A stretch of DNA of 54,793 bases, filler included, from Jimgerdemannia flammicorona (Eukaryota), in the NCBI GenBank assembly GCA_003990765.1. It is 2 parts of 2 records of this genome, joined end to end, with 100 filler letters (N's around TTAATTAATTAA, not from the genome) between each part and the next. Parts side by side here need not be neighbours in the genome. Positions count along the whole stretch, not along the records: positions 1 to 27,349 come from RBNJ01000636.1; 1 more part is not named here. One strand, written 5' to 3'. The notes below the pieces were generated by a model. It saw only the letters and a program-made list of their open reading frames with translations, made no database searches and was not told where the DNA came from. Shown piece by piece: positions 1-54,793 of this stretch. The translations under genes and the position numbers were made by a program. Positions within the stretch are counted from its first letter, which is position 1; every line of letters begins with the position of its first letter.

Positions 1-3000
1 CCTATCTCCATACCCTAATCTAAACTCCATATCTCAACCTGACTCTGTCTCACATACTCTCTACCACACTCTCCTGAAAAAGACCACTTGGTTATTAACC
101 ATCACCACCTGCCCACTACTCTGTTCAGAGATCTCTTCTACCAGATAGTGATGGTATATATCCTGGAGACTCTATCCAACCCACCACCCTGTCATCAAAT
201 CTCCCATCAACTCCTCTCATCTGAACAACCTCTTCTGTAAACCCAGCTGTTACCCCTCCTCAAAAACAAAGAGCCAATGTCCAGCTAGCCCACCCATATA
301 TCTAAAACCTACCCTACAGTGAGCCATTTATTGCCCACACCACAACCTAGATTTCAAATCTTCCCAGCGACCCCTCTCTCCATCTGGTCACCTCTTCATA
401 CTTAGCCAGTCTCCTATTGCTATTCAAAAGTCTCCCAGAACCTTACACTCTCCTAGCCAATGTTCTGATATATGTACAGATCTCCCAACTTATCCTATAT
501 TGTAACACTCCTTATATTCTATTTGTCCACCATCTACTAGATATTCAGTATGGAAATTCAACATGATATTCCTCTACAGTATCTGCCACCATACTACTCA
601 GAACTTGGGAGGAATCCACCTCTGTACCTCAGCACTCTATGACCAGACTCCTGCCTAGTCCCACTCCTTACCAATTCTCACTGCCTGCCAACTACTTGGC
701 CAAAGATCCTGACCAAGTCCCCTCTGACACTCTACTCCATTACTAATATCAAACTTAGTAAGTGAAGTGCCCCCCAAAAGCAGTCTGTCCTATCTCATAG
801 CTGGTCCCCATAGTCTCTCCCCCCCATTGCTATACCAGCACAGGTCTATGCAGTATGCTCCATCTACCATCCTCCACTAGAAGTCTTTATATTATAGCCA
901 TTGGCTCCCACTCAGATCTACCAGAGATAGCAAATCTCCTGAGGACCCTTGTGGGGCAAATCTCCTCTCCCACACCTTCTGCATCAGTGGCACCCATCCT
1001 CCTCCCTACAGCTCAACAGTCCATTTCAACCACTAAACTCTCAGATAGTAAAGCCTCTTAGGAAAATCCACCAGTTCTAGCCCTCTATAAACTACCAGCA
1101 TTGCAAGGGTATCCCAACTAATCTGGGACTACCTCTCTGCCCAAATCCAATCTCTAGTCAGTTTCATCAGTCTCTTCACTAACCAAGTTAGAAAATCTAA
1201 GTAATAAGTAATATACCATAGCTTGGAGAACCAGTAGATATTCAGAATTGATACCTGACCCACCAGGGAGATATAGTGATCTCCCCAATCTCTAAGAGCC
1301 TCCCCCCAGATGGTCACCCTCCTCTCCCACCATATCTATGACAAGACAGATCCATATACCAAAAGGAAGATACTGAAATACTGTACTACCTCTCTTGCAG
1401 AGACAATTATTCCAATGATATCCTCTCTCACTAGTTCATTTTCTAGCACTATTGTCTCACACTTATGCCAGTTGAGTTTTGCTCCAGAGTGTGCCTCATA
1501 TGTACCATTCCACCATCTTCTTAAGAGTCTCAACATCTGCTACTAATCTAAGTCCAACTACCATATCATCTGCAAAGGCCCCATCTTCCACACTACACTA
1601 TAGATAGAGAGCTCTGCTATCTTCTGTTGAATCCTATCCAACAAAGGTTCTAATGAAAGGGCATATAGAATAGAGAACAGTGGATCTCCCTGAGGAACTC
1701 CTCTCCCTAAGGGAAATGTCAGATCCTGGTGACCATTATACATCAGTACTGCCCTACTGCTCTCCAACAGATTCAACATAGAAGCTTGAAATCATGGGGA
1801 AACACAAATTCTATCCAGCACCTTCCCCAGCCACACCTGCCAAATATGGTCATAGGCCTTCTCCTGGTCCAAAAAGACCAGTCTCCTATCCAATCCACTA
1901 GCCTGTGCCCCTTCAATGATTTTATGGACCCAGGTCATCCTATCTCTGATAAGTCTACCTCCAACAAAGTTCCACTTCTATTCAGAAGAACAAGGTCACA
2001 GAGGGCTGCCATCTCTTCTAAAACTTCAGAGACCTTCACCATCCTCTTCCAAAAGTCTCAAGATAACTCATCTTCTCCTGGAGCTATCAAGCTTTTTTGC
2101 TACAAGGACTCTCTGGATCTCCTCTTATTGGACTGGTATATAAAATATCCCAGGCCCTCTACTTGTGGCAGTTCCCAATCCTCCAGCATGTCTCCAATTG
2201 CTCCTTCATCAGCACCCCCTTCCTACTCACTCCACAGACCCCTCCACTGCTCCTTCAGTAATCCCAACATCTGTTGTGTACCATGTACTATTTCCCCCTC
2301 TGCATCAAGGACTCCTTCTCATCGATGTCACACCCTTCTAGCCTGGAGGAGTCTTGATAAGTATCTAGTAGGCCTCTCTCTCTCCTCAAGCCTCTGCTAT
2401 CTCTGTCTAGCAGCCATTCCTTTTATATGCATCTCCTCCTCCTCCCTCAGCACCTGTTCTCCAATTGTCCATCTCTCCAGAATTTATCAAATCTGCCCAT
2501 TCTATCTATAATCTAACCAACCTATTGGAAGCATACCTTACTCTTTTCCTTTACTATCTCCCAGCATCTCTACCAGCCCCTCCCCAGTAAACTCTCACAG
2601 CCTCTTTCAACTTTATCCATCTGACACCCACTGGTAAACTCTCATGTATCCAGCTAGCAATCTTCACTTGGATGTCTTTTATCCATGGGTCCCATAATAT
2701 CTTCTCAGCTAGTAGAGAGGAGTTAATATATCAATGTCTGGGTCCATCTCCACTCCTCCCAAACTGTCCCTGCCCTAATAGTTCCCAGTGGTCTGACCAC
2801 AGGCACCACTCTACCTTCAGAGTCTTCCAAATATCTATGTCTTAGCATTCAGCTGTCAGGATCCAGTCAATTCTTGTACCTAGTCCATTCACTCAGTGTA
2901 TGTAGATCCTCTTCTCTCTCTATCATATTCTGCCTATATCCCCTAAGAAGCTAAGGTTCTCTACCTCTTTCCATGAATCCAGGCCACCACTCCTTCCACC

Positions 3001-3320
3001 AGTACTCCTCCCTCTATCAGTTCTATCTAACTGAGGATTCTACACCATATTGAAGTCTCTTCTCAGAACATCTATCCCCTACTCTAAGAGAGTGCCCTCT
3101 TCTAAAAGACTCTTAATCTATGTAATCAGCTCACTCCTAGATGCCAGACAGTAGTAAGAGCCAACTCTCACTGGCTCCCACTCAGGTAAATACCATTCCC
3201 CCCATACCAAACAGTCTCCCCAGCTCCTGATTCTACCTAAATCTCCTTTACCACTCTACATCAAAATTGCTACTTTATCAGTCTATACTATAGCTCCTCT
3301 CCATTCTCTAGTCTATGGAG
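1..3320 (-). mobile_element. L1/Tx1-clade LINE (family A), degenerate ORF2: endonuclease C-terminal part, RT and C-terminal zinc finger; 3' end lies outside the window
   Basis: Minus-strand motifs GRGVPQGDPLFSILYALSLEPLL (1558-1779), FADDM (~1562-1576), FLDQEKAYD (~1850-1877), GAKLNW, LNIYWFSKLWY, WSDHW (~2790) and GDFN-like (~3050). Collinear with the plus-strand LINEs later in the window; many stop codons. Confidence 0.93.
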
Positions 3321-3821
3321 GTGGAGGAAGAAGGCCCAGCTGGAGCCAAGGGAGTGAACCCAGAGCCAGTGTCAAAGTGAACGGAAGATATGTGGAAAGG
3401 CATATATAAGGGGAATGAACAAAGAATGTAACTGAAAATGCATCAGCCATTTATTGCCATATAAAAATATGGTCCTTATATACAAATACAATGTCCCAAA
3501 AGGGAGGACATGCCACAACTCGGGGCAAACCAAATTAGGAACCACATGACCGCTGGAGATAGGCGGAGATAAAGTGGGAGCCAATCCCAGTTACAGGATA
3601 AAAATTACAAACAAACACAAACAAAACAAATCCAAATCAAGATTAAAAAACATCCACAGACCCCAGAGGGGTGAGTGTGAGTGAGGGGTGAGGCCAAAAT
3701 AGAGCGAGCTGCAGCAAGCCTGAGCGAAGCAGGGGGCCAAAGGCAGTAGAGGGGAGCAGAGTAAGGCTGAGACCCCAGAGCGAGCGCGAGACCCTAGAGG
3801 GGGCAAGGATGTTTTTTAATC
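3321..3821 (-). repeat. 3' pseudo-LTR of left PLE
   Basis: Direct repeat of 6979-7480; contains the 15-bp inverted repeat pair 3641-3655 / 3807-3821. Confidence 0.93.
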
Positions 3822-5899
3822 CTCTCCAGCAGAGCCGGAGGCACCAGAAGGTGATGAAAACACAAAACAAGAGTGATGGATTAAAGAAGAAACAGAAGGA
3901 AGTTGCAAATAAGCAATCAGAGGGCATCAGGAAAGAGATGAAAGTCCATAGTGAGAAAGAGAAGAGTGCAAGACAGTATCAGGGTGTTGAGCAACCCAGT
4001 GAGCACGATCAAATGGTATGACAAGAATCAGGGGTGGGAAAGAAGAGGGGGTATGGAGAGAGTAAGGGGGGAGAGAGGGGAGGAAGGGGGGGTAAAGAGG
4101 AGAGAGTAGGGAAGAGTGAACAACAGACCATTCAATAGAAGCAAGCAGATCGTGAATGATAGAAATAGGGTATGTATGATGATGGACCACAAAGTTGCCA
4201 AGAACCCGAACAGCACACACCCAATCAGAATGACAGGAGCAGCATAATGCAAGACAACGAGCCTCACTATGAACACATTCAAGAAGAGTGCAATGAGGAT
4301 GATTGGACAAGAAGTCAGGAAACTGTTGAGAATGAGGAAAACGGGAATAAACAATAGTTCAAAAAGGAGAAAGAGAAATGGAAAGGTCCAAAAAGGGAAT
4401 ACTAGTCATACCGCACACCTAAGTAATAGAATGGTGGGGAGGGTAGATACCCAGGAACATACTAGAGATATTAATACCAGTAACAGCAAGACAATAAAGT
4501 CATCAATATATTGGCGAAAGAAGATATCCCCAGCCCAGAATGCAATGGAAAGAGGTGAAGAAACATCATGTAACACATGCAATTCATGGGTCAGGCCAAC
4601 AAGGTTGGCAAGAGTGGGGGCACAATTTGTACCTATGGCAATACCAGAAGTCTGGTGAAAGGAGCCAAGAACTGACTCAAAATAATTCAAGCTGCAGACG
4701 AGGAGCATAAGCTCAACAATGGAAGCCAGCGAACCTGGGGAATCCAAAGGAAAAACAATGGAACCCAAGAAGTGAAGGCAATCATCAATCTCATCAAAAC
4801 GAATAGCAGTATAAAAGGAGGAAAAGTCACCAGAGGCCAAATGGGAAAAATGGTGAACAGGCACAATGGTGGAGCATAGAAGGGCAAGCTCCTGAGTATC
4901 ATGAAGAATAGTATACTCAGGCCCAAGACAATGTTGTAAGAGAGCCATCCAGGAGAGAAAGAAGTGAGATAACTACTTCAAAATCTCAGTGGTAGAAGAA
5001 CTATAAGCAGCCATAATGAGATGCCAAGCCAAAATAGGCTTGTGAACTTTAGGAAGAGCATAAAAAACTAGAAGAGAAATATCCGGAGAGGACAAAGAGT
5101 CCTGGCAGAAGTTAAAAATGGGGTTCATAAATAGGGAGTCCAAAAGCAATCTGGCACGAGCCAGAGAAACCCAAAGAAGAGTGAGAATCTCATCCAATCC
5201 AAGAGCACTAGGCTTGTAAGCTGTGGCTCAAAGGAGGGCAGAAAGGCCATCAAGGTAGAGTGACTTAGGAATAAGTGCAAAACCCTGATTCTTATCAGTG
5301 ACTGTAAGCAAATATATAGGCAATTGCTTGACCAATTTAAGCACAGTATGCATGGCATGGTCTGAAACCAAGCAAGAGTGAGCATATCCAGGAACGGACA
5401 GTGAGCAGGCCATGTCGAGGAATACACAGTGTGAAGAGACATTGGGAGGGGGGACCCAATTGCTAGGAACAAAATAACAAGAGGGCATCTCACCACAATC
5501 TTGGAAGAAAATGGCAAGGTCAAGAGCACGACGAAAATGTGTGAGATGAGCCGGATCAGTGAAAGAGAATTGTGAGGGAGTTGCAGGAAAAAAAAAGCGA
5601 GGACCCAAGGATAAGGCAAAGACTTGAAGGGGAGAAAGAGGGCAGTCAGCCGGAGAAAAAAGAGAAGACAAAAGAGCTCCAAGAGAAGAGTAAACCCAAA
5701 AGTTTGGGATAAGCAACTGGGAAAGGCAAAGGGGGGACAATATGAGGAACCACTCAGGGCATACCAGAAGCGATGACAGAATCCGAGAAGGGACAGGGAC
5801 ACTGGGGGAGAACCATGCTGGGGGGAAGTTTAAGAGTGGGAGGCCTTCCCCTTCCCTCTGACTTTTTTTGAAGGTGGCAAGCCCAACGAACAGAAGCAC
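3816..5899 (-). pseudogene. PLE reverse transcriptase, left copy (several stops, frameshift near 4490)
   Basis: ORF pieces 5228-5899, 4973-5197, 4406-4948 and 3927-4310; YIDD catalytic motif intact; ends ...AGED-stop at 3816. True start not determined. Confidence 0.9.
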
Positions 5900-7007
5900 A
5901 CCCCGTCAGAGTGCCAGACCTTGCAGCCACAGGCTTTCATGCAGTCCTTACATTCAGGGGCACAAGTGGAGGAGGTGGAGGAAGAAGAACTGGCAGAGGA
6001 GGCCGAAGGCGAGTGAGCAGCCGAAGGGGCAGCAGCATAAGAAATACCACTGTAAGGACAGACAGACTTGGCCAGGTGCCAGTAGGCATGGTGGAGGCGA
6101 CCGGAGCAGACAGCATAAGGCCAGGCCCTGATAGGGTGAGAACCAAGTTGGCAGCCATGCTTGGGGGCAGGGGGAACAGAGGAGGAAGCCTTGGCAGGGG
6201 AGGGAGACTGGGAAGAGGCTGATGAAGCCTGGTTGGGCTTGGCAGGGGTCTTGGCAGGGGTCTTGGAGGGGGCCTTAGCAGCAGCGGCAGCAAAGGAATG
6301 AACCTCAGCATGAGCAGCAGCGTGAGCTTCAGCACGAATGGCCTCAGAGACCGAAACCTTGGGAGAGGCAGGCAGGGGAGCAGTAGCGGTGGCGTGAGCA
6401 GCAGTGGCAGCATGTGACGTCTCCTGCTCATGAAGGCAAGCAACAAAAGATGTGCTGGCAAGGAGAAATGATACACAGCATCGATGTCAGTGGTGACAGA
6501 AGGAATGTCTTGGATGGCGAAGCCACAGAAGGGAGCAGCATCCAAAAGGCGAAAGGAGGTGAAGGCCATGAAGGCGGCACAGGCATGGTGGAAGGAGGTG
6601 GAAGCAGTAGTGGCAGAAGCAGCAGCAGCATCAGTGGCGGCAAGCTTGGCAGCAGCAGTGGTGGCACGAACCTCTTCAGAGAGGGCTTGGCAGCAGGCCT
6701 CAGGGAAAATGGAGTAGCAGATGGTGGGTGAAGTAATGATGTTGATGTCATGGCGGAGATGAGCCTCCTTGGCAGAGAGGGCAAGAACTGACCGGAACTA
6801 GGAGAGGAGCAGACGACCAGAGGGATGAAGGTCCAAGGGGAGGGAAAGGATGGTGGATGAGATGTATGTCTCAAACAAGACAGTGGCAGTGGTGAAGGTG
6901 GGGGGAGGAGGAGGAGGAAAAGCCCCATCCATGAGCTCGTCGACGAGGACAGAGGCCCCGAGGGCAGGCAGTACAGCAGCAGAGGAAGAAGGCCCAGTGG
7001 GAGCCAA
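5754..7007 (-). pseudogene. PLE ORF1, left copy (disrupted)
   Basis: Mirror of 7773-9026; 6798-7007 translates MAPTGPSSSAAVLPALGAS; 1-nt deletion near 6465 relative to the right copy. Confidence 0.65.
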
Positions 7008-7480
7008 GGGAGTGAACCCAGAGCCAGTGTCAAAGTGAACGAAAGATATGTAGAAAGGTGTGTATAAGGGGGATGAACAAAGAATATAATCAAAAATGCA
7101 TCAGCTGTTTATTGCTACATAAAAACATGGTCCTTATATACAAAATACAACATCCCAAAAGAGAGGATGTGCCACAACTCGGGGCAAACCGAATTAGGAA
7201 CTACATGACCGCCGGAGATAGGCAGAGATAAAGGGGGAGCCAATCTCAGTTGCAGGATAAAAATCACAAATAAACACAAACAAAACAAATCCAAATCAAG
7301 ATTAAAAAACATCTGCAGACCCCAGAGGGGTGAGTGTGAGCGAGGGGTGGGGCCGAAATGGAGTGAGCCCCAGCGAGCCTGAGCAAAGCGAGGGGCTGAA
7401 GGCAGTAGAGGGGAGTGGAGTAAGACCGAGACCCCAGAGTGAGTGTGAGACCCTGGAGGGGGCAAGGATGTTTTTTAATC
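6979..7480 (-). repeat. 5' pseudo-LTR of left PLE, including the palindrome pivot
   Basis: Direct repeat of 3321-3821; inverted repeat at 7300-7313 / 7466-7480. Confidence 0.92.
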
Positions 7481-7772
7481 TCGATTTGGATTTGTTTTGT
7501 ATGTGTTTGTTTGTGATTTTTATCCTGCAACTGGGATTGGCTCCCCCTTTATCTCTGTCTATCTCCGGCGGTCATGTGGTTCCTAATTCGGTTCACCCCA
7601 AGTTGTGGCATGTCCTCCCTTTTGGGACATTGTATTTTGTATATAAGGACTGTATTTTTATGTAGCAATAAATGACTGATGCATTTTCGGTTACATTCTT
7701 TGTTCATCCCCCTTATACATACCTTTCCACATATCTTCCGTTCGCTTTGACACTGGCTCTGGATTCACTCCC

Positions 7773-9026
7773 TTGGCTCCCGCTGGGCCTTCTTCCTCCA
7801 CTGCTGTACCACCTGCCCTCGGGGCCTCCGTCCTCGTCAACAAGCTCATGAATGAGGCTCTTCCTCCTTCTCCTCCCCCCACCTTCATCCCCACCACTGT
7901 CTTGTTCGAGATGTACATCTCATCTACCATCCTTTCCCTCCCCTTGAACCTTCATCCCTCTGGTCATCCACTCCTCTCTCAGTTCCAGTTGGTTCTTGCC
8001 CTCTCTGCCAAGGAGGCTCATCTCCGCTGTGATATTGATGTCATCACTCCGCCCACCATCCACAACTCCATTCTCCCTGAGGCCCGCCACCAAGCCCTCT
8101 CTGAAGAGGTTCATACCACCACTGCCACTGCCAAGCTCGCCACCACTGATGCTGCTGCCGCTTCTGCCACCACCACTTCTGTCTCCTTCTACTGTACCTG
8201 TGCCGCCTTCATGGCCTTTGCCTCCTCTCGCCTTTCAGATGCTGCCCCCTTCTGTGGCTTCGCCATCCAAGACGTTCCTTCTGTTGCTGCCAACATCGAT
8301 GCTGTGCATCATTTTCTCCTTGCTGGCACATCTTTTGTTGCTCACCTTCACGAGCAGGAGATGTCATGTACTGCCGCTGCTGCTTGTGCCACCACCACTG
8401 CTCCCCTGCCTGCCTTCCCTGAGGTTTCGGTCTCTGAGGCCATTCGTGCCGAAGCTTGCACTGCTGCTTGTACTGAGGTTCATTCCTTCACTGCCACCAC
8501 CACCAAGGCCCCCTCTAAGACCCCTGCCAAGACCCCCGCCAAGCCCAACCAGACTTCATTGGCCTCTTCCTGGTCCCCCTCCCCTGCCAAGACTTCCTCC
8601 TCCATTCCCCCTGCCCCCAAGCATGGCCACCAACTTGGTTCTCGCCCTATCAGGGCCTGGCCTTGTGCTGTCAGCTCTGGTCGCCTCCACTGTGCCTACT
8701 GGCACCTGGCCAAGTCTGTCTGTCCTCATAGTGGTATTCCTCACACTGCTGCCCCTTTGGCTGCTCGCTTGCCTTTGGCCTCCTCTGCTAGTTCTTCTTC
8801 CTCTGCCTCCTCCACTCATGTCCCCAAATATAAGGGCTGCACAAAAGCCTGTGGCTGCAAGGTCTGGCACTCTGACGGGTGTGCTCCTATTCATCGGGCT
8901 TGCCACCTTCAAAAAAAGTCAGAGGGAAGGGGAAGGCCTCCCGCTCTTAAACTTCCCCCTGGTGTGGTTCTCCCCCAGTGTCCCCATCCCTTCTTGGATT
9001 CCATTGTCACTTCTGGTGTGCCCTGA
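7773..9026 (+). CDS. PLE ORF1: Ala/Pro/Ser/Thr-rich protein with a C-terminal Cys/His cluster; start codon uncertain
   Basis: 417-codon open frame upstream of RT with CAVSSGRLHCAYWH and CTKACGCKVWH motifs. The C/T-rich strand makes long ORFs likelier by chance, hence moderate confidence. Confidence 0.65.
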   Translation: MAPAGPSSSTAVPPALGASVLVNKLMNEALPPSPPPTFIPTTVLFEMYISSTILSLPLNLHPSGHPLLSQFQLVLALSAKEAHLRCDIDVITPPTIHNSILPEARHQALSEEVHTTTATAKLATTDAAAASATTTSVSFYCTCAAFMAFASSRLSDAAPFCGFAIQDVPSVAANIDAVHHFLLAGTSFVAHLHEQEMSCTAAAACATTTAPLPAFPEVSVSEAIRAEACTAACTEVHSFTATTTKAPSKTPAKTPAKPNQTSLASSWSPSPAKTSSSIPPAPKHGHQLGSRPIRAWPCAVSSGRLHCAYWHLAKSVCPHSGIPHTAAPLAARLPLASSASSSSSASSTHVPKYKGCTKACGCKVWHSDGCAPIHRACHLQKKSEGRGRPPALKLPPGVVLPQCPHPFLDSIVTSGVP

Positions 9027-10964
9027 GTGATTCCTCATATTGTCCCCCCTTCACCTTTCCCAGGTGCTTGTCCCGAACTTTCAGGTTTACTCTTCTCTTG
9101 GAGCTCTTTTGTCTCCTCCTTTTTCTCTGGCTGACTGCCCTCTTTCTCCCCTTCAAGTCTTTGCCTTATCCTTGGGTCCTTGCTTCGTTTTTCCTGTGAC
9201 TCCCTCACAATTCTCTTTCACTGATCTGGCTCATCTCACACATTTTCGTTGTACTCTTGACCTTGCTATTTTCTTCCAAGATTGTGGTGAGATACCCTCT
9301 TGCTATTTTGTTCCTAGTAATTGGGTCCCCCCTCCCAATGTCTCTTCACACTACATATTCCTTGACATGGCCTGCTTGCTATCCATTCCTGGATGTGCTC
9401 ACTCTTGCTTGGTTTCAGACTATGCCATGTATACCATGCTTAAATCAGTCAAGCAATTACCTATACATTTGCTCACAGTCACTGATAAGAATCAGGGTTT
9501 TGTACTTATTCCTAAGTCACTCTACCTTGAGGCCTTTCTGCCCTCCTTCGAGCCATGGCTTACGAGCCCAGTGCTCTTGGATTGGATGAGATTCTCACTC
9601 TTCTTTGGGTTTCTCTGGCTTGCACCAGATCACTTTCAGACTCCCCATTCATGAACTCCATTTTTAACTTCTTCCAGGACTCTTTGTCCTCCTCGGATAT
9701 TTCTCTTCTGGTTTTTTATGCTCTTCCTAAAGTTCACAAGCCTATTTTGGCTTAGCATCCCATTACGGCTGCTTACAGTTCTCCTACCACTGAGATTTTG
9801 AAGTAGTTATCCCACTTCTTTCTCTCCTGGATGGCTCTCTTATAACACCGTCTTGGGCCTGAGTATACTATTCTTCATGATACTCAGGAGCTTGCCCTTC
9901 TATGCTCCACCATTGTGCCTGTTCACTGTTTTTCCCATTTGACTTCTGGTGACTTCTCCTCCTTTTATACTGCTATTCATTTTGATGAGATCGATGATTG
10001 CCTTCACTTCTTGGGTTCCATTGTTTTTCCTTTGGATTCCCCAGTTTCGCTGGCTTCTATTGTTGAGCTTATGCTCCTCATCTGCAGCTTGAATTATTTT
10101 AAGTCAGCCCTTGGCTCCTTTCACCAGACTTCTGGTATTGCCATAGGTACGAATTGTGCCCCCACCCTTGCCAACCTCATTGGCCTGGCCCATGAATTGC
10201 GCACATTATGTAATGTTTCTTCACCTCTTTCCATTATGTTCTGGGCTGGGGATATCTTCTTTTGCCAATAAATTAATGACTTTATTGTCTTCGCTGTTGC
10301 TGGTATTGATATTTCTAGTATGTTCCTAAGCATCTACCCTCCCCACCATTCTATTACTTGGGTGTGCAGTATGACTAGTATTCCCTTTTTGGACCTTTCC
10401 AATTCTCTTTCTCCTTTTCGAACTATTGTTTATTCCCATTTTCCTCATTCCCAACAGTTCCCTGACTTCTTGTCCAATCATCCTCGTCGCACTCTTCTTT
10501 AATATATTCATGGTGAGGCTTGTTGTCTTGCATTATGCTGCTCCCATCATTCTGATTGGGTGTGTGCTGTTCAGGTTCTTGACAACTTTGTGATCCATCA
10601 TCATGCCTACCCTATTTCTATTATTCATGATCTGCTTGCTTCTATTGAATGGTCTGTTGTTCGCTCTTCCCTACTCTCTCCTCTTTACCCCCCCTCTCTT
10701 CCCTCTCTCCCCCCTTACCCTCTCCATACCCCCTCTTCTTTCCCACCCCTGATTCTTGTTGTACCATTCGATCATACTCGCTGGGTTGCTCAATGCCCTG
10801 ATACTGTCCTGTGCTCTTCTCTTTCTTACCATAGACTTTCATCTCTTTCGTGATGCCCCCTGATTGCTCATTCATGTCTTCCTTCTGTTTCTTCTTTAAT
10901 CCATCACTCTCGTTTTGTGTTTTCATCACCTTCTAGTGCCTCCGGCTCTGCTGGAGAGGATTAA
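8880..10964 (+). pseudogene. PLE reverse transcriptase, right copy (stops, frameshift near 9530)
   Basis: ORF pieces 9040-9654, 9555-9755, 9915-10271, 10320-10502 and 10560-10853; read-through ends PLIAHSCLPSVSSLIHHS...AGED with TAA at 10962-10964. Start is approximate. Confidence 0.9.
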
Positions 10965-11460
10965 AAAACATCCTTGCCCCCTCCAGGGTCTCGCACTCGC
11001 TCCGGGGTCTCAGCCTTACTCCACTCCCCTCTGCTGCCTTCAGCCCCTTGCTTTGCTCGGGCTCGCTGCAGCTTGCTCCATTTTGGCCTCACCCCTCACT
11101 TACGCTCACCCCTCCAGGGTCTGTGGATGTTTTTTAATCTCAATTTGGATTTGTTTTGTTTGTGTTTGTTTGTGATTTTTATCCTGCAACTGGGATTGGC
11201 TCCCCCTTTATCTCCACCCATCTCTAGCAGTCATGTGGTTCCTAATTCAGTTCACCCCAAGTTGTGGCACATCCTCCCTTTTGGAACGTCATATTTTGTA
11301 TATAAGAACTGCATTTTTACATGGCAATAAATAGCTGATGCATTTTCGGTTACATTCTTTGTTCTTCTCCCTTATACACACCTTTCCACATATCTTCCAT
11401 TCACTTTGACACTGGCTCTGGGTTCACTCCCTTAGCTCCCACTGGGCCTTCTTCCTCTGC
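10959..11460 (+). repeat. 3' pseudo-LTR of right PLE
   Basis: Reverse complement of 3321-3821; inverted repeat GATTAAAAAACATCC at 10959-10973 / 11125-11139; TATAAG ~11301 and AATAAA ~11326. Confidence 0.93.
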
Positions 11461-11745
11461 TCCAGCCTTCAGTATCTCAGAAAAGCTCCTCTCCCACTGC
11501 CCTTCTGCTCCTCCCCCAGCACTGCTACTACTGCCAGAACTACCCTGCCCACTTGGACCCCCAAAAGATCTCATCCCTAATCTATACCCTCATCTCATAT
11601 TTTGCCAGTTGAAGGCTCCAGGTCCACCCAATCTAGTATATATATTAGCTCACATATTGGTTGCCATAATCTTAGTACCTTTTTCTAATAAATATCTTGA
11701 AAGTATGTTGTAAAAGTGTGTGTAATGTGAATGGTAGCTGAGAAA
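11461..11745 (-). mobile_element. Probable 5' UTR and ORF1 N-terminus of the family A LINE
   Basis: Minus strand reads MRSFGGPSGQGSSGSSSSAGGGAEGQWERSFSEILKAG; upstream ACAACATACTTTCAAGATATTTATT resembles the LINE 5' UTR ACAACATATTTTCAAGTTTTTATT at ~49113. Boundary uncertain. Confidence 0.6.
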
Positions 11746-11749
11746 GGTA

Positions 11750-11892
11750 ATGGTTAGTCATCATTACTCATCTTATAGCCTAGGTGAGTTATACTGTATA
11801 ATCTTCTTGCACTCCAATCTGGTGGCTTATAAGGAAAGGCTATCTCCTGTGATGATATCATTATTCTGAGGTCACCATTACATCTTTCTTCT
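11750..11892 (-). repeat. Partial 3' LTR of gypsy G1 with polypurine tract
   Basis: Minus strand AGAAGAAAGA (11883-11892) is followed by TGTAATGG starting at 11882; the far LTR end is not securely identified. Confidence 0.55.
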
Positions 11893-14800
11893 AAATAAGG
11901 ATCTTCTCTTGAACATTCTTATTCATTAGTCCAGTCTGAAAAATTTGCTGATCCGGCAGGGGGTTGAAAAGTGGTATTTATAGACTAGTATCTTTTTTAT
12001 ATATTTTGGCATAATGGTAAAGGACTACTCTCTTCATATAGAGCAAGGGTCTGATTTTGATCTTGACTAACCAATTGATAGTTCAAACTCCTCTGGCTTT
12101 GAAAGTCTCATAGATAAGTAGTTGCTGGTATCATATTTCTTAAAGAATGGTCTAGACAGATTGCTTGCTAGTCATGAGATATGTTGTTATAATTTGCAGA
12201 CTAGAATCTCATAGGTAGTTATCATATTTTACTTCTCTTGTATAGGTTTGTAGTACTTCTTGAGTTTGTTCCTGTATACTGTGATAGATAGTATGGTCTC
12301 TGAGAGTTTTCTAAGCCAGAAGGTAGTTCTCTTGATATCTTACATGTAGAAGAGTTCTTCTCATTTGGGCTCCAGTTTTTGTAACCATGAGGCTTCTACT
12401 ATATTTTAATATAGTAGAACCTTTTCTACAATTTGGATGGATTCTAGGGTCTTGTAATTCTTTTCTATATTCTTTCTTATCAGTACTTGTAACTTGATGA
12501 TGTAATCTTTAGCCTTCTTCCTGATTTGATGCAGTCTCTGGATTTCTGAGTCAATCTATCTCTAAGTTAGATCTAGATTTATGACTGAGATTCCATCAGA
12601 ATCTTCTTCTCCAAAGAGCAGTTCTCTTGGGATAAAGTGTATACTCTGTGACTATATATCTTATAGAACAGAGAGGACAGTTAGGAGGTAGTTATTCCAA
12701 TTGTCATATGTGTCTGAGATCTTTGCCAGAATATTTTTAAGAGTTTTGTTGGTTCTTTCTATCTGTCTATTTTCTTGAGGATAGTGTATAGTGGTCTTGA
12801 TATACTGAATCTTATATTTCTGATATATTATCTCATGGAAGCCATTGATAAATTCTGTGCCATGGTCTGTGGTAATTTGCCTTGGTGTCTTGTATCAGCA
12901 GATAATTTCTCAGTACAAGAAGTCAGCTATAGAGAGAACATTGGCTTCTTGTAATACTCCTACTTCTATCTATTTGATAAAGAGGTCTATGATAACTATA
13001 ATGTAGCAGTTTCCTAATAGTATTACTGGTAGCAGTCTAATGATATCTATTATGATGTGGTGGAAAGAGATAGGCTCAATTCTTGATGACTCAGATGCCT
13101 GGTCTTGCTGATCTTATTTCTGTTTTTGGTACTTGTCATACCCTTTGACAAATTGGTACAGGTCTTCTTCTATCTTGGGCCACCACATAGTTCTTCTTGT
13201 CTTGTTTTATATATTGGTTCCTCCTAGGTATTCTCGTTTATATACTTCTTTCATTACTTGATACTTCTTATATTTGGGTATTATAAGCTTTCCTCCTTTT
13301 TTGAGTATAGTGTTGTCTAGTTCAAATTATTTCCAAGTCTGGTTAATAATGAGAATAGTCCAGAGTTTGAGGTGGTTGGGTATCTTCTGCTGTCCAAGAT
13401 GACTGATTAATCCATAGTATAGCTCCTTATTCATGTTGAATAGTCTTGATGGGGTGTTTTGGAGTATCCTTGAGAGTATATCAGCATTGGCATTAGTTCT
13501 TCCTGAGCAGTGCTTGATAGTATAGTCATACTCTTACAGCCTGTAGATCTATCTGGTATATATTCCTTTAGGGTTCAGAGTGTGGAATAGCTTGGCAAGA
13601 GAAGAATAGTCTGTTTGAATAGTGAAGTGTTTTCTGACTAGATAGTAGTGGAACTTGTCTACTGCCCAAACTACTGCTAAGTATTCTAGCTTAGTTCTAT
13701 CTGCTCCCTGGGTACCTTGGCTTATATAGGAGATGATATATTTATGTTCATTTTTCTTCTGAGCTAGAACTGCTCTAAGTTCTATAATACTTACATCTGT
13801 TTGCAGGATGAACTCTAGGTTCCAATCTGGTCTTCTGAGGATGGATGCTTGGGTCAACCTAGTCTTGAGTTTATTAAAGGTTTCTTGACATTCTTTGGTC
13901 CATTCAAACTTGGTCTCCTTCTTCAGTAGCTCATAGATAGGTACTGTAATATTAGAGTAACCTTTGATAAATCTTCTATAGTAGGAGACCAGTCCAAGGA
14001 AGGCATGGACTTCTATAGTTGTTCTGGGTCTTGGGTAGGCTATAATAGTCTCAATCTTCATAAAGTCTGTGTGAATTCCTATCTAGTTGATGATGTGTTC
14101 TAGGTAGGTGATTTCTTGAGCTGTAAACTTACACTTCTTGGGCTTAATATAGAGACCATGCTCCTTGAGCTTCTTGAGAGCTAGCTGTATATAGTTGACA
14201 TATATCTGTACAGTATTGCTGAAGATGATCAAATTATCAATATAGATAAAAAGCTATTTTCCAATCTCATTGCTGAAGACTCTGTTCATTATTTACTAAA
14301 AACTTGCTAGGGTATTGCAAATTCCAAATGGTATTTGCAGGTAGACATAGGTGGTGTTAGGTATGATAAAGGCTGATTTCTCACTGGTATCTTGAGTGAG
14401 ACCCATCTGATGAAAGCCTGAGAACAGATTCAAGATAGTATAATATTTGGCTTCATTTCTAAGGGTGGTAAGGATTTCTTGAATATTTGGCAAGGGCTGC
14501 CTATCCTTCTTGGTGATTGCATTAAGCTTTCTGTAATCAATGCAGAGTTTTGGGGCAAACTCTCCAGGCTTGCTTTCTTTCTTTGAGACAAGGACAATGA
14601 GTGAAGCCCAGGAACTAATAGTTTACTTGATAATACCAGCTTCTTCTATTTCCTTAAGTTCTGCTTGCAGCAATTCTCTGTAGACAAGTAGTATGGGTCT
14701 GGCTTTCTGATAGATGGGCTTGGTATTATCAGTGTCAACTTCATGATAGTACTTGAGTTCTTGATTGTAGATGTCCCTGAAGTCTGTGGTGAGTACTCTT

Positions 14801-14929
14801 TCATTCTGGTATAGGATCTTGAGAAGTTGTTTTACAAGAGAAAAGTTTTCTCCAATGATATATGTGTACTTATTCTGGTCTTTATCTTTCTTGTACTTGA
14901 GTTTGGTAATCTTAGTAGCAGTATAGGCT

Positions 14930-15330
14930 CCTCTTCCAGTAGATCCAAAGTCTTGTTCTTCTCTCTTGGTCTTGATGAATTTGATGGCTTTAGTGATCTT
15001 AGGCTTCTTGACTTCATAGATCAGCATCTGGCCAATTCTGTCATACTTCTTGACTTTGAATGGGGTGGTAGGATTGTGATTCCTAACTATGAGAAAGATT
15101 CTGTCAGTATAATCAGGGTCGATTACTTCTCCTTCAACTGAGATTTTACTTTTGGCCAGACTACTTCTGGACTTGATAATTCCAGCATAGTTCCCTAGCA
15201 ACCTGACTCCAATTTCAGTGCCAAGTAGAGTGATGGTCTGTGGTTTAAGGATAGCATCTTGAATGCTGGCAAGGTCCATTCCTATGGCTCCTTCAGTCTT
15301 ATATTCTGGTATCTTGGCTTCAGGATGAAA
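14930..15330 (-). pseudogene. dUTPase domain of G1, between protease and RT
   Basis: MDLAS, KSRSSLA, VIDPDYT, DRIGQML and REEQDFGSTG match dUTPase motifs 1-5. Confidence 0.92.
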
Positions 15331-16121
15331 CTTCTTAATCTTAAGAGTAATGACTGGTTCTTGTTTCTCCTCATAATTACTGTCAACTTGAAGCTCTGGA
15401 GGCTGGTCATCTTCTTTAGCTTTCCTTTTTGCTTTAGCAGCTTCTTGCTCATACTTTTGTTGACAGATTTTTCTGACTTCACTAATATAGGACTAGCAGT
15501 CATTCAGGTGTTCAGTGCAGTACATCTTAGTACCATGAGGACATATTTCTTGAGAGGTATAGTCATTGATGATCTTGTTGTACCACTGCTCATCTGTGAG
15601 CTTGGGTATCTTGTTCTTGTTCTTATATACTGAGTATATGAAGACTTCTGTATCTTCTTCATCTCCTTTCTCTATGTCTGGTAGAATTTATTTGTGGATA
15701 TTGATAGAGACTTATATCTTTTTTTCTCTATAGTTGATCTGTATCTTCTGGGCATTGAGGTCAATGATAGTCTTGGTCTTGTGAAACTATTAGTTGCCAA
15801 TAAGGATATCATAGTTAGTGGTACTTGTAACAATCATGTCTACTGGAATGGTAGCTCCTCTTATCTTGATGGGAACTTCTCAGATCTTGCCTAGAGGGGT
15901 AGCTTGTATACTATTTGCTGTAACATAGACCATTTTGATAGACTCTTCAATATCCCAGCCTAGGTGGTCAATTATCTTCTTACTTATGAAGTATCCTTCA
16001 GTACTGGTATCAATGATAGTATCAAGATATAATCTTCAATCTGATAAAGGGTATAGGCTGATGTTTTGTACTAGTCTTCAGATTCTTTACCTGAGTTCTC
16101 AGATTCTTCTTATATATTATG

Positions 16122-16124
<3 letters not shown>

Positions 16125-16156
<32 letters not shown>

Positions 16157-17350
16157 TTAAGGTTTTTTTTTTTTTTTTTATACTCAGAGTTTTACAGATT
16201 TTTATTAGAAGAAAACCTAGACTATATAGGCCAAAACCCTCCCCCACCACCCACCAAGCACTGCTCCCTCATTAACCTAGACTAGCTATTGTCCAGCAGC
16301 TTAACTATACTAGGTACAGCAGGGCCTATATTGACCTATACCTCATTCTATGTACTATGCTCTCCCTACTATCAGGGGGAACTCAGCCATTTGCTAATGA
16401 CTGAAAGTGCATATTCAAAACTCCAATATATGTACAAGACTATACTCGAGCTGAATAGAATAGCCTCTATCACCCCAAAGAGAATGACAGGCAAAGAAAA
16501 AACTCTCATCAAAGTACATTATGGTGAATAGGGTCTGATTCTCCCAGATGAGATGAGTAGAGGACTTATATGTGAGGTGAGAGGAGACCCCCAATACTCT
16601 ACTACTCAAGCCTGTAGGTCTTGATCACATTACTATATCAGCTCTCAATTCCAGTTAAGTATAGTCAAGATGTCTGAAATGGGTAGCCTCGGACCCCCTC
16701 AACCCCCCCCAATAACTGGGGCCCAATTCACCAAATTACTAAAAGAAGCTATGAGTGACACCTACTATCTAACTACTCAGTATCAATCAAAAGGCCCCAC
16801 CGAAGCAGTACCTGCCCCAGCCCTGATGACTGCCTCCAGCCTAGCATCCAACTGGTTCACCATTATTGCCCTTTCTCCTATCTGTGATGGCCATCTCCCC
16901 TCCCATCCTGACAATACCTGAAAAATAGTTACCTACAATAGAACTATGTTTGCCAGGAAGCTCACTAAAGCCAGAGGACCCCACTATAGATACTGAGGAC
17001 CTGCAAGTAACCTATACTGGGCACTTGATGCCCAAGGTCAGCTAACTCCCTATGTAACCTATGATATACTAAAATGACTTCTTATTGGTAATGGCAAAAG
17101 GAAGAAGGTGCCTCACCAAAATGAGTACACCTCAGATGTAGCTGAAGGTACCAGAAACTATGAAAGAGTGGAGAAGACACTGATCTGACACTGATAAAGA
17201 GGCAACTCATTACTATTGCCTCTCTCCCACTGTCCCACAACAGGTACAGCAAACTAACCCAAGGTAGAGGAGATAATAGTTAGAGAAAGTAGACTCAGAA
17301 GGTTGCTTATCAAACTATTGTAACTAGTAAGATAGCAGAGAAAGAGGCAG
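16125..17350 (-). mobile_element. Poly(A)-tailed retroposed insert of unknown origin with target-site duplication
   Basis: Poly(T) on the plus strand at 16125-16178; minus-strand AATAAA ~17 nt before the tail; TSD TATATT(A/G)TGAGCTTTT at 16113-16128 and 17351-17366; G1 resumes after it. Confidence 0.85.
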
Positions 17351-18504
17351 TATATTGTGAGCTTTTATAATCTTGTACTCTTGGTTCTTGACAATAATTG
17401 CAAGTCCTACTCTTAACTACTGTCTAAAGGCAGAGACTTTGACTAGTTGTCCAAAAGTAGCATTGACCTTCTATTCCTTAAGGTCCTTGTAGATATCATA
17501 CTGATAGATCTTGGACTTGTACAGCTTCTGTTCTTTCTTACTTTCACTTTTTTCTGAGACTAGAGTAGTGTCTTCAATAATTTGGTAAGCAGCTTCATCT
17601 AACTCCATGTCTTGATCAATTTCCTTAGATTGGGTCTTACTTTGAATAGTGATAGCTGGGGTCTTCTTTGGTCTTCCAACTGGCTTGCTATTGCCCTTCT
17701 TATCATAGGGCTTGGAGCAGTTTCTAGTATCTTCAGTAATAGGATAGAATTTGGACTTCTTATAATATTCTTTATTATCAGTATCACTAATCTCCTCAAT
17801 GACTACTGCATTGATTTGTTCTCTAGTTCTGATAGTATTACTTAGTTGGGCTTTGCATCTTGTTTTAGTCATACAACTCTTTATATAGTGGTCTTCTTCT
17901 CTATATCTGAAGTATGTGATATTGCATTCTTCTATAGCAACTATAAATCTCTATACTAGTCTCCTGTTGGCACTTCAGACTCCTTTAATAACATTACTAA
18001 GATATGCAGTTATCTTGATAAACTGCTTAGCAAGTTCCTCCACTGGGTCAGCTTTGGCTACCTTAGAGATAGGTAGAGATAGTTGTCTGTTTACAACTAT
18101 AGTAGGTATGATACTAGTTAGCTTTTGTGGCTCCATCTTGATACCAGTTATTTTCTCCATTGAGTATTCAGCAGGGTGTTTGGCAGTCCAATATCTCTAT
18201 ACAAAGACCACTTTCTGATCAAGGATCAGAGCAGCTGGAGTAGACCAGATTGCTAGGGCAATTTTAGAGTAGAGTTCTTTGAGGTAGGGCTATTAAATAG
18301 TTCAAATCAGTTTGAATCAGTTCAGATCATCAGTTCATATATCAAATCAGTTCAACTGATTGATTCATTGCTATATGGCTCCAAAAATTATTTTATTAGC
18401 CTTGTAATTGATTTTACTAAGAATATAAGCAATTTGTAAAGTTGGAAGCTTGCAAAGTCTATCTTATAATCTGAGACTTAAGACAATCACATAATTATAT
18501 ATCC

Positions 18505-18917
18505 AAAAGAGAGGGGGGAGGAGGGTGCATTCTCACTACTCAAAAGGGGAGAGGGGTTCCAAATAGTGCCTTAACTAAGATATATATATATTCTTTTTAT
18601 CTAGCTTTTCAAAAGGAGAGGGTGGAGAGAGGTTTGAAATGGTGCCTTAACCAAGGTATATAATTATATACTTTTTCCTTTTATTCAGCTTCTCAAAGAG
18701 AGAGAGTATGTGCTTGCCTCATCTCACTGCTCATTCTAACTTTTCAAAAGGGGAAGGGTTCAAAATAGCACCTTAACTAAGGTATATAATTATATACTTT
18801 CTCTTTTTATCCAGCTTTTTGAAGGGGGAGAGGGTGTGTGCTTATCTTGTTTTGCTGCTCATTTCAGCTTTTTGAAAGGGAGAGGGTTCAAAACAGTGCC
18901 TTAACTAAGGTATATAT
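18505..18917. repeat. Minisatellite (~75-130-bp units), left part
   Basis: Four copies of the core GCCTTAACTAAGGTATAT...TTTTATCCAGCTTTT. Confidence 0.9.
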
Positions 18918-19385
18918 TGTAACATAGTGAATACTTACTCTTGAAAGTACATCAGATTTCTGTATCTTGAATACTTGATCTTCTCTGACTCCTTGGAGTC
19001 CTTGGGATGCAGGGGTGGATGAGTTCAAAGTGTATCTGCCCATGGGCTTACTAGTTCCTTTGCTATCTCTTTGCTTTTGAACTATTTCGATCAGAGGTTT
19101 ATTCACTCTAAGATACTGGGTTATTTATACAAGTTTTGCTAACTATAAGGTGGCTAAGTAATGGCTCATTTCACAAGTATTGAATCTTTTAACATCTGCT
19201 AAGATTTTGCTGATTGTGAAGATTTTAATATCTTCTAAATCTTTGCAAATGTTAAAGTTTCTGCACTTTGTGGAATATGGCTGCTATTTTTATGAGGCTA
19301 AGCTATATTGGGAATTGGATTCAGGTATTATGATCAAATGTCTAATTCCTCTGTTTCATGTTACTAATTTGGATCAGCTGTCACA
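18918..19385 (-). repeat. G2 3' LTR, polypurine tract at 19386-19395
   Basis: TGTAAC...TCACA termini; near-identical to 25167-25634; adjacent minus-strand AGGAGGAAGA. Confidence 0.95.
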
Positions 19386-19426
19386 TCTTCCTCCTGAATA
19401 GGTGATTTGTCTCAGGAGTATCCTAT

Positions 19427-19888
19427 TCACTCGAATTCCCAGGCTTCTACAATTTGTATTTCCTTATATTGTGCAATTTGGATCATTATGTCCTTCCAAT
19501 GTTGTCTTTTGATATATCCAAAGTCTCTTAGAGTTATTCCTCGGAAATGAGCTAAGGCTGACTTGTCATCTTTGAATAACTTATACACTCTTTTTGCAAT
19601 TGTGATCTGAGTATAGGAGAGCTGACATTCTCTGATCCAGTCTTCTTTTCTCATCTTTGGTCTTGAATTCAGTAGCTGTCCCAACTTGAAGTATTTCTAG
19701 AACTCAGTTCAGTTCTGGTAGGCCTTGAAATATGAGATTCATGACAAGTGTGTTTGCACTATACTCTGGATGCTATTGAAGGATTCTTCCATTATTGGTG
19801 GCTCAGTGGAACACCACTGTCTTTCAATGGCTTGCTGGGCCATGCTAGTAATTCTGAGGGCAGCAGTATTACTTTATTGACTGGTCAT
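19427..19888 (-). pseudogene. G2 ORF3: ~153-aa protein of unknown function downstream of integrase
   Basis: ATG at 19888 overlaps the integrase end; single frame with four internal stops; homologous to 47685-48188. Confidence 0.75.
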
Positions 19889-21070
19889 GATACTTCTTGA
19901 GTTGGTTTTGGTAGATGGTAGTGGGGATGATTGTGCCTGAGAGTTTTTGTAGCCAAAAGGTGGTTCCTTTTATATCTTGCACAAGGTAAGGTCATTTCTA
20001 CTTGGGCTCCAGTTTTCGTAACTATGAGGCTTCTACCATGTTCTGATATACCAGAACTTTGTCTCCTATCTTGATAATCTCCAGGGGTTTGTGGATTTTT
20101 TCTGCATTCTTCCATTGTAGTGCCTGTGCCTTCATTATGTAATTCTCAGCCTTCTTTCTGATTTAGTGTAGTCTCCATATTTCTCCATCCACATGTTTCC
20201 ATACAGTATTCTCATTGAACGATAGGGTTTCTTGAGAACTTTCTTCTCCAAACAGCATTTCTCAAGAGGTAAAGTGGGTACTTTGTGATCTGATATCTCA
20301 GAGAGCAGATAATGCTATTGACAGATAGTGATCCCAGTTTTTATAGTTATTGCAAATCTTGGCAATAACATTCTTGAGGGTCTTATTGGTCCTTTCTGCT
20401 TGTCTGTTTCCTTGAGAGTGATAGGCTGTAGTACGAATATGCTGGATCTTATACTTCTTGTAGAGAACCTCAAAGAACTGGTTCACAAATTCTGTTCTTC
20501 TATCTATAGTTACTTGCATTGGAGTCTTGAACTGGCAGATGATTTCTTTGTAGAAGAAATTGGCAATTGACTGTACATTGACTTCCTTGAGGGGTCCTGC
20601 TTCTATCCACTTCATAAAAAGGTCTACAATGACAATGATATATCAGTTGCCAGTCAGAGTCAAGGGTAGAGGGCTGATTACATCCATTGCTATGTGGGCA
20701 AATGGTACTGGTTCTATTGTATTGATCCTGGGGCTTGGTTTTATTGGTCTTGTTTCCATTTCTGGCATTTGTCACAGGTTTTGACAAATTGTCTGATATC
20801 TTTCTCTATTCCTGGCCACCATATCATTCTTCTTGTCTTGTTGTATGTATTCATTCCTCTTAGATGGCCAAGTTCATGTACTGATTTCATTGCTTGCTCC
20901 TTCTTGTGTTCTGGTATGACTAGTAGTTTTCCTTTCTTCAGTGTTTGTCCATCAGTTTCAAATTGTTTCTATGTTCTGTTGATAATCATTTGCATCCATT
21001 CTTCCGGATGTTGGGGCATCTTTCGCTATCCCAGATATGTGATGATTCCATAGTAGAGCTCCTTATTCAT
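19869..21070 (-). pseudogene. G2 integrase (HHCC finger, core, GPY/F module)
   Basis: MNKELYYG start; KWIEAGPL, TAYHSQGNRQAERTN and KLEPK-K-PYLV motifs. Confidence 0.9.
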
Positions 21071-22579
21071 AATTGATTTATTGGTTGGAGGTATTTTGAG
21101 GTGTCCATGATAGAGTATCTGCATTGGAATTTGTTCTTCCAGAGTGGTGTACAATGGTTACATCATAGGCTTATAACTTCATTATCCATCTGGTATAGAT
21201 TCCTTTGGGTTGTCCAGTTGACAGTAGCTAGATGAGAGCTGAGTGATCTGTCTGAATGGTGAAGAGTCTTCCAGTCAGGTAGTAGTGGAACTTTTCCACA
21301 GCCCAGATGACTGCAAGGCATTTCAACTTATAGGATTCATATTGTTTTTCAGCTCCTCAGGTTCCTTGGCTTAGGTATGCAATGATATACTCTTTTTTGT
21401 CTTCCTTTTGAGCTAGAACCACTCCTAGTCCTTGTGCACTTGCGTCTGTCTGAAGGATAAACTCTTGGGTCCAATTGGGTCATCTGAGGATGGGTGCCTG
21501 GGTCAGTCTGACCTTGAGTTCATCAAATGCTTTTTGTTGTCTGCCAGTCCAGTTGAATTTAGTGTCCTTCTTATTGAGTTCATAGATTGGATCTGCAATA
21601 TTGGAGAATCCTCTGATAAATCTGCGATAGTAGGAGGTAAGTCCCATGAAGGCTTGGGCTTCTGTAACAGTGGTGGGCCTTGGGTATGCTGCTACTACTT
21701 GTATCTTGAGGGGGTCTATGTGCATTCTATCTTGATTAATAATATGGCCAAGGTAGGAGATCTCGATTTCTGCAAATTTGCATTTCTTGGGCTTGATATA
21801 CAGGCCATACTTTCTCAGTCTTTCTATTATCTGCCATATGTGCTGCAGGTGTTCCTCAGGTGTCTTGCTGTAGATGATTATGTCATTGACATAGACCATC
21901 ATCCATCTTCTCAAGTCATAGTGGAAGATTTTGTTCATCATTCGCTGAAAGCTTACTGGTGCATTGCACATCCCAAATGGCATTCATAGGTAGATGTAGG
22001 TTCTGTCTGGGGTGATGAAGACTGACTTTTCACTTGCCATCTCTGTGAGTCTGATTTGGTGGAATCCTGAGTATAAGTCCAAGGTACTATTGTACTGTGC
22101 TTTATCTCCCAGTATTATAAGGATGTCACTGATAAGGGGCAGTGGTTGGCAATCCTTCTTGGTAACTGTATTGAGCTTTCTGTAGTCGACACAGAGTCTT
22201 GGGGTGAATTCCCCAGGTCTGCTTCCTTTTTTCGAGGCTAGTACAACTGGTGAAGACCAGGGGCTGCTGGCTTCTTTGATAATACTAGCTTCTTCCATCT
22301 GCTTGATTTCTTCTCTGAGCCATTCTCGGTAGGCTGGTGGGACAGGTCTTGCCTTCTGGTAAATTGGTTCGGTGTCTCTGATATCTACCTCATGATAGTA
22401 GTGTGGGGTCTTTCCCTTGATATCTTTGAAATCTATAGTGAGGATATCCTCGAATTCATGGAGTATTTTCTTGAGTTCCTCCTTGAGTGGAAATTCATTT
22501 CCAATGGTGTAACTGTGCTTGTTTGTGATTTCCTCCTTCTTATGCTCCAGTTTAGTAATCTTGGTACTAGTAAATACTC

Positions 22580-22965
22580 CTCTTCCTGTGGATCTGAATC
22601 CTTTCTTTCCTCTTTTTGTTTCCTCCAAATTCTTGACTTCTATGATCCTTGGTTGTAGGATTGGAAAGATCAACATCTGTGCCAATTGGTCCTTCTTCTT
22701 GACTGGGAATGGGATTGTAGGATTATGATTCCTAGCAATGAGCAGGATTTCTCCAGTATAGTCAGAATTGATGACTCCTTCTTCAATCATAATTTTGCTT
22801 CTGGCCAGGCTGCTTCTTGTCTTAAGGATCCTGATATGATCCTTTGGGATAGTTATCTCCAGTCCAGTTGCGAGTAGGGTGGTTGTTTGGGGTTCTAGTA
22901 CAGCTTCTTCTACTGTGGTGATGTCCATTCCAGCTGCATTTTCCGACTTGTATTCTGGCAAGACT
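22580..22965 (-). pseudogene. G2 dUTPase domain
   Basis: AAGMDI, RSSLA, GVINSDYTGEI, QLAQML and RGKKGFRSTG within ORF 21984-22961, in frame with the RT N-terminus. Confidence 0.93.
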
Positions 22966-25166
22966 GCATCAGAGTGGGTCCTTCAGATCTTGACCTTAAT
23001 TTCTTCTTCATCATCACTATCCTCCAGGAGGGCTGGTGGTTCATCATCTTCCTCCTTCTTCTCTTCTCTGACCTGTTTTTCGAGAGCTTTTTATCTTCTT
23101 TTCTGGTGGATTTTCTTGATTCTGATGGTGCACTGGTAGCAATCATTGACATACTCCATACAGTACATCTTGATCCCATAAGAACAGACTTCTTGTGGTA
23201 TATAGCCTTCTGTGATCTTCTTACACCATTCTTCTTTACTCATCTATCCAACTTTCTTCTTCAGAGTAGTCACCATATAAGCTTCCTCTTGCTCACTCTC
23301 TTCTTCCTCTATATCAGACAAGACTCCTTTGTTGACATTGATGGGAATTTATATCTTCTGTTCCTGGTAGGTGATTTGCATCTTCTGGGCATTGAGATCA
23401 ATTACTGCCCTGGCTTTGTAAAGCCATTGATTGCTGATAAGGATGTTATAGTTAGTGGTATTGGTTATGATTACATCTACTGGGATGGTTGCTCCTCCAA
23501 TCTTTATGGGGACTTCTCAGATCTTTCCCAGAGGGGTGGCTCTTGTGCTATCTGCTATAACAAAAACCAACTTAGTTGCTTCTTCAACTTCCCAGCCTAG
23601 ATGGTCTGCTGCTTTCTTGCTGAGGAGATATCCTCCTGCTCCAGTATCGATGATAGCTTCAAAGACTCTATCTTCGATTTGGCATGTTGCATAGGCAGAG
23701 GTTTTGCAATTGTCTTCACTTTCTCCTCCTGAGTCCTCTTGAACATTATTGGCCTCGGTTATCTTCCATCCTTGCTTCTTGGTTATTTTGGCAAGTCCAA
23801 ACCTCATTTGTTGTCTGAATGTTGGGATTTCTGTGAGCTGACCAAAGGTTACATTGACCTTTTGTTGGCTAAGGTCCTTGAAGATATCATACTTGAAAGT
23901 CTTAGTCTTGTAAAGTTTCTTTTTTTTTTCTCCTTCACTGGCTGGAGTAGTTTCTCAGATAATATCTTGAACTGCTTGCTCTAGCTCCATATCTTGGTCC
24001 ATCTCTTCAGCTTGGCTTTTGGTGGCCATTTCTATCTACTTTTCTACTGGGTTCTTCTTGGATCTTCCTGGTGATCTCTTGTAGAGTTCCTTGTGAACAT
24101 CCTTCTTGGTAGTCTGAGCAGAATAGGCCTCCCATTCTTCTTCATCAGAATCTCCAATTTCCTTGAAGATAATTGTATTGGCCTACTCCTTGTTTCATAT
24201 AGCATTGCTTGATTGAGCCTTGTGCTTGGTTTCACTCATGCATTCATAAGAATAGTGGCCCTCTTCTCTGCAGATGTAGCAGGTACCTTTCTTCTTGTCC
24301 AAGGTGGCAACAAACTTCTGAACTAGGTGGCAATTTCTTCCTTGGATTTCTTTTACCACATCTCTCAGGTCAGTAGTCATTTCAGTAAACCTCTTGGCAA
24401 GTTCCTCCATAGGGTCACTGTTCTTTTGCTGCTCTGTAGTTTTTGGCTGAGGTGTGTTTTAATTGATCATTGTAGTAGAGATCACACTTGTTGTCTTGAG
24501 TGTTTCGATTCTGACTCCTGTGACTCTTTCCATTGTATGGTCTTGTGGATATCTGTCTGTCCAATATTGCTGAGCATAATTGACCTTCTGTGGCAGATCC
24601 AAGACTACTGGTAATGAATGGATGGCCATGGCTATCTCTGGGTGAACTCCTTTCATGAAGGTTGCTTCAGCTACTTGATCTTGGATAGCAGTAGTATAAT
24701 CCATGAGGATTATCTGATATCGAATTCTGGTATAGAATGTGTTTGGATCCTCACTCATTCCTTGGCATGTTGTGTTGAGCTGATCCTTCAGGGCTTACTT
24801 GATCTCATCTGTATAATATGTATTTTGGAGCCAGGTCTTCTGTACTGTCAGTATAGCATCGGCATCATTTCCTACATGGGTTGCAGCTGTGAATGCTACT
24901 CTGGCAGGACCTCATAGGCTGAAGAGCATGAGGGCTACTTGCTGTACTACTGTCAGGGTCCTTACAGTTGTGTACTGCTCAAAATCATCAATGAAGGTAA
25001 TGATTGGTTTATCTGAGATATACCCATGGAATACTGGTGATCTCATATCCATTTTGTCTGAGTATTGTGGCTCAGTTTGTGTAGTTGCTCAGGTAGTGGC
25101 AGTTGTTTGTTGTTCAGCTTGAAAGTGAGAGATTCATCTTAAATCATCAGCCAATGGGCACCAAGT

Positions 25167-25634
25167 TGTAATGTAGTGAATACTTACTCTTGAAAGTATG
25201 TCAGATTTCTGTATCTTGAATACTTGATCTTCTCTGACTCCTCAGAGTCCTTGGAATGTAGGGGTGGATGAGTTCAAAGTATATCTGCCTGTGGGCTTAC
25301 TAGTTCCTTTGTTATCTCTTTGCTTTTGAACTATTTTGATCTGAGGTTTATTCACTCTAAGATACTGGGTTATTTATACAAGTTTTGCTAACTATAAGGT
25401 AGCTAAGTAATGGCTCATTTTGCAAGTTTTGAATCTTTTAACATCTGCTAAGATTTCACTGATTGTGAAGATTCTAACATCTCCTAAATCTTTGCAAACA
25501 TTAAATTTTCTACACTTTGTAGAATATGGCTGCTATTTTTATGAGGCTAAGCTATATTGGGAATCAGATTCAGGTACTGCGATCAAATGTCTAATTCCCC
25601 TGTTTCATGTTACTAATTTGGATCAGCCATTATA
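25167..25634 (-). repeat. G2 5' LTR with primer-binding site
   Basis: Copy of 18918-19385; minus-strand TGGTGCCCATTGG starts 3 nt inside the LTR boundary (25151-25163). Confidence 0.93.
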
Positions 25635-26400
25635 ATATATATATATTCCTTTTATCTAGCTTTTGAAAGAGGCGGGTGTACTGCTCATTTCAGCTTTTTG
25701 AAAGGGAGAGGAAATGATGCCTTAACTAAGATATATTTCTTTTATCTAGCTTTTCAAAAGGAGAGAATGTGCTACAAGGGGGAGGATTTGAAATGGTACC
25801 TTAACTAAGATATATAATTATATACTTTTTTCTTTTATCCAGCTTTTTGAAAGAGGGGAGAGGGTGTGTGCTTGCCTCATCTTGCTGCTTATTTCAGCTT
25901 TTTGAAAGAGAGAGGGTTTGAAATGGCACCTTAACTAAGGTATATATATATATTCCTTTTATCCAGCTTTTTGAAAGAAGAGTATATACTGCTCATTTTA
26001 GCTTTTCAAAAGAGAGGGTTTGAAATGGCACCTTAAATAAGATAAATATATATTCCTTTTATCTAGCTTTTTGAAGAAGAGAGAATGCACACTTGCCTCA
26101 TCTTGCTACTCATTCCAGCTTTTCAAAAGGGGGGGGGTTTGAAATAGTGCCTTAACTAAGGTATATATATATATTCCTTTTATCCAGCTTTTTGAAAGAG
26201 GAGGGTACTCAGCTTTTCAGGTTTGAAATAGTGCCTTAACTAAGATATATGTATATATATTTCTTTTATCCAGCTTTTTAAAAGAGCTTTTTGAAGGAAA
26301 GTGTGTACTGCTCATTTCAGCTTTTTAAAAAAAGAAGGGTTCAAAATGATACCTTAACTAAGGTATATACTTTTTCCTTTTATCTAGCTTTTCAAAAGAG
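25635..26400. repeat. Minisatellite, right part
   Basis: Seven more copies of the CCTTAACTAAG(G/A)TATAT core. Confidence 0.9.
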
Positions 26401-26529
26401 AAATATATTGATGACTCTTCTCTTTCTTTTAATATGATCACTGATTGGCCTCAAGTAATTACAATAGAACAACTCTAATAACTATCAGTTTCTATATTTT
26501 ACACTTTATCAGTAAACTCAGTAAATAAC

Positions 26530-27323
26530 AACCAAGAATGAAGATACACCTCCACTGTGCTCCCCCCCACCATCTCCTCTTCCAACTTTATCAATAGCTC
26601 CTTCTGAATTTGCCTCTCTTGTGCCCACTCCTAGGACACCCAATCTAGCTGCACTCTCTTGTTATTGACAATCTCTACCACTATCTTGGCCTCATACTTC
26701 TTCCAGACCAATCTCCTCCTCTCTACCACTCCAGCCAGATCTTCTGATACCTCTAGCAAGTTCTCTTCCTCTTCCAGCATCCTCTTCACCCATGATACCT
26801 TGTACTCCACAGAACCCCACTTTAGAACTGCTGGTCAGTCCCTCACCTTCTCTATATTCTTCTTGCCTACCAGCTATGTATACTCTGATATCTACATCAC
26901 CAGTTCTGAACTCAGTGCCCTCTCAGACCCTAAACCCAATATCAACAATCTCTCTATACTCCTTGATGGCCTCTACAATCAATCCCCTGGCCATCTTCTT
27001 TGATATATTTAATGTATCCAGTACTGTCAACTGTACCATATAAGGATTCCAGTGCAAGCACTATGCCATAGAGATTGTCACCCCCCTCCCACTACTACTC
27101 CCTTCTCTATTGCCTCCAACATCACCTCTTCTTACTCAAATCCAATCTTCACTCCTTTCCATCTCTTCAAAAACTTCACCAAGGTAGCCTCCTTTACCTC
27201 CTAAGCCAGAAGCTCTAGAATCATTCTCACTGTAACCACTAAGTCTCAGAAGTATAACATAATGGTGAATTCAGACCTTGATTTCTTGAGTAACAGAGCT
27301 ATCACCAGTCCTATTATACCATC
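26530..27323 (-). pseudogene. LINE ORF1 fragment from a divergent L1/Tx1 family
   Basis: Minus strand VKIGFE-EEVMLEAIEKGVVV...CLHWNP...EIVDIGFRV-EGTEFRTG aligns with VEIGFVVEEEMVKALEKGLVI...CLRWDP...EMVDFGFMFWERTKLRNG of the ORF1 at 32676. Confidence 0.8.
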
Positions 27324-27349
27324 TTTTTTTATTTTTTTTATTTTTTTTT

Positions 27350-27449
27350 NNNNNNNNNNNNNNNNNNNNNNNNNNNNNNNNNNNNNNNNNNNNTTAATTA
27401 ATTAANNNNNNNNNNNNNNNNNNNNNNNNNNNNNNNNNNNNNNNNNNNN
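27350..27449. other. Assembly gap with artificial TTAATTAATTAA linker
   Basis: 44 N + TTAATTAATTAA + 44 N, flanked by poly(T) and poly(A) contig ends. Confidence 0.97.
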
Positions 27450-27518
<69 letters not shown>

Positions 27519-27521
<3 letters not shown>

Positions 27522-27709
27522 ATAGTAAATCTATAATTATCTAGATAGCAACCAGATAGCAACTATAATATATAAAATACCCCAGAGACTAGAGTGAATA
27601 AACCTCAGTCTGAATTGAAGTACAAATCAAAGAAGCCTCTAAAGATTGAGTATTGGTCTCCTTATCTCCACTCCAGTCTACTTTCTGATATAAAGAAGAG
27701 TCTGTTACA
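27519..27709 (+). repeat. G3 5' LTR (3' half only), followed by PBS-like TTTTTGGTTCA
   Basis: Matches 48461-48652, ends TTACA, and is preceded by a ~69-nt poly(A), probably the tail of an inserted LINE. Confidence 0.85.
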
Positions 27710-30700
27710 TTTTTGGTTCATTTGCCAGATAAGTCTGAAGATTTGCTGCCAAGTTTAAGGAAGAACTTTGCCACATTTTGAAAAGAAACCCACCACTTAA
27801 GGAATAAGCTACTAAATTTTGATTCACTTGCCAGATAAGCCTGAAGTCTGTCATTTTTAAGTTATTTACTATATTCTAGAGAGCCTGCCATTCTTGCCAC
27901 AAAGCCAGTCTATTGATGCAACTTCATAGTGACTTATCATGCAAATGAAGTCAGTCTTGATGTAATTTTGCCAAGAGAAGAGAATCTATATTATCTACCA
28001 CTTTCAAGTTATCTGCATTCTCAGAGAACTACTAATCTGGGAAGAATCCATAACATCCAAGTTATCTGAGTTATTTGAGTTATCTGTAACCTCCAAGTTA
28101 TTCATCCATTCCCAGTAAGAAGAATCTGTCACCAGGCTGATTTCCAATAAGCTAATTTAGATGAATCTGTACTATCCAGCATTCCCAGAAGAACTGCCAA
28201 GTTATTCCCAGTGAGCCCAATTTAGAAGAATCTACACTACCTTTATTCCTAGTAAACTACTATTTCAGGAGAACTCACATCCAAATCAAGTTATCTGCCA
28301 AATTGTGAAAATAGCATATATAAGGAATCTGCTTATACTATACAAAGATCATTATGTCAGAAATTGTATCCTTTTGGAGATTGCTGTTACTCAAGAAGGA
28401 AAACCACAAAATTGTCAGACCATTATGCATAAAGAATGCCTATACCATATATACAAAATTACTACTATACTCAGAGAATCTGTCTCAAAAAGGAAATTGA
28501 CACACAGATTACTCACAGATATTCAGCTTTAACTATTATACCACTAAATATCAAGAATATTTTATTACTTATAATAAAGTAACTAGGGGCTCAAGCCAAA
28601 CTATACCAACCCCCAATCTTGTAATTTACCTCTATTGAGCTGAGCATATTATATTTGAGGGCTTAACTGGAAATATTTCAAATCAATATAACTTTTCAGC
28701 TTACAAGAACCCACAGTTAAACTGGATACAATACTAATTTCTGCCACCACAGGAGAGCCAGTTATTACTAATATCCGGATAGGAAGAGAAGTAATTATCT
28801 CAAGACTTGCCAACTATCTAGTATCAGAAGGATCTCAATCAGAACTAGAAGTCAGTATAGCCCAAAATCTCCAACCAGATCAACCAGACAACATAGGCAG
28901 TCCTGTTGGATAATTTGAAGAACTTGTATAAGAACTAGAAGATCTCATTATATAAGTCTGGCACCCAGTAGCCAGATACTTCAGAGAAGTTCTACCAGTC
29001 TCACCTATTGAACCTTTACTACCAGCTCTCTTGCAGAATTGGAAGAAGCTCTCTCAAAAATATCTAGGCTCACTCCACTTCATCTAAGATCCAGAACACC
29101 ATCCTTAAAATACCCAAGTACCCCTATCTCCAGTGATAGTTCAGAAAGTAAATCAGAGTCAGAATATGAATCAGAGTCTAGACCAAAATCAGAGTCAGAA
29201 GGAAGTGATAACAAAATAACCACCTCATTACCAACCTTTGCAGGATATCTAGAGGAAGACCCTAGAGAATTCCTTAATTGAATTGAAGGAATTACAGCCC
29301 TGAGGAATCTCTCAGATGAAAGAAAAATCACTAGCTATAAGGCCCAGCTCAGAGAACCAGCCAGAGGAATTTTCCACCAAATAATAAATAACCAATACTC
29401 AGAACTAGTAGTACAAATATAAGTAGCAGCATCCTATAATCTGGAATACATAGCCATGATCCACTGGCTCATTGAAAAATATGCAGGAAATGAAACCCAC
29501 TATAAGGATCAAGAATCCATTATGGGGATGAAGATAAATCTTGAAGAATCACTCAGAGCCTTCTTTATAAGAATCCAGAAAAGAATACATATAGCTGGAT
29601 TCAATACCACCAACCAAGACATCATAGGTCCAATGACTTTCATAAATGGGATTCCTCCAAACATTGCCCAGCATATCTGTACTCTAGATATCAGAAGGTC
29701 TGAAGAGCAAGTAGATGCAGCCCAAGGATTCTTTGATATCAGACAAGGAATTATCTGGAGTGACCATGATAAGAAGGATGATAAAGAAGACATCCTAGTC
29801 AAAGCCCTATAAGGACTCCTTCAGAATAAGAGAGATCTGAAGAAAGAAGACCAGTTAAAGAAGGAAAGAAGAACAGGAGTGAAATCCAAGACCTCAGTTC
29901 CCAGTTGGACTGATTAGTTGAATAGATTGAAAAACTCACCACATGTAAAAATTGAAGTTATCAATACAACAGAGGATATCCACCTCAGAGGAGCCAAGGT
30001 TATCCATCAAGAGATAACAAGAACTACCAGTAAGAGGAAAGAAGATACCCTGTCTGAGACAGAGCCCAAGTCCAATAATTCCACTATAGATAATTTGGAT
30101 ATTATACCACTGAATGTGATAACAAAAGAAGTGACTAAAGGGACTCAGAACCACAAAACCAAAGGAATGACACTCAGTACAAGAATACTGAAGCCCACTC
30201 TGTTGAAGATTTTGAAGAAGTAAGTAACAGTGAAGACTACAGTGATCTAGACTTATATGTTGCTAAGATTATCACTCAAAGAATAGTCTACCCAGTAGAG
30301 AAAAGGAAGAGACCTGTAGGAAGGCCATCCAGGAATATTAGTAGAAGAATTATTCAAGAAGAAGATGAAGAACATAAAGAAGAACAAGTAGAAACACCTC
30401 CCCAGACCCCCTCACCTTTTACTTCTGAGACATATAAGTTGCAATCAGAGGATGAAGAAATGGAGCAAAAAGAATGAGAACCTATAATCCTAAAGCCCAA
30501 AAAGAAGGGCACCCCAAAGACTATGCCTAGAGACATCTACAATGAAGCCTGGCAGAAGATTCAGGATGTTAAGATAGAAGTCCCTCTCCTGTAGTTTCTG
30601 CAACTAATACTAGCTAGAGTCTAGAACAAATTACTGAGGACCACTAGGTCTAGCACTGGCCAGGTCCTCATTCCACAGTAAGAGCTAGCTCCCATACCTA

Positions 30701-32675
30701 TCCAGGCTGCAGAAAGACATGTTAGCATCTACTTATATGAAGATATTGGAGGACAAAAGGCAAAAATCCTCATAGATATAGAAGTAGCTATCTATGCTAT
30801 TACCAAACGATTCCTAGATACCCTCTAATGGCCCATTGATGGACCATTTAACCTCAGCATCATAGTAGCAGATGGAGCCCAAACTCAACCCCTTGGAGAA
30901 GTACAAAACATCACTATCTCCCTTAGACACATCCAGTTCTCTATCTCAAAAGTTGTTGTCACTAAAGCTGTCACCTATAACATGATCCTTGGTACCAACT
31001 GGATGAAAGAAATGAATGCAGTTGTTGATATTAGTCAACAAGTACTCAAGTTTAACTACTAAGGTAAGAAGTACAGAGTTAAGATAACTAGCTACAAGCA
31101 ATTGAAGAAGAAGAAGGTCACTATTCAGAAGGAATATACCAGTAGCAAAGAATCTACTACAGAAGAAGAGGAAGAATCCAAAAATGAAAATGATCCCAGA
31201 CTCAATCCCTGGATCAATCTAGTGGATGACAGGCCAGAGGACAATGTGTGGGCCAAGAACACTGTTCCCATTACTATTGGAGTTATTGCAGGAGAAATCA
31301 AAAGATGCCCCACCTGCCTCAAGAGATACAAGTGCCCCAAGCACTCCTCCAAGATCATTGGGACAAGGAATTTATCTGGCACAGCCTGCAGAAAGAAGAA
31401 GAAGAAATGCAGACATGTTCCAGAAATACCTGCAGTCAAAGCTGTAAAAGTACAAGCAATCTGGGGTCAAGAATCATCTGAAGAAGAAGAAATCCCTGAA
31501 CAAGAGGTTCTCAAACAAGAAGTATCTGAAGAAGAAGAGGTTCCTGAACTCATTCCCTGAGATGACTCTTGCTGGACACCATCTGAAGATAATGATCCTT
31601 GGAATAAAGAAGAAGGACCCAGTATAATCCCCATTAATCCCAAGAAAGATACTCATCAAGAAAGGGCTTTTCAGCTAGGAAGATGTCCACACCAAATGGT
31701 CTTCCACTCACCCTAAGACTACTGCTATCAGTGCCATCTACTAGACTAGTAAGAAAGACAGAGACCCCAAAGACCAGAACCCCCAACTATAGTTGTACAG
31801 TCAACTACCTTCCAAGAAGTTACCACCAAGTTGCAAAGTTGATTTAGAAGGACAAGGTCTCTTCATCTGAACAGAAGTATACCCCTTATCTTCTTTTTCC
31901 CCAACTTATGACCAATAAGAGATCAATAACTGGAGACAGCATTTTCGAGCAATGGGATATTGTAACCATGGAAGACACCCAGACTGCTGAGACTGCAGAT
32001 ATCAGAAGATTCACTTCAGTTATAATGTTGTGATCTATACCTTGAAGAGAGGAGATAACAGAGGTGAGATCTGAAAAAGTCAGACCAAAAAGCCAGGAAG
32101 AAGAACCCTTAAGATCTATAATTTAGGAGAAGATATCCTAGCTCTTATTAGACATGCCACCTGCCAAGGATGGATAGAAGATGTCACCAACTTTATAGAA
32201 GCCCTAGACTCTACAAGAAGAAGGAAAATCAACTACCCCCAAGACCCCTCTATAGGAGCCAGATGGCCACACCTCAACCTCAGAGCCTAGAGGCTCTCTA
32301 TTAGTAGAGCTTTAACCCATTGATAGCCCAAACTCAGCAAGGATATTGCCCAGTATACCCTGCTACATCCCAAGGCCAAACCCCTGACCAAAGTCCACCC
32401 AGAAGATATAGAATATGATCTTCACAGTCTGGAGGATAAATCCATCAAATCTGGAAAAACATTCATGATCAGAACTGGACTAGCCATGCAGCTACTCTAA
32501 GGAACATAACCTTTTGCTCAATTCATTCAGAGCAAGCTAAGCCACATGGACATCTTTTCGTGATAAGCAATACATTTTCAAGTTTTCCCATCATCTATTC
32601 TAGTGTACAAGGTGCAGCAGGAGTCTAGCTATAGTATACAACAAGTCTCATCTGTTTTGGTGGAGTTTTCATTGG

Positions 32676-34520
32676 ATGGTGACCCAGGGTTCATCAAGCT
32701 CTGAGCATTTGGAGAGAAGGAGGCCTGGTCTGGTTCTCCCTAAGAGTTTTGCAGTGACAGTTGGAGCTGGTGTAGGGGCAAGAGGAGTAGGTGGTCAGGG
32801 GAGACAGGTGAGTATTGAGAGTTGGCATACAGTGATGGGGGGCAGGAGGGCAGCTACTAGGCCCATGGGGGTAGGGCAGGGGGGATGTAGTATTGACAGG
32901 GGTGGGAGTCAGGTGACTGGCCAGGTGACTGGTCAGGTGACAGGTCAGGTGCCTGCTAGGGGCCAGGGGTCTGGAAGTGGTGTGGCTGGGACTGGTATTC
33001 CTGGGGCTGGGCTGGTGGCTGGGGTGACTGCTGGAGTATTGGAGAACAGGAAGAAGGCGATGATGGAAGCAGGTTCCAGCGAACTGGTGGTGCATCTCTT
33101 CTTCCACAAGTCGGTGTCGACGTGGGCCATTTCAGCAAATTTTCTGGGACTGGAGATGTCTACTAGGGAGGTCTTATGGCTAGTGGGAGAGGAGATTGCA
33201 GGAGCAGAGTCACTGAAGTTCATCCCATTAGCTGAGGCAGTTGAGATAGGATTTGTTGTGGAGGAGGAGATGGTGAAGGCCTTGGAGAAAGGGCTGGTCA
33301 TCAAGAGCATCAAGATTGGTATGGTGAGGTGCCTGAGATGGGACCCGCAGGCAGTATGACTGGTGATTGAAGGGCTGCCAACATTGGAGAGACAGGAGAC
33401 CAAAGGAATGGTGGCAGAGGTACTGGGGGCATTTGGCGAGATGGTAGATTTTGGATTCATGTTCTGGGAGAGGACCAAGCTGAGAAATGGCAATTGCAAG
33501 GTGATGGTGAGGCTGGAAGGCAAGGAGGACACAGGGCAAGGGAGGGATTGGCCAGAAGTAATTCATATTGGAGGGCAGGAGTGCAAAGTATGGAGATGGA
33601 AGGGTTCTGAATAGGAGAAGGAGGAATTGCTAGTCACCCTAGAGGAGAGAGAGGCTGCGAAGGAACTGCAGAAGCGGAGATGGGAGGAGTTTGCCAAAGA
33701 CTGGATCTGGATCCCAACAGATGGGAGAAGGAAGAGGTGGCAAAGAGCAAACTGGGAGCACCTGCAGACAGTCCTCCAGGGCTCAGAGAGGGAGGAAAAG
33801 GAAAGAGCAGAGGTGGCCAAAAATCAGATGGAAGAGGTGGAGATGGCTGAGGTGTCCTTTTCGCAACTAGGGGGTGTGGAGAACTCCACTCATATATTGG
33901 TAAAGGGGAAGTGGGCTGATAAGGAGGAGGTGACTACTGGGGGCTTTGAGGAGATTATCGAAGTAGTACTAGAGATCCAGTTAGAGGATGTTCACATGGT
34001 GGGAGCAGCAAATATTCATTGGGAGTGCCCAGAAGCAGGCAAAGTGGTTCGGCTGGAGAAAGGCACTAAGGAGGATGACTTAGTGGATGTGGCTTCTGAT
34101 GTGTCAGCAGATAGAGAGATGCTGCAGGAGCTGAGTAGGACCCCAAGGCCAGCCACTCCTGGGCCCATGGTGATGACAGCAGATGACTGGTATCAGGTAG
34201 TGCTCAAGGAACTTGCGGAGGAGGATATCAAGGAAGTGGATATATTCAATGGATTGCAGGAGGCCTGGGAAGGGTTCCTCAATATGGTATTGTAGGGGCC
34301 GAAGTTGGTGACAGTGATGGTGGCAGCGCTTCTAGATGATGAAGGATATGAGGTAGATGAGGACCATATGGCTGATATCAGAAAGGTAGCATCAGAGCGA
34401 GTGGATGCCTTCTGCAGTGGTGTGAATGGAGCCTATATCTGGAGTGCTATCTGCAAGGAACAGAAGGCAATAATCTGCAGTAGGGCTGAAAAGATGGTGG
34501 CGACTCCAGCTGAGCTTTAA
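32676..34520 (+). pseudogene. LINE B1 ORF1 (~614 aa, internal stops)
   Basis: Four ORF pieces in one frame from ATG 32676 to TAA 34520; conserved in B2 and B3. Confidence 0.88.
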
Positions 34521-34532
34521 ACATTTATATCC

Positions 34533-37500
34533 ATGATGATGAACAGTCTACATATATTATCACTAAATGTCAATGATTTGCATGATGGAGTGAAGCAAAG
34601 GCATTTGTTTCAGTGGCTGAAGATCAGGAGGTATGACATAGTATTGCTGCAGGACATTCAGGCCTATGGAGAGTAAGATTATGAGGAGTGGAGCAAGGAA
34701 TGGTATGGTAGTACAGGGTGGAATGAGCAGGTGGGCATCTTGGTTGGCTTGGGGAGAGGAGAGCTGAAGGAGGTTGAGATATATAGTGATTGATTGGTCT
34801 GGGGGAGATTGAAAGGAGGAGCTGACAATGGGCTGGTGGTTGGCTCTGTATATCTGCCAGCAGTTGGCAGAGAGTGAAACCAATAGGTAGAAGGTTGGCT
34901 GGATTGGGGAGGCCGAGATGAGATTGGGCTGGACATTCTGGGAGGGGACTTCAACATAGTGTATGACAGGACACTAGATAGGTCTGATGGTGGAGTTGGT
35001 GTGGCAGTTTCTACAGGGCTCTTGCGATGGCTTCAAGTTGAGAAGAAAATGAGATTGGTTGATGGAGTATGACAATGTCAAGGTGAGAAGTCAGGGCCAT
35101 TCACTAGGTGGCATCCAGTCGGTGAGGATTTGATTGGCATGAGGATTGACTGGATTCTGGTAGCAGAATGCTGGAGCAATGTTTTGGATTCGACAGTAGT
35201 ATGGTGGTGTCCCTGGTCAGATCACTGGGGTGTAGAGGTGTGTGGGAGATTCCAGGCAGCCAGTGGTGGTGGAGGCAGATGGAGACTTAATGTGGCACTA
35301 CTCAAGAGACAGGTGGAGCAGGACCAGTTTGTTAAAATTGCAAGACAGGAAGTGGCATGGTGGAAGAACAGTGGCCAGTCAATAGCACAGTGGTGGGAGA
35401 AATTTAAACATCTGGCAGGTACATATTGGCATGATGTAGAAGAGGTAGCTGGGAGGAAGCAGAAGGATAGAGAAAGGAGAGTGGAGCAGGGGTTTCACTG
35501 GCAGCTGAGACTTCTGGAAGGAGAGATCTCCTCAGGAGAATGACACTCCCTGTTGATCAAGGAGGTGGCTGAGTTGCGGTCGGATTTGAAGGCAGCAGAA
35601 GATAGGGTGGTGGATGGGTTGCTGGCAAGATTGTGAGCAAAATGGTTGGAAGAAGGCGAGTGACCCACCAAATACTTATCCAGAATCTTAAAGGCCAGGA
35701 GGGTGTGGCATAGCTGGGCTTCAGTATTGTGAGAGGATGGCACTGAGGTGACTGATATCACAGATATGCTTGGGGAGATCTCTGGTCGATGGTGCACCCT
35801 ATGGCAGGATGATGGAGGACTGGTGGAGGGAGAGACAGTGCTGGAGACTAATAACAATTTGGTTGGCAGCTGGCCAGTAGTGGCAGAGCCTGCTATTGGT
35901 GGGGTGGTAATGGGTAGGGTGACCCTTAAAGAGGTATTGGAGGTTCTGGGGAAAGTGCAGACTGGTTCATCACCAGGGGAGGATGGACTGCCTTGGGAGT
36001 TCTGGAAGGAGTTTTGAACAGAGTTTGGAGCATGGCTTGTGAAAATGGCGAACTTTATGCTGGAGGAAGGCTGCTGGATTGGCAATGGCTCCTTAGGGCT
36101 AGTCTCTCTACTCCATAAGGAGAAAGGGGACAGATGTATATGGTGGAACTGGAGGCCCATCATGTTACTGAATGTGGATAGGAAGTTGGTCTCCAAGATT
36201 CTGGCAGAGAGAATGCAACAATGGATTGGCTGATTGGTGGGTGATAAACAGAGAGAGTTTGTAAAGAAGAGACAGATTCGAGACAGTATAGCCTGGGTGC
36301 AAAATGTTTTGGAGGGTTGTAAAAGCTGGCAGGTAGATGGAAGAATGGTGTTCTTGGACCAGGAAAAGGCATATGACAGAGTGTGGTGGAACTACTTGGA
36401 GGCAGTTCTATGGAAGGCTGGGTTTAGCATGGGGGAGGCCTGAAAACTGATGGATCTAGTGTGAGGTTGCCAGGCAGCAGTGTTGATGAATGGGTGGAGT
36501 AGCCCAGAGTTTTTCTTAGGGCAAGATGTGCCACAGGGGGATCCTCTTTCACCCCTGCTTTATATTTTATCTTTGGAGCCCTTGTTGGCATGGCCAAAGG
36601 GGAGGCTTATCAGGTTGAAGATGGGGGATGTAGTCTGGAAGCTGGGGACCTTTGTGGACAACATGGTAGTAGGGTTAGGCAGTGTGGAAGATGTGGCGAG
36701 CTTGCAGGAAGGGGTAGGACAGTATGAGATGTTGGCAGGGGCAAAGCTGAACTGGGGCAAGTGTGAGACCATGGAGCTTGGAGCTGGCTTGGAGGAGCAT
36801 AGACACTTTGGACAATTAGTCGGTCCTGGGGAGACAGTTTGATATTTGGGTATCTGGTTCTCGGTATATGGGATGGTGCTGCCAAAAGAGTGGTGGTGTG
36901 GATTGATACAGAAGTGGGAGAACATCTTGGTGGGCTGGTCTGGGAGGGGCTTCTCTTTGGTTGAGAGGATTGTAGTCTTGAATGTATATTGGCTACCAAA
37001 GCTGTGGTACTTGGGGTACCACCTGGACTTTCCAGGATGGGTGGTACAGAAACTGAAGAAGGTGGTCGAAGAATAGCTATGGCAGAGAAGGAGACCACAG
37101 ATTAGTTGGGAGATAATGGTGACACCGAGGGCAGATGGAGGTCTGGGGCTGGTGGACTTTAGAAGGCATCTGAAGGTACTTCGGGGCTGGTGGGGTTATC
37201 AAATGGCAGAATTAGGAGGGGAGGGTAGGAACAAACTAGTTATGGATAACTAGGAAGTTAGATTCTGCCCCCAGAGTGAGGTTTGGAAGGATATGTGAGG
37301 CTTGCTCCAGGTTGGAAGGGTTGGCAGGTTGTGCTATTGGGGATTCTGGTGGGATATTGTGGAAGCTTGGCTAGTGATGAGACTTATGGGCCCAGAGCCT
37401 GGTAAAGAAGAGGAGGACCCAGAACAGTGATGGTGGCAATTTGGTGTGATTTGTATTAGCAGCCACCTGTTGGTTGAATACTCTCTAACTGGGGTGATGG

Positions 37501-38168
37501 AGTGGATTCGGACAGGTCCACTTGAGAGGTGGCCAGTTGGTTGGCAGAAGGCTGGGTTTGGAGAAGAGTGGGAGTGGGGTCGGGTTTGGGGCTGGGGGAC
37601 CTCACTACTCAAGATTGCCCCACCTAAGTTCTGGATAGTATGGTGGTAATTTTTGTAGAGGAATTTCATGCTGGGGTATAGGATGGAGTGGATGGTGGAT
37701 GAAGGTGTAAAGGAATGTGAGTGGTGCTGTAAGCTGGATGGGGGAGTAATGCAGACACTGGAGCATGTTCTGGCAGCCTGTCTAGGGATTGAAGAATTTT
37801 GGCAGACATTAGAAGGTTATTGGGGGGAAGAGAGTGAGCAGACAGGGGGCCCCACTTATCAGATGATCAAGCATTGACTGGTGGGAGACATTGGGGATAT
37901 CTGGGGAGGTCTGGGTCAGATTATCAGTATCTGGGTACTGATGGCAGTACACTGGTGATAGGTGTTTGAGAGAGATCCTTGGATGGGAATTGGAGAATTA
38001 GTGGAGCGGTGGAAGGGGTTACTCTTGGAAGTGGTGCAAGGGTGGTGGTATCAGAGGAAGAGGCACCAGTTGGGGGCCATGAAGAAGGTGTTAGACATTG
38101 TCCAGAGGAGTCAGGAGTACCTCATACTTGGTAAGAAGAGAGTGAGGTGGAAAGAAGGTGTAGGCTGA
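34533..38168 (+). pseudogene. LINE B1 ORF2: APE endonuclease, RT, zinc finger (~1211 aa, internal stops)
   Basis: SLNVN, GGDFN, RIDWIL, WSDHW; SPGEDGLP, WRPIMLLNVDRK, FLDQEKAYDRV, PQGDPLSPLLY; CEWC...LEHVLAAC. Confidence 0.95.
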
Positions 38169-38711
38169 AGAGCCCTTCCTTGTATTAGGATTTAATAGTC
38201 AAGGGTTGGGTTCATTGTTGTTCTAAGGTAATTGATGGGATACATGGATAGTATAACTCTATAGACTAGTGGAATAAAGGAGTCCAAGTGACTATAAAAA
38301 AAAAAAGCCACTCTAAGGAACTTATATTCAACTGATCTCAAGGTCTGGACTTGCCAGACAAGAAATAACCATAGAAGGAGAATCCATTGACCCAGGATAT
38401 ACAGGTGAAATTAAGATCATTCTGTATAACAGTAGTACAGAATGGTACCAAATCATAAGAGGATAGATGATTACCCAAGCAGTCTTTATAAAAGTCAAGA
38501 TCCTACAATTATAGAAAGTTTTCAAACTGACTGAAGGAACAAGGCAAGCTGAAGGATTTGAAAGCTTAGACAAGAAGGAAGTATATCTCCTTTAGGTCAA
38601 TTATCTTAAAAGAAATATTCTCCAGCAAGTATACCACCAACCAGTCAAACTGCATAAGAATCTCATCCTGGAGCCTGGAGAGCAAACTACCTTCAAAATC
38701 TTTGCACCACC

Positions 38712-39150
38712 TAGTGCTTCCAATGAATCAAATTGAATTGAATTGGACCTAAATTCAATTTAATTTGAAAACTTTGAATCAAATTGAGGCCTAATTCGAT
38801 TCAAATTAATTCGAATTGAGGTCCAATTCAATTTGAGGTCTGATTCAAAACTCTATTTTTAGAAATTAAATAACTCAATGAATACACATCCAAATTTAAT
38901 GATCTTTAGCTTGTTAGATTCCTCTTATATAGGGGAATCTAACAAGCTAAAATGATTATTGAATTTAGACATATATTCATGGAGTTATTACATTTCTAAA
39001 AATAGGTTTTGAATTGGACCCTCAATTCAATTTGAATTTGATTTGATTCAATTTGAACTCAATTTGAATTGAAAAATCCCCAATTTGATTTAATAAAATA
39101 GCCCTCAATTCGATTCAATTCGAATTGATTTGATTTGTTTGGGAGTACTA
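38712..39150. mobile_element. Palindromic hAT-type MITE (439 bp)
   Basis: Termini TAGTGCTTCCAA / TTGGGAGTACTA; 8-bp TSD GCACCACC (38704-38711) / GCACTATC (39151-39158); central hairpin near 38927; AATTCGATT-like repeats. Confidence 0.88.
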
Positions 39151-39651
39151 GCACTATCTGACCCCAGAAACCTCTTCTTTGAACCCAATGAAGATATTCT
39201 GAATCTGGATATAGAAGAACATATATTCTCTGACAAGATGAACTCAATATACTTCTGAGAAACTAACTAAAGTTAGGAAACCATCATCTTGGCAACAGGA
39301 ACCATTATAGAATACCTGGTGTCTTTTCTTAACTGAACTCATTGAGAAGTTTATAAACTAAACTTATTGGGAAATGGCAAAAGGTCTCAGAAGAAAGGAA
39401 AGGCCCCTCTGTAATCCAGGAGACAGTGAAGCCTTCCACCAATATTAGAGAAGAATTGATACCCCAGTATGGCAACAACTAGTAGAACTTCTCAACAAAT
39501 ATCAAGATATCTTCACTACTGATTATAGCAATCTGCCATACAATCCATCATATCACCACAACATAAATATAAGAAATGCAATACTCATCTGACAGAAACC
39601 CTATAAAATTCCCCATTACCTAAAGACATTCAAAAAAGAACACATTAAAGA

Positions 39652-42600
39652 GAGAAAAATAGACTTCTTTTGCTCAAACCACTTGGAGCAAGCTAAGTCA
39701 CACAAATATCTTTCAGCAAAAGACAATACATTTTCAAGTTTTTATTTTGAACATACTGGTGTACATTATATAACAGGAGTCTATCTATAAGGTACAACAA
39801 GTTTCAGTGAAAATCATCAAGTTTTAGTGATATGGCTAGTCAAGATTCTTCTAGCTCTGAGAATCTGGAGAGGAGGAGACCTGGTCTGGGTATTCCCAAG
39901 AGCTTTGCAGCTGTTTCAGGGGCTGGTATGGCTGCTGGAGGGGCTGGTGGTCAGGAGAGATCTGGTGGAATCAAGGCCTAGTATACTGTAGTGGAGAGTA
40001 GAAGGGCTGTAGCCAGGCTATTGGGGGTGAGGCAGAGGGGGTATAGTGTTGACAGGGGGAGGGGTCAGGTGATGGGTCAGGTGACAGGTCAGGTGACTGG
40101 CAGGGGACAGGGGTCTAGTGGTGTGATGTTGGGAACTGGTTCTTCTGGAGCTGGGCTGGTGGCTGGGGAGAGAACTGCTGGTGGCACAGCTGTAACTGGT
40201 GAGGTGACCACTGGTATTTCTGGGACCAAGAGAAAGGTGACTCTGATAGCTGGGACAGGCGAGTTGGTGGTGAGGCCCTTCTTTCACAAATCAGTATTAA
40301 CATGGGTGGTCTTAGCGAACTTCCTGAGATTGGCGATGTCAGCTAGGGAGGTTCTGAGGATAGTGAGGGAGGAAGTAGCTAGGGCAGAATCCTTGAAGTT
40401 CATCTCTTTGGCAGAGGCTGTGGAGATTGGATTTGTAGAGGAGGATGCAATGGAGAAGGTGCTGAAAAAAGGATTGACTGTCAAGAGTGTCTGAATTGGG
40501 ATAGCAAGGTGTTTGAGATGGGACCTGCATAATGTTTGGCTGGTGGTAGAGAGTTTGCCAATTCTGAGCAGACAGGAGACCAAGAAGATGGTGGTGGAGA
40601 CACTGGGTGGCTATAGTGAGATGGTGGATTTCAGGTTTACATTCTGGGAGGGCACCAAATTGAGGAATGGCAACTGTGAGGTGATGCTGCAACTGGAAGG
40701 CAAGGAGGCAACTGGGCTGGGATGAGATTGGCCAGAAGAGATTTGAATTGGAGAGCAAGAGTGCATGGTGTAGAGGAGGAAGGGAGTGGAACAGGAGGAG
40801 AAAGAGTTGGCAATTACTCTGGAGGAGAGAGAGGCTACAAAGGAGTTGTGAAAGAGGAAGTGGAAAGAGTTTGCCAAGGATTGGGTCTGGATTCAGGCAG
40901 ATGGCGAGTGGAAGAGGTGGAGGAAAGGGAATTGAGAGTATCTGCAAGTAGTCCTTCAGGGGGTAGTAATGGAAGAGAAGGCAAGAGTAGAGGCAGCTAA
41001 GAATCAGATAGAAGGAGTGGAAGTGGTGGAGGTGTCCTTCTCCCAGCTGGGTGGTGTGGAGAGCTCAGTACATATACCGGTGAGAGGAAAGTGGGCAGAT
41101 AAGGAGGAGGTGGAAGAAGGAGGCTTTGAGGTTAATATCGAGGTAGTGCTAGAGACTCAGGTGGAGGACACCCATATGGCTGGAGTGGCAAATGTCCATT
41201 GGGAGTATCCTGAGACTAGTGAGGTAGTATATTTGGAGAAGGTTGCAGAGGAGGATGAGCTGGTGGATATGGCTTCAGATGTATCAGTGGATAGAGAGCA
41301 ATTGCAAAAGCTGAGCAGGACCCCCAGGCCATTGACTCCTGGGCCCCTGACAATGATGGCAGAGAGCTGGTATCAGGTGGTACTTGAGGAACTTGCAGAG
41401 GAAGACATCAAGGAAGTGGATGTATTTCATAGATCTCAGGAGGTATGGGAAGGATTTCTCAATGTTGTGATACAGTGGCCAAAGCTGGTAATGGTGATGG
41501 TAGCAGCTCTTCTGGATGATGAAGGATATGATATTGATGAGAGCAGGATGGCAGACATCAGGAAGGTGGCAGCAGAAAGAGTGGACCTTTTCTGCAGCAG
41601 TGCAAATGGTGATTGAATCTGGAGGGTGATTTGTAAGGACTAGTAAGAGATCATTAGAGAAAGGGCTAAGAAAGTAGTGACAGTCCCAGCTGAGCTTTAA
41701 ACATTTTCTTTGATGATGATGAACAGTTTATATATCTTATTGATCAATGTTAATGGATTGTATGATAGTGTTAAGAGGTAGAGGCTGTTTCAATTGCTGA
41801 AAGTCAGAAGATATGATATTGTTTTTCTTCAGGATATTTGGGCTTATAGGGAGCAAGACCTTGAGGTGTGGAGTAAAGAATGGTATGGTAGGACAGGTTG
41901 GAACAAGCAGGTGAGCATCTTAGTTGGTGCAGGTAAAGGTGAGCTGGTGGAGGTCAAGGTCTATGGTGATAGATTGGTGTAGAGAAGACTTAAAGGAGAG
42001 GCAGACAATAGTTTAGCAGTAGGCTCGGTTTATCTCCCTGCAGTTGGCAGAGAGCAAAAGCAATGAGTTGAGGACTGGTGGGCTTAGAAAGGTCAGGAGG
42101 TGGTTGCATTAGACATTCTGGGGGGGAACTTTAATATAGTATATGATCAGACACTAGATAGGTCAGATGGTGGGGCAGGCATAGTAGTATCCTCTGGACT
42201 GTCTCAATGGCTTCAGGTGGAGAATGACATGAGACTGGTGGATGGTGTCCATCAGCATCAGGGAGATGAGTTAGGACCTTTCACCTAGTAGCACCCAGTT
42301 GGTGATGAATTGGTCAGGACATGAATTGATTGGGTGCTGGTAGCTAAGTATTGGGATAATATACTAGATGTTGCAGAGGTACATTGGTGCCCTTGGTCAG
42401 ATCATTGGGAAGTGGAGGTGTGTGGTAGATTCTAAGCAGTAAAATGTGGTAGAGGGCACTGATGTCTCAATGTGGCTTTACTCAGGAAGAAGAAGGAGAG
42501 AGAACAGTTTGTGGACATTATGTGATAGAAAGTAGCACATTGGTAGAATAATGGGCAGTTAATAGCAAATGGTGGGGTAGATTCAAAAATTTGGCTAGTG

Positions 42601-45440
42601 CTTACTGGTGAGATATTGGTAAAGTGGCTGGGAAGGAGCAGAAGGACAAGGAAAGAAGGGTGGAGAAGGGGCTGAGATAGCAATTGGAGCTAATAGAAGG
42701 GGGAAATGTGTCTGGAAAGATGCACCACCAGTTGGCAGTGGAGGTGGCAGAGTTGCAGGCAGAATTGAGGGCAGTTGAGGATAGGGCAGTAGATGGCCTG
42801 CTTGCCAGACTACAGGTGAGGCAGTTGGAGGAAGGAGAGAGGCCAACTAAATACCTGTCAGATATTCTGAAGACCAGAAGGGTGTGATACAGCTGACCCT
42901 CAGTATTGTATAAAGATGGAGTGGAGGTCTCAGAGATTGCCAATATGTTGGGAGAGGTCTCAGAACAATGGCAGACTCTCTGGTAGGATAGAGGGGAGTA
43001 TGCTGAGGATATGGTACTTTGGGAGGATGATGACAATATAGTGAACAATTGGCCAGTGATGGTGGTATCTGAGATAGGGGAGGCAGTGATGGGTGAAGTG
43101 TCTTTGGATGAAGTTTCAGAAGTATTATAGAAGATACAGACAGATTCATCATCTGGGGAGGATGGGCTGCTCTGGGAATTCTGGAAGGAGTTCCAAGCAG
43201 AGTTTGGCAGCTGGTTGGTAGAGATGGCCAACTTTGTTCTGAAGGAGAGCAGCTGGATTAGCAATGGCTTCTTGGGATTAGTTTCCCTCCTATATAAGGA
43301 AAAAGGTGATCAGCAGGTGTGGGTGGAATTGGTGACCCATTATGTTATAAATGTAGATAGAAAGCTGGTCTCAAATATTCTAGCAGGAAGGATGCAGCAG
43401 TATATTGGCATACTGATGAGTGAAGAGCAGTGAGGCTTTATTAAGAGAAGACAGATCAGAGATAGTATAGCTTGGGTGCAGAATGTCTTAGAAGGCTGTA
43501 GGAGCTGGCAAGTAGATGATAGGATGGTCTTCCTGGATCAAGAGAAGGGCTATGACAGAGTGTGGTAGATTTACTTAGAGACTGTTCTGAGGAGGGTTGA
43601 ATTTGGCATAGCAGAAGCAGGGCAATTGATGGGCTTAGTATGGAGATGCAGAGTAGCAGTTATGATGAATGGATAGAGTGACCTGGAGTTTGCTTTGGGG
43701 CACAGTGTGCTACAGGGGGACCCTCTCTCTCCCCTTCTTTATATACTCTCTCTGGAGCCATTGCTGGCATGACTGAAGGGGTAGCTTTCTGAACTATGGA
43801 TGAGTGATGTGGTCTGGAAGTTAGATATCTTTGCAGATGACATAGTAGTTAGATTGGGTAGTATGGAGAATGTGGATCTCTTGCAGGAAGGGGTTAGACA
43901 GTATGTATGAGAGACTGGCAGGGGCAAAGCTGAATTGGAGCAAGTGTGAGACAATGGAACTTGGTGCCAGTCTGGGAAAACATGGATAATTTGGACAATT
44001 GGTGGCCACTGGGAGTACTGTTTGGTATCTAGGTATTTGGTTCTTAGTATATAGGACTATCCTGCCAAAGGAGTGGTAGAGTGGTATGATTCAGAAGTTG
44101 GAAGGCACTTTGACTGGTTGGTCTGGGAGAAGTTTCTCCTTAATAGACAGAATTGTGGTCTTGAATGTATATTGGCTACCAAAATTGTGGTATCTAGAGT
44201 ATCACTTAGATTTTCTGGGATGGGTAGTGCAGCAGCTGAAGAAGATTGTAGAAGGCTGGTTATGGTATTAAAAGTGGCTACAGGTTGGGTAGGATACATT
44301 GGTGATGCAGATGATGGATAGCAGCCTGGGGTTAGTGGACTTCAGGTGACAGCTAAAGGTACTTAGGGGTTGGTGGGGGTGCTGATTGGCTGAACTAGGT
44401 GAGGGGGACTGGGGCAGACTAGTGATGGACAATTGGGAGGTTCAGTTCTGCCCCCATGATAAGGTTTGGAAGGATATGCAGAGTTTGCTTCAGATTCAAA
44501 ATGGCAGTTAATTGTGGTATAAAGGGTTCTAGTGGGGCATAGTAGAGGCCTGACTGGCCATGAGATTAACAGGGTCAGAGATGGAGGTTGGTGAGAATCC
44601 TGAGCAGAGATGGTGACAATTGGGGGACCTCCATATTGGTGATCATAGTCTGAAGGAGTACTCACTGATTGAGGTGATGGAGTGGATCTGGCCTGCCCTT
44701 CTGGAGAGATGGCCAGCAGGTTGGCAGAAGACAGAATTGGGTAAAGGCTGGGAGTGGAGCTGAATCTAGAGTTGGGGAGCCTCCTTGCTCAAGGTGGTAC
44801 CCCCCAAATACTGAGTTATATGGTGGCACTTCTTGAGAAGAAATATGATATTGGGGTATCAGACAGGATGGATGGAGGTAGATGGCTGTTGGGACTGTAA
44901 GGTAGATAGTGGGGTGGTTCAGTCACCAGAGCATGTTCTGGCAGCCTGCCCTGGTGTTGAAGGGTTCTGGCAGTGTTTGAAAGATTACTGGAGCCCTGCA
45001 GATAGAAGGACAGGAGATCTCATCAGTCTGGTGGTCAAGTGCTGACTAGTGGGGGAGATAGGAGATATCTGGGATAGCCTAGATTGGGTCCTGAGAGTCT
45101 GGGTTCTGATGGCAGTACATTGGTGATGGGTGTTTGAGCAGGACCCATGGTTGGGGATTGGTGAGCTAGTAGAGCAGTGGAAGTGGCTTCTTTGGGAGGT
45201 GATACAAGGATAGTAGTATCAGGGGAGGTGGCTTCTACCAGGGGCCTTGAGGAAGGTGCAGAACATTATATGGCAGAGTTGAGGACATCTGCTGTTAGAT
45301 AAGTATAGGGTTAGATAGAAGAAAGGAGTTGGATGACCAACCCTACCTATATATGATATGTTATAGTAGTGGTTTGTGGTTAATTATCATTATAATAGTG
45401 TAATAAAGTTAAAGTCCTAGTAACTATAAAAAAAAAAAAA
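39652..45440 (+). mobile_element. Full-length LINE B2 (ORF1 39832-41700, ORF2 41713-45336, degenerate)
   Basis: TSD AAAAAAGAACACATT(A/C)AAGA at 39632-39651 and 45435-45454; poly(A) tail; collinear with B1; FADD at ~43830. Confidence 0.96.
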
Positions 45441-45454
45441 GAACACATTCAAGA

Positions 45455-47700
45455 ACTCTTGGACAATAGAGTCATCCACCCCTCAACCAGCCCTTGGGCT
45501 AGCCCTATACTTATTGTACCAAAGAAAAGAGGATAGAGACTCTGCATAGATTACAGAAAACTCAATTTAGTTACTGAAAATAATATCTATCCTTTGCCCA
45601 GAATCAATGACCTCTTGGACCAGTTACAAGATACCAGACATTTCAACAGTATGGATATTTTTACAGGATTCTATGATATCTCTATAGACCTAAAAGATAT
45701 TCAAAAGACAGCTTTTCTTGTCTTAGAAAAACTGTTTAAGTACCTCTGAATACCCTTTGGACTTTGCAATATACCCCCCACCTTTTAGAGGATGATGAAT
45801 TCGATCTATGCCCCTCTGATCCACTACTGTCTAATTGTATATATGGATGATTCCAACATCTATTCAGTAAATTTTGAGAAACACCTATACTATCTAGAAG
45901 AATTCTTCAAACTCACCCATAAGAACCACCTGAGACTCAATATTAAGAAATGCTATTTTGGACAACAGAAACTTGAATTTCTTAGATTCATAGTTTTAAA
46001 AGAAGGAACTCTTACAGATCCAAAGAAAACCAAAAAGATCAACAATTGGTCAGTACCCAAGACTCTAAAGGAAACAATATCATTTCAGATACTAATATTC
46101 TACTATAGAAGATTTATCAAGAATTTTACCCAAATTGCTACTTAATCTGAGTCCTTCTCAAGAAAGGAGTACCTTATAAATGGATAGAATCACAAGAGAA
46201 AGCTTTCAAAGAACTCAAGAACTATATGACCACAGTACCAATCCTTATGTACCCCAATCTACAGAAGCTATTTATCTTATATATAAATACTCTAAAGATG
46301 GTCTAGGAGCAGTTCTAGCCCAAGAAGGATCTGACCAACAATACTATGTAATAGCTTATACAAGCTGAGCTATCAATCAGCAACAGATGAACTATGATAG
46401 TATCAAACTAGAATACTGGACAGTCATCCTGTTCAAGCATTATCTTATTAAAAAAAAGTTCACCCTGATTACAGACCATATAGCTCTCAAATAGCTATTC
46501 AACTATAAGGAACCTACTGGAATCCTAGCCTGCTAGATCCTTATCCTTCGGAATTACAAAATCACCATTATCCACAAAGTAGAGAAAGCTCACAACAATG
46601 TTATTGTACTTTCCTACCAGCTTCAATGAACTAGAAGAAGAGTATTCTGAGGAACTACACTCTAAAAGAAGCTCCTCAGACCATCAAGGTACAAGAAGAT
46701 CTCATTTGAAAAGAACATCAGAAAGCTCACCAAGGATAGGTGAACATAGAAGAAAAGTTGTGAACAATATACCAACACTGGCCCAACCTTAGAACTCAAG
46801 TCTGGGATATACTTAAGAAATATAATACTTGCCAGAAGTACCAAGGAAGGAAGAACCATCAAGCACTACTACAACCAATCATACTATTGAACAACATTCT
46901 TCAGAGATAGAGAGTAGATGTAATTAGACTCCTATCAATTATACCAAGAAGAAACAAGTATATTCTTATATTTGTAGAACATCTAACTAAGTGGTCTGAG
47001 GCTTTCCTAATGGAAATTATAGATGCCTTAACTATTGTAGGCCTTCTCTATAGACTCACACTCAGATATAGACCTCCAGAAGAACTCATCTCTGATCAAG
47101 ATACAGAATTCATCAATAACATAATCACAAGTTATATCTAATTCACAAGATCTACCTCAAATAGACCACATCACATCACCCCCAGACCAATGGTATGACA
47201 GAAAGAATGAACTAGACCATTAAGAAAGAACTTATCCAAGTCAATTCTATCAACTGGGACCTCTGCTTACCTGAGATCCTATGGGAAATTTGGAACATCC
47301 CTACTGCCTCTGCTAAACAAAAGTCATTTGAAATGATATTTACTAAGAAAACCAGAACTACTGACTATGAGAATTTTGGAGACCTCCTCAAGAAGACAGA
47401 ACAGTTAAATAATCAGGCTTAAGTGCAGATTACTAAAGCCTAAGAAAGACAAAAGAAGTACTATGACCAGAAATAGAAGGATCAGAAAATCAAGATTAGA
47501 GATCAAGTACTAGTCTAGAGAAGCATAATTGAGATAAATTTTGCCACTAAACTGGAGCCTAAGTGAAAAGGACCTTATCTTGTATATAATATCAGAGAAA
47601 CCAGTATTTATTTAAGAAGTATTAATAGACAAACCCTCAGGACACTAGTATACATCAACTGCCTTAAGATATATCTCTCTTACTATGAACTAAAGAATTG
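45455..47700 (+). pseudogene. G3 RT, RNase H and integrase
   Basis: YPLPRINDLL, PFGLCN, IVYMDDS, YYRRFIKNF, GLGAVLAQ, LITDH, ELISDQ and KLEPK-KGPY motifs. Confidence 0.92.
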
Positions 47701-48188
47701 ACAACTACCTCTAGACCCTTGTCCTCAGTTCTCTCCAATCTCTACCAGTTTCCCTATCACAGTTTCAAGAGCCCAATAGAACATATCTCCAAAGAATCCA
47801 GGTCCATCAAGAAAACCTCACTCTGATTGAGAGACTACTTCAGATCCACCAGCTGCAGACCTACTATGTAATTAGAGAACAATTACAGAATCTTCTCCTA
47901 TCAGACCTGGCCTATGTCTGTAATACCACTGGCCTGAACAGCAGGAATATCACTGCTGCAGAAAGATTATATACAATCTACAAATGAAACTCTTCAGCTC
48001 TAATCTAGACCTAGTTCTCTCTGAATGATCTCTAAAGAATGACTCTACTCACCTATTTCAGCATTATTCACCAAGTTGAGATCCTATTTCCCAAGAAAGA
48101 AGAAGAGTCTTTAGAATGGAGTGACCATAGTACAGACAATGAAGATGATGGAATAGGTATAGATGCAGAAGCTACTTATGCTTATTGA
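47685..48188 (+). pseudogene. G3 ORF3: ~167-aa protein of unknown function downstream of integrase
   Basis: Single frame from ATG 47685 to TGA 48188 with six stops of the CAA/CAG/CGA-decay type; homologous to G2 ORF3. Confidence 0.75.
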
Positions 48189-48239
48189 GATAATAACTAA
48201 AGAATAGTCTGAGATAGACAATCCTTCAGTGGGGGCTGA

Positions 48240-48652
48240 TGTGATGAGCAAATAGTATAACATAGTCAGATAATGTAAACTCCCAACATAGCATAGTTAC
48301 TCATGCACATCATACTTATAATTAATCAGGATACTGAATCAGGGTTATTTATCTGTATCTTGAGAATACATCTATATCTGGCAGACACACTCATATCCTA
48401 CAGATATACTTATATTCTGCAGACATATTCATATCCTAAAGATACACTCAAATATTACCAGAGATAGTAAATCTATAATTATCTAGATAGCAACCAGATA
48501 GCAACCATAATGTATAAAATACTCCAGAGATAAGAGTGAATAAAACCTCAGTCCAAATTAAAGTACAAATCAAAGAAGCCTCTAAAGATTGAGCATTAGT
48601 CTCCTTATTCCCACTCTGGTCCACTTTCTGATATAAAGAAAAGTCTATTACA
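48240..48652 (+). repeat. G3 3' LTR (~413 bp), apparently shared as the 5' LTR of a tandem copy
   Basis: TGTGA...TTACA after a polypurine tract; followed by the PBS and 5' leader (48653-49034) matching 27710-28092. Confidence 0.82.
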
Positions 48653-49052
48653 TTTTTGGTTCACTTGTCAGATAAGTCTGAAGATTTGCCACTAAGTTTG
48701 AGGAAGAACTTTACCACCTTTTGAAGAGAAACCTACCACTTAAGAAATAAGCTACTACATTTTGGTTTGCTTGTCAGATAAGCCTGAAGTTCACTGTTTT
48801 CAAGTTATTTACTACATTCCAGAGAGCCCACCATTCTTGCCACAAAGCCAGTTTGTTAATGCAACTTCATAGTCATTAATTATACAAATGAAGCCAGTCT
48901 TGACATAACTTTGCCAAGAGAAGAGAATCCACATCATTTACCACTTTCAAGTTATCCATATTCTCAGAGAACTGTCAATCTAGGAAGAATCTACAACATC
49001 TGAGTTATCTGAGTTATTCAAGTTATCTGCAATCTTAGTGACAGATTGGTGA

Positions 49053-52000
49053 ACTTCTTTTGCTCAAACCACTCAGAGTGAGCTAAGCCACACAGGTATC
49101 TTTCAGCAAAAGACAACATATTTTCAAGTTTTTATTTTGATATTACTGATGTACATCATGTGGTAGGAGTCTATCTATAAGACACAATAAGTTTTGGCAC
49201 AAACTATTGATTTTTGGTAATATGGCTAGTTAAGGTTCTTCTAGCTCTGAGCAACTAGAGAGGAGGAGGCCTGATCTGGGTCTCCCTAAGAGTTTTGCAG
49301 CTATTGCAGGAGCTGGTGTGGTTACTGGAGGAGCTAGTGGTCAGGGGAGGTCTGGTGGACTCAAGGGCTGGTGTACTGTGATGGGAAGCAGGAGAACTAT
49401 GACCAGGTCCTTGGGGGTGGGGCAGGGGAGAGCATAGTGTTGATAGGGGGAGGGGTCAGGTGATGGGTCAGGTGGCTGGTCAGGTGCCTGACAGGGAGCA
49501 GGGGTCTAGTGGTGTGATATTGGAGACTGGTTATTCTGGGGCTGGGCTGGTGGCTGGGAAGAGAACTGATGGTAGTGTAGTTGTGGCTAGTGAGACAACT
49601 GCTGGTGTTTCCAAAACTAGAGGGAAGGTGACTCTGGTAGCTGGGACTAGTAAGCTGGTGGTGAGGCCCTTCTTTCATAAGTCAGTATTGATATGGACAG
49701 TTTTGGCAAACTTCCTGGAATTGGCAATGTCAGCTAGGAAGATTCTGAAGCTGGTGTGGGATGAAGTGGCTGGGGCAGAGTCCTTGAAGTTCATCTCTTC
49801 AGCAGAGGCAGTAGAGATTGGATTTGTGAAGAAGGATGCAATGATGAAGGCACTGGAGAAAGGGCTGTATGTCAAGGGTGTCTAGATTAGGATGGCAAGG
49901 TGTTTGAGGTGTGACTCATATGCTGTTAGGCTGGTGGTGAAAGGCCTGCCAACCCTGGGCTAATAGGAGACCAAGGAGATAGTAGTGGAGGCACTGGATA
50001 GCTATGGTGAGATGGTGGATTTTAGGTTCATGTTTTGAGAGGGCACCAAATTGAGGAATGGTAACTGTGAGATGATGCTGCAACTGGAAGGCAAGGAGGC
50101 AACTGGACTGAGACAAGATTGGCCTAAGGGGATTCGAATTGGAGGGTAAGAGTGCAAGGTATGAAGGAGGAAAGGGACAGAACAGAAGAAAGAAGAGCTG
50201 GCAATTGCTCTGGAGGAGAGAGAGGCTACCAAGGAGCTGAAAAAGAGGAAGTGGGAAGAGTTTGCCAAGGATTGGATCTGGATTCAAGTAGATGGCAAGT
50301 GGAAGAGATGGAGGAAAGAGAATTGGGAGCATTTGCAGGCAGCCCTTCAGGGGGCAGTGGTGGAAGAGGAGGTGAGAGTAGAGGTAGCCAGAAATCAGAT
50401 AGAAGGAGTGGAAGCAGTTAAGGTATCCTTCTCTCAGCTGGGTGGTATGGAGAGCTCAGCACATATACCAGTGAGAGAAAGTGGGCAGATAAGGAGGAGG
50501 TGAAAGAAGGAGGTTTTGAGAACTATGCTAAAGTGATGCCAGAGACCCAGATGGAGGACACCCATATAGCTGGGGTGGTGAATGTTTATTGGGAGTGTCC
50601 TGAGACTGGTAAGGTAGTACATTTGGAGAAGGTTGTAGAGAAGGATGACCTGGTGAATGTGGTCTCAGATATGTCAGCAGATAGGGAACAGTTGTAAGAG
50701 TTGAGCAGGACCCCTAGACCATTGACTCCCAGGCCCCTGGAGATAACAGCAGAAAGCTGATATCAGGCAGTACTTGAGAAACTTGCAGAGGAGAACATCA
50801 AGGAAGTGGATGTATTTCATAGATCTCAGAAGGCATGGGAAGGATTTCTTAATATTGTAATACAGGGGCCTAAGCTAGTGATAGTGATGATAGCAGCTCT
50901 TTTAGATGATGAAGGATATGATGTTGATGAGAGCAGGATAGCAGACATCAGGAAGGTAGCAGTGGAAAGAGTGGACCTTTTTTGCAGCAGTACAAATAGT
51001 GATCATATCTAGAGGACAATTTGTAAGGACTAGTGAAAGATCATTAGAGGAAGGGCTGAGAAAGTGGTGGCAGTCTCAGCTGAGCTTTAAACAATTTCTT
51101 TAATGATGATGAACAGTTTATACATCTTATTGATCAATGTCAATAGATTGTATAATAGTGTTAAGAGGTGATAGCTATTTTGATGGCTTAAAGTCAGAAG
51201 ATATGATATTGTTATTCTTCAGGATATTCAGACTTATGGGGAGCAAGACTATGAGATATGGAGTAAAGAATAGTATGGTAGAGCAGGTTGAAACAAGTAG
51301 GTGGGTATCTTGGTTGGTGTAGGCAAAGGTGAGCTGGTGGAGATAGAGGTCTATAGTGACAGATTGATGTGGGGAAGACTAAAAGGAGGGGTAGGCAATA
51401 GTTTGGCAGTAGGTTCAGTTTATCTCTCTGCAGTTGGCAGAGAGTAAAACCAATGGGTTGCCAGCTGGCAGGCTTGAGAGGGTTGAAGGGCAGTTATACT
51501 AGACATTCTGAAGGGAGACTTCAATATAGTATATGATAGGATACTGGAAAGGTCAGATGGCAGGGCTGGGGCAGCAGTGTCCTCAGGACTGTCTCAGTGG
51601 CTTCAGGTGGAGTGTGATATGAGACTGGTGGATAGTGTCCATCTGTATCAGGGAGATAAGTCAGGACCTTTCACTCAATAGTACCCAGTTAGTGGAGAAT
51701 TGGTAAGGATATAAATTGATTGGGTACTAGTAGCTGAGTATTGGAGCAATGTGTTGGATATTGTAGAGATACATTAGTGCCCTTGGTCAGATTATTGGGG
51801 AGTGGAGGTGTGTGGTAGATTCTGAACAGTGAGCAGTGGTGGAGGGTACTGGTGCCTTAATATGGCCTTACTTAGGAGGAAGAAGGAGAGGGAACAGTTT
51901 ATGGCTATTGTGAGACAGAAAGTAGTATGATGGCAGAATGGTGGGCAGTTGATAGCAGAATGGTGGGATAAATTCAAACATCTGGTGGATGCCTACTGGT

Positions 52001-54793
52001 GTGATATTGGAGAGATAGCAGGGAAGGAGCAGAAGGACAAGGAAAGGAGGGTAGAAAAAGGGCTGCAATGGCAACTGAAGCTAATGGAAGAGGGGAACTT
52101 GTCTAGAGAGATATATCACTGGTTAGCAGTGGAGGTGGCAGAGTTACAGGCAGATTTGAGGGCAGCTGAGGATAGGGCAGTAGATGGCCTGCTGGCCAGG
52201 CTGAGGGCTAGGTGGTTGGAGGAAGGAGAGAGACTGACTAAATATCTGTCTGGTATTTAGAAGGCCAGAAGGGTGGACCTCAGTGTTGTGTAAAGATAGT
52301 GTGGAGGTCTCAGAGATTGCTGATATGTTAGGGGAGGTCTCAGGACAATGATAGGCTCTCTGGTAGGATAGAGGAGAGCTTGCTGAGAATGTGGAGCTTT
52401 GAGAGGATAATGACAATATAGCTAGTGAGGGCATTATCTGAGATTGGGGAGGCAGTGATAGATGAGGTATCTTTGGATGAGATTTTGGAGGTATTACAGA
52501 AGATGCAGACTGGTTCATCATCTGGGGAGGATGAGTTGCTCTTGGAATTCTGGAAGGAGTTCCAGGCAGAGTTTGGGCAGCTGGTTGGTGGAGATGGCCA
52601 ACTGTGTTCTGAAGAAGAACAGCTGGATTGGCAATGGTTTCTTGGGATTAGTTTCCCTACTGTATAAGGAAAAGGGTAATCAGTATATATGGCAGAATTG
52701 GCAGCCTATTATGCTATTGAATGTGGATAGAAAGCTGGTCTCCAAGATTCTGGCAGAGAGGATGCAGCAGTATATTGGTACACTGGTGGGTAAAGAGCAG
52801 CAAGGCTTTGTCAAAAGGAAGCAGATCCAAGACAGTACTGCTTGGGTGCAGAATGTCTTAGAAGACTGTAGGAGTTGGCAGGTGGATGGCCAGATAGTCT
52901 TCCTGGATCAAGAGAAGGCCTATGACAGAGTGTGGTAGAGTTATTTGGAGGCTATTCTGAGGAGGGTAGAATTTGGTATAGCAGAAGCAGGGTGATTGAT
53001 GGGCTTAGTGCTGGAATGCTGGGCAGTAGTTATAATGAATATATGGAGTGGCCTGGAGTTTACCTTGGGGCAAGGTGTGCTACAGAGAGACCCTCTCTCC
53101 CCTCTCTTTTATATACTCTCTCTAGAGTCATTGCTGGTATGGGTGAAGGGGTGGCTTTCTGGATTGTGGATGGGTAATGTGGTCTGGAAGCTAGGTGCTT
53201 TTGCAGATGACATGGTGGTAGGATTGGGTAGTATAGAGGATGTGGATCTCTTGCAGGAAGGAGTTGAGAAGTATGAGAGGCTAGCAGGGGCTAAGCTGAA
53301 TTGGGGCAAGTGTAAGACAATAGAACTTAGTGCTGGCCTGGAGGTATATGGACAATTTGGACAATTGATGGCTGCAGAGAGTACTGTTCAGTATCTGGGC
53401 ATTTGGTTCTCAGTATATGAGACAGTTCTACCAAAGAAGTGGTGGAGTGGTATAATTCAGAGGTGGGAAGACACTTTGACTAGTTGGTCTGGGAGGAGCT
53501 TCTCCTTGGTAGGCAGGATTGTGGTCTTGAATGTATATTGTTTGTCTAAATTGTAGTATCTAGGGTATTATCTGAATTTTCCAGAGTGGGTAGTGTAGTG
53601 GCTGAAGAAGATTGTAGAAGGGTGGTTATGGTAGAGTAAGCGGCCACAGATTGGGTGAGCCATATTGGTGATGCAAAAAACTGATAGAGGTCTGGGGTTA
53701 GTGAACTTCAGATAATAGCTAAAGATACTTTGAGATTGGTGGGGGTGCTGATTGGTTGCACTAGGTGAGGAGGGCTGGGGCAGACTAGCTATAGACAATT
53801 GAGAGGTTCAGTTCTGCCCTCATAGTGAGGTTTGAAAGGATATACATGGTCTGCTTCAGGTTAGAAATGTATGTAAACTGCAGTATAAGGGGTTTTGGTA
53901 GAGTATTATTGAGGTCTGGCTGGCCATAGGGTTGGTAGGGCTGGAGATGGAGGTAGGTGAGGACTCTGAGCAGAGGTGGTGGCAACTGAGAGACCTTGGC
54001 ATTGGTGGCCATAGCCTGAAGGAGTACTTGCTGGTTGAGGCAATAGAGTGGATTAGGTCTAGCCCTCTGGAGAGATGGCCAGTAGGTTGGTAGAAGGCAG
54101 GACTTGGTGACAGCTAGGAGTGGGGCCAAGTCTGGAGTTAGGGAGCCTCTTTACTCAAGATGGTACCCCACTAGTATGGTGGTGATTTTTGAGAAAGAAT
54201 ATAATGCTAGGTTATTGGACAGAGTAGATGGAGGCAGATGGTTGTTAGGACTGTGAGTGGTACAGTGAGATGGATGGAGGGGTGGTTCAGATACTAGAGT
54301 ATATTCTGGTAGTCTGCCCTGGTATTGAAGGGTTTTGGCAGAGTTTGGAAGATTACTGGGGCCCTAGAAGTCAAAGATTGAGAGATCCCATTGGTCTGGT
54401 GGTCAAGCACTAACTGGTGGGAGAGATTAGTGATGTCTGGAGAGGCCTAGGTTGGGTCCTAGGGGTCTGAGTTCTGAAGGCAGTACATTGGTGATGGGTG
54501 TTTGAGCAGGACCCATGGATGAGGATTGGTAAGTTGGTGGAGTGGTGGAAGTGGCTTCTCTGAGAGGTGGTACAGGGGTAGTGGTATCAGGGGAAGTAGC
54601 TTTAACCAGAAGCCTTAAAAAAGATACAGAATGTTGTACAGTAGAATCAAAAGCACCTGATATTGGATAATTATGGGGTTAGGTAGAAGGAAGGAGTTGG
54701 CTGAACAACTCCACTTATATATATTATGTTACAGTAGTGGTTATGGTTTATTGTCATTGTAATAAAGTTGAAGTCCAAGTGACTATAAAAAAA
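49053..54793 (+). mobile_element. Full-length LINE B3 (ORF1 49222-51090, ORF2 51103-54704, degenerate)
   Basis: Same 5' end (ACTTCTTTTGCTCAAACCAC) and 3' end (AATAAAG...GTGACTAT-poly(A)) as B1/B2; FLDQEKAYDRV and FADDMVVG motifs. Confidence 0.96.

Follow-up and report, generated by a model that had tools for sequence, protein, structure and literature searches.

Introduction

The standard architecture of Penelope-like elements (PLEs) is one in which an inverted, 5'-truncated copy lies beside the upstream pseudo-LTR (pLTR) and palindromes occur at the inverted junction, as laid out in those parts of PMC3846280 and PMC8557442 that deal with it. The same parts give head-to-head as the commonest inverted form of PLEs and describe one Pen2a copy with a 15-bp overlap. 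In vitro, the purified protein of an endonuclease-bearing (EN+) PLE cuts the two strands of the target and extends each of them, according to the part of PMC11167929 concerned, and the special cleavage by GIY-YIG is held very likely to determine the complex tandem/inverted pLTR structures in the relevant section of Craig et al. 2021 (PMC8557442). In the corresponding section of Arkhipova et al. 2013 (PMC3846280), the EN-deficient PLEs of fungi and protists are described as being without tandem/inverted organisation. EN-less PLEs attach to chromosome ends in the excerpts of PMC8557442 and PMC13159263 that treat them, and the Coprina copies described in the latter are bracketed by telomere repeats. 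PLE-X, in the excerpt of PMC8557442 devoted to it, comprises EN− families that insert genome-wide or into 28S rDNA.

We analyzed 54,793 nt of DNA from Jimgerdemannia flammicorona (GCA_003990765.1), termed here the window, composed of joined parts of two records, with positions 1–27,349 coming from RBNJ01000636.1. It contains two copies of one PLE that lie head to head and form a near-palindrome of ~8.1 kb. Our leading, still tentative, reading is that of an old insertion complex of an EN-less PLE, produced in one retrotransposition episode from two facing primers and joined at a 15-nt repeat.

Results

Layout of the head-to-head pair

Inverted repeats span the entire 3321–11460 region, the paired blocks being 87–92% complementary (Table 1). 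As the earlier note had claimed, the two inverted copies point their 3' ends outward and end at the same element position, and their 5' ends are fused at a shared 15-bp sequence, GGATGTTTTTTAATC. The outer ends at 3321 and 11460 correspond to the same element base (...CTTCCTC-YRC), which also matches both internal repeat/body (b|B) junctions, the same terminal base being found at all four 'b' ends. The coding direction is outward in both arms: residues 1–404 of the related protein P0001 align to 9723→10922 (+) and 5056→3858 (−). A blastn search of the window with the right arm detected no copy of the PLE beyond these two.

Table 1 Coordinates of the PLE pair, its modules and its flanks, in positions of the window.
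Feature	Position	Strand	Remarks
Left flank	1..3320	-	Antisense, decayed member of a family of poly(A) non-LTR retroelements
Left PLE copy	3321..7480	-	4160 nt, order a-b-B-a-b; 3' end at 3321
Right PLE copy	7466..11460	+	3995 nt, order b-B-a-b, preceded by the final 15 nt of a; 3' end at 11460
Right flank	11461..12253	.	793 nt, pyrimidine-rich on + strand
Shared pivot GGATGTTTTTTAATC	7466..7480	.	15 nt, overlap of both 5' ends; one of the two arms of the inverted repeat within the element
Module 'b' (pLTR), outer left	3321..3640	-	
Module 'a', outer, left copy	3641..3821	-	15-mers at 3641-3655 and 3807-3821
Module 'b' (pLTR), inner left	6982..7299	-	
Module 'a', central	7300..7480	-	181 nt, bounded by 15-nt inverted repeat; interior oriented as left copy
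Module 'b' (pLTR), inner right	7481..7801	+	
Module 'a', outer, right copy	10959..11139	+	First 15-mer holds ORF stop TAA (10962-10964)
Module 'b' (pLTR), outer right	11140..11460	+	
Upstream part of body B	7802..9026	+	1.2 kb, GC-rich
Left-copy coding region: conserved N-terminal part, RT with YIDDFIV, thumb, C-terminal module	3858..5905	-	
RT, thumb and C-terminal module, right copy	9723..10964	+	One frame with in-frame stops; LPKVHKP, degraded YxDD
Inverted-repeat block pair 1	3484-4487 / 10293-11296		
Inverted-repeat block pair 2	4488-5248 / 9531-10291		
Inverted-repeat block pair 3	5243-5903 / 8877-9537		
Inverted-repeat block pair 4	5902-6468 / 8313-8879		
Inverted-repeat block pair 5	6466-7313 / 7467-8314		

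The left copy is made up of a full unit (B+a+b) with a 5'-truncated unit (a+b) ahead of it. Each arm is longer than one unit and carries its own direct pLTR, with a start-to-start spacing of 3659. Pseudo-LTRs formed by a partial tandem, together with a common 3' end, are characteristic of PLEs and are present in both arms. The over-length arms and their direct pLTRs are a feature that the earlier note does not mention.

Module 'a' lies directly after the stop codon and is bracketed by a 15-nt inverted repeat with a spacer of 151 nt. In the right copy, the pivot forms the final 15 nt of this module; in the left copy, it is complementary to the module's first 15 nt. The central module can be aligned end to end with both remaining 'a' copies (87–88%), and the single-stranded DNA fold of its region has z = −4.6; the RNA of the outer right module folds with a 16-bp closing stem (z = −2.1).

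As far as the published descriptions extend, the canonical PLEs (Penelope/Poseidon, Neptune, Naiad and Pen of Adineta vaga) resemble this locus in the pLTR partial tandem, the inverted copy abutting the 5' end, the short overlap or palindrome at the junction, the head-to-head orientation and the common 3' terminus. Their inverted partner is, in the same descriptions, a short truncated pLTR, whereas at this locus it is an entire second unit that carries a pLTR itself. The layout is that of an ordinary 'inverted plus partial tandem' PLE, and the self-made palindrome, put forward in the earlier note as a novelty, belongs to the standard architecture as the parts of PMC3846280 and PMC8557442 cited above present it; only the EN-less lineage and the setting without telomere repeats are unusual.

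Coding capacity

The right-copy reading is 44% identical to residues 1–404 of P0001 (E 8e-90), and the left-copy coding region is broken by two in-frame stops and one frameshift; both copies are dead. A 188-aa RT piece has PLE-like proteins as its best matches, with 54 matches at E ≤ 1e-3 among 1.84 billion representatives, and shares 46% identity with P0001 (E 2.6e-35), while its match to Pfam RVT_1 is weak (E 0.0032). The motifs LPKVHKP and YIDDFIV, hallmarks of PLEs, are present. Judging from the PLE-type RT, with its N-terminal motifs and thumb, the copies are assigned to the Penelope-like elements.

[quoted passage not shown] No GIY-YIG domain was detected in any of the 13 ORFs of at least 100 aa, nor in the 55 sense-strand ORFs of at least 40 aa at E ≤ 0.5, the upstream ORFs included; the positive control of this search found GIY-YIG in 4 of 80 related proteins. 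The ORF ends ~110 aa past the thumb, with its stop 12 codons beyond the end of the P0001 alignment, and the EN-less relatives P0001, P0065 (554 aa) and P0066 (622 aa), the latter two with an initial M, finish at this C-terminal module too and have no EN. The element is in this respect EN-less, as had been claimed. In the known EN-deficient PLEs, namely Coprina from fungi and a number of protists and the bdelloid rotifer Athena/Terminons, the RT-only protein likewise ends shortly past the thumb.

The reading of the upstream part of body B is of low complexity, rich in Ala, Ser, Thr and Pro, and without a Pfam match; only the right copy keeps it open, from 7680 to 9026. A Cys/His-rich stretch including C-x-C closes this upstream ORF, lies in a frame different from that of the RT and is missing from P0065 and P0066. 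In the group of Naiad and Chlamys (EN+ PLEs with an N-terminal GIY-YIG) and PLE-X, the diagnostic features include a CxC linker motif and an IFD in the RT. The upstream 1.2 kb could be an ORF1 or a 5' leader.

Relatives of the RT

The nearest relatives are EN-less, and the named ones come from Glomeromycota fungi (Gigaspora margarita and Racocetra fulgida). In a tree of 94 rows, unnamed or partly named and without named Coprina, Athena, Neptune or Naiad references, the window RT groups with P0001 (SH-aLRT 99) and falls with two Glomeromycota proteins in a 6-row clade (SH-aLRT 100), which has no EN-bearing member among these rows. All four GIY-YIG-positive proteins lie in a separate 21-row clade (SH-aLRT 98). 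The phylogenetic placement raised in the earlier note is achieved as regards the Glomeromycota proteins and the separation from the GIY-YIG clade. The label 'Athena/Coprina type' given in that note is backed in part, by the EN-less, partly fungal nearest relatives, but the telomere-repeat and hammerhead hallmarks are absent.

Among EN-deficient PLEs, Coprina-1_Alen has terminal repeats in direct orientation that reach 422 bp in the description in PMC13159263, and the locus has direct repeats as well. Described Coprina and Athena elements sit at chromosome ends and carry telomere repeats and hammerhead motifs, as far as these accounts go, whereas the locus shows neither such repeats nor a hammerhead. 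EN-minus PLEs within EN+ clades, namely PLE-X of Selaginella/Chara and the Neptune-like MjPLE01 of kuruma shrimp, also occupy internal genomic sites in the relevant part of PMC8557442. Unlike these, the window RT clusters with fungal and metagenome proteins that lack an EN and lies outside the clade with GIY-YIG; moreover, PLE-X (Chlamys-related) is described there with canonical hammerheads and a CxC motif, and no hammerhead was found at the locus.

For the distant metagenome relatives, no long inverted repeat was detected in 42 contigs, which as short-read contigs are unable to hold such a structure, and a head-to-tail or circular assembly was seen in 20 of the 42.

Divergence of the arms

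The arms differ by ~10%, with 400 mismatches in 3984 aligned sites and only 14 gap events. The substitutions in the body comprise 302 transitions and 13 transversions (96% transitions), mostly due to CpG decay; CA/TG double-hit sites number 79, and the observed/expected CpG ratio is 0.29–0.30 in the arms and 0.09 in the window. Outside CG/TG/CA contexts, the divergence drops to 2.5% (65/2551 sites). The arms are real paralogues with a genuine CpG-decay divergence. A fold-back read artefact was considered and is ruled out by this 10% divergence, its CpG-type transitions and the few indels.

The four 'b' copies are 88.7–92.5% alike in all six pairs, with 2:2 site patterns split 6/4/6 in a star-like manner, and the three 'a' copies are 87.2–90.1% alike. 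Since the four terminal-repeat copies are equidistant, one time of origin is indicated.

Flanks and junctions

The left flank matches a non-LTR family whose sense copies lie at 32511–38305, 39663–45443 and 49053–54793, and this homology reaches to ~8 bp from the junction. The right flank has no detectable relative in the window and is followed at 12254 by the interior of an LTR retroelement. The two flanks are unrelated, neither being an inverted copy of the other. Because the right flank is without matches, a simple insertion, a target deletion and a join of unrelated DNA are indistinguishable here.

Short inverted repeats can seed fold-back inversions, and the pair might have arisen by such an inverted duplication of a single insertion at the DNA level. 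A fold-back would normally take flanking DNA along, however, and both arms end exactly at the element's 3' terminus between flanks that are not inverted copies. An assembly error joining two copies would be another source of the arrangement, and PLE tandem/inverted structures do trouble assembly (PMC8557442, in the part on this point). Nevertheless, arms that are 10% apart by CpG-type transitions with few indels do not derive from one folded read, the only N runs are confined to 27350–27449, far from the pair, and a 15-nt overlap is probably too short for a false join in usual assemblers. Duplication and misassembly are together given little weight.

No TSD was found: local alignment of the 300-nt flanks scores 16, near the 13.8 ± 2.6 of shuffled sequences, and the longest word shared by the 30-nt junction flanks is 7 nt, located away from the junction. 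The missing TSD, which the earlier note had already observed, is weak evidence in a region decayed by 2.5–10%. Canonical inverted insertions have a short TSD and optionally a 30–40-bp tail; here there is likewise no such tail, both outer ends stopping at the unit boundary. A hammerhead ribozyme in the pLTR is usual for PLEs and absent in Naiads; at this locus it was not found, with 0 Rfam matches at gathering score in the window, two unrelated chance-level matches at E ≤ 10 in 3000–11800 and no CUGANGA...GAAA core on either strand of 3201–11600. The locus is unlike the canonical PLEs, as described, in showing no GIY-YIG, tail, TSD or hammerhead.

These observations bear on an ordinary target-primed insertion that either borrowed its nuclease in trans or used two nicks present by chance, any short TSD having been lost to decay or to a small target deletion. 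The architecture equals that of EN+ PLEs as published, the region is decayed, the CpG ratio of the window is 0.09, and PLE-X manages its genome-wide or 28S rDNA insertions while being EN− (PMC8557442, section on PLE-X). Against this, neither a GIY-YIG-bearing PLE nor another PLE RT occurs elsewhere in the window, all tblastn hits falling in kb 3–4 and 9–10, and the RT clade lacks an EN-bearing member among the rows of the tree. In addition, at a non-CpG divergence of 2.5%, a TSD of 8–10 bp would probably still be visible. We regard such an insertion as improbable.

Both junction sequences are non-telomeric, and no telomere arrays (at least 3 units of TTAGGG, TTAGG, TGTGGG or TTTAGGG types) occur in the window, a screen of common types that may exclude the host's own; the claim that telomeric repeats are missing from the junctions is borne out to this extent. 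Two chromosome or break ends could each have been healed by adding the EN-less element to the terminus, its 3' end facing the chromosome in the manner of telomere-attaching retroelements, and later joined 5' to 5' by microhomology end joining at the 15-mer. The attachment of EN-less PLEs to chromosome ends, reported in the excerpts of PMC8557442 and PMC13159263 cited above, suits such a fusion: two capped ends would give a head-to-head pair with 3' ends outward, and the flanks are indeed unrelated to each other. It is hard to reconcile with the lack of telomere repeats of the common types at the junctions or in the window, unlike the Coprina copies as described, and the equal divergence of the 'b' copies would require near-simultaneous additions from identical templates. 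Joining two chromosome ends would also yield a dicentric, unless one partner was a fragment. Fusion of two separate events has, in our view, only a slim chance of being correct.

Origin of the pair

In the insertion complex that we tentatively favor, two facing DNA 3'-OH ends would prime reverse transcription, which would begin at the fixed 3' end of the element. Because the element encodes no nuclease, these primers may be the two sides of a pre-existing break. Each cDNA would come to be longer than one unit, with the enzyme either jumping from the RNA 5' end to a second RNA's 3' end or copying a tandem transcript, and this would give the direct pLTR of each arm. The 3' ends of what would be two cDNAs, rather than one, would then be joined via the 15-nt inverted repeat of the element, and fill-in would produce the 8.1-kb near-palindrome. 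A bridged break, with two DNA ends serving as primers, is plausible, but it is a reading of one locus.

A single cDNA could also have snapped back, which we consider fairly unlikely. One DNA end would prime a cDNA copying b-a-B-b-a; on arriving at the second 'a', this cDNA would fold its 3' end (GGATGTTTTTTAATC) onto the complementary 15-mer 151 nt behind and copy itself as far as the primer junction. Joining of the free end to the other DNA end would follow, and fill-in would unfold the hairpin into the palindrome. The pivot is indeed the element's own inverted repeat with its 151-nt spacer, intramolecular pairing is kinetically favored and accords with the fold of the central DNA, and self-copying forces both outer ends onto the same nucleotide, as seen. 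Two primers with precise initiation at the 3' end would, however, also yield such identical ends. Self-priming was inferred from the palindromes at PLE inverted junctions in the part of PMC3846280 that discusses them, but on a sense template it would, according to that part, lead to a tail-to-tail and not a head-to-head product unless it took place at the cDNA stage, as in the path just outlined. Snap-back also requires an extra end-joining to the second flank, and the first 'a' of the same cDNA triggered no fold-back. Snap-back and two-primer models predict exactly the same product, and nothing at the locus tells them apart.

The two-primer insertion resembles events known from LINE-1, a different class of retroelement. 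In twin priming and endonuclease-independent insertion of LINE-1, two DNA 3' ends prime cDNA synthesis and the products are joined at microhomology, giving an inverted product; the endonuclease-independent events have no TSDs and can patch breaks. [quoted passage not shown]

On the strength of a single case, the favored reading would run counter to the statement on EN-deficient PLEs in the cited section of PMC3846280. One decayed locus is a lead and not a demonstration. A wider reading, which we hold to be rather doubtful, is that the tandem/inverted architecture stems from the RT and its RNA and not from GIY-YIG, an EN-less fungal-type PLE lineage being able to prime on the two ends of an internal chromosome break and to seal it with an 8-kb palindrome of its own making. 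If true, EN-less elements would not be confined to telomeres and could reach, and perhaps repair, internal breaks; if the case is clean, a full architecture made without a nuclease would place its cause with the RT and the RNA instead. The properties of RT and RNA meant in this wider reading are template jumping and pairing at the built-in inverted repeat.

Architecture of the head-to-head pair

A repeat search recovered 3321–11461 as a single long inverted repeat, 87–92% complementary and interrupted by small indels only, and revealed direct repeats within each arm, with a start-to-start spacing of 3659. When the right arm was used as a blastn query against the whole window, both arms were matched, and no further copy of this Penelope-like element (PLE) was found in the window. 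Reading of the sequence and alignment of its modules resolve the element unit as B + a + b, with module a flanked by a 15-nt inverted repeat, GATTAAAAAACATCC ... GGATGTTTTTTAATC, whose first 15-mer contains the ORF stop codon TAA (10962–10964). The central a can be aligned end to end with the other two a copies and is oriented as in the left copy. Both outer ends terminate in ...CTTCCTC-YRC, and the identical base is found at both internal b/B junctions. Together with the module alignments, these ends and junctions show that the coordinates and head-to-head geometry proposed in an earlier note are correct, as are its placing of both outer ends at one element position and its fusion of the 5′ ends at a common 15-bp sequence. 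That note had overlooked the direct pseudo-LTR (pLTR), a direct repeat from a partial tandem, which is present in each arm.

Features of the PLE pair and of the surrounding sequence
Feature	Position	Strand	Description
Left flank	1–3320	-	antisense and decayed; distant fourth copy of the poly(A) non-LTR family
Left PLE copy	3321–7480	-	order a-b-B-a-b
Central module a	7300–7480	-	
Pivot 15-mer	7466–7480	.	overlap of the 5′ ends of both copies
Right PLE copy	7466–11460	+	order: final 15 nt of a, then b-B-a-b
Open frame upstream of RT frame	7680–9026	+	448 codons
Body B	7802–10958	+	3157 nt
Module a, outer right	10959–11139	+	181 nt
Module b, outer right	11140–11460	+	about 321 nt
LTR-retroelement interiors	12254–16100, 19891–23738	-	67% alike; the first begins at 12254
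Repeat pair	18917–19378, 25166–25627		462 bp, 92.6%
Non-LTR family fragment	26755–27239	-	oriented as left flank
Non-LTR sense copies	32511–38305, 39663–45443, 49053–54793	+	about 5.7 kb, poly(A), 70–81% alike

As the note had also stated, the two flanks have no duplication in common that could be a target-site duplication (TSD), and telomeric repeats are absent from the junctions, arrays of the common telomere types being found nowhere in the window. The element ends carry no tail. No hammerhead ribozyme was found at the Rfam gathering score, at an Rfam E-value of up to 10, or by a core-motif scan.

A reverse transcriptase without a nuclease

Three-frame translations contain LPKVHKP, a motif B of the GIAIGTN type, and YIDDFIV; a thumb-like region comes after these. 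In an exhaustive search of 1.84 billion representatives, a 188-aa RT piece (4409–4972, minus strand) matched 54 proteins at E ≤ 1e-3, with P0001 as the top match (406 aa, 46% identity, E 2.6e-35); the relatives came from this exhaustive search, a word-indexed search for longer homologues of the same piece having scored none. P0001, used as a second query, retrieved 71 proteins, the closest of which were P0065 (554 aa, from Gigaspora margarita) and P0066 (622 aa); Racocetra fulgida (P0003) and Stenamoeba (P0005) are among the other sources. In tblastn comparisons of 64 proteins (P0001–P0064) with the window, the matches were confined to kb 3–4 and 9–10, and residues 1–404 of P0001 aligned to 9723–10922 in one frame.

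The same C-terminal module, PPxILV..YD......P..L......PI......L..S, closes P0001, P0065, P0066 and the window ORF alike, and no nuclease domain follows it in the three proteins. The GIY-YIG endonuclease (EN) was found by Pfam in none of 13 ORFs of at least 100 aa, nor in any of the 55 sense-strand ORFs of at least 40 aa from both arms; as a positive control, the same model found GIY-YIG in 4 of 80 related proteins. The earlier description of an endonuclease-less PLE thus holds: this is a nuclease-free PLE, related to fungal and protist EN-less PLEs.

For the phylogenetic placement, a quick IQ-TREE run was made on a fast alignment (94 rows, 440 columns kept) of proteins of at least 380 aa, leaving out ten near-identical members of one cluster (P0055–P0064). 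The window RT, whose row IQ-TREE flagged for unusual composition, pairs with P0001 (SH-aLRT 99), and this pair is nested in a six-row clade (SH-aLRT 100) with P0066, P0034 and two Glomeromycota proteins. The four proteins that carry GIY-YIG all fall outside it, in a separate 21-row clade (SH-aLRT 98) that also holds salamander and arachnid proteins.

Upstream of the RT frame lies a further frame that only the right arm keeps open. Rich in Ala, Ser, Thr and Pro, it has a Cys/His-rich end with C-x-C and no Pfam match, and may be a gag-like ORF1 or a mere stop-poor leader.

Divergence and age of the arms

Across 3984 aligned sites the two arms show 400 differences and just 14 gap events; of the 315 substitutions in the body, 302 are transitions. 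RIP-like mutation was considered and rejected in favour of CpG decay, because the apparent CpA bias arises from 79 sites that read TG in one arm and CA in the other, that is, double-hit CpGs. Outside CG, TG and CA contexts the difference falls to 65 of 2551 sites (2.5%). Such a substitution spectrum is that of biological decay of methylated CpGs and not of sequencing error in one molecule read twice; a fold-back read artefact is therefore ruled out.

Pairwise identity is 88.7–92.5% among the four b copies, in each of the six pairs, and 87.2–90.1% among the three a copies. Positions at which the b copies divide 2:2 are spread 6/4/6 over the three possible groupings, and the copies cluster neither by arm nor by being inner or outer. 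The near-equal identities and this even split show that all repeat copies were identical at about one time, a common age as expected from one episode with one template sequence.

The window as a whole is extremely depleted in CpG, with TG and CA in excess, and the PLE arms are less decayed than their surroundings (CpG observed/expected 0.29–0.30 in the arms versus 0.09 in the whole window). Repeat-to-repeat divergence throughout the window consists almost purely of CpG-type transitions and is not RIP-like.

Comparison with described PLEs and mode of insertion

As described by Craig et al. in 2021 (PMC8557442) and by Arkhipova et al. in 2013 (PMC3846280), a standard PLE insertion has a truncated tandem copy (pLTR) ahead of the full copy, an inverted 5′-truncated copy often adjoins it, and the inverted junction carries palindromes, head-to-head being the commonest orientation; in one copy described there, the inverted and direct pLTRs overlap by 15 bp. 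A purified EN+ PLE protein cleaved and extended both target strands, as reported by Frangieh et al. 2024 (PMC11167929); such an activity leads directly to a pair of opposed cDNAs. Insertion layout and both-strand extension together make the palindrome as such ordinary PLE behaviour. The earlier interpretation is thus upheld for a PLE without nuclease and for its geometry, but not for the palindrome itself as a novelty.

What is unusual here, relative to a standard PLE insertion, is the complete inverted partner and the lack of nuclease, TSD and tail. Described EN-less PLEs are terminal, with telomere repeats on both sides (PMC8557442 and PMC13159263), whereas the window pair has no telomere repeats. 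EN-deficient PLEs are stated in PMC3846280 (2013) to lack the tandem/inverted organisation, yet the window pair displays it. The surprise is lowered because EN-minus families at internal sites, PLE-X and MjPLE01, and a Coprina element with direct terminal repeats are described in PMC8557442 and PMC13159263, respectively. Among the titles and abstract openings listed by targeted literature searches, no description of a head-to-head pair in an EN-less PLE was found.

We tentatively favour two-end priming, to which we give slightly less than an even chance. Two facing DNA 3′ ends would each prime a cDNA at the RNA 3′ end, each cDNA would run past one unit boundary, and the cDNA ends would then pair via the 15-nt repeat. 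Our inference that a break already present supplied both priming ends draws solely on the missing nuclease and TSD. A single cDNA could instead have snapped back at the repeat it carries, with end joining afterwards; this would give a product identical to that of two-end priming, and we regard it as rather unlikely. The remaining probability is spread over three rivals: two element-capped ends that fused, a trans-acting nuclease, and duplication at the DNA level or misassembly. 

Relatives in metagenomes

A metagenome scan yielded 42 loci of 23–30% identity, with EN-less PLE-like ORFs of about 550–715 aa on contigs of about 3.1–4.9 kb. Terminal direct overlaps or tandem arrays occur in 20 of the 42 contigs, among them L028:1–11359 with 3.5 units of 3196 bp (99.98%), which suggests head-to-tail arrays or circular forms in uncultured eukaryotes. 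None of the 42 contains a long inverted repeat; these short-read contigs, at 2–5 kb, are too short to hold such a palindrome and are thus uninformative on it. In 40 loci, 34 of them with a stop, we looked close to the stop codon for an inverted repeat resembling the pivot; an exact repeat of at least 10 nt was present in 10 of the 34, a count made without a shuffle control, and the candidate was dropped since the repeat has no consistent position near the stop codons.

Flanks and surrounding repeats

In the left flank, similarity to the non-LTR family at the protein level reaches about 3312 (tblastx, nhmmer). The right flank (11461–12253) gave nothing convincing, only low-complexity matches with E of 0.006 or worse. 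The non-LTR family fragment farther right hints, from its sequence and orientation, that the host element may continue past nested insertions. The sense strand of this family is strongly G-rich (GC skew about +0.45), and RVT_1 is the sole Pfam match in its copies, with no endonuclease domain found. The two LTR-type interiors are related and encode dUTPase, RT and RNase H, and the 462-bp repeat pair may be LTRs. The window has a single assembly gap, some 16 kb away from the PLE pair: two runs of 44 N each (27350–27393 and 27406–27449), immediately after which a run of 69 A extends to 27518.

Follow-up and report, generated by a model that had tools for sequence, protein, structure and literature searches.

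The window analysed here, a stretch of 54,793 nucleotides of Jimgerdemannia flammicorona DNA, contains two Ty3/gypsy elements, named G2 and G3, each of which carries an additional reading frame (ORF3) between the integrase gene and the 3' long terminal repeat (LTR). The first-pass annotation had taken these frames for a conserved gene in the env position of two divergent families. The locus raises the questions whether ORF3 is a gene under selection, what its product might do, and whether both copies belong to one protein family. We read ORF3 as a lineage-restricted accessory gene, neither env nor chromodomain, and it is probably a true third gene, carried by a small clade of Ty3/gypsy LTR retrotransposons with a dUTPase.

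The carrier elements were delimited by LTR alignment, Pfam searches, and tblastn with proteins of L001, a near-complete element carrying an open ORF3 of 153 codons (one confirmed locus from 148 pattern matches in a scan of JGI metagenomes).

18917..19385, minus strand: G2 3' LTR, 92.6% identity to 25166-25627
19386..19395, minus strand: G2 polypurine tract, adjoining the LTR start TGTGACAG on its 5' side; read from the sequence
19848..24911, minus strand: G2 gag-PR-dUTPase-RT-RH-IN, degenerate (Pfam, and tblastn with L001 proteins)
25166..25634, minus strand: G2 5' LTR, by alignment with the 3' copy
27518..28092, plus strand: alignable part of the G3 5' LTR, by LTR-versus-LTR match
38260..38700, plus strand: G3 dUTPase domain (Pfam PF00692, tblastn)
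45438..46614, plus strand: G3 RT-RNase H (RVT_1, E 3.2e-21; 39% identity to L001 pol)
47132..47701, plus strand: G3 integrase C-terminal part (rve_3, E 1.8e-4, under the Pfam cut-off; tblastn)
near 48228-48240, plus strand: G3 purine-rich run preceding the 3' LTR
48241..49035, plus strand: G3 3' LTR, start approximate; 48460-49035 matches 27518-28092 at 87%

G2 was assigned to Ty3/gypsy by its LTR pair, the Pfam domains in order (zf-CCHC, aspartyl protease, dUTPase with E 5.5e-24, RVT_1 and rve), and the polypurine tract beside the 3' LTR; the same motif adjoins the LTR in L001. Its proteins were 66-75% identical to those of L001 (tblastn), and 35 of the 38 differences between its LTRs were transitions. 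The assignment of G3 was based on the LTR pair and on the detection of PR, dUTPase, RT and IN, which are interrupted by LINE-like insertions that split the dUTPase from the remaining pol. The G3 dUTPase matched PF00692 with E 5.7e-11 (42.7 bits, cut-off 22), and the integrase was 33% identical to that of L001 (E 6.7e-20, tblastn). The start of the G3 3' LTR was set by analogy to the TGTGA start of G2 and L001. Both elements are dUTPase-gypsy elements, with PF00692 located within pol in the PR-RT interval, and the dUTPase region of L001 and of a third element in the window, G1, was aligned as well (tblastn). The two carriers are built alike: PR-dUTPase-RT-RH-IN, followed by ORF3.

Coordinates, strands and quoted peptides of both frames were correct on re-reading of the sequence.

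19427..19888, minus strand: G2 ORF3 pseudogene, 153 codons plus stop, four internal stops (translation)
19869..19888, minus strand: 20-nt overlap of the G2 ORF3 start with the integrase end (sequence and three-frame translation)
47685..48188, plus strand: G3 ORF3 pseudogene, 167 codons plus stop, six internal stops (translation)

The start codon of ORF3 lies within the last conserved integrase codons and in the +1 frame, as had been claimed for both elements. In G2, the ATG (19888-19886) is shifted one base downstream relative to the integrase codon phase, and the integrase stop (19871-19869) falls inside the ORF3 start region. In G3, the ATG is at 47685 and the integrase stop at 47699-47701, giving an overlap of 17 nt; across G2, G3 and L001, the ATG is found 17-44 nt ahead of the integrase stop. 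The frames end just ahead of the polypurine tract, again in agreement with the annotation: the G2 stop (TGA, 19429-19427) is 31 nt short of the purine run, and approximately 40 nt separate the end of the G3 frame from the purine-rich run and the LTR, which starts near 48241. By position, ORF3 falls into the additional-ORF (aORF) class of LTR retrotransposons. A YYCTCAG|G string located 44-48 nt upstream of the ORF3 ATG was common to the elements compared and is a lead for a splice acceptor only; in G3, it is not at homologous alignment columns. No UGGGA-type re-initiation motif was seen by eye ahead of the ORF3 start in any of the three elements G2, L001 and G3.

The annotation had not made explicit that both frames are closed. 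The internal stops are codons 5, 50, 60 and 64 in G2, and codons 3, 10, 101, 108, 110 and 117 in G3; all ten are at sites occupied by Q, R or W in intact relatives. The CpG observed/expected ratio was 0.02-0.10 in the elements of the window, compared to 0.44 in the near-intact L001. The two ORF3 copies in the window are pseudogenes; C-to-T-type transitions, in a genome strongly depleted of CpG, inactivated them.

Intact relatives were recovered from metagenome data, with lengths of 153 amino acids for the G2 type and 169-172 amino acids for the G3 type. The G2 type comprised 11 database proteins with 61-83% identity to the intact protein P0007. For the G3 type, three intact proteins (P0015-P0017) were found at first and nine further ones later. 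The identity of the ORF3 sequences to intact relatives of their own type was 59-85%: G2 ORF3 was 72% identical to that of L001, and G3 ORF3 59-60% identical to P0015-P0017. The HMMs A1 and A4 scored the G2 and G3 copies with 243 and 223 bits, respectively. The openness of the database proteins was not counted as independent evidence, since these are open frames by ascertainment. Among the viral contigs of IMG/VR, 98 and 286 pattern matches for the two ORF3 types were obtained, none of which was confirmed as a relative. A search of sequencing runs returned one soil-metagenome DNA run only, with a small word share (0.11), and no RNA run matching these elements.

Selection was estimated with an in-house Nei-Gojobori script for G2 against L001; the figures therefore refer to the G2 type and to a single DNA pair, in which one partner is a pseudogene and synonymous sites are saturated. 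Over 149 codons of ORF3, pN was 0.147 and pS 0.75 (pN/pS 0.20), with 36, 17 and 72 differences at the first, second and third codon positions. The two alternative frames of this DNA gave pN/pS values of 0.83 and 1.6. Seven segments of gag, PR, dUTPase-RT, RT and IN from the same pair had pN values of 0.11-0.23 and pN/pS values of 0.16-0.33. G2-type ORF3 is under purifying selection on par with gag and pol, a result contrary to the neutral evolution that had been named as a refuting outcome, and there is little doubt that ORF3 is a real, selected gene.

The gene is not universal in the clade, since it is lacking in the sister element G1.

11882..12254, minus strand: G1 spacer between integrase end and polypurine tract/LTR, without recognisable ORF3 (HMM and tblastn negative)

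The pol proteins of G1 are 55-61% identical to those of G2 and L001 at the amino acid level, whereas those of G3 are 33-39% identical. All three frames of the G1 spacer scored 0.5 bits or less with the A1, A3 and A4 HMMs; among 1,500 shuffled decoys, run with A1 and A3 only, the top scores were 8.4 (A1) and 8.1 bits (A3). No match of G1 to L001 ORF3 was obtained by tblastn, and an ATG was absent at the site equivalent to the ORF3 start. The strings FKA and AKIYK, seen by eye in the spacer, had suggested a decayed ORF3; this was ruled out by the HMM scores.

The ORF3 product was described in the first-pass annotation as small, apparently helical, and free of an evident transmembrane segment, and the analyses agreed. 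AF2 secondary structure was all-helical at low confidence, with poor monomer models (pLDDT 51 and 44); an ESM Atlas model of P0015 had a pLDDT of 0.76. In eight ORF3 sequences, the Kyte-Doolittle peak (19-residue window) was 0.19-1.36, with no membrane-like segment, and no basic cluster was present. The proteins have pI values of 4.5-6.8 and acidic tails. A soluble, all-helical protein of 153-172 amino acids is predicted. In the G2 type, it is predicted to end in VEAWEFE, an acidic peptide that includes aromatic residues; for the G3 type, an acidic tail of about 40 amino acids ending in AYxYW(D/N)DD is predicted. A loose leucine-rich pattern was present at the N-terminus of the G3 type and absent from P0007 and P0012, both intact proteins of the G2 type; the broken copy of G2 itself, P0001, had a single match.

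No characterised domain, and in particular no DNA- or RNA-binding family, was detected in ORF3, by Pfam past the cut-off with seven sequences or by PDB sequence and profile searches at E <0.04. The Pfam rows LST1 (E 0.062) and Peptidase_C21 (E 0.2), both under the cut-off, and the PDB rows asparaginase, NPRL3, tissue factor, dynein regulatory subunit and designed proteins (E 0.04-1.7) were taken as chance matches. Fold searches with a low-confidence G2-type model were at noise level (Foldseek best E 0.93; VIA best Z 4.8). The ESM Atlas neighbours of P0015, unrelated bacterial and viral clusters with feature scores of 0.93 or less and structural TM scores of 0.37 or less, were likewise taken as noise.

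Modelling predicted that ORF3 forms a symmetric antiparallel homodimer via a long central helix. The homodimer scored 0.60, compared to 0.19 for the best of three controls; this is a model score for the G3 type only, run without an alignment, which supports binding and does not demonstrate it. On calibration, the dimer mark was attained by 21 of 30 proteins whose solved structure is a pair of one chain and by 0 of 23 solved as single chains in a microbial set, and by 17 of 29 pairs and 0 of 30 single chains in a eukaryotic set; among eukaryotic pairs without an older solved relative, it was attained by 1 of 7. The runs agreed in at least 92% of contacts, with a partner pLDDT of at least 75. 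The predicted interface comprises residues 30-84 of P0015 and overlaps the stretch that is most conserved across types.

Tentatively, ORF3 may serve the life cycle of its own element as a dimeric, non-enzymatic adaptor or regulator, a role for which we see a reasonable though not prevailing chance. In this role, nucleic acid of the element or a Gag/IN complex would be held by the helical core, leaving the acidic tail to recruit a host factor. Direct binding of RNA or DNA is not favoured, because ORF3 is neutral to acidic and without a basic cluster. More speculatively, and with a smaller chance of being right, ORF3 could be the first retrovirus-style regulator to be described in a fungal-type gypsy element, a dimer that binds nucleic acid or the preintegration complex, recruits via its tail, and has co-evolved with the pol dUTPase. 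Such a protein would be made from its own message or by re-initiation and would bind RNA, DNA or the preintegration complex of the element. Its acidic, tryptophan-capped tail would recruit a host machine for transcription, export or chromatin, and the co-evolution with the pol dUTPase would be part of a 'complex retrotransposon' lifestyle.

A more specific function, which we consider unlikely, is that of an LTR transactivator comparable to foamy-virus Tas, with a dimeric, helical DNA-binding core and an acidic aromatic activation tail. The acidic tail of ORF3, with its W and Y residues, resembles acidic activation domains, and this function would accord with the predicted dimer and with a helix-loop-helix-turn-helix arrangement of P0007 residues 61-113. 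That arrangement was read from predicted helix lengths alone. Pfam and PDB profile searches returned neither a helix-turn-helix family nor any other family of DNA-binding proteins (for helix-turn-helix families, none in PDB at E <=10), the sequence lacks a basic patch, and the dimer interface takes up residues 70-84 of the supposed motif. Moreover, the G2-type tail has only seven residues.

Also improbable is a function directed at the host, in which ORF3 would counter RNA silencing, DNA methylation or heterochromatin, or would tether the preintegration complex to chromatin by its acidic tail. The low CpG ratios indicate harsh treatment by the host, and the dispensability of the gene in G1 is more in keeping with an arms-race accessory than with a core replication gene. 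In several chaperones, histones are bound by acidic stretches that carry aromatic anchors. However, no similarity to known suppressors or chromatin readers was found, purifying selection equals that on pol, and rapid evolution of the arms-race type was not seen within the G2 type.

A change of frame would be needed to read ORF3 together with Gag-Pol, so that it is presumably made separately; it could be expressed from a subgenomic, possibly spliced, RNA or by re-initiation after Pol termination. If a +1 frameshift were programmed into the 17-44 nt overlap, ORF3 would instead be a C-terminal extension of integrase, and the fusion would be a targeting or tethering module comparable to the chromodomain of chromoviruses. 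We give this little credence. Ty1 and Ty3 use +1 frameshifting for gag-pol. Relative to IN, ORF3 is invariably in the +1 frame, and it overlaps the IN end. Three G3-type proteins have an ORF3 frame that continues open for 19-41 codons ahead of the usual Met, and in P0022 this Met is replaced by Ile. On the other hand, the Met is located at one site in both families. It was present in eight of eight G2-type proteins with an N-terminus, in L001 and in G2, as well as in nine of ten G3-type A4 sequences with an N-terminus (P0022 being the exception) and in the G3 copy. The ORF3 frame of L001 is closed by a stop located 13 codons ahead of the Met, and the element shows no frameshifting habit, because gag and pol form one continuous frame. 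A phmmer search of 1.84 billion proteins gave three matches of 49-130 amino acids and no long fused form, a negative result of limited value as gene callers would not predict frameshift fusions anyway.

The annotation further held that ORF3 is conserved at the protein level between the families, and proposed an HMM search as a check. The pairwise signal was weak. G2 and G3 ORF3 aligned by BLASTP over 23 amino acids with E 0.001; P0007 gave E 0.15 with P0015 and E 2e-4 with P0021 (53 amino acids). MAFFT alignments had 13-22% identity across types, and the types were colinear over most of their length, between about residue 35 and the point where the helical domain ends. Profile methods gave stronger support. 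With hhalign, A1 against A2 scored 29.0, whereas column shuffles scored 12.6 +/- 2.4 (maximum 21.1) and none of 150 reached 29.0; A1 against A4 gave E 2e-4 over 52 columns. Across types, hhalign probabilities were 30-47%, and the aligned segments were at nearly equal offsets (62-115 and 56-109). An HMM of G3-type proteins alone was employed for a six-frame scan of the window (approximately 110,000 residues).

19490..19789, minus strand: G2 ORF3 core, found with the HMM of G3-type proteins alone (E 7.8e-5)

This match (17.6 bits, HMM positions 29-121) was the sole non-self match and was in the correct frame; the runner-up, with E 3.7, was 15 bits lower. Seven of 12 G2-type sequences beat the best of 2,400 shuffled decoys with this HMM (top 21.6 versus 10.7 bits). 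In the reverse test, the G2-type HMM scored G3-type proteins barely higher than decoys (12.7 versus 12.1 bits).

Two unrelated genes, arisen or captured separately in one slot and alike by chance or by convergence of helical proteins, would account for the low identity across types, the BLASTP value for P0007 and P0015, the modest hhalign probabilities and the reverse test at decoy level. Column and residue shuffles are, in addition, a lenient null for helical proteins. Nevertheless, this explanation is rather improbable: it leaves to coincidence the recovery of G2 ORF3 from the window scan, the sequences above all decoys, the nearly matching offsets, and a start site, frame, length and carrier architecture that are common to both types. 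The profile comparisons show remote homologues with a common slot, frame and orientation, and we hold homology of the two types to be highly likely. The proposal of a functional accessory gene is supported by this remote homology together with the gag/pol-like selection. A decayed envelope gene or envelope remnant can be practically discounted, being contradicted by the intact length of 153-172 amino acids, the Kyte-Doolittle peak of at most 1.36 without a hydrophobic segment, the lack of a match to Pfam env families, and purifying selection at the present length.

To our knowledge, extra genes in LTR retrotransposons are common and few have known functions; the understood cases, such as envelope genes and Cer1 CERV, altered views of these elements. 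ORF3 is a modest addition to the known retrotransposon accessory genes: a previously unnamed family with selection like that on gag and pol, common to two gypsy families whose RTs are about 39% identical. Its presence in these families and absence from their sister G1 provide a natural comparison for the contribution of the gene. The family can now be searched by profiles; discovery of hosts with active copies would make both the expression strategy (splicing or re-initiation) and the protein partners directly testable. The effect on annotation is small but real, as such ORFs should be labelled as retrotransposon genes and not as orphan host genes.

Chromovirus chromodomains are found at the C-terminal end of integrase, fused in frame, and match Pfam Chromo. 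In contrast, ORF3 is unfused, starts at an ATG of its own in the +1 frame, is predicted to be all-helical, and had no Pfam match (no Chromo match at E <=10, seven sequences), in agreement with the first-pass view that it is neither env nor a chromodomain. Since its position at the integrase C-terminal end is chromodomain-like, a targeting role is conceivable.

Rev, Tas/Bel1 and Vpr, all small helical proteins without enzymatic activity, oligomerise and are encoded 3' of pol, their frames overlapping adjacent genes. Rev-like RNA export factors combine an arginine-rich RNA-binding motif with a leucine-rich export signal. Unlike these proteins, ORF3 is without an arginine-rich or other basic cluster and has no sequence or fold match to them. 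Its host, as far as can be judged, is no animal, in contrast to those of complex retroviruses.

Additional ORFs of plant LTR retrotransposons were reportedly described by Vicient and Casacuberta in 2020. Fungal LTR elements with an 'add. ORF' are shown in Fig. 3 of PMC2864245, and ORF3s of bdelloid rotifer retrotransposons are reported in PMC5408684. ORF3 differs from described additional ORFs as a distinct family with no match to a described domain, for which selection and cross-family homology were measured here; some 'add. ORF' element of PMC2864245 could belong to the ORF3 family. A search of full texts gave no description of this protein family. The gene brtn, according to PMC8365987, is an extra gene in Boty-like gypsy elements of Botrytis cinerea. 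ORF3 likewise is an extra gene inside a fungal gypsy element, but it is in sense orientation and overlaps the integrase end, whereas brtn is antisense.

The role of ORF3 may be nearer to that of retroviral regulatory proteins or of Cer1 CERV than to that of an envelope or chromodomain. CERV occupies the env position of a C. elegans Ty3/gypsy element without being an envelope gene (PMC10309623), with 517 amino acids encoded by a five-exon spliced mRNA that has exons in common with the polyprotein. There it is described as regulatory, required for genomic RNA export, made separately from Gag-Pol, equipped with a predicted dimerisation motif, and without homologues beyond a narrow host group (PMC10309623). 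ORF3 is shorter (153-172 versus 517 amino acids) and has its own ATG; like CERV, it is a non-envelope gene in the env position of a Ty3/gypsy element, with a narrow distribution and a predicted capacity to dimerise.

Extra reading frames (ORF3) were located between the integrase end and the polypurine tract (PPT) of two of the three dUTPase gypsy elements in the window, G2 and G3. The parts of both elements were placed as follows.

18917-19385 and 25166-25634, minus strand: LTRs of G2, 92.6% identical over 462 nt
ATG 19888 to TGA 19427, minus strand: ORF3 frame of G2, phase one base downstream of integrase
27518-28092, plus strand: 5' LTR of G3, 87% match to the 3' LTR
30715-31134: protease piece of G3
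38260-38700: dUTPase piece of G3 (PF00692, E 5.7e-11)
47685-48188, plus strand: ORF3 frame of G3, layout as in G2, 17-nt overlap with the integrase stop

G2 lies on the minus strand and is of the Ty3/gypsy type; in its internal region Pfam recognised, in this order, gag (CCHC), protease, dUTPase (E 5.5e-24), RT and integrase. Its ORF3 has a 20-nt overlap with the integrase stop (19871-19869), and 31 nt separate its end from the purine run adjoining the 3' LTR. The first-pass annotation had each frame starting at an ATG that overlaps the integrase end in +1 phase and ending just before the PPT; the layouts of G2 and G3 agreed with this. The positions of the frames were confirmed, and neither frame is open in the window: G2 ORF3 is closed by stops at codons 5, 50, 60 and 64, and G3 ORF3 by six internal stops.

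All ten stops were found at positions occupied by Q, R or W in intact relatives, which is what C-to-T-type transitions would produce. In the 469-nt alignment of the G2 LTRs, 35 of 38 differences were transitions. CpG observed/expected was 0.09 for the whole window, 0.02-0.10 in G1, G2 and G3, and 0.44 in L001, a near-intact G2-type element on a metagenome contig; the TpA/ApT index was below or near 1 in the window and its elements. Methyl-CpG deamination, not classical CpA-type RIP, looks to be behind the decay.

G3 is more than a plain truncation, its protease, dUTPase and RT pieces being dispersed and separated by LINE-like insertions (32511-38090 and 39663-45420). Both belong to one LINE-like element with a third copy at 49053-54779; the outer copies are 81% and 70% identical to the middle one. 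As two copies are nested in G3 and the third begins 18 nt past its 3' LTR, G3 extends over approximately 27.5-49.0 kb. Since G3 keeps the three pol pieces between the insertions, the architecture of G2 and G3 is identical (PR-dUTPase-RT-RH-IN-ORF3). Two runs of 44 N (27350-27393 and 27406-27449) lie shortly upstream of the aligned part of the G3 5' LTR. Tandem repeat units of about 126-128 bp, 63-80% alike, flank G2 on both sides (18524-18932 and 25754-26385), which suggests that a satellite-like array was its insertion target.

Relatives of ORF3 came from metagenome assemblies throughout, mostly from short contigs. A phmmer search of 1.84 billion representative proteins with the broken G2 frame gave three matches (130, 107 and 49 aa); all being short, no long fused form of ORF3 is recorded there. 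A word-indexed search yielded 11 G2-type proteins out of 14 candidates, with 61-83% identity to the 153-aa G2-type protein P0007, and three G3-type proteins out of 41 candidates, with 59-60% identity to the G3 frame, two of them full length (171 and 172 aa). Nine further proteins, every one G3-type, were added by a merged-alignment search. P0025, the second half of which diverges as if frameshifted, was omitted from the G3-type alignment (A4).

L001 (JGI contig, 6479 nt) carries a gag-pol frame of 1281 codons and an ORF3 of 153 open codons in the +1 frame, with a 44-nt overlap with the integrase stop. Its integrase reads in two pieces and contains one shift and one stop. An in-frame TGA (771-773) separates the first 46 gag codons from the 1281-codon frame; ORF3 on the same contig is intact, and the TGA may mark a true defect, a site of read-through or a mosaic assembly. 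The contig opens (1-80) with the final codons of a further ORF3 (..EAWEFE stop), followed by PPT, LTR and the element proper, and 6240-6300 is the second region concerned. This layout reflects either an LTR common to two tandem elements or a wrapped-around assembly. At the start of the 3' LTR (6388-6479), a 19-nt unit occurs at least four times in tandem; the G2 LTR is without this unit at that place.

Selection was estimated by the Nei-Gojobori method with our own script from the single G2-type pair G2 and L001. For ORF3, pN was 0.147 and pS 0.75 (saturated) over 149 codons, with 36/17/72 differences at the three codon positions; omission of the 15 integrase-overlapping codons left the result unchanged (pN 0.142, pS 0.767). 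The other two frames of the same DNA gave pN/pS of 0.83 and 1.6. Since pN and pN/pS match those of seven gag, PR, dUTPase-RT, RT and IN segments (pN 0.11-0.23, pN/pS 0.16-0.33), ORF3 is as constrained as the canonical genes in this one G2-type pair and has evolved under purifying selection. The estimate is conservative because G2 has decayed neutrally since its death.

Amino acid identity to L001 was determined for all three elements.

G2: gag-pol 66-75%; ORF3 72%
G1: PR-to-IN pol 55-61%; gag 46%
G3: RT 39%; IN 33%

G1 (about 11183-18286, minus strand; no 5' LTR copy found in the window) is thus nearer to G2 than G3 is. ORF3 was not recognisable in its spacer of approximately 375 nt after integrase (11882-12254, minus strand): all three frames scored at most 0.5 bits with the ORF3 HMMs, the best of 1,500 decoys reaching 8.4 bits (G2-type alignment A1) and 8.1 bits (A3, a further profile run). 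Tblastn of L001 ORF3 gave no match in G1, and the equivalent site has no ATG.

The similarity of the two ORF3 types might be read as a weak signal, being barely visible in direct comparison. BLASTP of the window frames aligned 23 residues (E 0.001), P0007 and the G3-type P0015 gave E 0.15, and identity between types in the joint alignment was 13-22%. The natural pair P0007/P0021 (the latter G3-type) reached E 2e-4 over 53 residues. Profile comparison was clearer: hhalign scored the G2-type against the first G3-type alignment at 29.0, compared with 12.6 +/- 2.4 for column shuffles (maximum 21.1; 0/150 reached the observed score), and E was 2e-4 over 52 columns with 11 G3-type sequences. With an HMM built from G3-type sequences only, 7 of 12 G2-type sequences exceeded the best of 2,400 shuffled decoys (top 21.6 vs 10.7 bits); in a six-frame scan of the whole window it recovered just the two ORF3s, that of G2 in the correct frame (19789-19490, E 7.8e-5), the next match having E 3.7. 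Against homology, the reverse test with the G2-type HMM stayed at decoy level (12.7 vs 12.1 bits). On balance, the profile results, the near-equal offsets of the aligned cores (62-115 vs 56-109) and the common start site, frame, length and carrier architecture make it very probable that the two types are remote homologues. The protein-level conservation between families claimed at first pass is supported by profiles.

In G2, L001 and G3 the ORF3 ATG, with A at -3, falls within the final conserved codons of integrase (..KKYH / ..KRYH / ..SYY). In L001 it is nearly 5 kb past the gag-pol frame start and therefore beyond scanning from the genomic RNA cap. ORF3 could be expressed from a subgenomic, possibly spliced, RNA; by re-initiation after Pol termination, since ORF3 starts 17-44 nt ahead of the Pol stop; or by a +1 frameshift giving an IN-ORF3 fusion. 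That ORF3 would be a fusion module of integrase is rather improbable. In its favour, P0022 (G3-type) carries Ile instead of the Met, and three G3-type proteins are open further upstream; against it, both families conserve the Met, and in L001 the ORF3 frame is closed by a stop 13 codons before it. For the latter two reasons, synthesis as a separate protein is favoured from the sequences. A YYCTCAG|G string 44-48 nt 5' of the ATG (G2 19934-19941, minus; G3 47634-47641, plus; L001 5741-5748) may serve as the splice acceptor of a subgenomic RNA; in G3 its codon phase and alignment columns differ from those in G2 and L001.

Intact ORF3 proteins have 153-172 aa and a pI of 4.5-6.8. The G3-type tail of about 40 residues carries a net charge of approximately -16 to -20 with conserved W and Y and ends AYxYW(D/N)DD; the G2-type C-terminus is VEAWEFE. 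Neither a membrane-like segment nor a basic cluster was found in the sequences, no Pfam family passed and no PDB sequence relative was found. AF2 monomer models were all-helical and poor (pLDDT 51 and 44), and fold searches with the better one returned noise only (Foldseek best E 0.93, VIA best Z 4.8). The ESM Atlas model of P0015 (pLDDT 0.76) had structural neighbours at TM of at most 0.37, mostly dimeric histidine-kinase helices. The first-pass description of a small, helical product with no transmembrane segment, neither env-like nor a chromodomain, agrees with these data.

Dimerisation was modelled with two copies of P0015 residues 1-136, with no alignment used. The model passed (0.60 vs 0.19 for the best of three controls), with contact agreement of at least 92% between runs and pLDDT of at least 75. 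In calibration, the mark was reached by 21/30 microbial proteins solved as same-chain pairs and 0/23 single chains, and by 17/29 eukaryotic pairs (1/7 of those without an older solved relative) and 0/30 single chains. The predicted interface is symmetric and antiparallel (residue 52 on 52, 41 on 60) and comprises residues 30-84, overlapping the segment most conserved between both types. The model supports, but does not show, homodimer binding of this G3-type protein.

The evidence describes a small, soluble helical protein, probably dimeric, with an acidic aromatic-rich C-terminal peptide. Selection kept ORF3 in two families, and the third, G1, is without it; for this reason we tentatively regard it as an accessory adaptor or regulator, not a core replication enzyme, envelope or chromodomain. 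The functional accessory gene proposed at first pass gains from the gag/pol-like constraint and from the two types being taken as remote homologues. The tail presumably resembles acidic activation domains or histone-binding motifs. We consider an LTR transactivator unlikely, and equally so a factor that tethers to chromatin or antagonises host defence. A Rev-type RNA binder is made less likely by the absence of basic patches.

Full-text searches of the literature gave no description of the ORF3 protein family. Additional ORFs at the env position are already known as a kind of feature. PMC2864245 reports fungal dUTPase-bearing gypsy elements and, in some fungal elements, an 'add. ORF' of unknown function, and a study of Entomophthora describes dUTPase domains enriched along with retroelement domains (bioRxiv 10.1101/2023.09.13.557621). 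A probably fungal host is suggested by the published dUTPase-gypsy elements and by the relatives in soil metagenomes. Brtn is an antisense gene in Boty-like elements (PMC8365987), and the env-position ORF of Cer1 belongs to CERV, a spliced regulatory protein required for genomic RNA export (PMC10309623). New compared with these systems are the ORF3 family itself, the measured selection, its presence in two dUTPase-gypsy families that are far apart, and the dimer prediction.
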